This document shows, piece after piece, positions 1 to 64,000 of a stretch of DNA of 64,000 bases. Below the pieces are notes generated by a model that did not search any database, was not told the DNA's origin, and saw only the letters and a list, made by a program, of their open reading frames with translations. Positions within the stretch are counted from its first letter, which is position 1, and each line of letters opens with the position of its first letter. The translations under genes were made by a program, and so were the position numbers. This stretch comes from a virus: the IMG/VR virus record IMGVR_UViG_3300045988_183667, one strand, 5' to 3'.

Positions 1-92
1 GACGGATCTCATCCCATTCGGATCTTTTGAGCGTCATGTCAAATTTCCTTGAAGGTCTTTCATTGACAACTTCGATCATAATGGTTCCTCCT

Positions 93-311
93 TTACTGCA
101 GTTCTGGCGGTACAGGTTCCATGTTGTCAGTATATACTCTCACGTTGCCGTATACCTCTTCTTTATGTGTCAACATTCCAATCGGACGGCTGTGGTCATA
201 TTCTTCGTCCGGGAAGGCGGTCCGGCAGGACTTGCAGCCACAGACATAGCCGGTAAGACGTGTGCCGGTTTTTACATCTTCCGCTGTTACGAGCAGGTCT
301 GTAATCTTCAT
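93..311 (-). CDS. hypothetical small Cys-containing protein (72 aa)
   Basis: Complete ORF in a co-directional minus-strand array; a GGAG-like RBS lies upstream on the reverse strand; C-x-C-K-S-C motif. Confidence 0.4.
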   Translation of the reverse strand: MKITDLLVTAEDVKTGTRLTGYVCGCKSCRTAFPDEEYDHSRPIGMLTHKEEVYGNVRVYTDNMEPVPPELQ

Positions 312-329
312 GGATAATTCTCCTTCCCA

Positions 330-1019
330 TCAGATTTTGATGGCATCAAAATAGCTGTCAATATCGTTCAAGACGACAGCAGGGTTCTCATACGAATGTT
401 CAAAGTGGGCAACAACCAGTCCTTTGTTGTTCGCAATGTCTGCGTAAATTTCCGGCTGTTCTCTTATAAGTCTTGCGATCGTATGCCGCTGGCTTGTTGT
501 TGGACGTTTTGCCAGTTCGAAGCCATTGTTAAACAGACGGATGTTTCCGTAGTTGACAAACTGTACCATACCGGCATAAGAACAGGAACCGATAGGGCAC
601 AGGTCAGATTCTTTGTCCGGGTCAATTTCTAATACATGGGAAATCTCCCTGTGGTCGGTGTCACGGTTGTAGCCCTGTACGGACATGTTAAGAAGTCTGC
701 CGTCGGTTAAGATATAGCCGGCGAGCTTAAAGTTCTTAGTGATACCAAAATAGTCGATTGCATTCTGGATGCCCGTCTTAATCTGTTCCTCACTGTATTC
801 ACTCATATCTTGCATCTGCCCGAAGACCTTAAGGACTTCCCGGCTCTGGTCCGGCTGTAAGTAGATCGGCTTGCTGAAATATTCGATGACCGATTCTATA
901 TCCGGCATTCCGTAACCAAGATAGTTGATCCGGTAAAAGATTTTCTCCCAGGTATCATGGGAAATCCCATAAAGATCCGTGAACATGATGCAGCCTTTTT
1001 CATTTTTTACAAACTGCAT
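330..1019 (-). CDS. hypothetical protein (229 aa)
   Basis: Long ORF, tightly packed with its neighbours (ends 3 nt before the next start); no recognisable motif. Confidence 0.55.
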   Translation of the reverse strand: MQFVKNEKGCIMFTDLYGISHDTWEKIFYRINYLGYGMPDIESVIEYFSKPIYLQPDQSREVLKVFGQMQDMSEYSEEQIKTGIQNAIDYFGITKNFKLAGYILTDGRLLNMSVQGYNRDTDHREISHVLEIDPDKESDLCPIGSCSYAGMVQFVNYGNIRLFNNGFELAKRPTTSQRHTIARLIREQPEIYADIANNKGLVVAHFEHSYENPAVVLNDIDSYFDAIKI

Positions 1020-1022
1020 AAG

Positions 1023-1238
1023 TTACCTCCGTACATCAATATCTTCCACAGTCGGATGCATTCCGGTCTCTGCGTCATGATACAGGATGGCACATACATA
1101 ATGTGAGGTATAGACGTTTGCGTGGCTGGAACATGATATCTGGTCAACAGCGTGCCCTTCTTCAATAAAATCGTTGATCTGATTTTGAAGTTTGACAATA
1201 TTGTCAACATCAAATATTTTCACTTTCTGCATACTCAC
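1023..1238 (-). CDS. hypothetical protein (71 aa)
   Basis: ORF whose stop is coupled to the start of the downstream gene. Confidence 0.45.
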   Translation of the reverse strand: MSMQKVKIFDVDNIVKLQNQINDFIEEGHAVDQISCSSHANVYTSHYVCAILYHDAETGMHPTVEDIDVRR

Positions 1239-1429
1239 GCCTCCTCAATCCACACCCATTGGGCAAAATCAATAGAAAGAAGTTTGCCGGTGTCAAGGTT
1301 TACCGCATTGCGGTAATTTACAGGACTGTCGGTCTTGATCCGGACTTCTTCGGTCTTCATGATATTTTCGTCCCATTCGGTCTTGCATTTTCCGCCGACG
1401 GGTACGGTTTCAAATCTTACACGTTTCAT
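1235..1429 (-). CDS. hypothetical protein (~64 aa; start moved to internal Met MKRVRFE)
   Basis: An AAGGAGAA RBS sits 6 nt upstream of the internal ATG at 1429, immediately after the stop of the upstream gene (1431). Confidence 0.45.
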   Translation of the reverse strand: MKRVRFETVPVGGKCKTEWDENIMKTEEVRIKTDSPVNYRNAVNLDTGKLLSIDFAQWVWIEEA

Positions 1430-1430
1430 A

Positions 1431-1793
1431 TCATTCTCCTTTATACCGGTAAAGAATATAGACGTTATGGTAGAACGCATCCCAGCGGATCTTTACGTTT
1501 TCGATACGCTCGTCCACAGGATCATCTACCAGGATCGTATCATAGATCGGAATAGGATTGCCGGATTCCAAGCTGTCAAAGGCGGTCTCTTTTGCGTTTA
1601 GTACCTTATTGGTTTCTGTAATAACAGCGTGGGAATCAAAGGTAATACCGACGCTGGCACATACAAGAAACATCATTACGGTGATGATGAAGCATATGTT
1701 TCGCAGCATTTTTCTGGTGTTTAAAAACTGCATGCCGAGCAGGCAGATCACGACCGGAGTGATACCGGCAAGTTTTATGATGTTTATGTCCAT
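1431..1793 (-). CDS. small membrane protein (2 predicted TM)
   Basis: Hydrophobic segments LAGITPVVICLLG and ICFIITVMMFLVCASVGI. Confidence 0.5.
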   Translation of the reverse strand: MDINIIKLAGITPVVICLLGMQFLNTRKMLRNICFIITVMMFLVCASVGITFDSHAVITETNKVLNAKETAFDSLESGNPIPIYDTILVDDPVDERIENVKIRWDAFYHNVYILYRYKGE

Positions 1794-1808
1794 TTCTGGT
1801 TCCTCCTG

Positions 1809-2111
1809 TCAGACACGCTGGATACACTGGGTCTTGCCAAGCATGACAATGTTGTCAAGCGTATCAGCTGTTACGATCCGGATTTTTATGTCAGGGTCAT
1901 TTTTATATATAGACAGCATGTTGTCCATCTTTTCATGGTATTTTTCATAGCCATGCTGTGTAAACCATGCTTTGGTTTCGATGTCAGGATTTTTTTCATA
2001 ATATTTTGGCTCACGGAGACAGTACCATTTACGGCGCTGGTCCGGGTCAAATATCTGGAAGACACCGATCCATTCATCGGGTTCTATTTTTGCTTCGTAT
2101 CTGTAATACAT
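1809..2111 (-). CDS. hypothetical protein (100 aa)
   Basis: Complete ORF in the minus array. Confidence 0.5.
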   Translation of the reverse strand: MYYRYEAKIEPDEWIGVFQIFDPDQRRKWYCLREPKYYEKNPDIETKAWFTQHGYEKYHEKMDNMLSIYKNDPDIKIRIVTADTLDNIVMLGKTQCIQRV

Positions 2112-2138
2112 GATGTCTTCCTTTCCGGCGTTCGGGTC

Positions 2139-2579
2139 TTAATAATACGGACATTCGTCCTGGTATTCTTTTCTGTGCTGCGCAGTACGTTCTTTCCATA
2201 GTTTTGTCTGTTCCTGTAAGTCGTCTGCATAGTCTTTCATCCAGCATGGGATAACATTGAGATTTAATGTGTATTCGTTGATGCCGGAATAGTCAATTGT
2301 TTTGCGGCAGCGGGAACATTCTGTTTCGATCCATCCGATAACGAGACATTCTGAAACATTGAGGAGGTTCCCTACAATTTTGCCGCATTCAGGACAACTC
2401 ATCAGTCCGGCGCCGGTCCCTCTGCCAAATCTCGGCTTAATCTTGCCGGTATATTTTTGTACATCCTCGATGGGCGTCGGGTTGTCAAATCTGATCTGGT
2501 GTGTCATAGGGATACCTCCTGTTTTTAATTTAGATATAATCTCCCCGTTTGGAGAGCCAGATGTCCTCTTCGATCTCAT
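2139..2579 (-). CDS. zinc-ribbon protein (CPECG...CSRC)
   Basis: Four-Cys pattern CPECG-x18-CSRC; the true start may be the internal Met MTHQIRF. Confidence 0.45.
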   Translation of the reverse strand: MRSKRTSGSPNGEIISKLKTGGIPMTHQIRFDNPTPIEDVQKYTGKIKPRFGRGTGAGLMSCPECGKIVGNLLNVSECLVIGWIETECSRCRKTIDYSGINEYTLNLNVIPCWMKDYADDLQEQTKLWKERTAQHRKEYQDECPYY

Positions 2580-2823
2580 CGCAGGTTTTCAAGCTGCGCT
2601 TGCACATTTCTTCACAAATCATTCCATATGCCTTTTTTACCACAGGTTCGGGTTCGATGTACCCGATTTTTCTGTCGGCTTCCATGGAATGATAGAAATC
2701 CTGATTCATTTCGATCAAAGCATCGTTATCTGCAGTAGCGATTTTATTTCTGACATTTTCAAGGAACGCAGCATCTTTGCGTTCCTTTCTTTTTCTGAAA
2801 AAGTTTCTGATATAGTGAGACAT
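2530..2823 (-). CDS. hypothetical protein (start moved to internal Met MSHYIRN)
   Basis: An AAAGGAA RBS precedes the internal ATG at 2823, which removes the 122-nt overlap with the upstream gene. Confidence 0.4.
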   Translation of the reverse strand: MSHYIRNFFRKRKERKDAAFLENVRNKIATADNDALIEMNQDFYHSMEADRKIGYIEPEPVVKKAYGMICEEMCKRSLKTCDEIEEDIWLSKRGDYI

Positions 2824-2839
2824 GTTGTTCCTTTCCGGC

Positions 2840-3544
2840 TCACACCTGACTCCAGCAGTCGTTATATGCAGCATAGGCTGCTTTGGTTCCGTTTTCATTT
2901 GCACCGCCACGGATAACGGCTCCGTTGCGATATACAACTTCTCCGGTGTTGCTGCCTTCATCTTCGTCGGCCCATTTGATCATAATATTCCTGTCAGGAT
3001 ACATTTCGGAGAGTTTTTCCATGATGGGAAGCGGAGCCGACCATGCAGTCTTGAACGACACGGTATCACTGTCAACTTTATTTCCACCAAGGGCATTCCA
3101 TTTGGTACCCCAGTTGTCAACACACCATTTGTACCATGTGGCTGCACCATATTTCTTGTAATTATCGACGTAGATCTGGCCCATGGCAAACATCTTGTCT
3201 TTTTCAATTGTGGTTGTTTTGTAGGCCCATTCCTGTGTACGGGTATAGACCTCCTGCAGCCAGTTTTTGGAAAACATGTTCTCAACAAGGGCATCTGCAA
3301 TTGTCTTATCATCCGGGTTTAAGCATCTGATCGGAATGGTGCAGTGATCTGTCAGGAAATAGACAACAGCCATTTCTGTACGGGAGCCACTCTCCACATT
3401 AAGGGATTCCGGCATCGGGATGATCTTGTTGAAATCAAAATAATTTTTGCCATCCTGTTCTGTGAACAATGGCAGGTCTGCGATACCTTTCATTTTTACG
3501 ACATTTGCAACATAATTAGGCAATTTTTTCTCCTCCATTTTCAT
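2840..3544 (-). CDS. conserved plasmid/phage-type protein with Trp-rich motif (WYKWCVDNWGTKWNA)
   Basis: 234-aa ORF; its W-x-W-G-T-K-W-N motif echoes TAWGDNRGTW in the acidic protein at 10558..11154, so the two may be distant paralogs. Confidence 0.55.
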   Translation of the reverse strand: MKMEEKKLPNYVANVVKMKGIADLPLFTEQDGKNYFDFNKIIPMPESLNVESGSRTEMAVVYFLTDHCTIPIRCLNPDDKTIADALVENMFSKNWLQEVYTRTQEWAYKTTTIEKDKMFAMGQIYVDNYKKYGAATWYKWCVDNWGTKWNALGGNKVDSDTVSFKTAWSAPLPIMEKLSEMYPDRNIMIKWADEDEGSNTGEVVYRNGAVIRGGANENGTKAAYAAYNDCWSQV

Positions 3545-4184
3545 CTGATTTTTTCGGCAGTTCGCCGGTGCGGTATTTCATTTCCAATTCAAGCATTTCC
3601 AGTACAGCATAAATGTCTGTGATGTCGTTTGCATATTCCGCAATATCTTTGATACCGGGTTTTGGAAATTCAATGCCGGCTATTCTTTTCTGGTACGTGC
3701 GGATTCTATCTTCAGCCTTTGCAATGCATTCCTTTAACAATTTGTTTGGAATGTAGACCTCTTCTTTGCCGATGATCACGTTACAGGGTCCTTTGAAATA
3801 CTCTTCACGGGCGTCTTCAAGCTTTACGGCAAGGTCATGATCCGGCATAATGAAAGGATTGCAGTAGATATTGTCAAACCACAGGGTAAATTTCGGTCTG
3901 GAATATGGCTTTGTCTTATCACGCTCCACCCAGATCTTTATCATGGCATAGTTGATTGTGTTTTCAACCGCATTCGGGAAAGCCAGCCTGCTTCCCCAGC
4001 CGTTCTGTTTTTCCGGCGGTGTAGGAATATCATAACGGATCGGGAAGAACAGGTGTCCATCACTGGGTGTATTGACACGGATTTTGCCTTCATGTCCGAA
4101 TACGGTATTGAAACCGTTGATGATTTCGTGCAGGTTTCTAAGTCTTGTACTGTTTGCAGTACTTTCTGTTTCCGGCATAATCAT
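3516..4184 (-). CDS. hypothetical protein (start at internal MIMPETE)
   Basis: An AAAGGAG RBS lies 5 nt upstream of the ATG at 4184. Confidence 0.5.
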   Translation of the reverse strand: MIMPETESTANSTRLRNLHEIINGFNTVFGHEGKIRVNTPSDGHLFFPIRYDIPTPPEKQNGWGSRLAFPNAVENTINYAMIKIWVERDKTKPYSRPKFTLWFDNIYCNPFIMPDHDLAVKLEDAREEYFKGPCNVIIGKEEVYIPNKLLKECIAKAEDRIRTYQKRIAGIEFPKPGIKDIAEYANDITDIYAVLEMLELEMKYRTGELPKKSDENGGEKIA

Positions 4185-4194
4185 TGCTCCTTTC

Positions 4195-4383
4195 TTAAAA
4201 TTGTGACCGTGTGGTGATCTTAAGGACGTTTCCTTCAATGTCCCAGCTCTTTACGGGGAAGTATCCCCACTTTTCCACGGCAGCCTGTTTTGAATTGAAC
4301 CGGTGCGTGGAAAAGTCGTGGGCATCATAGATTTTGATATGATTGTTACCCTGGAAATTTTCCAAAAAATCTTTGATTTTCAT
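4195..4383 (-). CDS. small hypothetical protein (62 aa)
   Basis: Short ORF that fills the gap in the array. Confidence 0.35.
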   Translation of the reverse strand: MKIKDFLENFQGNNHIKIYDAHDFSTHRFNSKQAAVEKWGYFPVKSWDIEGNVLKITTRSQF

Positions 4384-4418
4384 GATGTTTTCTCCTCATA
4401 TTTTGTGAATGCAATTGT

Positions 4419-4958
4419 TTACACGCTGCTTTTATCTTTGCCGGTGACTTTCATATAAATTTCAAACAGCTCGGAATAGCGCATGTTTTTGTTTCTGCCA
4501 TACAACGGATTGGCATAGTCCAGTCCTTTGTAACCTGCTTTTTCAAGCGCAGCAAACATCCTGCGAACCTTATGTTCGTGGCGTAGGACGTCATCATTTC
4601 TTTCCAGTGCAGTATAGGATAGTCCGAACATCTGCATGAACTTATCCGTACAGGAATCGTGATTGTTGGCAACAGATACACAGTATTCACCGATGTCTGC
4701 AAGAGTCGGGTCAACCATGTCAGGGCCTGTTGCAGGTGCGGTCAGGAATTCTTTGATAACACGGTCGCTGTTTAACCGCTGGATAGTTGTGGAACTGCTG
4801 TTGCTGCCGGCAATCGGGAAGCCGCAGTCGGTCACATCATGATCCGGAGCAGATGTTCCATCATACATATTTTTATCCAGTATGGACTTTTCAAAGATCC
4901 ACCGGTATTCATGTCCGTGGACGGATTGTGTTACTCCATAATAAATTTCAGAAGACAT
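4419..4958 (-). CDS. hypothetical protein (179 aa)
   Basis: Complete ORF in the minus array. Confidence 0.5.
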   Translation of the reverse strand: MSSEIYYGVTQSVHGHEYRWIFEKSILDKNMYDGTSAPDHDVTDCGFPIAGSNSSSTTIQRLNSDRVIKEFLTAPATGPDMVDPTLADIGEYCVSVANNHDSCTDKFMQMFGLSYTALERNDDVLRHEHKVRRMFAALEKAGYKGLDYANPLYGRNKNMRYSELFEIYMKVTGKDKSSV

Positions 4959-4972
4959 GATATTTCTCCTTT

Positions 4973-5974
4973 TTATTCAAATGAGATCTCCTCTGTAAAA
5001 TCCTCGATGGGATCATTGTATCTAAGAATGCAATTGACAGCAGGATGTTTTTCTTTAAGTTCTGACAGTTTTTCCTGGCATCTTTCCAGAGTGTTACAGA
5101 TGCGTGACTGGAATGCCGGTGCGTCAGCGTTGCATGCACAGGTATCATTGCATGGTGAGCTGTGTTTCTTACAGTGCATTTTAAAATCAAATGCTGTGAA
5201 AGTTCCGGCAGTACCTGCATGAACGATGACATTGATGTGTCTTTTTACGGGTGCCGCGTAGCGTAGGCGTTCCAGTTTGAAATCTACGTGGATCAGGGAC
5301 TCATCCTTTTCATCGCAGGAGAACAGGATGAGGATTGGCAGGTTGTTGGTCCCGTCAGTGAGGTTCTGATAGATACCTGCTTTCATTACATAACCATGGA
5401 ATTCGTCCAGGTCGTATCTGTCAACACATTTCACAATAGTTCCAAAATCATTGCTTTGTATACCGAACAGTTCTTCGCTGACATGGAACATGTAGTCCTG
5501 CATGGCACGATGAATGAATTTCATACGCATCAGCGGCATATGCTCTATATGCAGCAGCAGATTGTCGGTCAGTTCCAGCAGGTGTTCAGATTGATCATGG
5601 ATAAGCGTACGGATTTCCTGCAAAGCTTTGTACAGCTTTGTTTCTGTGGGAATATCACTGTCTTCGTACAGCATGGCATTGCAAAAGACATCATCGTTAT
5701 TTTCCAAGAAGTAGCCGGTGCAGCCTGTGATAAATGCTGTGTCTATGCTGACAGCTTTTGCATACGCAAGGGCGAGGATACGCTCTCCTTCATTCTGTGA
5801 CATTTCAGCGCTGTCATACTCAGGAATTTCGTCACATCCTGTGATGTCTGTCAGGTTATTGATGCTTTCTTCCAGGCTGTAACACATATCTTCAAAGCAG
5901 ATTACCCGCTCGATATAAGCAAGAGCTTTGCCGGCGGCAAGCTGTTCTTTCGTGAAATCTTTTTCTGTGAGCAT
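4973..5974 (-). CDS. hypothetical protein (333 aa), Cys-rich C-terminal segment
   Basis: Long ORF; the C-terminal C-x-C cluster (HCKKHSSPCNDTCACN) may bind metal. Confidence 0.55.
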   Translation of the reverse strand: MLTEKDFTKEQLAAGKALAYIERVICFEDMCYSLEESINNLTDITGCDEIPEYDSAEMSQNEGERILALAYAKAVSIDTAFITGCTGYFLENNDDVFCNAMLYEDSDIPTETKLYKALQEIRTLIHDQSEHLLELTDNLLLHIEHMPLMRMKFIHRAMQDYMFHVSEELFGIQSNDFGTIVKCVDRYDLDEFHGYVMKAGIYQNLTDGTNNLPILILFSCDEKDESLIHVDFKLERLRYAAPVKRHINVIVHAGTAGTFTAFDFKMHCKKHSSPCNDTCACNADAPAFQSRICNTLERCQEKLSELKEKHPAVNCILRYNDPIEDFTEEISFE

Positions 5975-5976
5975 GG

Positions 5977-6375
5977 TCAGCTCTCCTTTCCTGAATTCTT
6001 ATATTTTCTCCATGCATCCTGCAAGATACGGTATATTCCCGGATAGTTTCCGGCAAGCAGGTGCAGGATCTCGTTGTAGTCTTTTACAGGGATCAGTCCT
6101 TCGCAGATGTTGCAGTAAAGACTGTATGCAGCATAGTGGATGCAGTTTTGTTCCTGTGTAAAATTCATGTCATGAAACTCGGAACAATTTCCGCACATAA
6201 AGTGCAGGTGAATGGTATCGCACATGATTGCATCTGTGGCGCGGCTACGTTTTATGACGTTTTCTTTCTTTTTCACATAGCGTTCCAGCTGGTGTCTGAT
6301 CCGTTCTATTTCGTGCAGTTTTTGGAAAGCGTGTTTCTTATCATCACACAGTCCGTAACATTCCAGTCTTTTCAT
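5977..6375 (-). CDS. Cys/His-rich putative zinc-binding protein
   Basis: Several C/H clusters (CDTIHLHFMCGNCSEFH, CNIC). Confidence 0.5.
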   Translation of the reverse strand: MKRLECYGLCDDKKHAFQKLHEIERIRHQLERYVKKKENVIKRSRATDAIMCDTIHLHFMCGNCSEFHDMNFTQEQNCIHYAAYSLYCNICEGLIPVKDYNEILHLLAGNYPGIYRILQDAWRKYKNSGKES

Positions 6376-6416
6376 GTGGTTTCACCTGCTTTCTGAATAG
6401 GACGCCGTGTAAGTTG

Positions 6417-6869
6417 TTAATAGTCAATTGGTTCCAAATCATCGAATACGTTTGGAATAAAGATTCCGATCCAGAAGTTTCTCTGGTATCTTTTATGAAA
6501 TTTAACAAAATCATTCCAGTCTTCAATCGTATAAGCGAGATTCTTTTCCAGAAGACCATACTCATTATAACAGTTTTCATCGTTAAGCTGTGCTATGATG
6601 TATTCACGGTCAACTTTATATCTTCTGGCTTTTTCCTTTACAATGGAATGATTGCCAAGAATGATGACGAACATAGATACAACGGCTATGGTGCTTACGA
6701 AAGCTATGACAATACCCGCAGATTTGATACCGGAATTACCGTATCTGTATACAAATTTCTTGAATTTATTCTCAGAACAATACCAAGCATGGTTGCCGTT
6801 ACCTATCTGTCCGACAATAACAAGCAGGATACCCATGATACATGTAATGACAAATAACCAGAACAGCAT
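6417..6869 (-). CDS. membrane protein (2 TM)
   Basis: An N-terminal and a central hydrophobic helix. Confidence 0.5.
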   Translation of the reverse strand: MLFWLFVITCIMGILLVIVGQIGNGNHAWYCSENKFKKFVYRYGNSGIKSAGIVIAFVSTIAVVSMFVIILGNHSIVKEKARRYKVDREYIIAQLNDENCYNEYGLLEKNLAYTIEDWNDFVKFHKRYQRNFWIGIFIPNVFDDLEPIDY

Positions 6870-6895
6870 GATTTTTTACCTCGTTTCTATGATGT

Positions 6896-7633
6896 TCAGC
6901 CTGTCCATCCACCTGTGTTTGTACGGAGACAGTATCTGAAGTTTTCTTTGATCAGTTTATAGACCGTTATACGGATATCATAAAGGTCATCTTTTTCGTA
7001 TAACGGCAGCATCTGGTACAGACGTTTTACGGGTTTTGCATAATTGTAGCCGGGAACATACTCATCACAGAAGGAATAATCGCCGGAATCGCCGATGTTT
7101 CGTAAGATCCGGCATTTCTCTTCTTTTGTCATATCCGTGTATTTTAGTCTCGGAATGACGGGAATGATGCATTCTCCGTAGGTTTTGATGTCCTCTTTTA
7201 ACTCTTTTGCAAGTTCCGGGTCATTTTTCCACTCAGAACCGGGCGTGTAATATCTCGCACACATCGTGCAGAAATAGGACAGGCAGCTCATGTAATTTTC
7301 ACGGAGTCCGTCAAGCACTTCCTGTGACGGTGTGTGTTTGTATTTCTTGGAGATATACTTTGCCGGTATCGGCTGTTCTGTGCTGTACTCATCCGAGCCT
7401 TCAGTGTCATCCGTAAGTGTTACAGGAAAGTCCTTTGGGAGATTGACACGGATGACTCTGTCTGCGCCGAGTAGGATGCACCAGGCATCAATGCTTTTCT
7501 GGGAGCACAGGCTGATTCTTGGTGCGCGGCTGTCATTGATAGACTGTGAGTTTTCGCCGTAAGATGGTCTCAAGCCTTCGTTGCAGATGTCTGCAACATG
7601 TTCCGGCTTGGTGATATGATAATATGTTGTCAT
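6896..7633 (-). CDS. hypothetical protein (245 aa)
   Basis: Long ORF, Cys-containing. Confidence 0.55.
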   Translation of the reverse strand: MTTYYHITKPEHVADICNEGLRPSYGENSQSINDSRAPRISLCSQKSIDAWCILLGADRVIRVNLPKDFPVTLTDDTEGSDEYSTEQPIPAKYISKKYKHTPSQEVLDGLRENYMSCLSYFCTMCARYYTPGSEWKNDPELAKELKEDIKTYGECIIPVIPRLKYTDMTKEEKCRILRNIGDSGDYSFCDEYVPGYNYAKPVKRLYQMLPLYEKDDLYDIRITVYKLIKENFRYCLRTNTGGWTG

Positions 7634-7650
7634 AGTTTTTTCCTTTCTCG

Positions 7651-8091
7651 TCAGAAACCGAAGGACATGAGCTTTGCAAGTTTTGCATGGGCAGCTTCTT
7701 CTGAAACAAGCAGCTCGTTGAAGCTCTTTACAGGAATGGCATTTCCGAGCCAGTTGATCAGTGTGCAGATTTCGTCTGTTGTGAATTTGGCACCTGTCAT
7801 GCGATCATAGTCAGCAAATCCTGTGATGGTGTCAAATGTGATCATCACGAGATTTTTAGCCATTTCTGTGAAACCGGCATGAATATAACGGTCATGCATG
7901 GTATCATAAGTGCTCTTGATAGCATCTGCCGATCCGTAACGGTGCAGTGTCAGTATATCATCCGGATCCTTTGTGATGTCAAGGATGACGGCCGGATTTT
8001 CAATCATGCAGCCATTAAAGCCATAGATACTGCCATACTGTACTTTGCATGGTCCATTCCTGTGAAGTTCTTTGTTTTCTGTATGTGTCAT
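7651..8091 (-). CDS. hypothetical protein (146 aa)
   Basis: Complete ORF. Confidence 0.5.
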   Translation of the reverse strand: MTHTENKELHRNGPCKVQYGSIYGFNGCMIENPAVILDITKDPDDILTLHRYGSADAIKSTYDTMHDRYIHAGFTEMAKNLVMITFDTITGFADYDRMTGAKFTTDEICTLINWLGNAIPVKSFNELLVSEEAAHAKLAKLMSFGF

Positions 8092-8215
8092 GATGCGTCT
8101 TCCTCCTCATTTTCCAAAATTTTATGTAATATATCAGGGTCTTCTGTGTAAACTTCCTCGCACTGTACTTCACAGTCGAAGGAATCCCAGTAATTGCCCA
8201 TAAAGATCACTCCTT

Positions 8216-8494
8216 TTACAATAAGAGTCCTGCAAACTCAGGGTTCTCTGCAAATATCTGATGTGCCTGCGACACTTTTGACATTGTGTCTTCGTTAGCT
8301 TTGTCAAAATGTGCAAGGCACTTTTCTTTCTTAGCAATAAGTTCTTTATTGTCGGGATCTGCAGCAATTTTTGCATCAAAGTCTGCTGCCAGTTTCCGTC
8401 TGTTTGACTTCACTTCATTTTCCAGACGGATGATGGATGTTGCCCACAAAATGTGCATCAGTACGCCACCTTCTTTAAAATCCATATTATCCAT
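8216..8494 (-). CDS. hypothetical protein (start at MDNMDFKEGG)
   Basis: An AAGAGGAG RBS is embedded just upstream of the internal ATG. Confidence 0.45.
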   Translation of the reverse strand: MDNMDFKEGGVLMHILWATSIIRLENEVKSNRRKLAADFDAKIAADPDNKELIAKKEKCLAHFDKANEDTMSKVSQAHQIFAENPEFAGLLL

Positions 8495-8550
8495 GTTATC
8501 TTTTCTCCTCTTAACAATCAACTGACATTAGTTTCGTATAAATGAAATTG

Positions 8551-8587
8551 TGGTAATCGTTAGATTACCACCATGCGTATACGCATG
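8551..8587. promoter_or_regulatory. two adjacent perfect palindromes TGGTAATC-gtta-GATTACCA and CATGCGTATACGCATG in a 113-bp gap
   Basis: Read directly from the sequence: 8551..8570 and 8572..8587. They lie upstream (minus sense) of the 8494 gene start. Confidence 0.5.
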
Positions 8588-8633
8588 AAAAACTGCCCCG
8601 GCAGAGAAAATGTCTCCACCAGGGCAGTCTGTT

Positions 8634-9143
8634 CTACTGTGTGTTCTCAGAATATCCCATGATCTTGTCATAAGAGTATTTGGTATTCTTGACAAATTTG
8701 ATCGGATATTTTAACATTTCCTGCTCCCAGTTGTAGGTAGCAAGCATGATGCCGACTTCCCGTTTGCGGGATGGGTCTGCCAGCTCACATTTTCCGGCAA
8801 GGTAATCTCTTGCATGGAGTACCCACGGGATTTCATTGTCAAGGTACTGCAGCCGGAATCCATCTGTTTTGCCGGCTGTCAGAAGGTCAGCCCGTTCTGT
8901 ACATTTCATGGCAATGTGCTTGTCCATGACAGCGAGTGTTTCCGGTGTACCACGGTTCCAGTCTACGACCAGTTCCAATACGTCTTTTCCGCAAATGATG
9001 CCGTAACCGTCATAGCAGTCTTCTTTCAAGAATGTACCATCGGGCAGGGCGAGTACGACAGGTTTCCTGCCGTCATAGTCCATGCTTTCATGCGCAGGCG
9101 CTTTCTTTTTGATGCAGGCATAAGTGTATGTCCAGAAGCCCAT
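8634..9143 (-). CDS. hypothetical protein (169 aa)
   Basis: Complete ORF. Confidence 0.5.
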   Translation of the reverse strand: MGFWTYTYACIKKKAPAHESMDYDGRKPVVLALPDGTFLKEDCYDGYGIICGKDVLELVVDWNRGTPETLAVMDKHIAMKCTERADLLTAGKTDGFRLQYLDNEIPWVLHARDYLAGKCELADPSRKREVGIMLATYNWEQEMLKYPIKFVKNTKYSYDKIMGYSENTQ

Positions 9144-9146
9144 TGC

Positions 9147-9563
9147 TTACACCTCCCATGTAATGTCATAATATTCGCCAAGGTCGGCCTCTTTAAAGGC
9201 GTCCTTTTCAAAGATCACTTTACGGGAAGGATCCATGACATCATAGAGCGTAAGCTCGATGTTCTTTACTGCCTGTCCTTCCACGTAAGAGTCCTCATCA
9301 CCCTGTAAGAACAGGTCTGTGACAACAGCTCCTTCCAGTTCTTCAAGGGTTGCTCCTTCAGGAATGTCTTCCAGTTCACCTTCCCTGCATTCAATGACAA
9401 CAGTGTTGTCAATAACACCTACACCATAGGAATTAAAATCGAAGGTATATTTCTTTCCGTCTTTTACGAGCGTGATCGTACCAACATAGATGGACTCTTT
9501 TGCCGGCGGCTTTACCATGGTCATTGCGATGACGGCTCTTAAGACAACGTCTTTCAATAACAT
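9147..9563 (-). CDS. acidic hypothetical protein (138 aa)
   Basis: ORF with a D/E-rich C-terminal half. Confidence 0.5.
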   Translation of the reverse strand: MLLKDVVLRAVIAMTMVKPPAKESIYVGTITLVKDGKKYTFDFNSYGVGVIDNTVVIECREGELEDIPEGATLEELEGAVVTDLFLQGDEDSYVEGQAVKNIELTLYDVMDPSRKVIFEKDAFKEADLGEYYDITWEV

Positions 9564-9578
9564 ATTGTTTCCTCCTTA

Positions 9579-10121
9579 TCAATGATAGTTAATGTATGCT
9601 CTGTCCGTTTTCCGCAACACTTTGCATAAGTCTTTGCTGCGACTGTAGTCACGGATGCTTTTCATGAGTTTACGCAGGGCGAGATTGTTTTCATCCAGAT
9701 ATTTATCCGGCCAGTTAAGATAAAACGCTTCCGGTCCAAGACAGAGTTCTGCGTGGTCTTCGTACAGTGTTACGCCGTAGGAAGTCCGTTTGATAATCTG
9801 TCTGCAGTCAGTCATGCGGTTGCTTAAGACTGCAAATTCCTGCTTCGGTCTGTGTATATGGAACCGGAATACATGAATGGAATCATCGATCACATAACGG
9901 AATGCGCCGAGAATGTATCCATACTGACTTGATTTCGGGTTAAGTCCTGCAAAAGCGTACAGGACTTTGCAGGTATCAGTGGAAATATCTTCAGTGATTT
10001 CCTCCATTAACATAGAAAGGCATACCCGCTTTTTACCTTCTATGAAGCGTTGGATGTCATCCTCAGTCATCTTTTCCATAATATTTCTCCTTTTGCCGGT
10101 TTTTTTTATTTTTACTTGCAA
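9579..10121 (-). CDS. hypothetical protein (180 aa)
   Basis: ORF; the true start may be MEKMTEDD. Confidence 0.5.
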   Translation of the reverse strand: MQVKIKKTGKRRNIMEKMTEDDIQRFIEGKKRVCLSMLMEEITEDISTDTCKVLYAFAGLNPKSSQYGYILGAFRYVIDDSIHVFRFHIHRPKQEFAVLSNRMTDCRQIIKRTSYGVTLYEDHAELCLGPEAFYLNWPDKYLDENNLALRKLMKSIRDYSRSKDLCKVLRKTDRAYINYH

Positions 10122-10342
10122 GGCATGGTCTGTTCTTCCGCTTTTAATTCATCAACAATATCATTTATTCGCTTCGCCCATTTATTCTGTTTAGAAATGA
10201 AAATACTACATTCTAAGCCAGAAAGGATATTTTCTTCTTTTGTAATATCATATGTCGTGCGTTTATCGTGACTTGCTGCAATGAACGATTTCAGTTTAAG
10301 GTCTGCTCTTTTATAAATTTTCTTACTAATTCTATGGTTCAT
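10112..10342 (-). CDS. small hypothetical protein
   Basis: Short ORF in the array. Confidence 0.35.
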   Translation of the reverse strand: MNHRISKKIYKRADLKLKSFIAASHDKRTTYDITKEENILSGLECSIFISKQNKWAKRINDIVDELKAEEQTMPCK

Positions 10343-10359
10343 AATATTTCCAATTCTGA

Positions 10360-10542
10360 TTATACAGTCATTCCATCAGTGTCCAGACACATGTCCAATA
10401 GTGTGTATCCGATAGCTTCCAATACAACTCCTGCTTCATCTGGGTCGATACCGTTGTCTATCAGTACTTTTAATGTCCTTTTGATATTCTCAGCATTGAT
10501 TTCTGTGTTGATCGCAAGATTGTAATCCTCGTTTACTTTCAT
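10360..10542 (-). CDS. small hypothetical protein (60 aa)
   Basis: Short ORF in the array. Confidence 0.35.
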   Translation of the reverse strand: MKVNEDYNLAINTEINAENIKRTLKVLIDNGIDPDEAGVVLEAIGYTLLDMCLDTDGMTV

Positions 10543-10557
10543 ACACTACGCACTCCT

Positions 10558-11154
10558 TTATTTTTTGTAGGGTAATGTCTGGTTTCCGGTTTCGCGTTCG
10601 ATGATCTTGATGACACCTTCCTCATCATCGTTGTCTTCCAGGTATTCCTGCCATTCTTCAAAGGATTTCTCTTCTCTGGCGATTTTGTTGAGCGCCTCGC
10701 AGAGATCTTCTTTGGAATTGTAATACGATGTTTCCAGTTCGGCAAAAGTGCCTTCACCGTAAGAGTCAAAGACGTAGTTTTCAGGGAACCATATTCCGTC
10801 AGGGTCGTTTACGATCCAGTAATCACCATCAGCTTCAGACGATAATGCATAGCCGTCCAGATCCATTTCTTCACAGATCATGTCCCATGTTCCACGATTG
10901 TCGCCCCATGCCGTACAGCAGTAGAAACGTAGATACCCTTCCGGGATTGTGGAAAAGTCAATATCATCGAGCTTTCCCATTGCAGTGTCGCAGGAATGGC
11001 CTTCTTTGCTGTTGTCGATTCCAAGTTTCTCACAGATGCCCTCCGGCAGGATGTATTTCCCGCCGGCGCCAAGTTCTGCGATAATGTCTTTCAAAGTTGT
11101 GAGTTTTTCAGGAGAACCCACCAAAACCACAGTGTTACCGCATAAATTTGCCAT
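10558..11154 (-). CDS. strongly acidic protein, candidate DNA-mimic / anti-restriction-like
   Basis: About 25% D+E; runs such as DNDDEEG and DLDGYALSSEADGDYW; the position in an early-region-like array is suggestive. Confidence 0.5.
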   Translation of the reverse strand: MANLCGNTVVLVGSPEKLTTLKDIIAELGAGGKYILPEGICEKLGIDNSKEGHSCDTAMGKLDDIDFSTIPEGYLRFYCCTAWGDNRGTWDMICEEMDLDGYALSSEADGDYWIVNDPDGIWFPENYVFDSYGEGTFAELETSYYNSKEDLCEALNKIAREEKSFEEWQEYLEDNDDEEGVIKIIERETGNQTLPYKK

Positions 11155-11165
11155 AATATTACTCC

Positions 11166-12521
11166 TTATCTGCCAAGGTCAGGCAGCCAGTTCTCTTCTG
11201 GTGCAGTGATCTTTACTGGCATCTTGTCCACAAACGCAGAGTTTGCTGCAAGAGCCATGTCGATCAGCCAGAAATCATCACCGTTCTGCATGATGTCAAG
11301 AGACCATTGTCCGGAAAGTTCCACATCAGGGATGAGCCGGCGCAGATGTTTACAGACAAGGTCTTTATTTGCGTCAAATGTTTTCTGAAGACGCTCTTCT
11401 TCTTTACAATAAATGATGTAGTCGTGCTTCATGTCGGCAGTATCTGCATCCGATTCCTGTGAGAAGCGTTTCTTCATTGTCTCAGCATCCCAGTACGGTA
11501 CAATACCGATCAGTTCGTCCGTGTCAAAATCCACGAAGGCACGGTACTCCGTGTGCAGAGGCATGCCGTGGTAAATGCACGGAAGATTCTCTTTATCTTC
11601 GATGTATTCGCGGACTACCCATTCATTGGTCGTGGATACGCCGTAGATGCACGGCTGGTTTCTGCCGGAAAGGTCATAATGGCACATAGCAAGAGCCTGT
11701 GCATGGATGAACAGAAGATACTGTCCGATCTCTCTTACTTCTGCCGGGGATGTGACTTTTGCATTACGGAAGTCAAACTTTGACGAATACGTGCCGGTCT
11801 TGATGAAGTACGTTTTGTTCTCATCAAGCTCGAATGCTTTTCTCGCCCAGGCATCCACGATGTGAAGTGTGGTCGAAGTAAGGGAAAAGTAGTCAAGATG
11901 TGTCAGCTGTAAAATTGGAAGCGGTACCTTAACGACTTTTGTTGCAGGGACTTTGAAGAAATCCTGTAAAGAAGCCGCTGCTTCAAGGGCAGGGAGCCAG
12001 TAGCCCATGCTGTTCGGATTCATGCCGATCATCTCGTAAGTAATGCCGTCAAGATCAAGCATGTCAAGACCCTGGCGGAATCTGTGGTAAAAGCCAATGT
12101 TGCCGGTCTTTTTCCATGACAGGTACATGTCAAGCAGTGCCGGATAGGAATCCCCGGCAATATCTTTCTTTACCAGATGCCCGGTAAGCTGTGGGCGGAG
12201 TTCTTCCGGAAGGGCTTTAATCTCTTCGTTTGTGACAGGTGGCATGGCCGTATGGTCAGGAAGCAGGTTCTGGGAATCCAGAAGTTCGCATACGATACGG
12301 TTTTCCAGTTCGGCAACGCTTACATCACCAACGGTCTCGTGCTGTGCCACGTCACGGGAATTTAATTTGAAAAAGTTACCGGATGCTTTGTTCTCTTCGT
12401 CAGAGACAGCGCTGTATGCTTTTTCAAATTCAGCAAGGGCTTCCGGTGTGGTATTTAGAAGCTCTGCGATTTTTTCTTTGGACATGCTGCGCCTGAAAGC
12501 AGCGGTAATATTCTCAAACAT
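11166..12521 (-). CDS. large hypothetical protein (451 aa), possibly ATP-grasp-like
   Basis: Long ORF; FIKTGTYSSKF and DFWLIDMA segments faintly resemble ATP-grasp motifs. The family assignment is uncertain. Confidence 0.55.
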   Translation of the reverse strand: MFENITAAFRRSMSKEKIAELLNTTPEALAEFEKAYSAVSDEENKASGNFFKLNSRDVAQHETVGDVSVAELENRIVCELLDSQNLLPDHTAMPPVTNEEIKALPEELRPQLTGHLVKKDIAGDSYPALLDMYLSWKKTGNIGFYHRFRQGLDMLDLDGITYEMIGMNPNSMGYWLPALEAAASLQDFFKVPATKVVKVPLPILQLTHLDYFSLTSTTLHIVDAWARKAFELDENKTYFIKTGTYSSKFDFRNAKVTSPAEVREIGQYLLFIHAQALAMCHYDLSGRNQPCIYGVSTTNEWVVREYIEDKENLPCIYHGMPLHTEYRAFVDFDTDELIGIVPYWDAETMKKRFSQESDADTADMKHDYIIYCKEEERLQKTFDANKDLVCKHLRRLIPDVELSGQWSLDIMQNGDDFWLIDMALAANSAFVDKMPVKITAPEENWLPDLGR

Positions 12522-12538
12522 AATGTTCCTCCTTATTT

Positions 12539-12814
12539 TTAGTGCGACTGGTATTCCAGTGTGTTTATGACGAGCACGGTGATAAAATCATAGGTGTCGC
12601 CTGCAAGGATCTGGCCGTTGTTACCGGTAGGGATCTCTTCGCCTCTTACATAATAGAAGATGTCTTCATCTTCATAGCCGGAGTTTTTAAACAGAGCATC
12701 GTAATCACCGGCATCATAGCTTTTCTTCTCTGCATCTGTTTCAAGGACAGCAAGATTTACTGTGTCATTCTTGCCGGCCTCTCTGTCATGGATGCCTACG
12801 TTATATATCTTCAT
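12539..12814 (-). CDS. hypothetical protein (91 aa)
   Basis: Complete ORF. Confidence 0.45.
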   Translation of the reverse strand: MKIYNVGIHDREAGKNDTVNLAVLETDAEKKSYDAGDYDALFKNSGYEDEDIFYYVRGEEIPTGNNGQILAGDTYDFITVLVINTLEYQSH

Positions 12815-12828
12815 AGTCTCAGTCCTTT

Positions 12829-13140
12829 CTATTCTCTGTAATATTCTAACCTGTCAGTTACATATTCGTCCAGTTCTTCAAAGAACGCCTTTTCTGAATC
12901 TTTCCACAGGTGCAGAAGATTGGTCGTATATCTTGCCACTTCGCCGCCACAGTCATATTCCACATAAATGAGGACACGGCGGGTGTCAGTATTTACGGCA
13001 ATCCAGGCACAATACAGACCAAGGTCGATGCACTTTTCAAAGCAGTTCTTGAGATCACCGGTAACACTCCGGGGCTTATACTTAAAGCCGTTTTCTGTAA
13101 GGATATTATTCGTGTTGCAGTTCTGCTGCAGAATACCCAT
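12829..13140 (-). CDS. hypothetical protein (103 aa)
   Basis: Complete ORF. Confidence 0.45.
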   Translation of the reverse strand: MGILQQNCNTNNILTENGFKYKPRSVTGDLKNCFEKCIDLGLYCAWIAVNTDTRRVLIYVEYDCGGEVARYTTNLLHLWKDSEKAFFEELDEYVTDRLEYYRE

Positions 13141-13142
13141 GG

Positions 13143-13622
13143 CTATTTCTCCTTTCTGATCTGTTTGATTCTGTTTACGGCATCTTCGAGCGTTAAAAAC
13201 GCATATACGCCAATCTCATCTGCCGGAATGCAGAACGGGCTGTCATTACACTCAGGCTGTGCCGGAAGCGGACAGGATGTGTAAAGAAAGACAAGATCAT
13301 CGTAATATTCAAAGCACCATACATCACGGGTGTTGATGATGTCTTCTGGTGCAATGCTGTCATCAAGCAGTGCATCTTGTGATTCATTACAGAACTCATA
13401 GATTTTATCGCCTTTGCTGCATGGGGATATAATCATACGTCCCTGTTCTTCAGCATCCTCGTAACCGGCAAGTCTGGTAATTGCCATACGGCTGTCATGT
13501 GCGGACATTTCACATGGTTCGAGATTACGGTTGTTTTCAGTGTCTTTGAACCATATCATGTCACTGTTGTCTGATCTTACAGTCAGTCGTTCCATGTCAC
13601 ACCTTCTTTCAGTCTTTGTCAC
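13143..13622 (-). CDS. hypothetical protein (159 aa)
   Basis: Complete ORF. Confidence 0.5.
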   Translation of the reverse strand: MTKTERRCDMERLTVRSDNSDMIWFKDTENNRNLEPCEMSAHDSRMAITRLAGYEDAEEQGRMIISPCSKGDKIYEFCNESQDALLDDSIAPEDIINTRDVWCFEYYDDLVFLYTSCPLPAQPECNDSPFCIPADEIGVYAFLTLEDAVNRIKQIRKEK

Positions 13623-14070
13623 GAAGCTGGGGATTCAATGCGTAAGCACGGTCAAAAGCCCATTCGTAGACAGTACGGTCATACGGCGGCATTTTGCTGA
13701 CGATGCCCTTTGCAACGAGGGATTTCATGGCACCATACTGTTTTGGGGTAGGTTTCCTCAACTGGTTGAGGGAACCGGAGTAGGTGTCCTTGTAGCAGTT
13801 GACGGTCAGCATCATTTTGCCGGTGTTCTTCCATTTGCTGATTTCGGCTTTCGGGATGTAGCCGATCAGTTTGCCGGTAACATCGGAACGCACTTTGATG
13901 GCAAATTCGCCAAGTCCGGTTTCATCATTGTGATGAATGACGTTTTCCAGTGTTACCATGGTGGGTGCTCCGACGAGCTTTTTAAGCAGTTCCTGTCTGC
14001 TTTCGCCACCCTCATCTGCCGGGTTTATAAATGTAACACCGGCAAGTTTGCAGTCTCTTTCATATGTCAT
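13609..14070 (-). CDS. possible HIRAN-domain protein
   Basis: The pattern KLAGVTF...LVGAPTMVTLENVIHHNDETGLGEFAIKV...GKLIGYIPKAEI matches the HIRAN consensus (GV-x-Y ... L-x-REP-N-x-D-x-AI-V ... G-x-IGYLPRE). Confidence 0.45.
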   Translation of the reverse strand: MTYERDCKLAGVTFINPADEGGESRQELLKKLVGAPTMVTLENVIHHNDETGLGEFAIKVRSDVTGKLIGYIPKAEISKWKNTGKMMLTVNCYKDTYSGSLNQLRKPTPKQYGAMKSLVAKGIVSKMPPYDRTVYEWAFDRAYALNPQLRDKD

Positions 14071-14093
14071 GGCTGTATGCCTTCCTTTCTTTC

Positions 14094-14273
14094 TTAATAG
14101 TCATCGTCCCTCTGGAGGGATTCAATTTCAAAGTCTTTTTCGCGGATCTGTCTGTTAAATACTTCCATGATGGCTTCCGCAGGTTCTTTTCCGAGACGCT
14201 CTGTGAGTACACGCTCTACGTCCGGTATATTTTTTATGATTTCATAGGTTCCGTCTTCAAACATTACGGGCAT
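14094..14273 (-). CDS. small hypothetical protein (start at internal MPVMFEDG)
   Basis: A GAGGAG RBS lies 8 nt upstream of the ATG at 14273; the longer N-terminal extension has no RBS. Confidence 0.4.
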   Translation of the reverse strand: MPVMFEDGTYEIIKNIPDVERVLTERLGKEPAEAIMEVFNRQIREKDFEIESLQRDDDY

Positions 14274-14290
14274 GATAATTCTCCTCTCTG

Positions 14291-14327
14291 TTAAAAAATA
14301 AGGGAACAGTTCTGGCAACTGCTCCCT
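14291..14327 (-). terminator. rho-independent terminator (minus strand)
   Basis: Hairpin AGGGAACAG/CTGCTCCCT with a 9-nt loop, followed by a T-run on the minus strand. Confidence 0.55.
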
Positions 14328-14340
14328 TGTAAGCCGGCAT

Positions 14341-14505
14341 TTACTCTTCAGCTTTTGCAGCGGCCTTTGCCTTGGCAGATCTCTTTTCAAGGATGCTTTT
14401 TGTTACGGCGTATACACGGGGCTGCTTCCAGTCCGGGTGCTTTGCTGCTACTTCTGCATAGATCTTGCCTGCTACAGTGTTTGTGGTTGTTACGTTCTTT
14501 GCCAT
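14341..14505 (-). CDS. unlisted 54-aa Lys/Ala-rich small protein (MAKNVTTTNTVAGKIYAEVAAKHPDWKQPRVYAVTKSILEKRSAKAKAAAKAEE)
   Basis: It has a GGAGGAAT RBS 6 nt upstream, its own terminator downstream, and falls just under the 60-aa cutoff of the ORF track. Confidence 0.45.
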   Translation of the reverse strand: MAKNVTTTNTVAGKIYAEVAAKHPDWKQPRVYAVTKSILEKRSAKAKAAAKAEE

Positions 14506-14532
14506 AGTGAATTCCTCCTTTTGGTCTGATGG

Positions 14533-14814
14533 TTATTTGTTTTCTTTGATAGTGTTGATGGCTGTCTGCACGCCTTGCGCGAGCGCACTTGCCTGCATGC
14601 TGTACATGATAACAAGGTTGTCACGTTTCTTTTCCAGAAGTCTGATGATACGCTGGATGGCATATTCCATGCCGGCTGATTCACCTTCGGATCTTCCGTA
14701 TTCATAAGCCCACTGGACAGCCTGTTTATGGGTGTCCGGAATGGTGCCGTATTTCTTTGCATATGAAGAAGTAAGCTCCATGAGCTTTTCTTCGTTTACT
14801 TCAATACCTGTCAT
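14533..14814 (-). CDS. hypothetical protein (93 aa)
   Basis: Complete ORF. Confidence 0.5.
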   Translation of the reverse strand: MTGIEVNEEKLMELTSSYAKKYGTIPDTHKQAVQWAYEYGRSEGESAGMEYAIQRIIRLLEKKRDNLVIMYSMQASALAQGVQTAINTIKENK

Positions 14815-15116
14815 TCTGATACCTCCGTGTCCACAGTAATCTCTTCTTCATAGAGTTTCAGGGAGCCGTCGGCATTGTAGATCGGTGTGATGGAGCATTT
14901 GTAACCTGTGATGTATACGAAATACATAACACCTGTGTTACGGTCGTATCCGACATGTGTACCTGCGCCCTTGTCTTCGTAGATATATACAAGGTCAAAA
15001 TATTTGTTACCGATGGGACTTTCCTTTACATCAATGTCTTTGTAACCACCGCAGGCAGTAAGTGACATACACATCATTACAACAGCAAGGATTGCTGTAA
15101 GTTTCTGTTTCATAGT
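14811..15116 (-). CDS. lipoprotein (start at MKQKLTAILAVVMMCMSLTACGG)
   Basis: Signal peptide with lipobox L-T-A-C; an AAGGAG RBS precedes it. Confidence 0.55.
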   Translation of the reverse strand, partial: TMKQKLTAILAVVMMCMSLTACGGYKDIDVKESPIGNKYFDLVYIYEDKGAGTHVGYDRNTGVMYFVYITGYKCSITPIYNADGSLKLYEEEITVDTEVSE

Positions 15117-15356
15117 TTTCTCCTCCTTATATGTATAGGAAATACATTTTTTTCGTTTACATACATACAGAGTGCCCGTTAGGGCACAGACGTCCTGCAT
15201 TTGGCATTAAGGTTTCTGCGGTACCAAGCCATTGTGAAAAAAATCTGCGGACAGCATTTGACCAGATAGATTATACCATTATATCTGTATAAAAAAAATA
15301 GCCCATTTTGAGCCCCTGTTATGGTCAAAAAAGTTTCAAAAATGGTCTTATTTTTA

Positions 15357-15400
15357 TTGACATCCATAAAAATAGGTGCTATAATTAACTCATAAATGAG
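15357..15400 (+). promoter_or_regulatory. sigma70-type promoter TTGACA-17-TATAAT with palindrome CTCATAAATGAG at about +1
   Basis: TTGACA 15357..15362, TATAAT 15380..15385, palindrome 15389..15400. Confidence 0.7.
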
Positions 15401-15464
15401 AGGAAATCAGAGTAACGGTGCTCTGACATATCTTTAAAAATACATAGAAAGGATGAGGTGAAGA

Positions 15465-15914
15465 ATGAGTGATGAGAAAAACGTAAGGCACCGTTTCACG
15501 GTTCCCGTCGCTGATACCAGAGTCAACGAATGGATTGAAACCCAGTCGAACTTAGGTTTCTCGCTAAGAGTGCTGATCAAAGCCTTTATGCGGGAATATG
15601 GTATGCAGGATGCCACCTGTCTGGAACTCGGTGTTCAGGTCAAGAAAAAAGGACGTCCGCCGAAGAGTGCCCAGATACAATATGGCAACATGGAAAATGT
15701 CACAATGCAGGGCAGCCAGCTTGATGATTCTGAGGATACCGATGAATCAGAACAGGTCGCCCAAGAGCAGGAAACACCTGTGCAGGCACAGGTGGTGACA
15801 CAAAGACCCGTGGTAAAGCCTGTTTCTAATTTGACAGAAGCAGAGAAAAAATTCCAGGCAGATATGTCTGAGGGAAAACAGATTAACATGAACGATTTAG
15901 ATCGAATAATTTAG
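15465..15914 (+). CDS. ribbon-helix-helix-like DNA-binding protein with AT-hook (KKGRPPK) and acidic tail
   Basis: The N-terminal beta-strand RHRFTV plus two helices fit an RHH fold; GRPPK AT-hook; sits directly upstream of the actin-like ATPase. Confidence 0.55.
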   Translation: MSDEKNVRHRFTVPVADTRVNEWIETQSNLGFSLRVLIKAFMREYGMQDATCLELGVQVKKKGRPPKSAQIQYGNMENVTMQGSQLDDSEDTDESEQVAQEQETPVQAQVVTQRPVVKPVSNLTEAEKKFQADMSEGKQINMNDLDRII

Positions 15915-15945
15915 GTCTATAAAAATCAGAAAGGAATAGAAAACA

Positions 15946-17214
15946 ATGGCAAACAAAACAATGAATGACAAAGTTTATATGCAGATCGCAGGTCTGGACA
16001 TCGGAAACGGCTGTGTGAAGGGAACGATCGGTTCCAATGCTGGCGGAGAAACAGATATTGATATCCAGAGCGTTGCGGCAACGAATTATACAGACGCAAT
16101 TGATGAGATGAGGACTCCTTTATCCGAGGTTGAAAGCAAGATTGATGATATTTTCAACTATATGGATGCAACTTTTGAATCTCCTTGTCTGGACGAGACA
16201 GATCGTTATTTCATGGGACAGCATGCAATGGAATCCGGCAATTATCCGATGATTTTTGACGTTGGTGACGGACAGCAGAAGTCAGAACAGCCTCTGTCTT
16301 TTATCCTGACACTTGGTTCCATTGCCGGCAAGGCATTACAGGATGCATGGAATACGACACATGTTCTTCCTGAAGTGATCAATGTGAATGTAAAGGTTGC
16401 TGCACTGGCGCTTCCTATCCAGGAGTACAGACGTTTCCGTGAGAACTATGCAAGTTCCTACAAGAAGGGTGTGCATGTTGTGACGATTCAGACATTCGAG
16501 CAGGATGTCGTAGTTAATATCACATTTGAGAACGTGCAGGTTCTGGCAGAGGGTGCTTCTGCTACCTATGCAATCCGTGCAGGCGGTCCTGCTCTGGCTG
16601 AAAAGCTGATCCAGAACGCAAATGAGGCAAGTGGCCAGCACATTGAGCTGACCGGCGAGGATATTTATGGTGCTAAGGCAACTATGGGTATTGACATTGG
16701 AGAGGGCACAACGAACATGCCAATCTATGATTCTAAGGGTAACTTCAACGCAGATGCGTCCATGTCCATCAACAATGGCTACGGTGTGGTTTTGGATAAT
16801 GCAGTGAAACTTCTGCATAAGAAAGGACTGCATTTTGAGAACCGTAAGGGACTCCAGACATATCTGATGGATGACATGAACATGAAGTTCAAGGATAAGC
16901 AGTATCCTGAAGTTCAGAAAATTGTGGATACCTGCATCGAGAACTTTGCAAAGCAGATCGCTGATATTTACAAGCAGAACATGAAAACGCACAATACGCA
17001 GATCCTGGTTGTTTATGTATACGGCGGTGGTGCAACAGCAATGAAGTATTGTCTGTTCCAGGCTCTTGTGAATAGCACAAGAAAGCTGAACGGTGGCATG
17101 GATGCACAGCCTATCCTGTATTTTGACAATCCGGAAGCAAGAATGCTGAACCGTGATGGTCTTTACATCGCCGCAAAGAGAATCCTTGAGATCATGGGTG
17201 GCAGTCTGAACTAA
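15946..17214 (+). CDS. parM: actin-like segregation ATPase (ParM/StbA/Alp family)
   Basis: Phosphate-1 GLDIGNGCVKG, phosphate-2 GIDIGEGTTN and adenosine motif VYVYGGGATAM are all present. Confidence 0.85.
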   Translation: MANKTMNDKVYMQIAGLDIGNGCVKGTIGSNAGGETDIDIQSVAATNYTDAIDEMRTPLSEVESKIDDIFNYMDATFESPCLDETDRYFMGQHAMESGNYPMIFDVGDGQQKSEQPLSFILTLGSIAGKALQDAWNTTHVLPEVINVNVKVAALALPIQEYRRFRENYASSYKKGVHVVTIQTFEQDVVVNITFENVQVLAEGASATYAIRAGGPALAEKLIQNANEASGQHIELTGEDIYGAKATMGIDIGEGTTNMPIYDSKGNFNADASMSINNGYGVVLDNAVKLLHKKGLHFENRKGLQTYLMDDMNMKFKDKQYPEVQKIVDTCIENFAKQIADIYKQNMKTHNTQILVVYVYGGGATAMKYCLFQALVNSTRKLNGGMDAQPILYFDNPEARMLNRDGLYIAAKRILEIMGGSLN

Positions 17215-17314
17215 GCCAGTTTCGCTTTTTGCTCCTATAATATTTGCCGGCTCCGACACTTTGCCGGGGCTGGCAGACAAAACAAAAAAACTACATATTT
17301 GAAAGGAAATTATC

Positions 17315-18892
17315 ATGGATAATATTTTTACAATTCTCATTCCTGCAATCATTGTGATTGCCGTACTCATCATCATTATGACCGGTTACGTGAAGGCCCC
17401 TGCAGACAAGGCGTTCATTATCTCGGGTCTCCATAAGAAACCGAAGGTTCTGGTTGGCCGTGCCGGCATCAAGATTCCTTTTCTTGAAAGAAAGGATGTC
17501 CTTCTGTTAAAGCAGGTTTCCATTGACATCAAGACGAACGGTTACGTTCCTACACTGGATTTCATTGGCGTTGATATTGATGCTGTAGCGAAGGTGCGTA
17601 TTATGGACACACCTGCCGGTCTGGAACTTGCCGCAAAGAACTTTTTAAACATGGGTGAGAAGCAGATCATCGAAGCCCTTACCGATTCATTACAGGGTAA
17701 CATGCGTGAGATTATCGGTACGATCAGCTTAAAGGAACTGAATACAGACCGTAAGCAGTTCGGTGATCAGGTGCAGCAGAAAGCACAGGTCGATATGAAC
17801 GCTCTCGGTATCGAGATCATTTCTTGCAACATCCAGAGAGTAGATGACGAAAACAAGCTGATCATTGCCCTTGGACAGGACAACATGAGCCAGATCCAGA
17901 AAGATGCGTCCATCGCAAGAGCAAACGCAGAGCGTGACGTTGCCATTGCGGAAGCAAAGGCAAAGAGAGAAGCGAATGATGCAAAGGTCGAGTCCGATAC
18001 CATTATTGCAGAGAAAAACAACGAGCTTGCGATCAAGCAGGCAGAACTGAAGAGACTTTCTGATGTTAAGAAGGCTGAAGCCGATGCTGCATATTCCATT
18101 CAGGAGCAGGAGCAGAGACGTGCGATCGAGACTGCTACCGTGAACGCAGAGATTGCAAAGGCAGAGCGTGAAGCAGAACTGAAGAAACAGGAAGTTGCTG
18201 TACAGGAAGAGACGCTGAACGCACAGATTAGAAAGAAAGCCGAAGCTGACCGTTATGCCGCAGAACAGCAGGCACAGGCAGCACGTTATCAGATGGAGCA
18301 GGCTGCGGAAGCAGACAAATTCAAGAGAATTGCAGAGGCCGAGGCAAGATTACAGGAGCAGCTTAAAGAAGCTGAAGGTATCAAGGCAAAGGGTGAAGCC
18401 GAGGCAAATGCCATTGAGGCAAAAGGTAAAGCAGAAGCTGAAGCCATGGATAAGAAGGCAGAGGCTATGAAGAAATACGGTCAGGCTGCTATGACACAGA
18501 TGATCGTGGAAAGACTTCCTGAGATTGCAAAGGCTGTCGCAGAACCTTTCAACCAGATTGACAAGATTACAATCATTGGCGGTTCCGGTGACGGTGGTGT
18601 CGGTTCCGTAGGTTCTTATGTTCCTCAGGCGCTGGCACAGACCATGGCGGCAATGAAAGAGGCAACCGGCATTGACCTCAAGGATCTGATCGAAGCAAAC
18701 GGCAAGGATGCTAAGATTACGAGAAACGTGAACATCACAGGTGTCGATGGTGCATCCACTCAGCAGGCAGTTGGTCCGGTGGTTGCCGGTGCAATTGCAG
18801 AGGACGGTGGTGCAGCTGAGGTTGCAGCTGCTCTGGAAGCAAGAGGTCTTACGTTCGAGTCTGAGAATGACAAGAAAAACCGTGAGAAATAA
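17315..18892 (+). CDS. flotillin-like SPFH/band-7 protein
   Basis: N-terminal TM helix, an SPFH core (FIISGLHKKPKVLVGRAGIKIPFLERKDVLLL...), and a long EA-rich coiled-coil (AEAEAKGKAEAEA). Confidence 0.85.
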   Translation: MDNIFTILIPAIIVIAVLIIIMTGYVKAPADKAFIISGLHKKPKVLVGRAGIKIPFLERKDVLLLKQVSIDIKTNGYVPTLDFIGVDIDAVAKVRIMDTPAGLELAAKNFLNMGEKQIIEALTDSLQGNMREIIGTISLKELNTDRKQFGDQVQQKAQVDMNALGIEIISCNIQRVDDENKLIIALGQDNMSQIQKDASIARANAERDVAIAEAKAKREANDAKVESDTIIAEKNNELAIKQAELKRLSDVKKAEADAAYSIQEQEQRRAIETATVNAEIAKAEREAELKKQEVAVQEETLNAQIRKKAEADRYAAEQQAQAARYQMEQAAEADKFKRIAEAEARLQEQLKEAEGIKAKGEAEANAIEAKGKAEAEAMDKKAEAMKKYGQAAMTQMIVERLPEIAKAVAEPFNQIDKITIIGGSGDGGVGSVGSYVPQALAQTMAAMKEATGIDLKDLIEANGKDAKITRNVNITGVDGASTQQAVGPVVAGAIAEDGGAAEVAAALEARGLTFESENDKKNREK

Positions 18893-18906
18893 ATAACTTA
18901 CATAGG

Positions 18907-18941
18907 AGCCTGTTTCGGATTTCCGGAACGGGCTCTTTTTG
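18907..18941 (+). terminator. rho-independent terminator
   Basis: 12-bp stem (AGCCUGUUUCGG/CCGGAACGGGCU with 2 G-U pairs), a 4-nt loop, then CTTTTTG. Confidence 0.7.
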
Positions 18942-19058
18942 TACATACGAAATAAAGCTACAATTAAGTAGCTTTTTGTAGCACTTTGTATTGACGGATG
19001 CCGGTTGTGTGTGCTATGCTTATTTACGATGAATGTATCTAAAAAAGGAAGTGCTGTA

Positions 19059-19487
19059 ATGGTTGATTTGAGATTATGGGAACAGGTTCCAAATCATGAA
19101 AAGTTTGAACATATATCAGACAAAGCAAAGAATGCTTTGATTCAAAGCATGATAGATGATGAGAAATATCGTAACAATGAGGGTCGATATATCATTTCTT
19201 CTGATATTATGGGACGGCCTTCCGATGTAAAGATATTTGAAAAACTGGACCAGCAAAGGGTGTGTTATATGAGAAAGAAAAAAGATGCCCGTTATCTGAA
19301 TGTGAATATTGACAGACCTGTGTATGAAGAACTGGAAGCCTTCAGTGTTCATACCGGCATTTCTAAAACCGCTGCGGTACAGCATGGTCTGCGTATGTAC
19401 ATGGATGATTTCTACAGACGGAACGATGGCTTGAAAGAGGTCATTGACAGTAAAATGAATCAGAAAGAAGGACGGGATGATGAATGA
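19059..19487 (+). CDS. ribbon-helix-helix (CopG/Arc/ParG-like) DNA-binding protein
   Basis: C-terminal RHH segment YLNVNIDRPVYEELEAFSVHTGISKTAAVQHGLRMYMDD; AAGGAAG RBS; a TTGACG-18-TATGCT promoter lies upstream. Confidence 0.6.
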   Translation: MVDLRLWEQVPNHEKFEHISDKAKNALIQSMIDDEKYRNNEGRYIISSDIMGRPSDVKIFEKLDQQRVCYMRKKKDARYLNVNIDRPVYEELEAFSVHTGISKTAAVQHGLRMYMDDFYRRNDGLKEVIDSKMNQKEGRDDE

Positions 19488-20763
19488 AAAATCTTATAAT
19501 ATGTATCTGCGGATGGTAAAGCTGGCCTGCCGCAATGTAAAGACCGCAGTCTGCCGGGAGAACGGTATCACAGACACAAATATGGTACAGGTGAAGATCC
19601 GTGACCGTGATGGGCTTGTAGAAATGGTGTCAGTGATTGTGCGGACACCGGAGTCAGCGGAGACCGTTTATGCCTCACGGGTATCGAAACGTATTGTGAT
19701 CTCCACGGATGTCACGCTGTTGCACCAGGTAAATACGGCAGCCGTGTTTATCCAGAGCATCTTAAAGTCCCGCACAGCACGTATCTGCCAGAAGCAGATC
19801 GTAAATTATCTGATGGCAGAACGCTATCTGGATGCCGCGTGGGATTATGACAAGCAGAACCCGATGGAAGACGGCAGCATGCCGAATGTCGAGTACGCAA
19901 AGAGTGTCATCGTTGACCGGTATTCGCTGAATTTTATCGGCGGTTTTTTACTGGATGACAGACCGCGGATTGAGCCTTCGATCTTACAGGGGTTAAAAGC
20001 ACAGGCATTTAACCCGGATTATTCCCTTACCACAGAAGAGCAGAACGCAAAGCTGGTGGATCGCCGGTATGCAAGGGATTTCGGTATGAGGACCGATGTG
20101 TTCTTAACCGCAACGCCGGTATCTTTTAAGGTGAATACAGTAAAAGATACGGAGCAGAAATCCATGATTGATGTCTTTATCAAAAAGCAGAAGACGTCAG
20201 AAACAGAGATCATTGCACAGCTGTATCAGACATCGTTTGCCAACATTCCGTTACAGAAGCGTCGTCGTCGGTTCGTGAATTTACGTTCCAAGAACAGGGA
20301 TGTGGAAATCTGTCCGGAAAGCGCTCTTAAAATTAAGAGGCAGTTTTCCCAGATTGAAGCAACAACGAAGCACGCTTACATAATGGACTATTTTAACGAT
20401 AACATGCAGCCGGGATCAACCAGGGATGCTTATTATTTTGATCAGGAAGCATGGATGTATAAGTATATGTGGCAGGTTGAGGGTCTTATTTATGAGCAGG
20501 CCGGGAGCATTTATCTTCCTGACGGGTCTGCCATCGAGGTGCCGGATTCCATGCTGCCGTATGAGTTTTTCCACAGAATCAATACGGTATATGCTGCACT
20601 GTTCGGCTTTACGCCGGAAGATGCCGTTGGTGGAAGCAACTGGCTGATCGACAGTATCAGAAGTGCATACACAGACGAAGGAAATGCTCTGTACTGTCTG
20701 ACGGTCATCGACAAGAGATTAGAAAATATCAGAACGGAAAGAGAGGAACAGTCAAAATGGTAA
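19477..20763 (+). CDS. hypothetical protein (428 aa)
   Basis: Long ORF whose start overlaps the upstream stop. Confidence 0.55.
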   Translation: MMNEKSYNMYLRMVKLACRNVKTAVCRENGITDTNMVQVKIRDRDGLVEMVSVIVRTPESAETVYASRVSKRIVISTDVTLLHQVNTAAVFIQSILKSRTARICQKQIVNYLMAERYLDAAWDYDKQNPMEDGSMPNVEYAKSVIVDRYSLNFIGGFLLDDRPRIEPSILQGLKAQAFNPDYSLTTEEQNAKLVDRRYARDFGMRTDVFLTATPVSFKVNTVKDTEQKSMIDVFIKKQKTSETEIIAQLYQTSFANIPLQKRRRRFVNLRSKNRDVEICPESALKIKRQFSQIEATTKHAYIMDYFNDNMQPGSTRDAYYFDQEAWMYKYMWQVEGLIYEQAGSIYLPDGSAIEVPDSMLPYEFFHRINTVYAALFGFTPEDAVGGSNWLIDSIRSAYTDEGNALYCLTVIDKRLENIRTEREEQSKW

Positions 20764-21593
20764 GAATGATGAAGTGTCCTTACTGTGGTAAGGATGTACG
20801 TGTGTCAAGCCACTGGACAACTGCAACGTGCCAGAATTGCCACGAGAGTTTTGAGATTGGCGTAGAAGTGTTCGAGTTATCCGAAGAGGAACAGGCAAAA
20901 GAACAGGAACGTGCCATGAAGGAGATCCATGAAAAGGAGCAGGAAAAGCAGGACAGACAGATTGAGACAAAGCGCCGGTTAAGACAGATGCTTCACCTGC
21001 CGGAGTCAGATCCTTATGCCGGAATTAAATTCGAGGGCGAGGAAGAGGAAAAGCCGGTGAAAAATGACAATATGGATAACAAAAAGCGGCTGCTCATCGC
21101 CGGTGTCATCGGCGCTGGTGTTCTGGTAATTATTGTTCTGGCAGTGATTATCGTATCTGCTCTGGGATCAAATAGTGTGCAACCTATTGCTGAGGCTACG
21201 CCTGCTCCTGAACAGACGGAAGCCACACAGGTAGTATCGTCTGGAGAAGCAACGGTGGAGCAGTATGACGGAACATGGACAGACGGGTTTTCCATTGACT
21301 CTAACCCTGACGATGGAAAGTATATGATTGACTTACAGTCATCTGATACGGGTGAACAGAAAGAGGTTTATTTAAAACCTGATGTAGAAGATGATTCTGT
21401 GAAGGATTCTGTTTCACAGAACAATGTGAAGAGTCCAGAAGAAAAACAAGAGTTACCTGATAATACACAGGTGTCCGGAGAGTTGCCGGCATCACCTGCG
21501 GCTGCAAAGGACGAAGGGAATGCCTATATGGGTTCCGGCAATGACACAGGATCTGATAAAGCGCTGATCAATAAGCTGTTCAATGGACAGTAA
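20757..21593 (+). CDS. zinc-ribbon membrane protein
   Basis: N-terminal CPYCG...CQNC zinc ribbon, a coiled coil, a TM helix (LLIAGVIGAGVLVIIVLAVIIV), and an acidic extracellular tail. Confidence 0.55.
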   Translation: MVRMMKCPYCGKDVRVSSHWTTATCQNCHESFEIGVEVFELSEEEQAKEQERAMKEIHEKEQEKQDRQIETKRRLRQMLHLPESDPYAGIKFEGEEEEKPVKNDNMDNKKRLLIAGVIGAGVLVIIVLAVIIVSALGSNSVQPIAEATPAPEQTEATQVVSSGEATVEQYDGTWTDGFSIDSNPDDGKYMIDLQSSDTGEQKEVYLKPDVEDDSVKDSVSQNNVKSPEEKQELPDNTQVSGELPASPAAAKDEGNAYMGSGNDTGSDKALINKLFNGQ

Positions 21594-21598
21594 GACAT

Positions 21599-21637
21599 AA
21601 AATATGCAGAGCCAAATGCCGGTTCTGCATATTTTTT
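21599..21637. terminator. bidirectional rho-independent terminator between convergent genes
   Basis: Perfect 12-bp stem AAAATATGCAGA/TCTGCATATTTT with a 13-nt loop, A-run before it and T-run after. Confidence 0.7.
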
Positions 21638-22661
21638 ACGGATTATAGTCATCACTGATTTCTTCAGTGTCATCTTCCGGCATCTGTATTCCGGACAGCA
21701 GTTCGTTAATCGCATCAGACCGGATTGTCTTGTTTGTTTCCGTAGGTTCCGGCTGAGTTTGTCCGGTTTCTATCAGGTATGGTTTTGTGATGCATGTTTC
21801 ATAGGACAGGTCAGTATCCTGTAAGCCGGGATAGTTCTTTTCTATTACCGGGTACAGTTTCATGCAGACAGAAGCAATACACCTGTCCTGTTTCAGGCCA
21901 CGTGGAATATCATCGTCAGAAAGACAGTTTAAGTAAGCGGCTCTCGTGTCTGTGTGGGATATTATATAACGTCTGACAGGATCTTCTGTATTTTCCAGTG
22001 GTATGTTTACGGGATAGAAACGGGTTTCCATGAACGACTTGTCATAAGCATCGTCGAAAGCAGACAGGATCTCATCAACAGAAGCATACTGTTTATCTTT
22101 GATGAAATATGATGTCATGTGGGCTTTCTCGTTTACAATGTCAACAATGATGCTTTCCAGCTGGTCAGTTGGGATGTCAGGGAATTCATCGCAGAGATAT
22201 TCATAAGCACTTTCAATTCCGTACTGTTCGGCCTGGATTTCGTTCGCATTAAAACGGTAGTTACTGTCGCTTAAATAATAGTCATTGCTATACATACAGG
22301 CAATTTCCTGTATCATCTGATTCATGGAATTTTCGTCCGGATGTTCCTGTTTGAAAAGATTGTTTTTCTGGATGCAATGCATATGCTCATGATACATATT
22401 GATAACAACTTTGGCAAAATCAGTATCAGATACAGTAGGGTTTATCAGTTGTATTATGGATTTTCTAACAGGCATTGTGTTTGAAGTACTGATAGATACA
22501 TGTGAAACCATACCTGTTTCATTTGTATGTGTGCTGCCATTACCGTATGCAAGTTTGTTTGTCAGTGTGCATGGTATATTATATTGAGTAAACAGATTAT
22601 TGCTGAGAGTTTTTAATCTTGTTGCTGTTTTACGTTTGTCCAGTTTCAGTATGTTATCCAT
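21636..22661 (-). CDS. putative zinc metallopeptidase (HExxH: HEHMH), ImmA/IrrE-like?
   Basis: HEHMH motif; co-transcribed downstream of an XRE HTH regulator, as in ImmR/ImmA modules. Confidence 0.45.
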   Translation of the reverse strand: MDNILKLDKRKTATRLKTLSNNLFTQYNIPCTLTNKLAYGNGSTHTNETGMVSHVSISTSNTMPVRKSIIQLINPTVSDTDFAKVVINMYHEHMHCIQKNNLFKQEHPDENSMNQMIQEIACMYSNDYYLSDSNYRFNANEIQAEQYGIESAYEYLCDEFPDIPTDQLESIIVDIVNEKAHMTSYFIKDKQYASVDEILSAFDDAYDKSFMETRFYPVNIPLENTEDPVRRYIISHTDTRAAYLNCLSDDDIPRGLKQDRCIASVCMKLYPVIEKNYPGLQDTDLSYETCITKPYLIETGQTQPEPTETNKTIRSDAINELLSGIQMPEDDTEEISDDYNP

Positions 22662-22972
22662 AAACGACCTTCCTTTACGGCTTTTTCCAGTTCAGCTTCT
22701 TTTTCTTTTGTTATCATCATGTCTTCTAAAGTTGCCATTTCGAATTCTCTGTCATTTTTATGCTTTTTGAATTCTTCAAAAGAGCCGTATGGATAATCTG
22801 ATGACGATATATTTAATTCTTTTGCTTCAATAATATCTATTATATCCTGAACATTACGAATGTCGTATCCCATATCAAACAGCATATCTGTGAGTTTATG
22901 AAATTTTCTTTCATTCTCGGATGGTTTGTATTTTGGCAAATTAAATCTAGGTACCGGCATTATTTCCTGCAC
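22646..22972 (-). CDS. hypothetical protein (108 aa)
   Basis: ORF between the HTH and HExxH genes, with overlapping stops. Confidence 0.45.
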   Translation of the reverse strand: MQEIMPVPRFNLPKYKPSENERKFHKLTDMLFDMGYDIRNVQDIIDIIEAKELNISSSDYPYGSFEEFKKHKNDREFEMATLEDMMITKEKEAELEKAVKEGRLWITY

Positions 22973-23211
22973 TCCTTTCTGTTCTTATGGCAGTCATCGG
23001 TTTTGGGATCCGGATTTTCTTTTTCTATCCTTTCTTCCAGATCAAGAATTCTCTCGACCATATAAAGAATATGGCCGGGAGTCCGTTTGATGCCGCCTTC
23101 CCATCCCTGCAGGGTTTTTATGCTGAGATGGAATCTCTTTGCGAACTGGCTCTGGCTTAAGCCTGTCCGCGCCCTTAAGTCTTTCATTTTCTTGGTAGCA
23201 ATATTTTCCAT
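22960..23211 (-). CDS. XRE-family helix-turn-helix transcriptional regulator
   Basis: LRARTGLSQSQFAKRFHLSIKTLQGWEGG is a typical Cro/CI HTH; the start is placed at MENIATKK. Confidence 0.7.
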   Translation of the reverse strand: MENIATKKMKDLRARTGLSQSQFAKRFHLSIKTLQGWEGGIKRTPGHILYMVERILDLEERIEKENPDPKTDDCHKNRKECRK

Positions 23212-23267
23212 AATTATATTATACTCGAAAGGAGAATACATTGCAAGCAGATTTTATAGGAACAATC

Positions 23268-23316
23268 AACTGATATATCAGTTGTTCTTGACAAAATACG
23301 CTGACCAGCGTATAAT
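23268..23316 (+). promoter_or_regulatory. TTGACA-17-TATAAT promoter with two palindromic operators
   Basis: AACTGATATATCAGTT 23268..23283; -35 at 23288..23293; ACGCTGACCAGCGT 23298..23311 inside the spacer; -10 at 23311..23316. Confidence 0.7.
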
Positions 23317-23345
23317 AAAGATATGAGATAGAAGGAGATTATATT

Positions 23346-25220
23346 ATGTCAAATGATATTGTGCTGACAGATGAGCAACAGTTTTTTATAGATAGTGCAT
23401 TAGCCGGCAAGAACATCCTCGTGGATGCCTGCATCGGTTCTGGCAAGACAACGACAATACAGAGAGCCTGTTCAGCATTAAGTCCGAAGCGGGTTTTGTA
23501 CCTTACTTATAACAGGCGTCTTTATGACGATGCTTGCAAGAAGATCCACGAGACGAATACAACGATTGCAACATTCCACAGGTTTGCAGCACAGTGCTGT
23601 TTCGGTAACGAAATTCCACAGACGTCCATGAACACGGTGTGCAGACAGTTTGCGAACAGTGTGACACATATCCCGAAATATGATGTGGTCATTGTGGATG
23701 AATATCAGGATCTCAGGGAAGACACGGCCGCAGTTTTAAATGCCATCTGCCGGCTTTCTTATCTGGAATACGACGGATTTGTGCCGCAGTTTCTGATCGT
23801 TGGTGACATGCAGCAGAAGATTTATGACACATCGAATTTCAAGGCAGATGATTTCATCCGGTATCTGTTCGGTATCATTAAGAATGACGAGTATATGCGG
23901 TTTACAAAGTGTTTCCGTCTGGCTCCCGGTTATGCCGCAGAGATTGGTCAGGCTTGGAACAAAAGCATTGTGGGTTGCAACCCGAACAGCCGTGTCGAGG
24001 ACGTGGATTCTCTGTGTCATCTGGTGAATATCCTGAAAAATTACGAACCAAAGGACATTCTGGTTCTCGGCGGAAAGATGCCATGGGGTGCAAGGACACA
24101 GCTTCAGAACATGCTGGAAGAGCAGTATCCGTATAAGTTCAATAAGAGTACGGTGTACGCTTCCATGGATGAGCAGGATGAAATGCAGAGTTTTGATACG
24201 TCAGAAGCCGCAATCTTTACGACTTATGATTCGGCAAAGGGACTGGAACGAAAGGTCTGCGTGGTCTGCGATTTCACAGAGAAATACTTGGAAGCAAGAC
24301 AGAAACATTCGGTATCCAGACAGATCCTTAAGAATATTTTTCTGGTCGCGGCATCCCGTGGGAAAGAACGTATTATTTTCTATACGGACAGACGGGATGA
24401 TAAGCTCCAGATCAGTGTTGTGGGGCTTATTACAGGTGATATGCCGATAGATATGAAGCCCGTGACCATGAGCCATGCGTTTGAGCACAAATACGAAGAG
24501 GACATCCGTGACTGCATGGATTTCCTTACGATAGAAAAGATCCAGGATGCCGGGAAAGTCATAAAGGCTACGAAGTCCGACGGTTTTATTGACCTGTCGG
24601 CATGTATCGGCATCCATGCACAGGCAACGTATTTTGACAATTTTGATATTGATGCCATGATCTTACGTGACTACGTGGATGCACAGAATAAGGGAATCCA
24701 CCTGCCGGAGTTTAAGCCGGATTGGTCATTGCAGAAAAAGATTTTATATTACGTGGCAATGGAGTCCGGACAGCTGCGTTACCTGCGTGACATCAAGAAA
24801 AAGTTTGTCAGCAAAGCATCAGACAAAGAACTGCATGAGAGACTTGCCACGGTATTTGACGGCAGCGAAGCAGTGGAACTGCCGTGCAATATCACGTTCC
24901 AGTATGCTAAGAATGCCGTGAACGGTGTCCGTGTCGGAGACAAGACAATGCTTGGACGGTGCGATGCATTCACACATGTCGGGGAACTGTATGAATTAAA
25001 GTTTGTGGATACCATATCTCCGGACCATGAACTGCAGGCTGCATTGTATGCGATCGCGTTTGGTATGAAATACGCAATCATCTGGAACTTGCAGGATGAT
25101 ACGAAGCTGCGTGTTTCTGTGGATCCAAACCGTATCAGTGAGTTCTTGCAGTGTGTCTGCAAGTGCATTTCCAAAGATATGTTAACAGTAGACGCTGGAA
25201 GCATCCATATTTCAGGCTGA
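23346..25220 (+). CDS. SF1 UvrD-like helicase fused to a C-terminal RecB/Cas4-like PD-(D/E)xK nuclease
   Basis: Helicase motifs: GSGKTTT (I), VVIVDEYQD (II), IVGDMQQKIY (III), TTYDSAKGLE (V), VAASRGKERI (VI). C-terminal D-x6-ELYELK followed by QAALYA (QxxxY). Confidence 0.8.
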   Translation: MSNDIVLTDEQQFFIDSALAGKNILVDACIGSGKTTTIQRACSALSPKRVLYLTYNRRLYDDACKKIHETNTTIATFHRFAAQCCFGNEIPQTSMNTVCRQFANSVTHIPKYDVVIVDEYQDLREDTAAVLNAICRLSYLEYDGFVPQFLIVGDMQQKIYDTSNFKADDFIRYLFGIIKNDEYMRFTKCFRLAPGYAAEIGQAWNKSIVGCNPNSRVEDVDSLCHLVNILKNYEPKDILVLGGKMPWGARTQLQNMLEEQYPYKFNKSTVYASMDEQDEMQSFDTSEAAIFTTYDSAKGLERKVCVVCDFTEKYLEARQKHSVSRQILKNIFLVAASRGKERIIFYTDRRDDKLQISVVGLITGDMPIDMKPVTMSHAFEHKYEEDIRDCMDFLTIEKIQDAGKVIKATKSDGFIDLSACIGIHAQATYFDNFDIDAMILRDYVDAQNKGIHLPEFKPDWSLQKKILYYVAMESGQLRYLRDIKKKFVSKASDKELHERLATVFDGSEAVELPCNITFQYAKNAVNGVRVGDKTMLGRCDAFTHVGELYELKFVDTISPDHELQAALYAIAFGMKYAIIWNLQDDTKLRVSVDPNRISEFLQCVCKCISKDMLTVDAGSIHISG

Positions 25221-25236
25221 AAGGGGAGTTGAATCT

Positions 25237-25737
25237 ATGAACTGGAATGAGTTATTTGTAAAATTTACACAGAACCGGGAGGTGACAGACCTCGTGGATC
25301 ATAAGTATGTATATCTTGCCATTATGATGTGTATTGCAGGATTTGTGATGCTGTTTGCTTATCTGGGCCGCAATATTAAAAAGTACCGGTGTGACGCAAA
25401 GGTCACCGGCAAATGCGTGGATGTCAAGTGCAGCATAAAGCATAATGATGTCTATTACACCTGTGATTATCTGATCGGTTATGATGGTGCAAGGTATCTG
25501 CTCCACGATGTGCCGTATTCCGGTGGGGCGGGGTTTGCTAGTCCGGCAAAGGCAAAGGTTCCCGAAAAGGGACATTCCGTGAAGTTGCGGATCCGTATCA
25601 AAGGCGACCAGATTACGGAATGCTGGACGAAAAAGGACAGTGTACAGCAGTATGTGATGCTGTTCTGCTGTCTGATGTTTGTCGGCGTGGCACTGTATCT
25701 TACGGTACATTATGGTTTACTGGGAGCATTATTATGA
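25237..25737 (+). CDS. membrane protein (2 TM)
   Basis: Hydrophobic helices at the N-terminus and C-terminus. Confidence 0.5.
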   Translation: MNWNELFVKFTQNREVTDLVDHKYVYLAIMMCIAGFVMLFAYLGRNIKKYRCDAKVTGKCVDVKCSIKHNDVYYTCDYLIGYDGARYLLHDVPYSGGAGFASPAKAKVPEKGHSVKLRIRIKGDQITECWTKKDSVQQYVMLFCCLMFVGVALYLTVHYGLLGALL

Positions 25738-25928
25738 GCAGACTGAAAGATTTGATGAATGAGAGAGGTTACACAAAGGCATCCCTGTCAGAGTTATCCG
25801 GTATCAGCGTGCGGACACTGGAGCCGTACATTGCCGGTTCAAGGAAATTTGCGAACACGCCGTTATGGCTCGCCGTAAAAATTGCAGATACGCTGGGTGT
25901 GGATGTTCATGATTTGATGGAGGAATAA
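25734..25928 (+). CDS. XRE-family HTH regulator (65 aa)
   Basis: KASLSELSGISVRTLEPYIAG HTH; ATGA overlap with the upstream gene. Confidence 0.6.
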   Translation: MSRLKDLMNERGYTKASLSELSGISVRTLEPYIAGSRKFANTPLWLAVKIADTLGVDVHDLMEE

Positions 25929-25929
25929 T

Positions 25930-26550
25930 ATGAAAAAGACATTACAGGAAGAATTTCTGGAAGCATTTAAGAATTTTGAGGACGTGCTTGCATCCGAAGG
26001 TTTTACAAGGATGTCATCCGGAAGAGGGCTGGTAGCACAGTATGAGGATAAACTGGAACCGGAATCGGATGTAAGAAAGGGATTGCAGCAGTGCCGTATT
26101 ATCCGCAATGCCTATCAGCACGAGAACAGAGTGCTGTTCCTGCCGACACCGGATGCCGTGAAGCTGTTGCAGGATGAAGCGGCAAAACTTGACAGGCGTG
26201 TTGCTGCAAAAGATATTATGAAAAAGCCAAAGAAGCTCGCACCGACAGACAGGACATATATGCTTTCTGCAAAAGATATTGATTTCATCCTTGCCGGCGG
26301 GGTTCTTCCGATCGTGGATGAGAACGGCGGATATATCGGTGGTGTGGACAAAAACGTGCTGATCCGCATGCTGACGTTTTCTGCCAGAAAAGTACAGATC
26401 CGTTCGATGCTTGCCGATGACGTGATAAAAAATGCTATATCCGCGGCAGCAGGTATCACAACACCGGAAACACTGGTCGCAGACTTAAAAGACGGTGTGT
26501 ATGCTGTGATCGACAGTAAGGATAAATACAGGGGTATGATTGTAAAATAG
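25930..26550 (+). CDS. CBS-pair (Bateman) domain protein with N-terminal HEPN-like domain (RNxxxH)
   Basis: The C-terminal half has two CBS-like units (DIMKKP...ILAGGVLPIVDENGGYIGGVDKNVLIRML; SMLADD...VYAVIDSKDKYRGMIV). The N-terminal ~95-aa helical region carries RIIRNAYQHE, which fits Rx4-6H. Confidence 0.5.
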   Translation: MKKTLQEEFLEAFKNFEDVLASEGFTRMSSGRGLVAQYEDKLEPESDVRKGLQQCRIIRNAYQHENRVLFLPTPDAVKLLQDEAAKLDRRVAAKDIMKKPKKLAPTDRTYMLSAKDIDFILAGGVLPIVDENGGYIGGVDKNVLIRMLTFSARKVQIRSMLADDVIKNAISAAAGITTPETLVADLKDGVYAVIDSKDKYRGMIVK

Positions 26551-26563
26551 GAGGTAGCAAAAT

Positions 26564-27694
26564 ATGCAGATCAGATGTCCGGAATGCGGAAAGGTGTTTG
26601 ATTTGTCCGGCAGTGATGCCGACGAGATCAGACAGCAGATCCGTAACCATGAATTAGAGAAAGAAGTGAAGCGCCGTGTGGATCAGTTTAAAGAAACACA
26701 GGACGCAAAGCAGGAACTTGCCGTAAAAGAGGCAGTTTCCAAGGAACGTGAAAAGTACATGACAGAGCTGGAGTCTGCAAGGCGTAAGCAGCATGATGCA
26801 GAAATGCAGGCAAAGACAGAGAAGGAGTCATCACAGATCCGTCTGGACAAGGCTGTTCTTGAGACAGAGAAGAAATTCACGGAGCAGCTTTCCGAAAAAG
26901 ATGCCGAGATTAAGGCAAAGACCGTGGAGGCAGAGTATTACAGGGATTTAAAAGCCCGTATGTCCACAAAGATGGTTGGAGAGTCCTTGGAGCAGCACTG
27001 CCATGATGAGTTTGAAAAGCTCCGTGCGACGGCTTTCCGGTTCGATTATTTTGAAAAGGACAACGAGGTTTCTTCTTCCGGTTCCAAGGGAGACTTTGTC
27101 TACCGTGCATATACACCTGATAAAATGGAACTGGTGTCTATCATGTTTGAGATGAAGAACGAAATGGAAACGACGGAGAAGAAGCACAAGAACGAAGATT
27201 TCTTCAAGGAACTGGACAAAGACCGTAGGGAGAAGGGCTGTGAGTACGCTGTCCTTGTGACGATGCTGGAAGCAGATTCTGAGCTGTACAATCAGGGTAT
27301 CGTGGATGTATCCCACAGATATGAGAAGATGTATGTGATTCGTCCGCAGTTCTTCATTCCGTTTATCACGATGATCCGTAATGAGGCCGCAAGACGTGAG
27401 GACATGACAAGACAGCTTGCAACCATGGCGGAGCAGAATGTCGATGTGCTGAATCTCCGCAATGCGATCGAAGCTTTCAAATCAGACGTGGGAACATCGT
27501 TTGGCCACTTTTCTACAAAGTATCAGGAAGCCATGGATGACATTGACAAGGCGATCGTTGCTTTGCAGAAAACAAAAGAAGCCATGCGTCTTGCATTAAA
27601 GCATCTTGATACGACACAGCGTAAGGTTGATCGGATCGAGGTAAAGAAACTGGTAAAAGACGCACCGGGGCTTGCCGCTCAGCTGGAGGAATAG
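26564..27694 (+). CDS. DUF2130-like protein (N-terminal zinc ribbon + coiled-coil + C-terminal globular domain)
   Basis: MQIRCPECGKVFDL...IRNHELEKE at the N-terminus is characteristic of the DUF2130 family as I recall it; no alignment was run. Confidence 0.6.
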   Translation: MQIRCPECGKVFDLSGSDADEIRQQIRNHELEKEVKRRVDQFKETQDAKQELAVKEAVSKEREKYMTELESARRKQHDAEMQAKTEKESSQIRLDKAVLETEKKFTEQLSEKDAEIKAKTVEAEYYRDLKARMSTKMVGESLEQHCHDEFEKLRATAFRFDYFEKDNEVSSSGSKGDFVYRAYTPDKMELVSIMFEMKNEMETTEKKHKNEDFFKELDKDRREKGCEYAVLVTMLEADSELYNQGIVDVSHRYEKMYVIRPQFFIPFITMIRNEAARREDMTRQLATMAEQNVDVLNLRNAIEAFKSDVGTSFGHFSTKYQEAMDDIDKAIVALQKTKEAMRLALKHLDTTQRKVDRIEVKKLVKDAPGLAAQLEE

Positions 27695-27698
27695 AGTT

Positions 27699-27917
27699 AT
27701 GTTTTTCGTGAATGGACAGGATTTTAATACCGTTCTTGTACTGCCGGATGGCAAGTATCTGATACAGGCATTTTTACGGGCAGTTCCGAATGCAGGTAAT
27801 TATTTTGTTTACCGTGGACAGAGGTATTGTATCAAAAGGGTGACACATTTTTATTCAAACAGGCCATGCCGGGGCAAGAAACTTACACTGTATCTTGACT
27901 GCAACGTATGTCCTTGA
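27699..27917 (+). CDS. small Cys-rich hypothetical protein (72 aa)
   Basis: A GGAGGAA RBS lies 8 nt upstream of the ATG at 27699; it overlaps the 3' end of the upstream gene. Confidence 0.35.
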   Translation: MFFVNGQDFNTVLVLPDGKYLIQAFLRAVPNAGNYFVYRGQRYCIKRVTHFYSNRPCRGKKLTLYLDCNVCP

Positions 27918-27943
27918 CAGTGTTATGCTGTATATTATATAAT
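27914..27943 (+). promoter_or_regulatory. promoter TTGACA-18-TATAAT
   Basis: 27914..27919 and 27938..27943. Confidence 0.5.
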
Positions 27944-27979
27944 ATATGTATGATTGGCAAGATCAGAAAGGAGAACATT

Positions 27980-28105
27980 ATGAACGAAGGAACAAAGAAA
28001 GTCATTATTGTCAGTGCTGCGTCTGTTGTTGTAACAGTCATCGTAGCTGTTGCTACTGTGTGCAACAGACTGTTTGATCTGATTGCCGGTGACGCAGAGG
28101 TTTGA
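27980..28105 (+). CDS. small single-TM protein (41 aa)
   Basis: AAAGGAG RBS; hydrophobic IIVSAASVVVTVIVAVATV. Confidence 0.4.
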   Translation: MNEGTKKVIIVSAASVVVTVIVAVATVCNRLFDLIAGDAEV

Positions 28106-28120
28106 TCGGGGGAAAATGCG

Positions 28121-28816
28121 ATGATATTAAAGACAAAGAATGAGAGCATTGCCGGTGCAAAACAGGAGATCAGGGATTCATTCCGTAAGGGTTTTGCTGT
28201 CAGTGATATTACATCAAGACCAAAATCAGGAACAAGCAACCCATCCAGATATTTCAATGACGAAGTCTGGATGTCCACGCCATATGTCAATGGCGATAAT
28301 CCTCTTTTTGCCCGCTGTATCGTGGATCATCAGGATAACGATGTTCTAATGGTGACAGGTGTGGAACTCTGGACCAGGACAGCCATGGGGCCGGAACATA
28401 ATCTGGAGGATATTTGCAGCAAAGAAAAGCGTCCGTTTCAGGCGGTTGACCGGAACGGCGGTGTACATAGCTTTACAGAAATAGAACAGGAGGTCGCAGA
28501 CTGTGCAGCTGCAACCGTGGTTTTTCCGCATCTTATGAATTATGGTGAGTATATCGCTTTCCAGACACTGAATTATGAGCGTCTGAAAGTTGGATCAGAG
28601 CCTACTGTGGAAGATTACATGAAATACGCAAATCATTGTGTCAGTGAAATGCGTGCCGGCGATATGCCTTATGTTGGTACATACAGAGATGCAGATAGGG
28701 CAGAATCTTATCTGTGTGATCTGGAACCGCTTCTTCTTCAGGACAGAATGAACCGTGAGTTTGCACAGATCGAGACGGGTTCTGACGAACCGGGATTTGA
28801 GCCCGGCATCCAGTAA
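28121..28816 (+). CDS. hypothetical protein (231 aa)
   Basis: Complete ORF. Confidence 0.55.
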   Translation: MILKTKNESIAGAKQEIRDSFRKGFAVSDITSRPKSGTSNPSRYFNDEVWMSTPYVNGDNPLFARCIVDHQDNDVLMVTGVELWTRTAMGPEHNLEDICSKEKRPFQAVDRNGGVHSFTEIEQEVADCAAATVVFPHLMNYGEYIAFQTLNYERLKVGSEPTVEDYMKYANHCVSEMRAGDMPYVGTYRDADRAESYLCDLEPLLLQDRMNREFAQIETGSDEPGFEPGIQ

Positions 28817-28978
28817 CAGAATAATCTGGCAAATTTTATGGAAATCTATTGCAAACAGCAGACATTTATGGTATCCTCAGATACGAATGTGAAACATTTC
28901 TTTCTGTGATTGATGCCGTATGGGGATGCACCGGGTAAAAAATATCTGGTGCATTCTCATTTTTTTTTCGATATTATA

Positions 28979-29007
28979 TTGATAAATGAGATAATTTGTG
29001 TTAATAT
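28979..29007 (+). promoter_or_regulatory. promoter TTGATAAATGAG-17-TGtTAATAT (family motif)
   Basis: -35 at 28979..28984, extended -10 at 28999..29007, with an upstream T-tract. Confidence 0.6.
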
Positions 29008-29260
29008 CTAAGTGTTCGAGTGTGGTATTATGCACTCGGACAGGTTTTTATTTCGTCCATTACCTGTGGAGAAAATGTTGCCGTATCCACGGGCTGGAGA
29101 TAATAATAAAGTAGGGTGACCTGAATCAGCCCGAACGTAAACGCCGGAAGTTTTTGCCGGAAGTCTGAACTGTTTAGTCCGGACGATTCAATAACCTGCT
29201 TCAGTCTTTACATATGAGGACTGGAAATTATTATTAAGGTGAGAAAGGAGCATTTGCTAA

Positions 29261-32200
29261 ATGAAGACATTAAGCAACGCAGGTAAGAAAGTAGCCCGTA
29301 GAAGTTTTGCCGGTTTTATGGCAATGCTGATGTGTGCTACAACCCTCGGAACAAATTTCTGGGGACTGGGTTCCAAGGATTCTGAGTCTATTGTCGGCGG
29401 ATTTGAAGCATTCGCAGCAGACAGTGTGACATATGGTCCTTCACAGACCTATTATGATGCCGGTACGCTCGTAATGAACGCTTATTACGACAGTTCCACT
29501 GGAACAAAACTGGCAGAGACATCTGCTAATTATCATGCAACAGACTGGGATGTAACGTATGCATCGTCTTATGTTGCATCAGCGTCACAAAACGGAAACA
29601 AGGGTGTTACTGTGATCAGTACGACTGATATTGCAGATTCTAATAAATACGGTTCCGCTTCCAACGTCGTTGACGGTGGTGATGGAAAGAGAGGTATCAT
29701 GTGCTTCTCTGAGTATCTGGACGCCTTGAACGGCAATTTTAATCCTGGTGATGCAGATTACAAGGCATATGAGAAATCGGTGCCGGATTATGAAGCTCCT
29801 GCCGGAAATGATACGGTTACATATCAATACATGGCAGAAGGTAAGACATATTCCACAGATGACGGTCAGGTAGAGATTAAGTGGACTCTGTTTGCATGGC
29901 CGGATGATCAGAATCTGGATGGTCTTTCTACAGCCGCAATGAAAGCAAAACTGGATACACCGGAAGAGATTAAGACAGAATGGGAAAAAGTAAAACCCAC
30001 AGAGATTACAGGCAACAATAACTCTGTGAAACTGGATGTTCCAGGTGAACTGGTAAGCGATGCCGGTACATGGCAGGATGCTGGAAATACCGGTGCGAAG
30101 GACAATGCTTCTCTATTCTATAAAGGACAGCCTGAGTGGTTTTCCGGAAACCAGGGTTCTTTCGATTCATGGTTTACAGATCATCATGAAAATTATCTGA
30201 TGAATTTAGGACTGTGGACTCGTCTGGAAACTTCTCCTGTAAAGATTACAAAAACAGCCGGAACCGGTGGTTATGTGACTTACGAGGGTAAGCCTGCGGT
30301 AAGTATTGCAATGTTTAAGCCATCCAATACTTCAAGCGTGTATCAGGGTGCTGACGTAAAGACGACTCTTACAGAGGATAATGATGCAGAATTTTTACCA
30401 CTGTATGCTTATCTTGGTGATACTTATGCATCCGCTGATAAACTGTCTGCCATGAAGCTGACTGACATTTTAAGAGGACAGGCGTCTGCTGAAAGAGCAA
30501 CTATTCCTACTTACAATATCAGAAAGCAGCTGTACGCAATGTGGGAGACAACACAGGCTTTTTATCTGAAGAATGCGACTTCTTTGACATGCCGACAGAT
30601 CAGCGATGGTGCGACCGGAGTTTCAAAGACATGGACAAATATCAATGTTACCGGTACAAGACTATATGCAATCGCATCTTATCCTCGAATTGATACTACA
30701 TATGCAGCAGGTAACCAGACCTATGTAAATGCAAGTGCAGAAGGTGCTAAGATCACAGTAATCAATGCATCCGAACAGTGGAACAGCGCGGCTCAAGGTG
30801 GCGAAGCATATGGTTCTTCCGATGGCAAGAATCCTGTATTATTTGTATTCAATGAGAATGATATTTGCGAAGCAAATGGCATCATCCATGCAAATAATAT
30901 TCCGGGACAGGTATTTAACCTGAGTGATATTTATGATGCTTACGGCACAGATCTTAAGCCCACGGGAACAGGAAAAGTAGTTGCTGAAGATATCGCAAAC
31001 ACCATTGTTCCATTTGTGATTCGATCCGATGCTTATTATGATGTAACCGAAGATTATCAGCGAGCAGCAGGCGTTCTTTATGGACGAGTTGATGCATCTA
31101 CGCTTGATACTTCTGCTATTAACAGCAGATTTGCAGGTAAGGTCGCAATCCCTTCCGCAAATGATGAGATCGTAGATACCGTAACTTACAGTGGATTAAA
31201 CGGCGGTGACAGCTATACTCTGGAAGGTGCTGTTTATAAGTCAAATGATAAGACTTTTGCAAGTCCTATTGTACAGACAACTGTGAGCTTTACTGCTCAG
31301 GCAACTACTGGTACGCAGGATGTAGTATTCACAGCATTTAATTCTACTTCCGTTGCTTCTGGTGAGAAGCTGGTTGTAACTGAGGTATTGAAGTCTGCTG
31401 ACGGCACTGTTATCGCAGAACATAAGGATCTGGCAGATGCTGACCAGACGATCGCTTACACAAAGAAGCCTGTTCTTGTGACAAAGGCATCTTTGTCTGA
31501 CGAAGACAAGAAGATCACTGATACGGTAACTTATTTCGGACTGGATGCTTCTGCTGAGTACATCATGACTACGACGGCTTATGATGCTACTACAGGCAGT
31601 ATGTTACCTGACTCCGTAGCAACAGAGTTTACAGCTTCTGATACCGGTAACGGTAAAGTAGATGTTGTTTACGATAAGTTCGATGCCGTTGATCTGGCAG
31701 GCCATAAGCTGGTTATGTATGAATCCGTAGCATTAAAGTCTGCCCCGAACCCAGAAGTTGCTTCTCATAAGGACAAGAATGATGCAGATCAGACTGTAGT
31801 TCTTGGTTCCAACATGGAAATTTCCACAGTCGCAAAGGCCGGTACAGGTTCTAAGTATCTGGATGCTATCGACAGCGAGACAATCGTGGATACCGTAACG
31901 GTAACAGGTCTTAAGGCTTCTGAAAAGTACACAGCGAGAGCAACTCTCTTTGATGTAACCACAGGTGAGCTTGTTACTGACACTTCAAGTAATACGCTTA
32001 CATGGTCTGAGGAGTTTACGACAGACGCTTCCGGTAATGGATCTACAACTGTAACTCTTGCAAATTTTGCTGCAAGCAACAAGGCAGGACATACACTGGT
32101 TGTTTATGAAGAGATTCTGAACGCAAACGGTGTTTCTGTTGCGACACACGCAGACAGTGCAGATGAGCAGCAGACAGTTTCTGTTAAGAAAGCCGGTATC

Positions 32201-33940
32201 ACAACGGTACTTGGCGACGCTGACGGAAAGAAAGACATGGAGTCTTCTGCATCCATGGTATTTAAGGATGCCATCACTTATTCCGGACTGGTTCCCGGCA
32301 ATGAGTATTACATGGTTTCCACTCTGGTAGACAAGGCTAACGGTCAGGTTCTTACAGATACTGCCGGTAATAAGGCAATCGTAACATCTACCGTGTTTAC
32401 AGCCAACAGTACAGGTTCCAACAAGGGTTCCTCATCCTTCACGTTTACCAATATGGCATCTACGATGTCTGGAAAGACCGTTGTTGCATTTAATGACCTG
32501 TACAGAGTGACAGATGGTACTGCATCCGGCACTACGGTTACGGATAACGTAAAGGCTGAACTCGTTGCATCTGAACATGATCTTGCGAATGTAAGCCAGA
32601 CGGTTTCCATTGATGCAACAATTGATGTAACAGACGCTACGATCGATACTGTTGCAAAGGGTGTTGATGGAAGCAAGACTATTCCTCTTGCAACAAACTC
32701 CACAATTAAGGACACCGTAACTTATACAGGTCTGACAGCCGGAAAGACTTATACCTTGTCTGCTGAAGTCTATGACACCAACACAGGTAAGAGAGCTGCC
32801 GGTTATACAAAGGCGCAGTCCATGGACTTCACTGCTGGTGATAATGGCAAGGGTGAGATTGTCATGACGATTGACCTTAATACCATGGAACTTTCCGGTC
32901 ACAAGCTGGTCGTTTATGAGACACTGTCCTTGGGCGACAAGACGGTTGCATCCCACAGGGATTTGACAGATGCTGACCAGACTGTAACGGTAAACGATAC
33001 CTTCCAGGCATCCATTGATACCGTGGCTACAGATAAGGCTACCGGTGGAAAGACACTGATGGCAAGTTCTGATGCAGTGATCCTTGATAAGGTTTCTTAC
33101 GATGGTCTGGATACGAATATGTCTTATAAGCTGACAACGACAGTTTATGACAAGGCTACCGGAGCAAAGTGCGACGGTATTGCAGCTGTTACCACAGAGT
33201 TCAAGCCTTCTGATTCCAAGGGAACTGTTGAGGTAAGCATTCCTGTCGACGGTACGAAGTTCACGGCTGGACAGTCACTCGTTGTATACGAAGAGTTGAC
33301 AGCTACAAGCAAGACTACTGGTACAGACGGTAAGAGTGCTACAAAGACTGTGACTGTGGCAACACATAAGGATATTTCTGATGCAGATCAGACAGTAACA
33401 TTTGTGAAGATGACCACTTACCTTACTGGTGACGGTACATCTGCAAAGACTGTCCATGTTGGATCAGACGCTTATGCGATTGATACAGCATCCTTTACAG
33501 GACTGACACCGAACAGAACCTATGTGATTACCACACAGCTTCTGGATGTGGCTGCAAATTCAGGTGCAGTGACGCTTGATACAAACACATCTGCGAACAA
33601 CACGGCTTCCGGCAATGCCGTTGCAACAAGAACCATGGAGTTTACTCCTACTACAGCAAATGGTTCCATTGCAACACAGATCAATGTCAATACGACAGGT
33701 CTGTCAGGTCATTCCCTTGTTGCCGTAGCAACCGTTACAGATAAGACAACAGGTCAGACTGTTGCGACACACACTGATAAGGCTAATGTCGACCAGACAA
33801 TCACTGTGCAGACCCGTGTGGAAGCACAGACAGGTGTCGGCACGTATGCTTGGATCTTCGGAATTATGGCACTGATCATGCTGGCCGGAGTATCCTCTTA
33901 CGGAATCGGCTTTTACAGTGACAAAAAGAACGGCAGATAA
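29261..33940 (+). CDS. giant sortase-anchored surface adhesin with ≥7 tandem Thr-Gln ester-type repeats
   Basis: Signal peptide. ~95-aa repeats begin with DTVTY(S/T)GL and end with H-x-D-x-x-D-x-(D/E)-Q-T-V (Cpe0147 / VaFE-like signature). The C-terminus carries EAQTG, a hydrophobic segment, and a DKKNGR tail. Confidence 0.85.
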   Translation: MKTLSNAGKKVARRSFAGFMAMLMCATTLGTNFWGLGSKDSESIVGGFEAFAADSVTYGPSQTYYDAGTLVMNAYYDSSTGTKLAETSANYHATDWDVTYASSYVASASQNGNKGVTVISTTDIADSNKYGSASNVVDGGDGKRGIMCFSEYLDALNGNFNPGDADYKAYEKSVPDYEAPAGNDTVTYQYMAEGKTYSTDDGQVEIKWTLFAWPDDQNLDGLSTAAMKAKLDTPEEIKTEWEKVKPTEITGNNNSVKLDVPGELVSDAGTWQDAGNTGAKDNASLFYKGQPEWFSGNQGSFDSWFTDHHENYLMNLGLWTRLETSPVKITKTAGTGGYVTYEGKPAVSIAMFKPSNTSSVYQGADVKTTLTEDNDAEFLPLYAYLGDTYASADKLSAMKLTDILRGQASAERATIPTYNIRKQLYAMWETTQAFYLKNATSLTCRQISDGATGVSKTWTNINVTGTRLYAIASYPRIDTTYAAGNQTYVNASAEGAKITVINASEQWNSAAQGGEAYGSSDGKNPVLFVFNENDICEANGIIHANNIPGQVFNLSDIYDAYGTDLKPTGTGKVVAEDIANTIVPFVIRSDAYYDVTEDYQRAAGVLYGRVDASTLDTSAINSRFAGKVAIPSANDEIVDTVTYSGLNGGDSYTLEGAVYKSNDKTFASPIVQTTVSFTAQATTGTQDVVFTAFNSTSVASGEKLVVTEVLKSADGTVIAEHKDLADADQTIAYTKKPVLVTKASLSDEDKKITDTVTYFGLDASAEYIMTTTAYDATTGSMLPDSVATEFTASDTGNGKVDVVYDKFDAVDLAGHKLVMYESVALKSAPNPEVASHKDKNDADQTVVLGSNMEISTVAKAGTGSKYLDAIDSETIVDTVTVTGLKASEKYTARATLFDVTTGELVTDTSSNTLTWSEEFTTDASGNGSTTVTLANFAASNKAGHTLVVYEEILNANGVSVATHADSADEQQTVSVKKAGITTVLGDADGKKDMESSASMVFKDAITYSGLVPGNEYYMVSTLVDKANGQVLTDTAGNKAIVTSTVFTANSTGSNKGSSSFTFTNMASTMSGKTVVAFNDLYRVTDGTASGTTVTDNVKAELVASEHDLANVSQTVSIDATIDVTDATIDTVAKGVDGSKTIPLATNSTIKDTVTYTGLTAGKTYTLSAEVYDTNTGKRAAGYTKAQSMDFTAGDNGKGEIVMTIDLNTMELSGHKLVVYETLSLGDKTVASHRDLTDADQTVTVNDTFQASIDTVATDKATGGKTLMASSDAVILDKVSYDGLDTNMSYKLTTTVYDKATGAKCDGIAAVTTEFKPSDSKGTVEVSIPVDGTKFTAGQSLVVYEELTATSKTTGTDGKSATKTVTVATHKDISDADQTVTFVKMTTYLTGDGTSAKTVHVGSDAYAIDTASFTGLTPNRTYVITTQLLDVAANSGAVTLDTNTSANNTASGNAVATRTMEFTPTTANGSIATQINVNTTGLSGHSLVAVATVTDKTTGQTVATHTDKANVDQTITVQTRVEAQTGVGTYAWIFGIMALIMLAGVSSYGIGFYSDKKNGR

Positions 33941-33989
33941 GCTGTTCTGATGGAAAAGAGTCTTCCCATTGGCTTTGTTTCTTCTTTGG

Positions 33990-34026
33990 ACACCCGTGCA
34001 GGTAACTGCATGGGTGTTCTTGTGTT
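33990..34026 (+). terminator. rho-independent terminator
   Basis: 12-bp stem ACACCCGUGCAG/CUGCAUGGGUGU (one G-U pair), GTAA loop, then a T-rich tail. Confidence 0.55.
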
Positions 34027-34058
34027 ATGAGTCGCACACTCTTTTTTCAGAAAATATG

Positions 34059-34087
34059 TTGATAAATGAAAAGTTTTAGTGTATAAT
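34059..34087 (+). promoter_or_regulatory. promoter TTGATAAATGAA-17-TGTATAAT (family motif)
   Basis: -35 at 34059..34064, extended -10 at 34080..34087. Confidence 0.6.
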
Positions 34088-34164
34088 CATGTTTGAAATG
34101 TGATTGGCTCTTATATGAGAAAATCTGTATGTTTCAAATTATCAGTAAAGGAAGATGCAAATTT

Positions 34165-35136
34165 ATGGCAAGAACATATAATATCAATCCGCAGCCGGAA
34201 TCACCCGTTGCAGAAGTTTCTGAAAGTGAAAAGAAGAAATTCCCATGGCAGGCAGTCCCTGTCGTGCTCGTGATCGGAGCCGTGGTTGCCGGTACGGCTT
34301 TTGGGGTGGCAAAGCTCCAGGAACATAACGAGGACGTGAAGATCACAAAGACATGGGAAGAGTTTAAAAATGTCGCAGACAGCGCGGAAGGAGAATCCGT
34401 GTCAGAAGTGTCCACAGAAGAGTCAGGTGCAGTGGAACACGGACAGATGTACTCTTCGGATCCGATGAAGCGAGTGATCAACTGGGACGCTGTACATAAT
34501 GTGAACGAAGAGGTTAAATGCTGGATCTATATTCCGCAGACAGAGATTGATTATCCGGTGTTACAGTCAGCGAAGTGGGAAGATAATGAGTATTATTTAA
34601 AGCATGATGTGTATGGTAACAGTTCTGCTGCCGGATCTATCTATATGCCGGCTGAGGTGGAGGGATTTGAAGAGAAAGACATTCATCAGATCATCATCGG
34701 TCATCACATGCGTAACGGAAGCATGTTTTCAGATCTGGTCAAGTATAAAGACAAAAGTTTCTGGGAAGCAACACCGTATATTTATCTTTACTATCCTGAC
34801 AGGACGGAAAAGTGGTTGATTTATTCTCCTTATCATACAACACAGGCAGATGAGATTTATAATATGCCATATGAAGCAGGAACAGTATTATATAAAAATC
34901 TGCTCGATAAGATCGAGGCAAACAAGCCGTATGACACGGCGACGAATGGTCCGACCGTAAGTGCTCCTCTTCTTACACTGACGACATGTGACCGTACTAG
35001 CACGGATAATTCTGCTGGACGTTTTGTCGTAAATGCAAAGCTCGTGGATACTGCTGCATTACAGGCCGGAACAGAGAATTCAATCACAGACAGTTCTTCT
35101 GTTGTATCTGAGAATAGTCAGGAAGGGGTGGAATAA
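34165..35136 (+). CDS. srtB: sortase (class B-like)
   Basis: N-terminal TM anchor, His motif IIIGHH, catalytic TLTTCD, and a conserved Arg in GRFVVNAKL. Confidence 0.85.
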   Translation: MARTYNINPQPESPVAEVSESEKKKFPWQAVPVVLVIGAVVAGTAFGVAKLQEHNEDVKITKTWEEFKNVADSAEGESVSEVSTEESGAVEHGQMYSSDPMKRVINWDAVHNVNEEVKCWIYIPQTEIDYPVLQSAKWEDNEYYLKHDVYGNSSAAGSIYMPAEVEGFEEKDIHQIIIGHHMRNGSMFSDLVKYKDKSFWEATPYIYLYYPDRTEKWLIYSPYHTTQADEIYNMPYEAGTVLYKNLLDKIEANKPYDTATNGPTVSAPLLTLTTCDRTSTDNSAGRFVVNAKLVDTAALQAGTENSITDSSSVVSENSQEGVE

Positions 35137-35138
35137 TC

Positions 35139-35468
35139 ATGGCACAGGCACCGAACACAACGAGAGTAACAGCAACCATCCCGGATGAGATGCACAAGCA
35201 GCTTTTGTTCTATGCAGCAAAGAAGGGAATTTCTATTAACCAGTATCTTTATGATGCACTGGAACATGCAATCGCTTGGGAGAATCAGGATTATCCACTT
35301 CCAACGATTGAGACAGCAAGACTTGCACAGCTTGTCGATATTGTCAGTGGTGTGAAGTCGGATGTGGAAAACATTCATAAAGTAATTGATTCCGGTTTCA
35401 ATTCCCTGCTGACATTAACAAAAGGTGATAATTATCTCCTGGATGGTTCTGAGGATGATGTAGAATGA
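35139..35468 (+). CDS. RHH-type DNA-binding protein (paralog 1)
   Basis: TRVTATIPDEMHKQLLFYAAKKGISINQYLYDALEHAIAWE has beta-alpha-alpha topology. Confidence 0.55.
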   Translation: MAQAPNTTRVTATIPDEMHKQLLFYAAKKGISINQYLYDALEHAIAWENQDYPLPTIETARLAQLVDIVSGVKSDVENIHKVIDSGFNSLLTLTKGDNYLLDGSEDDVE

Positions 35469-35860
35469 CCGGGGGTGTGGATATGCAGACAGATGAAACA
35501 ATCCGTGTGACAGCGACGCTTCCGCCGGAAATGATGATGCGTGCCGGTTACTGGGCAAAGAAACATGACATGTCGATTAACCAGTATCTTGTCTATGCAC
35601 TGGAACAGTTCATTAAATGGGACGGGGCAGACCATACAAAGTCAACACAGGAAACAGAACGCCTGAACCTGTGCGTAGACACGATAGAGGAGCTTGCCGG
35701 TTATATCCATGGTTTACAGACAGCGATTGATTCCGGGTTTGATGCTTTATCAGAAGCAACCCGTGGGGATAGTGAGTTTTTAAATCATGAGGACGGCAGT
35801 CTTGACAGGATTGACCTGACAGCAAAGACTAAGCGCAAAAAGAGACGCAGGAAGGAGTGA
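35465..35860 (+). CDS. RHH-type DNA-binding protein (paralog 2) with basic KRKKRRRKE tail
   Basis: IRVTATLPPEMMMRAGYWAKKHDMSINQYLVYALEQFIKW is clearly paralogous to the upstream gene. Confidence 0.55.
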   Translation: MTGGVDMQTDETIRVTATLPPEMMMRAGYWAKKHDMSINQYLVYALEQFIKWDGADHTKSTQETERLNLCVDTIEELAGYIHGLQTAIDSGFDALSEATRGDSEFLNHEDGSLDRIDLTAKTKRKKRRRKE

Positions 35861-35864
35861 GTAC

Positions 35865-36785
35865 ATGGCAAAACCGATTGACTATGCTGCTATTGTCCGT
35901 GAGGCAAAGCGGAAGTCACAGGCTATGAAAGAGGGTATCGATCCGGATTCCATACCGGAAGAAGATGCTGTAAAAGACTCTGAGCCGGTGGATATACAGC
36001 CTGTAAATCCTTCAGAAGAAAAGCCACCGGAATCTGCTAAGGAACCGGAGAAAGCCGAACAACCGATACAGACTACACCGTTTGATTTTGGTAATAATGA
36101 TGCAGATCTGCAGTCTTTTGCTGGTTCTTTTGATACATCTTCTGATGATATTGTTGATGTGGAGCCGGAAGCTGTGGATATGCCAAAGGATATACCGTTA
36201 CCTACGCAGCCGTCTTATGATCCGGACGATGACAAAGAGGAACAGCCAAGAGCGGGGAAGACACCTTTTCCAAAGCCACCGGCAAGCATCCGCCGGGATA
36301 AGAGAAAATCGTCCGAGGACGCAGAATATGACAAGTCCCATTTGAGGGCTGTTCCGACGTCACTGGTACAGAGAGCAAGGTATCTGTTCCCGAAGGCCAC
36401 AAATAATGATGAAGCCGTGGGAGCCTATATTTATTTTAAAGAGGGCTGTCCTGCAGATCTGGATGTGCCGGAACGCTTTAAGGAAGTTGCAAAGTCTTAT
36501 ATCGGCGAGACGGTTTCCAATGAGGATTTGCAGAATGACATCTTACAGGAGTTAAACCGTATGCGTGCAGCAAACAGGCTTCTGATGCAGAAGATTGATG
36601 CTGTGGAACTGGCAACGGCTTATAACTTGTTTGACCGTATGGGGTTTGACAAGGGTAGTTATCCAACCGTGCATGACGTTGCGTTCATGTCGCCGGGTCT
36701 GCCGGAATTTCTGGAACGTCTGGAAACAGCCAGTGTCAATTATCAGACAAGGCTTAAATTAAGTGAAGGCCGAACAAAACGATAG
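35865..36785 (+). CDS. hypothetical protein with Pro/Glu-rich N-terminal half
   Basis: Complete ORF. Confidence 0.55.
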   Translation: MAKPIDYAAIVREAKRKSQAMKEGIDPDSIPEEDAVKDSEPVDIQPVNPSEEKPPESAKEPEKAEQPIQTTPFDFGNNDADLQSFAGSFDTSSDDIVDVEPEAVDMPKDIPLPTQPSYDPDDDKEEQPRAGKTPFPKPPASIRRDKRKSSEDAEYDKSHLRAVPTSLVQRARYLFPKATNNDEAVGAYIYFKEGCPADLDVPERFKEVAKSYIGETVSNEDLQNDILQELNRMRAANRLLMQKIDAVELATAYNLFDRMGFDKGSYPTVHDVAFMSPGLPEFLERLETASVNYQTRLKLSEGRTKR

Positions 36786-36797
36786 GAGCATAGAGAT

Positions 36798-37070
36798 ATG
36801 AGAGCAGAATATGATTCAGATGATTTTGATATGGAATCCGTGACCGGCACTGATAATCCGGTAGAAACAGACGAGGCTTACGATGCCGCCACGGACGTAA
36901 ATGCAAAGGCTGTACATAAAAATAAACTGAGAAAGCCTTATACCGTCCGTACCCGTTTCAAGTCCATTGACAAGAAGACTGGACAGATGGTGTATAAGGT
37001 GGTGGAGCAGCCGAGCAATGCTCACAGGAAGCTGGCAAAGCCATATTCCTACAAGAAAAGAAAGAAGTAA
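36798..37070 (+). CDS. small protein with basic C-terminus (90 aa)
   Basis: Acidic N-terminus, basic C-terminus KPYSYKKRKK. Confidence 0.5.
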   Translation: MRAEYDSDDFDMESVTGTDNPVETDEAYDAATDVNAKAVHKNKLRKPYTVRTRFKSIDKKTGQMVYKVVEQPSNAHRKLAKPYSYKKRKK

Positions 37071-37136
37071 TTGATTTTGACCATACTATATTATATAATA
37101 TATAGTGCAAATTTTGGTGATCGGAGGAAATAAGAC

Positions 37137-38291
37137 ATGGCAGCAGATGCATATGAAAATGTCAGAGATGTGGAATCCACGGCAGCGACATCTACGCTTT
37201 CGGGAGCACGTACAGCCAGCCAGATTTTACAGGCGGCTGACGGAAAAGATTCTACGGCATTGGATTCAACAGCAGAAACATCAACACTTGCCGGTGCCCG
37301 TTCCGCAGAGCAGATTATGCAGCAGATGGATGAAGAAGAAAAATCAAAGAGTGCATCTGCAAAGTCTTCTGTGAAGTCCACTGTAAAATCAGAACTGAAC
37401 AAGTGGAAGAACGCCGGTGTCAACGCAAAGAGTACAGTGGAAAAGGCAGCAGATGCCGGGGAAGCCGTAAAAGACACAGTAGAGAATATGACAGATAAAG
37501 CAGCATCCGTGCAGAACGCGGCATCAAAGTTATCCGCAGTAGCGTCGATCGGGGCTTCGGCTCTTGGCATAAAAGCCGGAGAGGCAGTCAGCAATGCAAA
37601 AGAAAATGCACAGGTATCCGTCCAGACGCAGGTTGCTGCACCGACGGATACGGCGATCGCGGCATATCAGAAGGACGTGGCAGAGGCAAAGCAGGCAGGA
37701 GCCCATGTGAAGCATCTTCCGTATACGAATGAACAGCAGATGCAGTGGAATGCTCAGGATCAGCACCGTATGTATTCCAATTACGGCAATATGTATGAAC
37801 ACGGTGCAAACGAGATGGAGTATAACACGGCTCTCCTTAATTCCGCAATGGCAGTAGCAAACCTGCCGACGAAGGCACTTTCCATGGTTCCGTCGTTCAA
37901 ACAGAAGTTCCTTGCAGCCGTCCAGAAAGACGACAACCAGATGGATATTAACGGCATGACGCTTGATCGTATCTTCAGCGGTGACGTGGATCTGCTTAAA
38001 GTTGACCAGAAGGAGTCTACGGAAGACCTGTCCATGGTCAATGCCGGAAGAGATGCCGGTGTTTCTGATAAGTTCGAAGCCATGGATCATCAGCTGGATG
38101 CCCGTGATGCAGAAAAGAACGCAATCGCTTCTGCATTCAGCCAGGCAGCTACAGAGAACGTAAAAGGTCTTGTAGACAGCGTGCTTGCCGGACATAAAGA
38201 CAGAGGTGCCACTGTGGATATTGATCTTGGTCTTACAGGTGGTGCTTATGAGAAGCAGGCGGAAGATGATCTGTCCGCAGATTTCTTTTAA
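37137..38291 (+). CDS. Ala/Ser/Thr-rich coiled-coil-like protein (384 aa)
   Basis: Internal duplication STAATSTLSGARTASQILQ / STAETSTLAGARSAEQIMQ. Confidence 0.55.
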   Translation: MAADAYENVRDVESTAATSTLSGARTASQILQAADGKDSTALDSTAETSTLAGARSAEQIMQQMDEEEKSKSASAKSSVKSTVKSELNKWKNAGVNAKSTVEKAADAGEAVKDTVENMTDKAASVQNAASKLSAVASIGASALGIKAGEAVSNAKENAQVSVQTQVAAPTDTAIAAYQKDVAEAKQAGAHVKHLPYTNEQQMQWNAQDQHRMYSNYGNMYEHGANEMEYNTALLNSAMAVANLPTKALSMVPSFKQKFLAAVQKDDNQMDINGMTLDRIFSGDVDLLKVDQKESTEDLSMVNAGRDAGVSDKFEAMDHQLDARDAEKNAIASAFSQAATENVKGLVDSVLAGHKDRGATVDIDLGLTGGAYEKQAEDDLSADFF

Positions 38292-38307
38292 AAAAATAGA
38301 AAACATG

Positions 38308-38352
38308 ATTTATGGTGTGATAAGGCTCAGTGTCACACCATAAATTTTTTTG
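38308..38352. terminator. bidirectional rho-independent terminator
   Basis: Perfect 13-bp stem ATTTATGGTGTGA/TCACACCATAAAT with a 12-nt loop, flanked by A6 and T7. Confidence 0.7.
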
Positions 38353-38364
38353 TGGCGAAAGGTC

Positions 38365-38393
38365 TTGATAAATGAGCGTTTTTATGTTACGAT
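38365..38393 (+). promoter_or_regulatory. promoter TTGATAAATGAG-17-TGtTACGAT (family motif)
   Basis: -35 at 38365..38370; weaker -10 at 38388..38393. Confidence 0.5.
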
Positions 38394-38429
38394 TAACGTG
38401 TTGATAATAAATATGATTGGAGGCATATT

Positions 38430-40922
38430 ATGATAGGTATTTTAGCCGAAAAAACTTCAGCTGCCCAAAACATGGCGAAGGCTCTCGGCGGAATGTCCGG
38501 TACATATAACGGTGAACAGTATGTCATCGTTGCTGCAAGAGGACATCTGTATGAGCTGACGGACCCGGAGAAGCAGGTAGACGCATCTCTGATGGAAAAG
38601 TATCACAGCTGGAATGTAAGCAACCTCCCGTGGAATGAAAAAGATTTCAAGTGGAAGTACAGAAAGCAGAAAGACCTTCCGGATTCCAAACGTAAGGTCG
38701 CAGATATTTTAAATGACATTCAGACCACATTCGCAAGGTGCGACGAGATCTGTACTGCAACTGATGATGATCCTTCCGGCGAAGGAACCCTGCTTGCAGA
38801 TGAGATCCTGTTCGGACTTAATATTACCGGCAAGAGATGGTCACGTATGTTCTTCGCAGATGAGTCTGCGAAAGAGATCCAGAAAGCGTTTAAAAACCGT
38901 AAGTATTTTAACTCTCTTTTAGACGATCCGGATTACACAAAGGCATTTTACCGTTCCAGATGGGATTTTCTGTCCATGCAGTTTACGAGAATCGCAACGG
39001 CTTACGGTGACGGACATTCTGTGCTTCGTCAGGGACGTCTGAAATCTGCCATGATCAAGCTCATCGGTGATCAGATCAAGCTCTGTCAGGCTTACAAGAA
39101 GATTCCGTTTTACCAGAACCGTTTTAAGGATGAGAACGGCGTGGTTTACACAGATCCGAAGGAACCACAGTTCCCGAAGAAAGAAGATGTGGATACCAGT
39201 AAGTATCATACATCTGCGGTTGTCGTGGACGGCCGTGAGATGAAAAAGACAGCACCGCCTAAGCTGATTGATCTGGCAGGACTGGCTGCAAGGCTTGCCC
39301 CGATGGGTTACAAGGCAAAGCATGTACAGGCCGTTTATCAGAAGATGTATGAGGCACAGATTGTATCTTATCCGAGAACAGAAGATAAGACGATCACACC
39401 GGAGCAGTTTAACGAGCTGCTGCCACTGGTAAACCAGATTGCCGGTGTCGTAGGTGTTGATGTTGCATTACTCACACATGTACAGCCGAGATCCACACAT
39501 GTAAAGACCGGCGGCGCCCATGGTGCAAACAGACCGGGTACGAATGTACCGAGGGATTTGAATGCACTGGCTTCTTACGGTGACTGTGCGGCAGAGATTT
39601 ATACGATCCTTGCAAAGAACTATCTGGCAATGCTTGCAGAAGATTACGAGTACGAGTCACAGAAGGGTCACGTAAAGGACTTCCCGACGTTCAAAGGCAC
39701 AGCATCTGTTCCTAAGAAACCGGGCTGGAAGCTGATCTTCAGTGACGTAGATTTTGATGTAGTAGATGAGAATGCTGCCGGTCTTGGAACCATGGCTGAT
39801 CCGTTCATCCATGAAGGTTTCCCGACACCTCCTGTATGGCCTACCTTGAAGTGGCTGATGAGCCAGCTGGAGAAGCGTGATGTGGGAACCGGTGCAACTA
39901 GAACATCTACATACGCAGATGTGACATCCACATCTACGAGGTACCCGCTCCTTAAGGATACCAAGGGTAAGATCACAATGACAGAGTTCGGTGACATGAG
40001 CTATCTGTTGCTGCCGGGAACCAACATCGGATCCCTTGACATGACAGAGAAGCTGACCATCGAGATGCGTGAGATTGCAAATGGCAAGATGAATCCGGAA
40101 GACGGACTTGCAGCAATTCAGCAGATGGTTCTGGAAGATATTGAGACCATGAAAGCGAATAGCGTGAATATGCGTCAGACGCTTGGCATCCAGGTATCCG
40201 CAACGGCATCTGCTGACAAGTACACGGGAACGTGGAATGGCAGACAGGTATCGTTCAAGAAGATGTGGAGCGGACATGAGTTCTCTGACGATGAGTGTGC
40301 AAGGCTCTGCAACGGAGAAACGATCGAGTTCCAGGCGACGTCAGCGAAGACCGGAAAGGTATATACTGTAACCGGTGATCTGGCAGAGCAGGAATTTAAG
40401 AATGACAAGGGAAAAGCCATTAAGTATATTGGTTTCCATAAATTATCACAGGTAGGAGAGGACGGAAATATGGCAGATGCAGCAGAAAGATATTCCGGTA
40501 CATGGAATGGTGAGCAGGTTTCATTCAAGAGAAACTGGAGCGGACATTATTTCACAGATGATGAATGTGTAAGGCTCTGTAATGGCGAAGAGATCACGAT
40601 CGAAGCTGTTTCTACAAAGAACGGAAACAAGCCTTACAAGTGCAAAGGTATTCTTGCAAAGCAGGAGTTTCAGGGACATCCTTTCGTAGGATTCTCAAGA
40701 ACGGGCTTCGTGAATGATAATTCACAGTCAGGCGGCGGAAGCATCCCGGATGAGTGGTGTAAGCATAAGTTCACGCAGGACGAGCTGGCAATGCTTCAGG
40801 CGGGTATGTCTGTGTACGCAACGGACTGGGTATCCAAGAAGGGTTCCAAGTTTGCAGCGAAGTGCAGCTACGGTATGCAGGACAACGGCCGTATGGGCTT
40901 TAAGTTCGATTTTGACAAGTAA
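38430..40922 (+). CDS. topB: DNA topoisomerase III (type IA) with C-terminal tandem repeats
   Basis: TOPRIM MIGILAEKTSAAQNMAKAL, RGHLYEL, DDDPSGEG, and the active-site SYPRTE. The C-terminus has 2.5 copies of Y(S/T)GTWNG-QVSFK-WSGH-F-DDEC-RLCNGE. Confidence 0.9.
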   Translation: MIGILAEKTSAAQNMAKALGGMSGTYNGEQYVIVAARGHLYELTDPEKQVDASLMEKYHSWNVSNLPWNEKDFKWKYRKQKDLPDSKRKVADILNDIQTTFARCDEICTATDDDPSGEGTLLADEILFGLNITGKRWSRMFFADESAKEIQKAFKNRKYFNSLLDDPDYTKAFYRSRWDFLSMQFTRIATAYGDGHSVLRQGRLKSAMIKLIGDQIKLCQAYKKIPFYQNRFKDENGVVYTDPKEPQFPKKEDVDTSKYHTSAVVVDGREMKKTAPPKLIDLAGLAARLAPMGYKAKHVQAVYQKMYEAQIVSYPRTEDKTITPEQFNELLPLVNQIAGVVGVDVALLTHVQPRSTHVKTGGAHGANRPGTNVPRDLNALASYGDCAAEIYTILAKNYLAMLAEDYEYESQKGHVKDFPTFKGTASVPKKPGWKLIFSDVDFDVVDENAAGLGTMADPFIHEGFPTPPVWPTLKWLMSQLEKRDVGTGATRTSTYADVTSTSTRYPLLKDTKGKITMTEFGDMSYLLLPGTNIGSLDMTEKLTIEMREIANGKMNPEDGLAAIQQMVLEDIETMKANSVNMRQTLGIQVSATASADKYTGTWNGRQVSFKKMWSGHEFSDDECARLCNGETIEFQATSAKTGKVYTVTGDLAEQEFKNDKGKAIKYIGFHKLSQVGEDGNMADAAERYSGTWNGEQVSFKRNWSGHYFTDDECVRLCNGEEITIEAVSTKNGNKPYKCKGILAKQEFQGHPFVGFSRTGFVNDNSQSGGGSIPDEWCKHKFTQDELAMLQAGMSVYATDWVSKKGSKFAAKCSYGMQDNGRMGFKFDFDK

Positions 40923-40949
40923 ATTATCAGGTCTGGCATCACAAACATA

Positions 40950-40978
40950 TTGATTTATCAGTGATATACATATATAAT
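40950..40978 (+). promoter_or_regulatory. promoter TTGATT-17-TATAAT flanked by inverted repeat TCTGGCATCAC / GTGGTGCCAGA
   Basis: 40950..40955 and 40973..40978; inverted-repeat arms at 40932..40942 and 40984..40994. Confidence 0.5.
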
Positions 40979-41038
40979 ATAGAGTGGTGCCAGATTATGG
41001 CAGAATATCGAAAAGATTATATAAGGAGCACATGAATT

Positions 41039-41926
41039 ATGGCAAAGAAATCGTATAAGATTCCTGCTTCTTTGAGCGATAATTATCTGAACATGGAAAT
41101 CGCGCTCCAGACGAAAGACGGTGTAGGTTTAAAACCGTTGCCGGTAAGGGTTATCCTTGCATGGCTGTTTGGATTGCTCGCAGGATTTTACTGTGTTGTG
41201 AATTCCGGCAGTGTTATTGCTCAGGCAAGTATTTTTACAAGGGTGCTGTTCGCCGTTGTGTGGATTGCTTTCCTGTGGGTTATGACGAAAGTTGACCGTT
41301 CCCATAAGATGCAGCTGGAATTGATTCCTGCACTGTTAAGCTATCTGCAGAAGTCAAACAAGTATGTTATCACACGTAGGACAGCGAATGCCGGTCCGTT
41401 CTATTCCATTGTTGGTATCCGGTCAATTGATCCAAAGACAGGACTTGTGGAATACGTGGATGGAACCAGTGCATACTGGTACAGCGTGGTCGGAACGGCT
41501 TCCGTACTTCTGTTCCCGGAAGATCGGGATGCAATCCTTGACAGGGTAAAGGACTTTTATGACAAGATCGGTTCTGATTGTGAGATTATTTTCATGACCA
41601 CAAAGGAATCACAGAAAGTACAACAGCAGACGGCGCATTTGATGGCTCAATACAAAGCACTGACGCCGGAAGTAAGAGAGGACGAGGACGTGAAGGCTCT
41701 TGTCCGTGAACAGTATAAAATCATGACTGAGTTCGTGGGAAAGCGTTTTAAATCCCTGCATCAGTACATGATCATTAAGGGTGACAATGAAGAAGCCTTA
41801 TCAGCAATCAACAACATCGTTATGTCGGAAGTCCGCGGATCTTCTCTGATGCTCAAGCAGTGTACGGCATTATATGAAAAGGACATCGAGAATGTATTGA
41901 AGCTGATTTACGCATCAAATCATTAA
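41039..41926 (+). CDS. T4SS-associated membrane protein (2 TM near N-terminus)
   Basis: Hydrophobic helices RVILAWLFGLLAGFYCVV and VLFAVVWIAFLWVM; it sits between topB and the VirB4-like gene. Confidence 0.5.
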   Translation: MAKKSYKIPASLSDNYLNMEIALQTKDGVGLKPLPVRVILAWLFGLLAGFYCVVNSGSVIAQASIFTRVLFAVVWIAFLWVMTKVDRSHKMQLELIPALLSYLQKSNKYVITRRTANAGPFYSIVGIRSIDPKTGLVEYVDGTSAYWYSVVGTASVLLFPEDRDAILDRVKDFYDKIGSDCEIIFMTTKESQKVQQQTAHLMAQYKALTPEVREDEDVKALVREQYKIMTEFVGKRFKSLHQYMIIKGDNEEALSAINNIVMSEVRGSSLMLKQCTALYEKDIENVLKLIYASNH

Positions 41927-41952
41927 AAGAAATCACAGAAAGGAATGGACAT

Positions 41953-43845
41953 ATGATTCGTATGACAAAGGAAGAACGCGCTGCTGCAAAAGCAGAGAAA
42001 AACGCGTTAAGAGAATTCAGACAGTATCCATACCTTTTGGCAATGAAACCAAAGGAAAGGTACATCTTTCACAGTGATTACTTCGATGTCGATGGCCAGG
42101 TAGCAACTGTCCTTAGTTTCTTCCATGTGGACGGAGCGACGGATGGTTATCCGCCTTTTTGGGGTGTCGGACGTATTCCGCAGGGATTGGACAATGATAT
42201 TGTCACAATCTCATTTGAGCAGATTCGCCGCATGTCCAAGGGCTGGGTAGAAAGTCATGAGTCCACAGCAGAGTCCGTGGCTCAGATGAATTCTAACGAG
42301 CAGCAGAATGCCGGTACAAAGACAACGAAGCAGAAATCCAACAGGAAACAGCAGGATCTGGAAGAGATCGCAAGAGAGCTGGGCGATAACGCAGCATACT
42401 TGCAGGTACAGTTCAAGTTGATGGTCAAGGCGCCTACGCTTGAGAAACTGGACAAAGCACTGATCGCAATCGGACGTAGATACATTGATGTCTTCTCCAA
42501 TCTGGATGCAGCACCGCTTATGGGTCAGCAGCGTCAGGAATTGTCATCATTGTTCTTGACAAATGACAGAAAGCTGGGACATCCGTATTACTTCACATCT
42601 CCCGAATTTGCCGGTGATTATTGTCTGGTGACACATGGTATCGAGGACCCGACAGGAGAATATGTCGGCCGTATGTTTGGTGATGTAAACAACTCTGCAG
42701 TGTTGTTTTCTGTAGACGGTTACAAGCATCATGTCTGCATTGGAAATGAGTATTACAATGAGGCCCTCGGACGTATGCATGTATCTGATATGTGGGGTTC
42801 CAAGATCTCACAGAGCTGTCTGCTTCACAATGGACGTGTAGTACATATTGTGCTGGACGGATGTGATCTTGACAAGCTCGGTCCAAAGTTTGAAAATCTT
42901 ACATATAAGCTGGACATGAACTCCGGTGATGTAAACATGTTTGAAATGTTCGGCGAGTTTAAGAATGAGCTGTCGATCTTTGCAACACAGATGCAGAAGC
43001 TGATCCTCATGGCTGAACAGGCGTATGAGACAACAGAATCTGACAGATCCATTATCCGTGGATCACTGGAAGACATTGCGACGCAGTTCTATATTGACAA
43101 CAGAATGTGGTATGAGAACGCAAAGGAACATCAGGACAGGCTGCGTATCATCAATGTACCTCACGAAGAGGTTCCGAAGCTGGAGATGTTTGTATCTTAT
43201 CTGGATACGGCATATAAGAAGTCGATCAGTTCTGATACAAGAGATAATGAGAAGGTACATGCTCTTTCCGTACTGTCAGCAACATTCAAGAATCTGCTGT
43301 CAGCAAACGGTGATCTTTTTAACTGCACGACGAATAAGAATATCGACGGTACGATCAATGGCCGCCGGGTTGTGTATGATTTCTCACAGCTCCGTCGTCG
43401 TGGTGAAGGTGTAGCAATGGCACAGCTTGTTAATATTATTGGTTTTGCCTGTGGCAATCTTGGTAACGGGGATACAATTATCTTCCATGGTGCTGATCAG
43501 ATTGCAAACCGTGTAAAGCAGTATATCATGGATCAGCTGGATGCGTTGTATGCAAAGGGTGGAAGAGCAGTATTCCTTTACAACAACATCGACAAGATGT
43601 TCAATGACAAGGCATTCTCGCATTTTGACAAGGCAGATTATACTGTCCTTGGAACAATGACGAAGAATCAGGTCGTTGATTATCAGAAGGCACTTGGGCA
43701 GACGATTCCCGGTGACCTTGCCGGTCTGGTGACAATCAAGAATGAAGCATTGGCTTATCTGCGCAGGGAATACATGAACGTAGTCTTTGAACAGGATCTG
43801 GCACTTGGTATTAACGGAAACGAAGAGAAGGGAGTAAGAATGTGA
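41953..43845 (+). CDS. VirB4/TraE-like protein apparently lacking a canonical Walker A
   Basis: Its size, its position in the transfer cluster, and a DPTGEY motif (GIEDPTGEY) fit VirB4. I found no GxxGxGK[ST] anywhere in the 630 aa. Confidence 0.4.
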   Translation: MIRMTKEERAAAKAEKNALREFRQYPYLLAMKPKERYIFHSDYFDVDGQVATVLSFFHVDGATDGYPPFWGVGRIPQGLDNDIVTISFEQIRRMSKGWVESHESTAESVAQMNSNEQQNAGTKTTKQKSNRKQQDLEEIARELGDNAAYLQVQFKLMVKAPTLEKLDKALIAIGRRYIDVFSNLDAAPLMGQQRQELSSLFLTNDRKLGHPYYFTSPEFAGDYCLVTHGIEDPTGEYVGRMFGDVNNSAVLFSVDGYKHHVCIGNEYYNEALGRMHVSDMWGSKISQSCLLHNGRVVHIVLDGCDLDKLGPKFENLTYKLDMNSGDVNMFEMFGEFKNELSIFATQMQKLILMAEQAYETTESDRSIIRGSLEDIATQFYIDNRMWYENAKEHQDRLRIINVPHEEVPKLEMFVSYLDTAYKKSISSDTRDNEKVHALSVLSATFKNLLSANGDLFNCTTNKNIDGTINGRRVVYDFSQLRRRGEGVAMAQLVNIIGFACGNLGNGDTIIFHGADQIANRVKQYIMDQLDALYAKGGRAVFLYNNIDKMFNDKAFSHFDKADYTVLGTMTKNQVVDYQKALGQTIPGDLAGLVTIKNEALAYLRREYMNVVFEQDLALGINGNEEKGVRM

Positions 43846-46800
43846 TGAACAGATTTATTCAGAAGAACAAGTTTATACTGATTTTACTCACAATCGTTAT
43901 CTGCCTGTCATGCGCCTATGGTCTGACAGCGAAACTGGATCCAACAGTCAATGCTGCTAAGACAAAGACAAGTTCGACAGATTATTCATGGGCTACGGTA
44001 TCAATGGCCGCAGCACAATATCTTGGAAAGACAGCATCCCCAGATGGATATGGATATGGTGTAGCGGTTCCACCTAGTGGTGAAAATACTGGTTTTGCTG
44101 GTGCTTTTCTTGGATATATGACACCTGGAGAAAATGGTACAGAGTTTTCTGTTGGTGCTATTGAATCAAATACTGTTATATATTCTTATGCAGCTTTAGA
44201 TAATTTAAAGACAATGTTCAATGCTGATGGTAATGTTTGGAGTGATTCTGCAAAAACATATGCAGGTTTTGGGTATGCGTTAACAGCTGCAGGTGTTGAT
44301 GAACCTGTTATTATCGGGCAAACAGCAGATAGTAAACGAAATCTTATCGGTCCAGTCGTATTGATTGTTTTTTTGTTATGTATGGCATTGCCTAAGTTTT
44401 TTGAAATGGTTTTGACATTCTTATCTGTAGCAAATCCATTTAAACTATTTATTGGTCCAGGCAGTGTGTTGAGATCTATTGTTCCGACAATTGATGTAGG
44501 TCCTGGTTTTGATAATCAGAATACGGCTGTACAGGCTGCAATGAGTGGCGCATTGAATACATTGTCAGATGCAGTTACAGGATTATATAACGCATTGTAT
44601 TCTTTGTCATTTTTTGCAATTGTTCCAATTTTGATAGCATTGGCGTTGTTTTCATGGCTTGTACTTAGGAAGTCAGCAGGTTCTGTATTTAAGAATCTTG
44701 CAGTCAAAGTTGTGTTCATTGGTCTTGGTGTGCCTTTAATGCTTGCTTGCTATACAGCGGCTATTGATAGTGTTAAAGATTTTACCATTGGTACTGCATC
44801 GAGTACGCCTATATCTGTTATCACATCTACGTTTTGTGATTATGGTTCTTGGGTGCTTGGCCGAAGTACATATAATTATATGGCACTTCCATCTGATGCT
44901 AATCTGTATGTTGATACGAGTGGTGATACATATGTATATGAACCGTCATCAACCAGTGATAGAAGATTAGTACAGCTTTTGAACAAGAAAGCAAATCCAT
45001 TATTTACATCCGTGACACTAAGTAATGGCGGTACTAATGCAAACAATATAGCAAATGATGATATAACACTTGTTGGTTCTGTTCCAGGAGGTACTAGCTC
45101 CGCAAAAACATCTGCTGTTATCAATTTGTTACAAACATATACAAAAGGCGAATATATTACTGCTAGTAATTTCGCCACGAAACAGCAGGAAGTTTTAATG
45201 AACAAAATCAATAAAGAACACAGTATATCATTTTTCAATCAGAGTTCTAAGTGGGAAAATTTTGAGCCAACACTGGCAGCTGCATTTAACCATGAAATGG
45301 AAGATGGATCATGGGGTGTTGACGTTTCAGAATCTGATGCAAAGACTTTTGCTGAACAACGATTGACAGATAGTGCATCATTAGCCAGAAGAAATATCAG
45401 TAAAGCGGGTCTTAATTTGTTTTATAATTCAGAGACATCACATTTTTCACCTGGTTCATATGAAGGAGAAAACAGGAAGCCTTTCTGTAAGATGGCTACA
45501 TATAATTTGTTATCTTCGACATTTTCAGATACAGCTATTGCTGTTTACAGTACCACAGAATCATCCACAAACCAGGTTCAGTTAGCACACTATTCTGTGT
45601 CTATTGCTGGTCAGGGTTATATGGAATTAGCTTATGTATTTGATGCTGTTGCGATTATGTGTTGTTTAATGGTTCTTGGCTATGGATATGGATTTGCTCT
45701 TCTGTTTGCATGTTTTAAGGGACTGATTCAAATTTTTCCTAAAGTTCTTACAGGTATGATCGGTTCCATGAGAGGTATTGCCGGTTCTGTTGCATTAGTG
45801 GCAGCTTTGATTATTGAAATCATAGGAACATGTATTATGTATTCTCTTGGTACAATGTTCGTTGGCGGTATTTATGAATTGATTGAAAAACCATTAGCAA
45901 CTATTTTGACATCAGTTGCTGATTTGCCACCGCAGGCGGCAGCACTTGTCACAATTGTTGCTTCAGCAATCATAATTATTAAGCTGACTATGACATTGTT
46001 AAAATATCGTACAGCTGTTGTAAAATCTGTTAGTGAAACCGCAACTGGTTTTATCAATAAGTTTATGGAAACAAATGTGGTTGCTCCTAATCTGGAGAGT
46101 AACATGTCTGCCGGCAGTCTTGCATCTATTGGACTTGGTATGGCTATGGTTGGTGCATCTACACCTGCGGGCAGTAAACTGGCAGATAGGGCAAGTGATC
46201 TTACGGATAAAGTAGCAAATGCAGATGCCGATAAGGTTGCTTCAGCAGCTATGAACGGTACAAGTCTTACCGGAGCACATGGTGAAAAATATGCAAGCGC
46301 TGCTGATGCCGAAAAGGCAAAGAATGAAGCTGATATGCACGAAGCTTCATCATCTCTTAGTGCATCTGATACGGGTGGTCATTATAGTAATGGTAATCCA
46401 AGCGGAGCACTTGCCGATGACAGCGAATCTGCTGTGAAGACAACAGATGATGTTGCTGCTGATTATGTAAATGACAACGGGGCTGATTTTGAGAAAGAAA
46501 TTGGTTACTCGTCAGATGATACTGACAATAGTAAGCTGGCTGATAGTAAGAAAGCCGGAGATGATTCAGACATCGATCTTGCTGCTGAAAGAGAAAAGAA
46601 TAGAGAGCTATATGCTGATCGTCATGGTTATACAGGAAAGGTGGAGAATCCTGACGGATCTGTAGATGAGTATGATGATGGGCGTATCGTTGGCCAGTGG
46701 GATAATAACGGTAACAAACTTGTCAATAATAGTACGCAGGAGATTACAGGAACGCAGACTACTGATATTACCAGTGAGAAACAGGGCGAAGCCAATAGTG

Positions 46801-47735
46801 TGTCTTCAAAGAATATAGCTGATAATTCCAATGAAAGTCAGATTGGCAGTAAATTTGTAATAACTGACTCTGATGGTCGTCAGCAGGAAGTATCTATCGT
46901 TAATGCAAAAACCGGAGCAGCTTATACACAGGCTGATAAGGATGCCGGTGCAAACTATGATGTTGTGGATTCCAGCGGTAAATCTATCTATGGAAATCTG
47001 GAAGGCGGTATGAGTGCTAATACGATCGGTATGAATAATGGACAGCCTACTGTCATGGTAGCGCCTGGATCTGGCGGAACGAACGCTTATGGCGGTGGTG
47101 GCATGTACACTGTATCACAGGCTCCTGTTCCTACAGTGGAAGCTCCTGCAGCATCCGGCTCTGCTGGCTCACAGAATGTGACACAGAATGTCAACCAGAC
47201 GAATGTGACAAACACGACGGCAAATACGTCTAACATGACAACGGAAAATACCACACAGAATATGAACACACAGCAGTTTGCAAATGTTTCCGGTGGTAAT
47301 GCAGGTTCTTCACAGGGTCAGACAACGATTGTTCATGACAATGCCGGAAGTTCTCCTGTAAATGTAAACGTAGCCGGTGCTGGAGCAAGTGGTCCTGCGC
47401 AGGTACATGTGGATTTCCCGGGATCAGGCGGCGGTAGTACCGGTGGATCAGCTCCTGTTTCGTCAACAGTGACTAATCAGACGACGGAATCTGTTATTTA
47501 CAGCCAGGGTGGTCAGACAGGTGGTTTTCAGGGTTTCTCTTCTGGAAATCAGCAGAATAATACTTATGCGACAAGCAACACCACGGTAAATCAAGACGTT
47601 TCCAATAATGTCCAGAATAATGTGAATAACCAGTCCAATACTACAGTAAACTCGTCAGATAACTCTTCTGGAGTTTCACTGGGATCCGGTTCTATTAGAT
47701 CAGGTTCACATAGTGGCGCTGGTCATAGAAAATAA
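43842..47735 (+). CDS. VirB6-like polytopic membrane protein with long Ser/Thr/Asn/Gln-rich C-terminal tail
   Basis: Signal/TM at the N-terminus, ≥8 central TM helices, and a low-complexity tail. The GTG/ATG start overlaps the upstream stop (ATGTGATGA). Confidence 0.6.
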   Translation: MMNRFIQKNKFILILLTIVICLSCAYGLTAKLDPTVNAAKTKTSSTDYSWATVSMAAAQYLGKTASPDGYGYGVAVPPSGENTGFAGAFLGYMTPGENGTEFSVGAIESNTVIYSYAALDNLKTMFNADGNVWSDSAKTYAGFGYALTAAGVDEPVIIGQTADSKRNLIGPVVLIVFLLCMALPKFFEMVLTFLSVANPFKLFIGPGSVLRSIVPTIDVGPGFDNQNTAVQAAMSGALNTLSDAVTGLYNALYSLSFFAIVPILIALALFSWLVLRKSAGSVFKNLAVKVVFIGLGVPLMLACYTAAIDSVKDFTIGTASSTPISVITSTFCDYGSWVLGRSTYNYMALPSDANLYVDTSGDTYVYEPSSTSDRRLVQLLNKKANPLFTSVTLSNGGTNANNIANDDITLVGSVPGGTSSAKTSAVINLLQTYTKGEYITASNFATKQQEVLMNKINKEHSISFFNQSSKWENFEPTLAAAFNHEMEDGSWGVDVSESDAKTFAEQRLTDSASLARRNISKAGLNLFYNSETSHFSPGSYEGENRKPFCKMATYNLLSSTFSDTAIAVYSTTESSTNQVQLAHYSVSIAGQGYMELAYVFDAVAIMCCLMVLGYGYGFALLFACFKGLIQIFPKVLTGMIGSMRGIAGSVALVAALIIEIIGTCIMYSLGTMFVGGIYELIEKPLATILTSVADLPPQAAALVTIVASAIIIIKLTMTLLKYRTAVVKSVSETATGFINKFMETNVVAPNLESNMSAGSLASIGLGMAMVGASTPAGSKLADRASDLTDKVANADADKVASAAMNGTSLTGAHGEKYASAADAEKAKNEADMHEASSSLSASDTGGHYSNGNPSGALADDSESAVKTTDDVAADYVNDNGADFEKEIGYSSDDTDNSKLADSKKAGDDSDIDLAAEREKNRELYADRHGYTGKVENPDGSVDEYDDGRIVGQWDNNGNKLVNNSTQEITGTQTTDITSEKQGEANSVSSKNIADNSNESQIGSKFVITDSDGRQQEVSIVNAKTGAAYTQADKDAGANYDVVDSSGKSIYGNLEGGMSANTIGMNNGQPTVMVAPGSGGTNAYGGGGMYTVSQAPVPTVEAPAASGSAGSQNVTQNVNQTNVTNTTANTSNMTTENTTQNMNTQQFANVSGGNAGSSQGQTTIVHDNAGSSPVNVNVAGAGASGPAQVHVDFPGSGGGSTGGSAPVSSTVTNQTTESVIYSQGGQTGGFQGFSSGNQQNNTYATSNTTVNQDVSNNVQNNVNNQSNTTVNSSDNSSGVSLGSGSIRSGSHSGAGHRK

Positions 47736-47907
47736 GATAATTCCGGCGGGAGTAACATCCTGCCGGATGTCTTAAAAATAAAATCTGGAAAATTTTAGTT
47801 TGTCCTATTGACAATGGTTTTCGGATTTTATATAATATACGAAGGTAGGTTGGCAAGTACATATTTATGTAGTAAAAATCTTTTTATCACAGAAAGGAGA
47901 AACAATT

Positions 47908-48246
47908 ATGTTTTCACTTCAGAATTTTGCGAACACCATGTCAGGTTGGTCTATCAATAACTTCCTGACAAACCTGAATAAGAACCTGAACCTGTGGGGT
48001 GGTCTTTTGATCGTAGTCGTTGGTCTGATAATGGTAATCGTTGCCGTTGTTAAGATCGCTAAGGGATTGATGAGTTCCGGACGTGGACAGACTAACTGGG
48101 TACTGAACATTGTACTGTTCTTCATCGGCGGTGCGCTGGCTTTCGGCGGTGGCTGGGGTCTTGTACAGGGTATTTCCCAGGGTGGTTCAGATACGCTGAA
48201 CGACTTAGGTAAGATCGCAATTCCTTTTATTGCACAGCTTTTCTAA
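47908..48246 (+). CDS. small 2-3 TM protein (pilin/VirB2-like or TcpD/E-like)
   Basis: 112 aa with Gly-rich hydrophobic helices; immediately follows the VirB6-like gene. Confidence 0.5.
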   Translation: MFSLQNFANTMSGWSINNFLTNLNKNLNLWGGLLIVVVGLIMVIVAVVKIAKGLMSSGRGQTNWVLNIVLFFIGGALAFGGGWGLVQGISQGGSDTLNDLGKIAIPFIAQLF

Positions 48247-48281
48247 TCTAGGCATGAGTAGGAATTAAACATGATCAGAAT

Positions 48282-48330
48282 AGTCCTCTGTTCTCTGACA
48301 AATAGCAGAGAAACAGAGGACTTTTTATTT
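48282..48330 (+). terminator. rho-independent terminator
   Basis: 16/17-bp stem AGTCCTCTGTTCTCTG / CAGAGAAACAGAGGACT, then TTTTTATTT. Confidence 0.8.
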
Positions 48331-48348
48331 GCTTTAATGACAAATATA

Positions 48349-48377
48349 TTGATAAATGAGTTAATTTGTGTTAATAT
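48349..48377 (+). promoter_or_regulatory. promoter TTGATAAATGAG-17-TGtTAATAT (family motif; near-identical to the 28979 copy)
   Basis: -35 at 48349..48354, -10 at 48372..48377. Confidence 0.6.
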
Positions 48378-48457
48378 TTAATATGGCAGTTGGACATGGC
48401 ATGATTTGTGCTATAATATGCCTAACAGAATATTTAACACAGAAAGGAACGAAAATC

Positions 48458-49864
48458 ATGGCGAGTGCAAAAGGAAAAGATGATATGGCTGCAAAAGCGA
48501 AGAGTGTAAGAGCAGCAAGATTTAAGCTTGGTCCACACAATACTATGGAACGCTTTTGTGCTACGTTTATTGCATTTGTTGTTTTGCTGGGACTTATTGT
48601 TACCAGCGCTGTTCATCAGAAAGTGGAAAACGGCAAAGTGACATTGACGGAGCAGGCTATTTACGGTACAGGTGAGACACAGTTCTCTCTGACACAGGAT
48701 GTTGTCAAGATTGATGGACTATGGACAAATGAGGGTCATACGAAAGCATTGATTTTAATCCATCTTCCCGGCGGTATGACAAATCTGTCAACACAGGCAG
48801 GAGATTATCAGATGTTCATGACCGGTGTAAATACGGATTTGAAATGTTCTCCTTCCGGTAGTATTTATGTATTCGGAAGTACAGGATATATTGGTCTGGG
48901 ATTTACGAATTCTTCCGGATTTGATCCGGCTGCATATAAGATTACACTGAGAAATATTTCTTATATGTCAGAAGGTGATGAAGAAGCTGCAAAGGCCGCT
49001 CATGACGGTAAGGAAGGTTCTTATATGTATCATAATGAGTTGAACATTGTTGCTAACTTTGCAGCAAGCGGAGCAAATACAGCAAAGTTCTATTCAAAGG
49101 CTGATTACACAGCAACAGATATTTACAACGAGCTTGTTCAGAGTAATCTGATTGCAGAAAAAGTGAGTGAGTGTGATGCTCTTGTAGCCGATATCAACAC
49201 GTCTATGAGAAAGGCAAATGAATATGCCCGTCGTCTGGAGACAGCAGGTATCACAATGGAAAGTAATTTGCCGGCTGAGATTTATGGTGATAGCATTTCT
49301 ATCACAGAATCAGATAGCATGCCGATTTATTTTGATTCTAATTATATGCTGTATGCTTCTTCCGGAAAGCTGGATTCTTCCAATGGCTGGTTTACCTGTC
49401 TGGACACTACAAAAGCAACAGATTTCCCGGAGGGAAGTAAGCTGTATTATAACACGAGTTATGTATTCCCTGGTGGTCTGAATTATAATTATCAGGATTT
49501 GACATCTGAGTCCGACCTGCTTTCCGAAGTAATTCCTGCGGGTATGACATATGTTCAGTTCATGGATTATCTGAATGAGCAGCAGACTACATACACTGTA
49601 AGCTCAACCGCAAAATTCGGTAACTATATTGACACGAGGAATGGTACAACTTTCTCGAAGGATCAGAGCAACACAGATCTTGTCGGTGACGATGCAAAGA
49701 CGAATATTGGAAACTATGAAGATGCAATATCCAATATCTTTTCAAAGAAGCGTGATCTGCAGATTACAAAGCTCCGTGATTTGCTTAAGATTTATTATTC
49801 ATCTTCATCCATTAACGATATGACATCTGTTTACATGGATAATGATGCTCTTGTAATGTATTAA
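48458..49864 (+). CDS. membrane-anchored T4SS-associated protein (N-terminal TM; possibly VirB8-like)
   Basis: Start placed at MASAKGKDD with an AAAGGAACGAAAATC RBS; TM helix FIAFVVLLGLIVTSAV. Confidence 0.5.
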   Translation: MASAKGKDDMAAKAKSVRAARFKLGPHNTMERFCATFIAFVVLLGLIVTSAVHQKVENGKVTLTEQAIYGTGETQFSLTQDVVKIDGLWTNEGHTKALILIHLPGGMTNLSTQAGDYQMFMTGVNTDLKCSPSGSIYVFGSTGYIGLGFTNSSGFDPAAYKITLRNISYMSEGDEEAAKAAHDGKEGSYMYHNELNIVANFAASGANTAKFYSKADYTATDIYNELVQSNLIAEKVSECDALVADINTSMRKANEYARRLETAGITMESNLPAEIYGDSISITESDSMPIYFDSNYMLYASSGKLDSSNGWFTCLDTTKATDFPEGSKLYYNTSYVFPGGLNYNYQDLTSESDLLSEVIPAGMTYVQFMDYLNEQQTTYTVSSTAKFGNYIDTRNGTTFSKDQSNTDLVGDDAKTNIGNYEDAISNIFSKKRDLQITKLRDLLKIYYSSSSINDMTSVYMDNDALVMY

Positions 49865-49882
49865 GTTTTAAGGAGGCATAGT

Positions 49883-52800
49883 ATGGCTAGTAAAGTAAAT
49901 CTGGATGATTTGCCATATGACGAATATCAGAAAGAGATGGCCAGGATCGAAGCTGAGGCTGCTGAGCAGGCAAAAAATGCCGAGCTCGGCAATCAGCCTA
50001 TGCCGGAAAATGACGAGCATAGCAGCTTTGACGATTTTGTTGGAAAACAGAAAAGTGCTGCTCTTGGTGAGGATGAGTCAGAAGGTGGTGAAAATAGTCC
50101 GTCTGATGATGTTGTAGGAGATCAGGCAGATGATCCCACAACGGGTGATAAAGAAGTTGTAACAGAAGAAAGCAATCCGGAAGCCTTTAGAGCCGGTCAG
50201 GAACTGGAAGAAAAAATGTCTGCGTTGAAGGGCGGAGCTGAGCGTAGTGTCAGTGGTGCTTTTCAGAATTTTCTTGGCGGTTTGAAAGGTCTTTTTGCCG
50301 GTGCATCTGCCGGTGCATTGCGAACTGTTATGAATATCGGAGAAAGAATGGGTATTCCAAAACCGGCTACATTTGGAATCTTGTTCATTCTCGGAGGTGG
50401 TACATTCGCTGGAATAGCAGGATTGTTAGGTAATAATAATGATTCATATAAATATGGTAGTGCATCTAGTGATTGCGAAGTGATGGAAGAAATGTATCGT
50501 GAAAACAGCATATATAAGGCACCAACGCAGGATCAATTAGATAGTAGTGCAGGTGCATTATTTAATGCCTTAAATTCAGATATGCACTTTAAATATGCTA
50601 TTCGTAATGGTGGTACAGGTGTTCTTGATGGTATTCAGGATGACATATTTGATGATGGGTATGAATATGATTACGTGCAGGATCCGGCAGACAGATATGA
50701 CTGGAATGGAGACGGTGTAATTGATGATGAAGATGATAGATCCCGTCACATTTCTGGTGGTTATCATGATTATGATAATATTGTGGAAAAGTTTCAGGAT
50801 GAACAGATTCTTGGAATGATTATGAATGCATCCGCAGAATCAAATATAAATCCGTCTACATATGAGATGAATTACCGTGTTGGACCAACTGAAGAATCAA
50901 ATGGAACATCAGATTATTATTTGAGTTTGCCTGATACCGTGAAGGATATGATTTTGTCACGTACACATCATGTACAATGGAATTCATATTGTGAAAGAAT
51001 GTTTGCTTTGTATGCAGCTGATGGAACATCAATCAATACATCTGCTTATCTATATACAGATCAATTTGGAAATACGAAGGATGCTTCTGGTAAACAGAAT
51101 TATTATCCGGGGGTTGGCTTATGGCAATGGACAGGCCAACGTGGTTACAATCTTCACTGGTTCTCAAATCAGTTGAAAGATAATACAGATGCAGACGGTG
51201 ATGGTGCAAATGATGCTATGTACAGTTTGAATGTGCAGATTGCTTATCTTGTTGAGATAGAAGCAAAACCTGTTACGGTGAATGGTGTTGATGTTCCAAT
51301 TAAAGATTGGGGTCATGAAGTTGTATCATCTTATCAGGTTGAGTATTACGTGAATGTGCCGTATAAGAATAGCATTGGTACTGACCCAGGTGGAATAGCT
51401 AACTGGATTCCTATGAATGACTATCAGGATCCAACTGATAGGAGCATGCGTGTTGCGTGGGATGCTTATGATCAGCTTCGTTCTCAGGCAAAATATAAAT
51501 ATGAATCACCATCGGGTGCCCGTTTGTCTGACAAGAACTACGATGATGCCCGTGATGCTGTTTATCTTTCTGATTCAGACAGATACAATGGAAATATCAC
51601 AGCTTTTGATGATGCTCCATTCCCGGTGAAAGATTATGTATATAATCGTAATGGAAGTATTTATAAAGAGGAAAAGCATAAATACGGTTCTGGCGAAGTA
51701 GAAGACGGAACGGAACAGTCAGATCAGGATGAAAACGGTGACGGTGTAGTTGATTCAAATGATACACGTACAGCGTATAAGACTGTTTACGGCTATGATA
51801 TAAATGATGACGGCGTCATTGATGAAGATGATCTTTTGATCGAAGATGGAAAACTGGCTGGTCATGAAGGTTTCGATGTTGACGGTGATGGAACAATTGA
51901 TGTCTGGGACATGAATGATAATGGTGAGATTGACGATGATGGTTCAGACTGGTATGTTGATCATGACGGATATAATGATGATGAATACAAAGACGGGATC
52001 TTCATTCCAAAGGAAGTATATTACCAGAATATCAGTATTATGGTTCTTGCATCTGCTGATGGTGATTATAACAGTAGTGAGTACATATATGAGAATGATT
52101 CTCATGCTCTTCGCCAGTACAATGATACAACGACTACAATTGATTATACGCATGAAAAAGCAAAAATTGTATACCAGTCACCCGGTATTACAGCAATTGA
52201 TGTGTGGGATGAAAAACCATGGGGTAACGGTACATACACGGTTGCAAACTTTTCAGAAGCCGGTGGTGTATCTGTAGATTATAAAGCCATACAGGAAGGC
52301 GATACGTGGTGGGATCAGTTGGAAGCTGCAAGAAAAGACCATACGAATTACGGAAAAGAAACAGATGATCCCCGTGATGCGTTTCGGTCTACAGCTGATA
52401 CATGGCGTGATGAAATTTGGATCTGGGCCAATGCTCATGCAAGAGCTGCCGTTGCCCGTAATAAGGGTCTGGAATTTGCTATTGGATGGGTTGGCTGTCC
52501 GGGCGGCATGCTGGAATCGCATACAATGTTTGTAACCGGTGGTTCATCATTTGCCGGAAGACTGGACACAACAGCATATAATAAAAAGGCTGATTGTCTG
52601 GAACATTACGCTGAGTGTATGTTAAAGATTGACTGGCACGGTAGCGATAAGCAGGGTAAGAGTATTACAGATCTTTTGTATGAAGATATGAATTCAAGAT
52701 CCGTTCGTAATACATGGGAGAGAGATAATTCTTATTGTGGCGGCGATTTTGACAATTCTTCTATCGCAGCATGTGCTGTCAGCTGGGCATGGTTAAAAGG

Positions 52801-53431
52801 ACATAACAGTGATGCAGATGTCAATCTGTCAGCGCTGGATCCAAGCGGATGTCCGAAGGCTTATCTGTGTACATCACTTTACTGTGCAGTGCATGATATT
52901 GTGTATCCGAATGATCCGTATTACTCGTCTTGTGACAGAGGCGCCGGCACGGCAGTAAGGGCTTCCGGTTCGGATGATGAATATCCACCAGGAAATCCAT
53001 ATCAGCAGTTTGACCACATGCGGTCAAGACCAACAGAATGGCAGGATTGCGGTCCGCTCGCAAGTGCGTGGAGTTCCATGGAACCGGGAGACATCATTGT
53101 TTCTACAGGTACAAGTTCAAGACATATCATCGTGTTTGTCGGACCGGATGCCGTATATGAGAAGTGGGGTAACTCCGTAGGAGATGCGACACACGCAATT
53201 GTGCATTCTTCACACTCTTCTGACCTGTCCAGTTCCAGAGGTCCGAGATGTGACCTTGACGGTTCTTATCTGCTCAGTGACAGTTCACACGGCTACCGTG
53301 TGTTCCGCTGTATGAATCAGGATACGAATAGTTCGACGCTGAAGTCTGCAGTAGATGCACAGTCAAGTTCTCTCGGTGGTCTTAACAATGGAGATGGTAA
53401 TGGTGGTGGTTACTATGCACCTCAGTATTGA
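49883..53431 (+). CDS. T4SS cell-wall hydrolase (lytic-transglycosylase-like + NlpC/P60-like) with Asp-rich Ca-binding-like repeats
   Basis: TM segment; GVGLWQWTGQRGYNLHWF...AMYSLNVQIAYLVEIE (lysozyme-like); DxDGDG loops (DVDGDGTIDVWDMNDNGEIDDDGSD); C-terminal PGDIIVSTG...HIIVFVG with Cys upstream. Confidence 0.55.
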   Translation: MASKVNLDDLPYDEYQKEMARIEAEAAEQAKNAELGNQPMPENDEHSSFDDFVGKQKSAALGEDESEGGENSPSDDVVGDQADDPTTGDKEVVTEESNPEAFRAGQELEEKMSALKGGAERSVSGAFQNFLGGLKGLFAGASAGALRTVMNIGERMGIPKPATFGILFILGGGTFAGIAGLLGNNNDSYKYGSASSDCEVMEEMYRENSIYKAPTQDQLDSSAGALFNALNSDMHFKYAIRNGGTGVLDGIQDDIFDDGYEYDYVQDPADRYDWNGDGVIDDEDDRSRHISGGYHDYDNIVEKFQDEQILGMIMNASAESNINPSTYEMNYRVGPTEESNGTSDYYLSLPDTVKDMILSRTHHVQWNSYCERMFALYAADGTSINTSAYLYTDQFGNTKDASGKQNYYPGVGLWQWTGQRGYNLHWFSNQLKDNTDADGDGANDAMYSLNVQIAYLVEIEAKPVTVNGVDVPIKDWGHEVVSSYQVEYYVNVPYKNSIGTDPGGIANWIPMNDYQDPTDRSMRVAWDAYDQLRSQAKYKYESPSGARLSDKNYDDARDAVYLSDSDRYNGNITAFDDAPFPVKDYVYNRNGSIYKEEKHKYGSGEVEDGTEQSDQDENGDGVVDSNDTRTAYKTVYGYDINDDGVIDEDDLLIEDGKLAGHEGFDVDGDGTIDVWDMNDNGEIDDDGSDWYVDHDGYNDDEYKDGIFIPKEVYYQNISIMVLASADGDYNSSEYIYENDSHALRQYNDTTTTIDYTHEKAKIVYQSPGITAIDVWDEKPWGNGTYTVANFSEAGGVSVDYKAIQEGDTWWDQLEAARKDHTNYGKETDDPRDAFRSTADTWRDEIWIWANAHARAAVARNKGLEFAIGWVGCPGGMLESHTMFVTGGSSFAGRLDTTAYNKKADCLEHYAECMLKIDWHGSDKQGKSITDLLYEDMNSRSVRNTWERDNSYCGGDFDNSSIAACAVSWAWLKGHNSDADVNLSALDPSGCPKAYLCTSLYCAVHDIVYPNDPYYSSCDRGAGTAVRASGSDDEYPPGNPYQQFDHMRSRPTEWQDCGPLASAWSSMEPGDIIVSTGTSSRHIIVFVGPDAVYEKWGNSVGDATHAIVHSSHSSDLSSSRGPRCDLDGSYLLSDSSHGYRVFRCMNQDTNSSTLKSAVDAQSSSLGGLNNGDGNGGGYYAPQY

Positions 53432-53504
53432 TCTGCTGTAAGAAGTGCCACGGGTGCATGAATTGTGTATCCGTGGTATTATTTTGTATAGAGAGGTGGT
53501 AAAG

Positions 53505-54356
53505 ATGCAAAGATCCTATAATCTGAAATCAAAGCCGGAAAAGAAAAATAAGGATAATAAGATTGTGTATTTCTGTGTGATTGTCACTCTTGCAGTGATT
53601 TTCATCACATATATGTATTGCAGCACAGTAAAACCGTCGGAATCTGTTTCTGAGGAAACAGAAGAGACAGAAGCTGTTGCAGAGATTGTCATGGACACGG
53701 AAGTGTCAGCAGAAGAAAGAGAGTCTGCAATCGGATCCATGGCAATGGCCGGTAATACGCTTGCTGACAAACAGAACGCACTGATTGCAGAAAATGACAA
53801 GTATCTTGTTACGATGAAAAATGCAGCTACTTCCGGTTATTATGATAAGATTTTGATGACTGATAAATATAAGAAGCTTATTGAAGATTTTAACAAAAAG
53901 TACATGAAAAAGAACCCTTCCGGTGCGTCCGGCGTTTTATGGTCAACATGCGGTGTCTGGGAGTTTCAGGCAAATTATGATTTTTCCTCTGATTTATATA
54001 AGTCTATGCCGGCTGTATGGCTGTGCTACGGTAAGGATGATACGGATAAGGTCCATCCATACGCTGTTGTAACAGCAACGTATATTACAGCATCGGATTC
54101 CTTTGAGAACCCGGTTCTTCATAAAACAGAATGGTATCCATCTGATTCCAGTATTGCTGACAAAGATGCGATCATAGCAAACGGTATGCCGAATGACGTG
54201 ACGGTATCGGCTGATCAGTGTGGGGATGATTCTGCGGCGAATGGCAGCAATGATGACGGTGATATGACGGAAGAACAGAAGAAAGTCCGTGATGAATTAC
54301 AGAAGCTCATAGATGCCAACAAAGCGAAGGAAAATGCAGTTTCAATTTCTCATTAA
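53505..54356 (+). CDS. N-terminally anchored protein, paralog A (W-x-G-x-WEF ... VTATY domain)
   Basis: Start placed at MQRSYN (GAGAGGTGGTAAAG RBS); shares WSTCGVWEFQANYDFS...AVWLCYGKDDTDKVHPYAVVTATY with the next gene. Confidence 0.5.
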   Translation: MQRSYNLKSKPEKKNKDNKIVYFCVIVTLAVIFITYMYCSTVKPSESVSEETEETEAVAEIVMDTEVSAEERESAIGSMAMAGNTLADKQNALIAENDKYLVTMKNAATSGYYDKILMTDKYKKLIEDFNKKYMKKNPSGASGVLWSTCGVWEFQANYDFSSDLYKSMPAVWLCYGKDDTDKVHPYAVVTATYITASDSFENPVLHKTEWYPSDSSIADKDAIIANGMPNDVTVSADQCGDDSAANGSNDDGDMTEEQKKVRDELQKLIDANKAKENAVSISH

Positions 54357-54362
54357 AATCGG

Positions 54363-54391
54363 TTGATAAATGAGAGTTTTAGTGTTATAAT
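54363..54391 (+). promoter_or_regulatory. promoter TTGATAAATGAG-17-TGTTATAAT (family motif)
   Basis: -35 at 54363..54368, -10 at 54386..54391. Confidence 0.6.
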
Positions 54392-54443
54392 ATATTCGAT
54401 TTGAAAAACGATAAAATACATAACAGAAAGGAAATATGCAGAT

Positions 54444-55895
54444 ATGGCAAGAAGTTATGATGGAACGCGTTCTGCTTCCGCCCGTGAAGAGGTAGAACGT
54501 GACAAGCAACAGCAGGCTGCCATGCATGTACGCATCGAACGTGGTGTAGTCATCGGTGCAATCGTGGTGGCCGGTCTGGCTGTTGTTCTTAATACAGGAC
54601 GTTGTATCAGTTATGCCGGTTCTACCGGTGAGTACAGAACACAGCAGGCAGAAGCCGAAACCACGCTGGCAGAGCTTCAGGATAAGCTGCAGGATCCGTC
54701 TTCACAGAATTATGTGTATAAAGATCCTACGGTTGGAAACATGAAGGATACCGGACAGGCAATCGCCACATTACAGAACCAGATCATTTCAGCACAGCAG
54801 CTTCGGAATAATCAGTCAACACAGGCGCAGACTGTTCCGGGAAACAACACGGTGTCTGATTTCGGGGATCATTCATCTTCCGGTACACAGACAGGTGGTG
54901 CTGTGACACTGGATCCGACAGATCTGGCTCCTTCAGGAACCACAGCGCCGGATACGGAGACAGTGGAGCAGGATGCTGCAACGATTCCCGAGACAACGGA
55001 ATCATCCGGCAGCAGTTATGAATATACACCAATTACGGATTTCAACAGTATCGGCACGGTGGACAATTCTCAGACGACTTCCGGAAACACAGTGGATAAC
55101 AGTTCTTCGATGGCGTTAAACGCTGTTTCAGAATCGACAGGACGTGATCTGGCACAGTTGATGACCGAGTTCAAACAAAAGTATTACGCACAGGTTGTCA
55201 ATAATGTTGACGGCAATGATGTTGCCTGGTCATGGTACGGTTACTGGGAGTTCGCCGGAACGTATGATTATTCTGTGAATGAAACACCTACGATGAAAGC
55301 TGTGTGGATCTGTTATGAGCCATCTGATACTGCACATGTGAAGCCTCTTGGTTTTGTGACAGCAACGTATACGGAAGCTACAAAGAAGTTCACGAACATG
55401 ACGGCAACTTATACACAGGCTTATACAAAGAAGGCTGAGGGTCAGGCTAATAATTTTGGACAGACCTTTAACAATAATAATCAGGCATCGGGTTCTTCTT
55501 CTACAATGACGACAGGTTCTAATCAGGGAACATTGTCACCGGATATGCCGGGACAGAACGGACAGGGTTCTGAAAATGAATATAAGCCGAATATCGTAGA
55601 AGATGATGCAGATAACATCTCTATTGAACCTGATACATCAAATAACACAAATGCCGGTAATAGCAGTGGCAATACAAATTCGACGTCCGGTTCTTCTACA
55701 ACGAATACGACACCTGCAAATAATCCGTCTGGATCAGCTACGTGGAATCCCGGCAGTGATACAGGAACAACGAGTGGAACACCTGCCGGAACATGGAATC
55801 CGAATGGCAGTACAGGAACCACCGGTTCATGGAATCCAAACGGCACGACACCTGCCGGAAGCAGCAATTCCGGTTCGTGGACACCTGCAAATTAA
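54444..55895 (+). CDS. N-terminally anchored protein, paralog B, with Ser/Thr/Asn-rich tail
   Basis: WSWYGYWEFAGTYDYS...AVWICYEPSDTAHVKPLGFVTATY; tail repeats GTWNPNGSTGTTGSWNPNGTT. Confidence 0.5.
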   Translation: MARSYDGTRSASAREEVERDKQQQAAMHVRIERGVVIGAIVVAGLAVVLNTGRCISYAGSTGEYRTQQAEAETTLAELQDKLQDPSSQNYVYKDPTVGNMKDTGQAIATLQNQIISAQQLRNNQSTQAQTVPGNNTVSDFGDHSSSGTQTGGAVTLDPTDLAPSGTTAPDTETVEQDAATIPETTESSGSSYEYTPITDFNSIGTVDNSQTTSGNTVDNSSSMALNAVSESTGRDLAQLMTEFKQKYYAQVVNNVDGNDVAWSWYGYWEFAGTYDYSVNETPTMKAVWICYEPSDTAHVKPLGFVTATYTEATKKFTNMTATYTQAYTKKAEGQANNFGQTFNNNNQASGSSSTMTTGSNQGTLSPDMPGQNGQGSENEYKPNIVEDDADNISIEPDTSNNTNAGNSSGNTNSTSGSSTTNTTPANNPSGSATWNPGSDTGTTSGTPAGTWNPNGSTGTTGSWNPNGTTPAGSSNSGSWTPAN

Positions 55896-55913
55896 GTAAA
55901 GGAGAATGAGATT

Positions 55914-56624
55914 ATGCTTGAAATACTTGATTTCTTACAGGAGCATAAAAAGGCTGTGATTGCTGTTGCAATTATGATTTTATGCATCCTTATCAGCGGT
56001 GGCATTGCAAAGTCGTTTGCAAAGTCCAATGCCTCGGCAGCAGATTCCCTGTCCACGGTGAATAATAAGATTTCCAACGTGCAGGATCAGCTGAACCAGC
56101 CGCAGACAAAATGGAAAGAATTAGATCACGGGTATCATCAGTCCCGTGTGAACAGGGACATGGATATTCTGATCGGTTCCGGTACAGGAAACGGCAACAC
56201 GAATGAATGGCTTTCCAGATTCCTTACCTGGAATAGCGGCGATGAGTATAAAGAGAATCATCAGTGGTTCGTGGAAAAGCTCGGTTCCAATAACGTGTTC
56301 TGTACGACGATTATGAGACCGTATGACAAAGAGATCTCTCTTTCAGATTCCGGTGCCGTAAATGATCCGAACAATATTCAGTGTGCTCTTGATGTGCAGC
56401 AGACAAAGGCGAATGTCTATGTCAATTCCATCAATGAGAGCAACGATACTTACAATTATGTTATTTTTGCATATTTTAATGCAAAAGCCGCAAGAGCAAA
56501 TCAGTCATTTGATGCCATGGACAAGGTACAGTGTTATATCGTAACCGTTTCAGTAGACGCTGACGGAAATGTGTTACCTAACACGTTTATTGTATCTGCC
56601 GGACCGACATCAACGATTGATTAA
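55914..56624 (+). CDS. N-terminally anchored hypothetical protein (236 aa)
   Basis: TM helix AVIAVAIMILCILISGGIA; RBS AAAGGAGAATGAG. Confidence 0.5.
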   Translation: MLEILDFLQEHKKAVIAVAIMILCILISGGIAKSFAKSNASAADSLSTVNNKISNVQDQLNQPQTKWKELDHGYHQSRVNRDMDILIGSGTGNGNTNEWLSRFLTWNSGDEYKENHQWFVEKLGSNNVFCTTIMRPYDKEISLSDSGAVNDPNNIQCALDVQQTKANVYVNSINESNDTYNYVIFAYFNAKAARANQSFDAMDKVQCYIVTVSVDADGNVLPNTFIVSAGPTSTID

Positions 56625-56654
56625 ATAAATCAGATACAGAAAGGAACATCTATC

Positions 56655-57044
56655 ATGGGAACATTCAAGGACACATTCAAGAAAGAAATGGCTGTTCAGA
56701 AAGCTGCAAAGGAGCAGGCAAAGGCAGAAAAGAAGAAAGAACGTGAAAGCAAGGGACCTCTCGCTGTAAGGATCCTTGCAAATACGAAAAACATCGGTAT
56801 CTGCGGTCTTTATACAATTGCTTATATGCTGGTAGTTTACTGCATCGTGCTTTTTATCACAATGTATCTTCCATCCCTGCTTAATGTCATCGTATCCTAC
56901 TTTGATGCATCCACGTCTATCGTGCTTACGGTAGAATGTGCATGCCTGTTTTTCACCGCATGGATTTTCGTAATCTCTTTCGTGATTATCAAGAAGATCA
57001 CGAAGGTTTACACCGGCGGCATCAAAGCATTATTCAGTAAATAA
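56655..57044 (+). CDS. small polytopic membrane protein
   Basis: Lys-rich N-terminus followed by 3 hydrophobic helices. Confidence 0.5.
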   Translation: MGTFKDTFKKEMAVQKAAKEQAKAEKKKERESKGPLAVRILANTKNIGICGLYTIAYMLVVYCIVLFITMYLPSLLNVIVSYFDASTSIVLTVECACLFFTAWIFVISFVIIKKITKVYTGGIKALFSK

Positions 57045-57052
57045 GTTTTGGC

Positions 57053-57106
57053 ACACCATTATACCTTATGGCAGGACTGCTGTGGTGTTATGGTGTGTTA
57101 TTTTTG
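57053..57106 (+). terminator. probable terminator
   Basis: CACACCAT ... ATGGTGTG inverted repeat, then TTATTTTTG. Confidence 0.4.
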
Positions 57107-57138
57107 TGAGAAATTCCAATAAAAAGCCATTATGTCTA

Positions 57139-57167
57139 TTGATAAATGAGACAAAATGTGGTATTCT
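57139..57167 (+). promoter_or_regulatory. promoter TTGATAAATGAG-17-TGgTATTCT (family motif)
   Basis: -35 at 57139..57144, -10 at 57162..57167; ~100-nt leader. Confidence 0.5.
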
Positions 57168-57270
57168 TTGTATTGGGTATTTTAGCACACATAATCATGT
57201 AACGCATTAACAATACATATATGGCGGTGTGACATATCCGTCAGAAAAAAGTTGAAAGGAGTTTCAGCAT

Positions 57271-58542
57271 ATGCATACAGTTACCGTGTATAATACTGAT
57301 TCAATCAAAGCCAGAGACATTCTCTCCCAGGTTTCAAATGATGATGTTTTAACCGAGATGGTGGAATGTGTCGGCAAAGTGTACATCGAGCAGTGCTTTT
57401 TTAACATGGAGCGCCGTTTTGATGGTGGTCTTGGCAATCTGGAGTTGAAGATCCTCGGCACTGTGAAAGAACTGTTTATTGAAGATTACGATGACAGACA
57501 GTTCCCTTGCAGCACCAAGAACATCAATTTCACAGATGCAGAACCTGTTATGATCAACATGCAGCTTACGGCAAAGGAGAAGGGTCACCTGTTTGAGTGT
57601 GGTGTAGATCATCCTGGATTCGAGCCGCCTGCAAACATGAAGTACAATGTCATGGAGATTCCGATGCTCATTGAGTACAAGGGTATCTATGAATCGCCGG
57701 TATGTTTCGCAAGAATTATCCGTCCGAATGAGATTCAGACGAGTACAAAGAAATGCGGCTATTATGGTCTGTTTGATCTGGTTGCAAAGCATCCGGATGT
57801 TGTCCGTGAAGAGGAGAATGGCGGTATCGACATCAATCTTAACAAGACATCACCTGAGATCCGTATGGCTGCCCCTGTAAAGACCATGCTGAATGAGAAG
57901 AGTTCTGAAGTGAACAAGACACTGGCTGCCGCCGCAAAAGAGGAGCCTGTCGATAAGAGCGTGGCTGCTGTCCGTGAGACAATCACAGAGCGTATGGTAA
58001 CGAAGCCTGTAAATCCTAAGGCTTCTGAGACGACTGTGAAGATTTATGAGAAGTCTGTAGAGGAATATACAGAGAAATCCAATGTCAAGGATGCAACGAA
58101 TGTATCTGACATTGATTCCGGTGAAACACCTCAGAATACAGACAATGTGATTCCTTACACTGTGCGTCAGATGGATTCTGCACTCTATGGTATGCTTTCC
58201 CAGAATGTCAGCAAGCATGCTGAAAAGATTGAGCAGGCCCGTAAGGATGGTAAGAATATCCCGTTCAACGCAAGTCTGGATGAAGACGGTCATGTTTATG
58301 ACGGCATGACTGGTGAATTCGGTGATGAGGATAAGTCCCTGTCAAAGGCAGAGCGTGAGAAGAGACGTCAGATCAATCTGGCAAGAAGAGCCGACATCGC
58401 AGCTGACAATAAGGCTCTGAATGAGGACGCAAGTGCGGATATTTCCGGTCAGGGTGCTTCCGTTAAGAAGACATCTGCTCAGGAGCTGTTAAGCGGCATC
58501 ATGAGTACTCCGAAGAGTTCTTCCGGTCAGCAGTATCTTTAA
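57271..58542 (+). CDS. hypothetical protein (423 aa) immediately upstream of relaxase (possible relaxosome accessory)
   Basis: Complete ORF ending 21 nt before the relaxase start. Confidence 0.55.
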   Translation: MHTVTVYNTDSIKARDILSQVSNDDVLTEMVECVGKVYIEQCFFNMERRFDGGLGNLELKILGTVKELFIEDYDDRQFPCSTKNINFTDAEPVMINMQLTAKEKGHLFECGVDHPGFEPPANMKYNVMEIPMLIEYKGIYESPVCFARIIRPNEIQTSTKKCGYYGLFDLVAKHPDVVREEENGGIDINLNKTSPEIRMAAPVKTMLNEKSSEVNKTLAAAAKEEPVDKSVAAVRETITERMVTKPVNPKASETTVKIYEKSVEEYTEKSNVKDATNVSDIDSGETPQNTDNVIPYTVRQMDSALYGMLSQNVSKHAEKIEQARKDGKNIPFNASLDEDGHVYDGMTGEFGDEDKSLSKAEREKRRQINLARRADIAADNKALNEDASADISGQGASVKKTSAQELLSGIMSTPKSSSGQQYL

Positions 58543-58563
58543 GATGTAAACGAGGTGTGATGT

Positions 58564-60702
58564 ATGGGTTTGAAACAGTCAATAGTTGTAAAAAATGAAT
58601 TTTCATGCAGGACAGCTACTGGCGGGACGAGAGGCGGATCGTTAGACAATTATGTTCTTGATTATATGAGCCGTAATGGCGGTGCCACGGAGATACTCAC
58701 ACCTGTGAAGCTGGACGATAATCAGAATTATATTCTGAATTATATGCTTCGTGATGAAGCAACCGAGTCTGCGGATTCCGTTTCCGGTTTAAAACAGGAT
58801 TTCCGGGATCTGCAGGGTCTTGGCGGAAGGGCGTTCGGATATGGTGAAGTTTCACTGTCTGACAAAAGGCTCCGTGAAGCGGCAAAGGATGTGCAGAAGA
58901 ATTTCAAGGCAGGAAAGACAATCTTAAAGACCGTTATTTCTTTTACGGATGATTATCTGAAAAAGACCGGTATTGTCCGTTCGGATTTCGAGTGCAGTCT
59001 TCCCGGTGATTATCGTGGAAACATTGACCAGCTGAAGTTACGCATGGCAATTATGAATGGTCTTTCCAAAGTGGCGAGAGGCTATGATGACTTGCAGTAT
59101 GTTGGTGTGATACAGGTAGATACGGAGCACGTACACTGCCATCTTGCCATGTTTGACAAAGGTGAAGGAACACGGATGCCGGACGGAACACAGCGCGGCA
59201 AGCTCACGGACCGCATGATGCGGGATTTGCGCCGGGGTGTGGACACTTATCTGGATGAGAAACAGACAGTTAAGATGATGGCCTCTTCTGTCAATTATGA
59301 CAAGCAGAACACGGTCGGATATATCAAGCGTTTTACACATGAAACGATGAACAACAGGGGACTTGCACAATTCATGATCGCCTGTCTCCCGGAAGACCGG
59401 TCGCTCTGGCGTGCCGGTTCCAATGCGTCAGAAATGCGTAAGGCAAATGGTATTGTCCGTGAGTATGTAGAACAGGTGCTTTCCCAGCCGGATTCCGGTT
59501 TTGAGGATGCCATGAAGGCTGTAAGGAAATATGCCGGTTACAGACGTAACCGTGAAGACCTGACAGGACAGTATTATCGTGAGCTCATAAGTTCCAAACA
59601 GAATGAGATTATTACGGATAGTATGAATGCCGTGTATGCTGTGTTGAAACAGATACCGGAAGATGGCTTACAGACACAGACGCCGCTTATGGATGTCATG
59701 AGCCTGCCATACGAGGACGCAGCAGATGTAATAGGAACTGCAATCAGTGAGCCGGATACGGTGGCTGAATTTGGTTTCCGTCTGCGTTCCTACAAGTCAA
59801 GGCTGGATCATCATGCTGCTGAATTTCAGAAGTATCATGCAAACCGTATTGCTTACGAGGAACAGAGGTCTGATCCTGACGAAAGAAGGCGTCCTGTACC
59901 AGAATCTGCGGCTGTGTATGAGTTTTACCTTGTGGAAGAACAGTACAATGAAATGCTGATGAACAAATACCAGTATTTTCTGGATTTTATCCCGCCGGAA
60001 GAAACATATCGTAAAGATCTGGACGAACTGACAAATTATGCGAGACAGATCACAGCATGGCAGCGTATGATAGATGATGCCGATATGCGCCGGATGTCGG
60101 TTGACACGGCAGAACAGTATGGAAAACGGGTGCATAATCTCTCAGACGGGCATCTGATGGTTGTAAACCCAGAGGCGCTGTCCGACAGGGTAAGTGATAT
60201 GAGAAAGCACTATGCCGGTATGCGTGAGGTGTATAGTGCGAAGCTCGCAGCCCTTGGTTTTGAACTGACAGAAGATGACACGTTACAGCGTGGCAGGAAA
60301 TATGATTTTGATGCTGTGAAGGCATTGGATCTGCATCATATGATGTATGATTTCCCTTATGATTTTGCAATTCCGCAGGATCAGTCCCGTTCTTTTGTAG
60401 GAATGGCAGATAAAAGGCTTGCCGCATTCGAGAAGGCAGCCGCTTATCTGAAGGCATCCGGACAGGAAGACATGATAAAAAATCTGTCAGGCTCCGACAT
60501 CCAGTCGCAGCATATTCTGGCTGACAGGTTCCGCAGGACAGATGCCGGTTTTACCACGGCTCGTGAAGAGGCTCTTACAAAAAGACGCCAGTCACGTACC
60601 ATTCGTCTGGATTATGATTTTTATGTTCATCAGGAAGAGGATTTGAAAGAAGATATTAAATCCATTGTAAAAAATACAGTTTCGACCTTGCAATATGAGT
60701 AA
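58564..60702 (+). CDS. MobA/MobL-family (MOBQ-like) conjugative relaxase
   Basis: N-terminal TATGGTRGGSLDNYVLDYMSRNGG (compare the RSF1010 MobA Tyr motif); H-x-H-x-H metal site DTEHVHCHL. Confidence 0.7.
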   Translation: MGLKQSIVVKNEFSCRTATGGTRGGSLDNYVLDYMSRNGGATEILTPVKLDDNQNYILNYMLRDEATESADSVSGLKQDFRDLQGLGGRAFGYGEVSLSDKRLREAAKDVQKNFKAGKTILKTVISFTDDYLKKTGIVRSDFECSLPGDYRGNIDQLKLRMAIMNGLSKVARGYDDLQYVGVIQVDTEHVHCHLAMFDKGEGTRMPDGTQRGKLTDRMMRDLRRGVDTYLDEKQTVKMMASSVNYDKQNTVGYIKRFTHETMNNRGLAQFMIACLPEDRSLWRAGSNASEMRKANGIVREYVEQVLSQPDSGFEDAMKAVRKYAGYRRNREDLTGQYYRELISSKQNEIITDSMNAVYAVLKQIPEDGLQTQTPLMDVMSLPYEDAADVIGTAISEPDTVAEFGFRLRSYKSRLDHHAAEFQKYHANRIAYEEQRSDPDERRRPVPESAAVYEFYLVEEQYNEMLMNKYQYFLDFIPPEETYRKDLDELTNYARQITAWQRMIDDADMRRMSVDTAEQYGKRVHNLSDGHLMVVNPEALSDRVSDMRKHYAGMREVYSAKLAALGFELTEDDTLQRGRKYDFDAVKALDLHHMMYDFPYDFAIPQDQSRSFVGMADKRLAAFEKAAAYLKASGQEDMIKNLSGSDIQSQHILADRFRRTDAGFTTAREEALTKRRQSRTIRLDYDFYVHQEEDLKEDIKSIVKNTVSTLQYE

Positions 60703-60731
60703 TTATGGTGTATAATTTGCTCATAAATGAG
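60688..60731 (+). promoter_or_regulatory. promoter TTGCAA-17-TATAAT with palindrome CTCATAAATGAG at about +1
   Basis: -35 at 60688..60693, -10 at 60711..60716, palindrome 60720..60731 (same 3-nt spacing after the -10 as at 15389). Confidence 0.55.
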
Positions 60732-60761
60732 TATATTTAGTTCAAGAAAGGACATGCACAT

Positions 60762-61685
60762 ATGGAAAACAGAGATAACTATTCACGAAATCAGTGCACA
60801 CTGGTGATCAGAGTTGACGGTGAGGAACTGGAAGTTCCATGCAACTTTGGTCTTTCTGCGGAAGAGATTAAGGTAATTTATCCGTACCTTGCAAATTTGG
60901 CGAATACGCAGATCGTAAATCCTGCTATTGAGTTCGCCAAGAAGTCAAAATCCGGTGCATATGATGCTCTTACAGAGGAAGAGTATGCAGAGCTGGTAGA
61001 TCAGATTCATAAGCAGTCCAGCTACTGGTATTCCAAGTCCAAGGCAAGTTTGCTTGACCTTGCGATTCGTTTTGCTTTGGACATTAAATTCAAGGGTATC
61101 CAGGAGATTCAGGACGCATTTTCAACGGTAACGCCTTTTGACCGTATCAAGACAGAAAAGACTGTTTCCAGCGAAGAAGCTACACAGATTTTAAAGGACG
61201 CCGGTATGGGTGCTGATGCGGAGACAAAGGCTGATACCGATGATGAAAAGGACGTGGAGATGGGTTCTGCCGGAAGTGTTTCTGTAGATATTTATGGAAC
61301 AGGTGATGCCGGTGACTTCTTATCCAAAGAACTGGACGACATGAATGCTGCAAACGCAGAAGACCGTTTCCAGAAGATCGTGGACGGCGAGAGACCGGAT
61401 CTCCCGGAGAGATACCAGTCAAATTACAAGCCAGAAGGGTTTCAGGATGGACAGATCGGCGAGGACGGTCTGTTAGATCTGTATGCAACTAACGGTTCTG
61501 CAGATGCCATTTTTGGTGACAAGCCGGATGACGGTTCCACTTCCGCAGAAATTTTTGCAGAAGATGAGGAAGCATCTGATGAAGATGCAGAACAGGAAGA
61601 AATTCCTGCTGACGAGGATGGCCCGGATGAAGATTTTGAGCCCGATTTCTCGGACGAAGATGAATTATGTGAGTCGGAGGACTGA
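60762..61685 (+). CDS. hypothetical protein with highly acidic C-terminal tail
   Basis: Complete ORF; C-terminus DEDAEQEEIPADEDGPDEDFEPDFSDEDE. Confidence 0.55.
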   Translation: MENRDNYSRNQCTLVIRVDGEELEVPCNFGLSAEEIKVIYPYLANLANTQIVNPAIEFAKKSKSGAYDALTEEEYAELVDQIHKQSSYWYSKSKASLLDLAIRFALDIKFKGIQEIQDAFSTVTPFDRIKTEKTVSSEEATQILKDAGMGADAETKADTDDEKDVEMGSAGSVSVDIYGTGDAGDFLSKELDDMNAANAEDRFQKIVDGERPDLPERYQSNYKPEGFQDGQIGEDGLLDLYATNGSADAIFGDKPDDGSTSAEIFAEDEEASDEDAEQEEIPADEDGPDEDFEPDFSDEDELCESED

Positions 61686-61690
61686 TGTAG

Positions 61691-64000
61691 ATGATTTTCA
61701 GAGAAGATGATCCAAAAGCAAAGCAGTATCCGCATATGGCTTTGTATACGGATTTTTTAAAGCCGATGGAGCGTCCGCTTCTCGGCCGTGAAAAAGAAAT
61801 GAGACAACTCATGGCAGCCATGGCAAGACCGGAGTTAAGTAATGTTATCCTGCTGGCAGAGGCTGGTACAGGTAAGGCAAACAGCGTTGATACGATTTTG
61901 CCGGTTGCAGACGAGAGAGGATATATCCGTCTCGGTGATGTCAAAGTCGGAGACAAAGTGTTTAACGAAGATGGTTATCCTGTAGATGTCATCGGTGTGT
62001 TCCCGCAGGGAATGCTTCATGCGTATGAAGTCATATTTGCAGACGGTACATCTGTTGTATGCAATGATGAGCATTTGTGGGCTGCAAGAACATGCAAACA
62101 GCATCATGACGATAAGCCTTACGGCGTACATACACTACGTGACATGATGGATTACGACATCGTAAAATCAAAGAAGCGTTCCGGCAGAAAAGACATGAAT
62201 ATCAAGTCATGGTATGTGCCATGCAACAAAGCTGTAAAGCGTCCGGACGTGGATCTTCCGGTTGCACCGTATGTTATGGGTGCTCTGATCGGTGATGGAT
62301 GCCTTACAGGAAAGAAAGCATTTGAGTTTTCTTCCGATGATGAGCCTGTTGTAGCAAGAGTTGCAGAGGGACTTGGTGCTGTTGGTTATGAGAAATCAAG
62401 CTATAATTATTCATGGCGTTTTGTAGCACCGGATGGATCAGAAGGTCGTTCAGACAAGATTTATATGTCATGTCGTGATGTGGCTGCAAAATTGTCAAAT
62501 GATGATGCAGCATTTGGAAAGAAGAGCATCGAACGCCGTATTCCGGGAATGTATATGCTTGGTTCTGAGAGTCAGCGTATGGAACTTCTCAGGGGTCTCA
62601 TGGATACAGACGGAACAGTAACAGGTTCTGATGGACGTGTGAACGCTTCTTTCAGTACAAATTCTTCTGATTTGGCAAAAGATGTACAGAAACTTGCAAA
62701 TTCGCTTGGATATCGCACAACGCTGCGCCAGGAGAAACGTAACAAGAAACGCAAGAATGCTGAGTATTCCGTTTATTTTATTGTAGAAGACGAAGAGACA
62801 ATGAATCTGTTCTCTTTGTCAAGACATATTAAATGGATTGAGAAACATATGCGTCATAATAAGAAATTCCATAAGATTTATGACGATATGGCAATCGCAG
62901 AAGTAAGGGATCTTCACAGGGATGAAGAAATGCTCTGCATCTATGTGGACAGTCCTGCGCATCTGTTCCAGATCACAGAGAACCACATTGTGACACATAA
63001 CACAGCTCTGGTTCAGGGAACCATGGCAAAGGATACAGACAGGGCATATCTGGAAGTAAACCTTCCGAAGATGATCGCAGATCAGAAAAATGAAAATGAG
63101 ATTGCCAATAAGTTAAAGAGCTTATTCAGAGAAGTCGAGAACTTCCATAATGACGAGGGAAAAGAGATCGTTCTTTTCATTGATGAGTTCCATCAGATCG
63201 TCCAGCTGTCATCCGCAGCCGTGGAAGTGTTAAAACCTCTGTTGGCAGATTCCGGTACCCGTGGTATCCGTGTTATTGCAGCGACTACATACATTGAGTA
63301 TCAGGCAAATATTGCAGCAAACCTGCCTCTGGTAGAGCGTTTGCAGAGAATCAATCTGCCGCAGCCTAGCAAGGATGTTGTGGTTTCCATTCTTAAGAAT
63401 TATGCAGAGCGTTACGGTGTTGGTGATCAGTTCGTCGGCAACAATATGCTTGAAATGATTTACGAGTATACGAACAGATATATCCCTGCCAATGCGCAGC
63501 CGAGAAAGTCAATCTTGATGCTGGATTCCATGATCGGATGGCACAGGGTAGACCATTGTCCAATTGATATGAGGCTGCTCTCAGATGTTATCTACGAGAC
63601 AGAGGGTATCAACATTGCGTTCCGTGTAGATGCAACGAGTATCAAATCGCAGCTTGACAAGGTGGTCATTGCGCAGCAGTTTGCATCCTCAGCTATTGAG
63701 TCGAGACTCCAGATTTGCTGTGCGGATTTGAATAACAAGAATAAGCCGATGAGCTCCTTCCTCTTTACTGGCAGTACAGGCACAGGCAAGACAGAAATGT
63801 CTAAACAGCTTGCAAATATCTTGTTTCAAGACGAAAGAGCTCTTGTCCGTATGGATATGACGGAGTATGCTCTTCCCGAGTCTCTGGAGCGTTTCAGATT
63901 AGAGCTGACACAGGCAGTATGGACGAGACCTTACTGTATCATTCTTCTGGATGAGATTGAAAAAGCCTGTGCTCCTGTAACAAGAATCCTTCTGCAGGTG
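61691..64000 (+). CDS. ClpB/ClpA-like double-AAA+ ATPase (no N-domain), interrupted by an intein; 3' end beyond window
   Basis: D1: LLGREKEMRQL...AEAGTGK, IVLFIDEFHQ, LKPLLADSGTRGIRVIAATT. D2: FLFTGSTGTGKTEMSKQLA, CIILLDEIEKA...ILLQV (compare ClpB [21 protein letters not shown]). The ORF is not in the track because there is no stop inside the window. Confidence 0.8.
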   Translation, partial: MIFREDDPKAKQYPHMALYTDFLKPMERPLLGREKEMRQLMAAMARPELSNVILLAEAGTGKANSVDTILPVADERGYIRLGDVKVGDKVFNEDGYPVDVIGVFPQGMLHAYEVIFADGTSVVCNDEHLWAARTCKQHHDDKPYGVHTLRDMMDYDIVKSKKRSGRKDMNIKSWYVPCNKAVKRPDVDLPVAPYVMGALIGDGCLTGKKAFEFSSDDEPVVARVAEGLGAVGYEKSSYNYSWRFVAPDGSEGRSDKIYMSCRDVAAKLSNDDAAFGKKSIERRIPGMYMLGSESQRMELLRGLMDTDGTVTGSDGRVNASFSTNSSDLAKDVQKLANSLGYRTTLRQEKRNKKRKNAEYSVYFIVEDEETMNLFSLSRHIKWIEKHMRHNKKFHKIYDDMAIAEVRDLHRDEEMLCIYVDSPAHLFQITENHIVTHNTALVQGTMAKDTDRAYLEVNLPKMIADQKNENEIANKLKSLFREVENFHNDEGKEIVLFIDEFHQIVQLSSAAVEVLKPLLADSGTRGIRVIAATTYIEYQANIAANLPLVERLQRINLPQPSKDVVVSILKNYAERYGVGDQFVGNNMLEMIYEYTNRYIPANAQPRKSILMLDSMIGWHRVDHCPIDMRLLSDVIYETEGINIAFRVDATSIKSQLDKVVIAQQFASSAIESRLQICCADLNNKNKPMSSFLFTGSTGTGKTEMSKQLANILFQDERALVRMDMTEYALPESLERFRLELTQAVWTRPYCIILLDEIEKACAPVTRILLQV
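61877..63001 (+). other. intein (~375 aa) with LAGLIDADG homing-endonuclease domain inserted in the D1 P-loop
   Basis: Block A (A)NSVDTILPV; block B NDEHLW; LAGLIDADG motifs YVMGALIGDGCL and LLRGLMDTDGTV; block G IVTHN, then Thr at +1. Removing it gives GTGK|TALVQG, which matches ClpB GVGKTAIVEG. Confidence 0.7.

Follow-up and report, generated by a model that had tools for sequence, protein, structure and literature searches.

The 3' end of the window (the whole 64,000-nt stretch of DNA that was analysed) very probably encodes the precursor of a Clp/Hsp100-like ATPase whose D1 P-loop is split by a class 3 intein with a LAGLIDADG homing endonuclease. The open reading frame opens at an ATG at position 61691 and continues past the end of the window, with 770 codons (61691-64000) read in-frame. 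The D1 Walker A motif, AEAGTGK/TALVQG, is split by an in-frame insertion of exactly 375 aa between Lys and Thr, the slash marking the insertion point. The initial annotation had described an insertion of about 375 aa behind GTGK and had read it as a LAGLIDADG-bearing intein; the exact length agrees with the first statement, and Pfam, phmmer searches against the PDB and Foldseek support the second.

Host ATPase gene and position of the insertion

The following features of the host gene were located within the window.

61676-61680, + strand: Shine-Dalgarno-like GGAGG, 10 nt 5' of the start codon (read from the sequence)
61691-61876, + strand: N-extein, residues 1-62 of the Clp/Hsp100-like ATPase (translation, ClpB D1 alignment, AAA_16 match)
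61877-63001, + strand: predicted class 3 intein of 375 aa, Ala1-Asn375, with HINT domain and LAGLIDADG homing endonuclease (empty-site alleles, Pfam and PDB matches, AF2 and Foldseek)
63002-64000, + strand: C-extein, precursor residues 438-770, cut at the window end (translation, profile matches, ClpB alignment)
63170-63193, + strand: D1 Walker B VLFIDEFH, inside the C-extein
63770-63793, + strand: D2 Walker A GSTGTGKT, inside the C-extein
63938-63964, + strand: D2 Walker B IILLDEIEK, inside the C-extein

The N-extein ends in AEAGTGK (61856-61876), the opening part of the D1 Walker A motif, and the C-extein starts with TALVQG at 63002 and contains the remainder of D1. Although the window end cuts this copy of the gene, it is presumably complete, because a 99% identical relative (P0004) is full-length, its 973 aa running 203 aa beyond the cut.

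Joined in silico, the spliced extein of 598 aa aligned with D1 and D2 of T. thermophilus ClpB (1qvr; E 2e-57; ClpB residues 170-389 and 551-834 covered), its GTGKTALVQG matching the GVGKTAIVEG of ClpB. Pfam placed AAA (53-177), AAA_2 (310-473) and ClpB_D2-small (481-555) on the same product, which thus carries two AAA+ modules with their Walker A and B motifs and a D2-small domain. No match to Clp_N was returned by the domain profile search of the spliced extein, and the coiled-coil middle domain was not found, the 1qvr alignment skipping ClpB residues 390-550, where that domain lies. Scores against the NCBIfam ClpB and ClpA models (TIGR03346/TIGR02639) were 164 and 162 bits, compared with cut-offs of 993 and 1232, for a query that is truncated and interrupted by the intein. 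On these sequence features, the host protein is classed as a two-ring Clp/Hsp100-like AAA+ ATPase and not as a ClpB orthologue; the resemblance to ClpB D1 and D2 noted earlier by eye is retained in a refined, Clp-like form. The extein shares its two AAA+ modules and ClpB_D2-small with the Hsp100 class I unfoldases ClpB, ClpA and ClpC, whereas it differs from them in its length and missing Clp_N match and in being encoded among conjugative transfer genes and not in a stress regulon.

The boundaries of the insertion are fixed at Ala1, Asn375 and Thr+1 because intein-free alleles read GTGK-TALVQG. This junction is uninterrupted in the empty-site alleles P0073 and P0084 and likewise in the intein-free homologues, some 80 proteins about 600 aa long that include P0121-P0130; intein-free alleles reach 91% identity to the window's gene. 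In the DNA of the empty sites nothing separates the Lys codon from the Thr codon, the empty D1 site of one locus (L004) being ATCTTGCTGGCGGAAGCTGGTACGGGCAAA followed immediately by ACAGCTCTGGTTCAGGGTACTATG. The insertion thus lies at an exactly conserved point and is absent from homologues, as is characteristic of inteins, and the Lys-Thr junction of the P-loop is the classic intein insertion site (PMC5050341). The junction GTGK/T with Ala1 and Thr+1 that had been favoured initially matches these alleles. A serine is present two residues into the insertion, and a class 1 intein starting from this Ser3, leaving Ala-Asn in the P-loop (junction peptide GTGKANTALVQG), had been offered as the alternative. 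The empty-site alleles, which hold no AN, refute it, and its probability is close to nil: with GTGKAN-T the GK[T/S] of the Walker A motif would be lost, and residue 3 is not conserved among the homologous inteins, which have P, A, S, E or D there.

Splicing blocks and the class 3 signature

Similarity searches of the insertion identified both parts of an intein with unequal strength. The Pfam models LAGLIDADG_3 (E 6e-15) and Hom_end (E 8e-7) matched clearly, in line with the Hint/LAGLIDADG check suggested in the initial annotation, whereas Hint-specific Pfam models were weak (only Hom_end_hint, E 0.012); the HINT domain is therefore assigned from matches to PDB sequences and from the predicted fold. 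Using phmmer against the PDB, the gp41-1, MchDnaB1 and MsmDnaB1 inteins were matched with E values from 6e-10 to 1.5e-7. The AF2 model of the intein (pLDDT 92.7, pTM 0.92) gave PI-SceI as the top Foldseek match (E 1.9e-18, TM 0.64) and additionally matched the class 3 inteins 6riy and 6bs8. Blocks A, B, F and G of the splicing domain were found in the sequence, and a HINT fold is predicted by AF2 and Foldseek. Of the blocks listed initially, A, B, C, E and G were all recovered; the list had omitted block F, which is present at 62924-62974. The splicing features are given below, with conservation counted over 155 homologous inteins (106 at D1 and 49 at D2).

ANSVDTILPVAD, + strand: intein block A, present in the insertion
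62060-62089, + strand: intein block B, CNDEHLWAAR; His66 and Trp68 align with His65 and Trp67 of MchDnaB1 (6rix)
62072-62074, + strand: His66, block B position 10, conserved in 155/155
62078-62080, + strand: Trp68, block B position 12, the W of WCT, conserved in 152/155
62924-62974, + strand: intein block F, EEMLCIYVDSPAHLFQI; its Cys354 is aligned to Cys124, a catalytic residue in MchDnaB1
62936-62938, + strand: Cys354, F4, the C of WCT and predicted initiating nucleophile, conserved in 155/155
62981-63004, + strand: intein block G, NHIVTHN, with the first C-extein residue Thr (conservation, empty-site alleles)
62993-62995, + strand: Thr373, G5, the T of WCT, conserved in 147/155; aligns with MchDnaB1 Thr143
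62999-63001, + strand: Asn375, preceded by His374; HN conserved in 155/155
63002-63004, + strand: Thr+1, directly after Lys in empty-site alleles

The intein ends in VTHN/T, the His-Asn and following +1 nucleophile typical of inteins. Class 3 inteins were defined in 2010 by the lack of a nucleophile at residue 1 and by a WCT triplet at B12, F4 and G5, the +1 residue being Thr, Ser or, in rare cases, Cys (Tori et al., PMC2807308). The window's intein has a non-nucleophilic Ala1, the triplet Trp68/Cys354/Thr373 and Thr+1, and it is assigned to class 3 by this signature. Ala1 is then no anomaly: the start that had been regarded as an oddity is accounted for by the established class 3 mechanism, in which residue 1 is non-nucleophilic by definition. 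Residue 1 also varies among the homologues, being A in 84, G in 15, C in 4 and S in 3 of the D1 inteins (n=106) and any of nine residues (S/A/G/R/M/C/L/Q/E) in the D2 inteins (n=49). The intein is a real and fairly ordinary further example of the known class 3 type.

In a class 2 (KlbA-like) mechanism, the +1 residue would itself attack the N-terminal junction, and no thioester would form at block F. KlbA inteins have Ala1 in common with the window's intein, and the class 2 and class 3 mechanisms are distinguishable by biochemistry only. Class 2 is nevertheless defined by the absence of WCT, whereas the window's intein has the full triplet, and its Thr+1 is found together with WCT among class 3 inteins (PMC2807308). 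The block F Cys is moreover invariant, extending from the 155 homologous inteins to 125/125 more distant P-loop relatives, which makes a class 2 reading extremely unlikely and favours the class 3 assignment. KlbA inteins, in addition, carry Cys and not Thr at +1.

Among known inteins, close counterparts are Msm DnaBi1 (6bs8) and MchDnaB1 (6rix/6riy), which are class 3 inteins with Ala1 and WCT. The W, C, T and HN residues align residue by residue, and the His and Trp numbers nearly coincide (65/67 and 66/68); His65, Trp67, Cys124 and Thr143 are described in the MchDnaB1 paper as the catalytic triad and the Trp of WCT. These mycobacterial DnaB inteins also sit in a hexameric ATPase, immediately behind its Walker A Lys, the MchDnaB1 N-extein ending in SVGK and the MsmDnaB1 amplification primer translating to GK/ALALD (our translation). 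They differ from the window's intein in being mini-inteins without an endonuclease, in their host (the DnaB replicative helicase of Actinobacteria, not a Clp-like ATPase) and, for Msm DnaBi1, in having Ser+1. The DnaB intein of mycobacteriophage Bethlehem, the class 3 prototype (PMC2807308), is compared by description only; it is likewise full-length, with an endonuclease, Thr+1, a C-terminal His-Asn and a location on a mobile genetic element, its WCT being Trp67, Cys320 and Thr339, whereas it differs in having Pro1 and a phage helicase host.

The best PDB match to the N-terminal splicing half was the gp41-1 intein (6qaz, E 8e-8; 6e-10 for the WCT-engineered 6riz), which has the C-x-x-E-H-L-[F/W] block B and the THN C-terminus in common with the window's intein, whereas it is a naturally split class 1 intein that has Cys1, carries Phe at B12 and Asp at F4, and lacks an endonuclease. 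Beyer et al. found that WCT grafted onto this class 1 intein was insufficient for splicing, and the WCT motif by itself is therefore no proof of activity.

The sequence data show where the insertion begins and ends, which domains it holds, its class 3 signature, its presence in some alleles and absence from others, and purifying selection, whereas we infer splicing, the order of its chemical steps, cutting by the endonuclease and a part for the ATPase in transfer. The mechanism is taken over from class 3 inteins that have been studied by experiment and whose splicing domains are just 24-29% identical. Cys354, placed by His66 and Trp68, would attack the Lys(-1) carbonyl, giving a thioester branched intermediate; cyclisation of Asn375, helped by His374, would then free the intein, and an O-to-N shift would restore the peptide bond and with it the canonical P-loop GTGKTALVQG. 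In the unspliced precursor, D1 would be expected to have lost ATP binding and hydrolysis.

Homing endonuclease, selection and occupancy in the family

The central part of the intein carries the features of a homing endonuclease.

62192-62881, + strand: homing endonuclease domain, approximately intein residues 106-335, limits approximate (LAGLIDADG_3, Hom_end, Foldseek)
62270-62302, + strand: block C, LAGLIDADG motif 1 YVMGALIGDGC with Asp140 (sequence)
62585-62620, + strand: block E, LAGLIDADG motif 2 LLRGLMDTDGTV with Asp245 (sequence)

Both acidic residues of the LAGLIDADG motifs are kept, and Foldseek matched the endonuclease part to PI-SceI, PI-PfuI and I-DmoI, so that a double-motif LAGLIDADG endonuclease with a pseudo-dimeric alpha-beta fold is predicted from motifs and model together. 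PI-SceI (S. cerevisiae VMA1) is also the best structural match to the whole model and has the same architecture, a double-motif LAGLIDADG endonuclease set into a HINT domain; it differs in being eukaryotic, 454 aa long and 16-18% identical. It is a class 1 intein with Cys1 and Cys+1 and is not known to carry WCT. The endonuclease of the window's intein would be expected to cut intein-free alleles at the identical site, leading to homing when two elements share a cell, and conjugation would be the source of such encounters.

A decayed, non-splicing insertion would leave D1 permanently inactive, with D2 alone functional, or would make the gene a pseudogene with no functional part. Endonuclease decay does occur in some relatives, which include mini-inteins (146-147 aa) and forms of intermediate length (250-266 aa), and the LAGLIDADG Asp is replaced in about one quarter of the D1 inteins. 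The window's copy, in contrast, has an intact frame over its 770 codons with all splicing residues and both LAGLIDADG Asp kept, and the D1 Walker A and B residues are conserved alike in intein-bearing and intein-free alleles. Estimates of dN/dS were 0.05-0.06 for the whole intein including the endonuclease (0.02-0.06 for the splicing part and 0-0.06 for the endonuclease part) and 0.03 for the exteins including D1. These values contradict decay, and the low ratio in the intein (about 0.05) indicates a functional element, as judged from substitution patterns, and gives indirect support to splicing; a decayed insertion is accordingly very unlikely compared with a functional class 3 intein.

Within the host protein family, inteins are common: the D1 intein was found in at least 106 clusters and a D2 intein in at least about 70, and the earlier description of such an intein as uncommon does not hold at this level. 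All four allele states at D1/D2 were found among close alleles (occupied/empty, empty/occupied, empty/empty and occupied/occupied). The window's gene has the D1 site occupied and the second site vacant.

63790-63791, + strand: vacant second intein site in the D2 Walker A, GTGK/TEMSK (occupied exactly there in P0001/L003)

The relative P0001/L003 is 97% identical to the window's gene and has a 364-aa class 3 intein in its D2 P-loop; the mismatches between the two cluster around the D2 insertion site. This clustering, the four allele states and the low dN/dS of the endonuclease part are indirect evidence of homing. The D1 and D2 class 3 inteins are paralogous, occupying the same Lys-Thr position in both Walker A motifs. 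A profile search of the window returned no intein besides that in D1.

Conjugative element and wider meaning

A MobL relaxase gene lies immediately upstream within the window. The gene order is MobL relaxase, a 307-aa acidic protein, the ATPase, a protein of about 750 aa and the type IV coupling protein, which is of TraG/VirD4 type and syntenic in relatives. The host is a Lachnospiraceae metagenome-assembled genome (MAG), and the ATPase gene belongs to the transfer module of a conjugative element of these gut bacteria, with a putative role in transfer. The 307-aa acidic and the 733-aa downstream proteins gave nothing meaningful in a Pfam scan. Since PADLOC, run on the spliced ATPase with its two neighbours, returned just generic AAA+ similarities, no defence-system assignment is made. 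Megablast of positions 44000-64000 gave zero matches among the PLSDB plasmids and INPHARED phages, and no annotated close relative can therefore be named. The 'Hodor' conjugative megaplasmid, described in a preprint, was considered as the identity of the element and rejected, as it has a MOBH and not a MobL relaxase and is described with no mention of an intein or Clp protein.

A literature search found no relevant paper on inteins in ClpB, ClpA or other Clp ATPases or in Lachnospiraceae conjugative elements, nor one describing inteins in this Clp/Hsp100-like transfer-module ATPase family. The Clp/Hsp100-like ATPase of Gram-positive MobL-type conjugative elements joins the hosts of class 3 inteins, and nothing known on inteins or Clp ATPases is overturned. 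A similar setting is offered by the WCT-type intein in the Burkholderia vietnamiensis IcmO, a conjugation/T4SS coupling-type ATPase (PMC2807308), compared by description only, which differs in having Cys+1 and in its host protein and phylum. A class-3-type intein was also found in the neighbouring coupling protein of one relative of the window's element. With its D1 and D2 inteins, four occupancy states, mini-inteins and coupling-protein intein, the family constitutes a natural experiment, a convenient system for studying the spread of homing through conjugation among gut anaerobes, and a supply of new class 3 inteins, both full-length and mini, on which protein engineering can draw.

A more speculative reading is that the P-loop class 3 inteins (at D1, and at D2 and in the coupling protein in relatives) are conditional switches and not purely selfish. 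This idea, which we consider unlikely, arises because splicing would depend on a free internal catalytic cysteine, and oxidation of the equivalent Cys blocks splicing reversibly in Msm DnaBi1 (PMC6195587). If true, oxygen or redox stress in the strictly anaerobic Lachnospiraceae host would keep the ATPase precursor, and so conjugative transfer, inactive, and the return of reducing conditions would end that state. In a milder version, a class 3 intein may have made an intragenic jump between the paralogous P-loops of one protein.

The host ATPase and the limits of the intein

The features discussed here are, in the window:
61676-61680, + strand: GGAGG, ten nt 5' of the ATG at 61691
61691 to window end, + strand: ATPase ORF, from ATG, open throughout for 770 codons
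61877-63001, + strand: intein, exactly 375 aa, Ala1 to Asn375, with Thr+1
63790/63791, + strand: empty intein site in the Walker A motif of the second AAA+ module (D2), GSTGTGK/TEMSK

In translation, the first 62 residues form the N-extein, which closes with LLAEAGTGK and is followed by ANSVDTILPVADERGY; the insertion ends in ...ENHIVTHN, and host sequence picks up after 375 residues as TALVQGTMAKD. In Pfam and NCBIfam searches, the C-terminal part of the raw translation matched AAA_2/AAA, and ClpA, ClpB and ClpV models matched with E of 1e-41 to 5e-48, far under their trusted cut-offs. The continuation of the window-truncated gene is given by a 99% identical protein, P0004 (973 aa), and the database homologues of the whole translation fall into three length classes (~600, ~970 and ~1340 aa). 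The spliced extein (598 aa) contains the domains AAA (the first module, D1), AAA_2 (D2) and ClpB_D2-small and was aligned to ClpB residues 170-389 and 551-834, the rejoined P-loop GTGKTALVQG aligning with GVGKTAIVEG of T. thermophilus ClpB; this bears out the ClpB-like AAA+ host with D1 and D2 proposed in the initial annotation. Neither a Clp N-domain nor a middle domain was matched by the spliced extein, and assignment as a ClpB orthologue was rejected on these grounds. By its sequence, the host protein is a minimal Clp/Hsp100-like double-ring ATPase. PADLOC returned only generic AAA+ similarity for it, and its genomic context hints, tentatively, at a role in remodelling the relaxosome or transfer substrates, or in unfolding them.

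The intein boundaries were read from alleles that lack the insertion. The D1 P-loop is continuous in the homologues P0073 and P0084 (AEAGTGKTALVQGTM), and both P-loops are continuous in ~80 further homologues of ~600 aa, with up to 91% identity to the spliced extein. At the DNA level, the Lys codon abuts the Thr codon in the empty alleles, as in the related locus L004 (...GGCAAA/ACAGCT...), and 1125 nt separate AAG and ACA in the window gene. These empty-site alleles therefore fix the intein as Ala1 to Asn375 with Thr+1, in agreement with the initial annotation, which had placed an insertion of ~375 aa after GTGK in Walker A with the junction GTGK/T. They also exclude its alternative, a start at Ser-3; residue 3 is not conserved across homologous inteins.

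Intein identity and the class 3 signature

Alignment to intein and Pfam models had been proposed as a check of the insertion. Its middle matched LAGLIDADG_3 (E 6e-15) and Hom_end (E 8e-7), in line with the original description of a LAGLIDADG-bearing intein in a ClpB-like ATPase. Against PDB sequences (phmmer), the N- and C-terminal parts matched the inteins gp41-1 (E 6e-10 and 8e-8), MchDnaB1 (3e-8 and 1e-7) and Msm DnaBi1 (1.5e-7), and the middle matched PI-SceI. An AlphaFold2 model of the intein, built from 47 homologues, reached a mean pLDDT of 92.7 and a pTM of 0.92; in Foldseek/PDB it matched PI-SceI over the full length (E 1.9e-18, TM 0.64), followed by TliVMA, PhoVMA, PI-PfuI, the free LAGLIDADG enzymes I-DmoI and I-Tsp061I, and mini-inteins. 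The acidic residue is kept in both LAGLIDADG motifs, YVMGALIGDGC and LLRGLMDTDGTV. By sequence and model alike, the insertion is an intein with a predicted homing endonuclease.

Class 3 inteins are defined by a residue 1 without a nucleophile, a Trp(B12)-Cys(F4)-Thr(G5) (WCT) triplet and a +1 residue that is usually Thr or Ser (Tori et al. 2010, PMC2807308; PMC5050341). The window intein has Ala1, CNDEH66LW68, MLC354IYVD, VT373HN and Thr+1. Its His66/Trp68 and Cys354/Thr373 align (phmmer) with His65/Trp67 and Cys124/Thr143 of MchDnaB1 (6rix), residues described structurally as the catalytic triad and the WCT Trp (PMC7664689). Conservation was assessed across 155 homologous inteins, 106 at the D1 site and 49 at the D2 site.

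Conservation of splicing residues among homologous inteins
Cys354: 155/155
His66: 155/155
Trp68: 152/155
Thr373: 147/155
His374-Asn375: 155/155

Residue 1 is A in 84, G in 15, C in 4 and S in 3 of the D1 inteins, and takes nine forms at D2 (S, A, G, R, M, C, L, Q, E). Such an unchanging internal Cys beside a residue 1 that is free to vary is what one would expect were splicing initiated by Cys354 rather than by residue 1, supporting assignment to class 3. The Ala start that had been considered unusual is therefore real, but Ala1/Thr+1 is the expected signature of this class rather than an oddity. By homology, Cys354 would attack the Lys(-1) carbonyl, the N-extein would pass to Thr+1, Asn375 would cyclise, and an O-to-N shift would restore the peptide bond.

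Separately, among PDB sequences the N-terminal splicing half (61877-62100) was matched best by gp41-1, a class 1 split intein (6qaz, E 8e-8; WCT-engineered form 6riz, 6e-10), with a likeness on par with that to the class 3 DnaB inteins. Beyer et al. 2020 argue that class 3 arose by convergence, and divergence versus convergence is debated. Naturally occurring class 3 inteins related to gp41-1 are relevant to that argument and could reveal compensatory changes missing in the failed conversion of Beyer et al. 2020.

Distribution, homing and constraint

Searched exhaustively against 1.84 billion cluster representatives, the window intein matched 16,169 proteins with E<=1e-3, 1,095 of them with E<=1e-30. 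The best 150 of the 16,169 proteins yielded 157 full-length intein matches, 125 of them directly after a GxxGK motif. Block F Cys was present in all 125, the full WCT in 113, a residue 1 without a nucleophile in 113 and Thr+1 in 118. Among the hosts are other AAA+ proteins, VirB11/T2SSE ATPases, RecD2, a ResIII helicase and PhoH, and the P-loop Lys/Thr position is described as the classic intein site (PMC5050341; PMC4760082). The window intein is therefore one of a very numerous kind that had been recognised before. One homologue had been labelled 'ClpA/intein/homing endonuclease' by JGI automatic annotation, and no publication describing inteins of this ATPase family came up in our literature search. 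Contrary to the suggestion that an intein in a Clp/Hsp100 ATPase on a conjugative element is uncommon, the intein is common within this protein family. Overall, the intein observation is confirmed and its interpretation, refined to class 3, is supported; the window intein is one more example of a known mechanism at a classic insertion site.

Within the ATPase family, all four occupancy states of the D1 and D2 sites were present. At the D1 site, four homologues (P0101, P0107, P0059, P0063) carry shortened inteins, either mini-inteins of 146-147 aa or intermediates of 250-266 aa, and roughly one D1 intein in four has lost a LAGLIDADG catalytic Asp. Such forms are stages in the decay of the endonuclease, and the family as a whole shows stages of the homing cycle. 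The mini-inteins may be useful as compact class 3 inteins. In P0001 (97% aa identity) of the related contig L003, a 364-aa class 3 intein (ACDDFTEIPV...CCVHN/T; L003 6603-7694) occupies exactly the D2 position that is vacant in the window. Mismatches between the two genes are crowded within ~160 nt upstream and ~50 nt downstream of this site, a pattern resembling a co-conversion tract. D1 and D2 inteins share a mean identity of 33% (maximum 47%), the nearest neighbour of every intein comes from the same site, and D2 inteins form a single clade in an NJ tree (49/49). On these comparisons, they are paralogues, suggesting one ancient move of an intein from one P-loop of the protein to the other.

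The L003 D1 intein has 98.6% nt identity to that of the window. In comparisons with L003 and the Lachnospiraceae MAG locus L001, the exteins had a dN/dS of 0.03, the whole intein one of 0.05-0.06 and its endonuclease part one of at most 0.06. Because a working D1 P-loop requires splicing, the strong constraint on D1 and the splicing residues argues for efficient splicing. Additionally, D1 intein dS (0.056) was about three-fold below that of the flanking exteins (0.186; 61691-64000 vs L003 4503-8516); either the intein was shared later than the exteins, or extein divergence was inflated by conversion near the D2 site.

The conjugative element and a third intein

Further features of the window are:
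29261-35136: 1559-aa surface protein with seven T-Q ester-bond domains (PF18202, E 4e-133), then a sortase
41953-47735 and 48368-53431: four large co-directional ORFs (630, 1297, 498 and 1182 aa), mid transfer region
58564-60702: MobL relaxase (E 1e-51), preceding the 307-aa acidic protein and then the ATPase
60762-61685: 307-aa protein, C-terminal half strongly acidic and low-complexity

In three related contigs, the gene order is MobL, a ~310-aa protein, the ATPase, a ~750-aa protein and a TraG/VirD4-type coupling protein. The acidic protein, which had no match in Pfam or PADLOC, is kept in synteny in L003, L004 and a further locus, L006. Elsewhere, the window encodes a ParM/ALP-like actin, a UvrD-like helicase, the TQ-ester adhesin and sortase, and a TopA-like topoisomerase. 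MobL, the coupling-protein synteny and these other genes support the earlier designation as a conjugative element, for which the closest genome match is an uncultured Lachnospiraceae MAG. The 1559-aa surface protein is likely a covalently stabilised adhesin of the element. Three of the four large ORFs had no Pfam match and the fourth only a borderline phage-tail-lysozyme match; they could be parts of a type IV secretion apparatus that escaped recognition, e.g., VirB4-, VirB6- or hydrolase-like proteins. Directly upstream of MobL, the closest relative contig, L003, carries an IS605-family OrfB/TnpB (Cas12f1-like_TNB) gene (109-1215), at the place of a 423-aa ORF in the window (57271-58542).

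The TraG/VirD4-type coupling protein of L006 (13417 to locus end) contains a third, class-3-type intein with a LAGLIDADG domain (about 16980-18080), absent from its 83-88% identical orthologue in L004 (12273-17066), which begins with Ala1 (AQPLTSHIATP...CNEHLW...VQCISVAD...IPTHN/TSN). The insertion point of this third intein is KIVQGN/TSNIVFLK.
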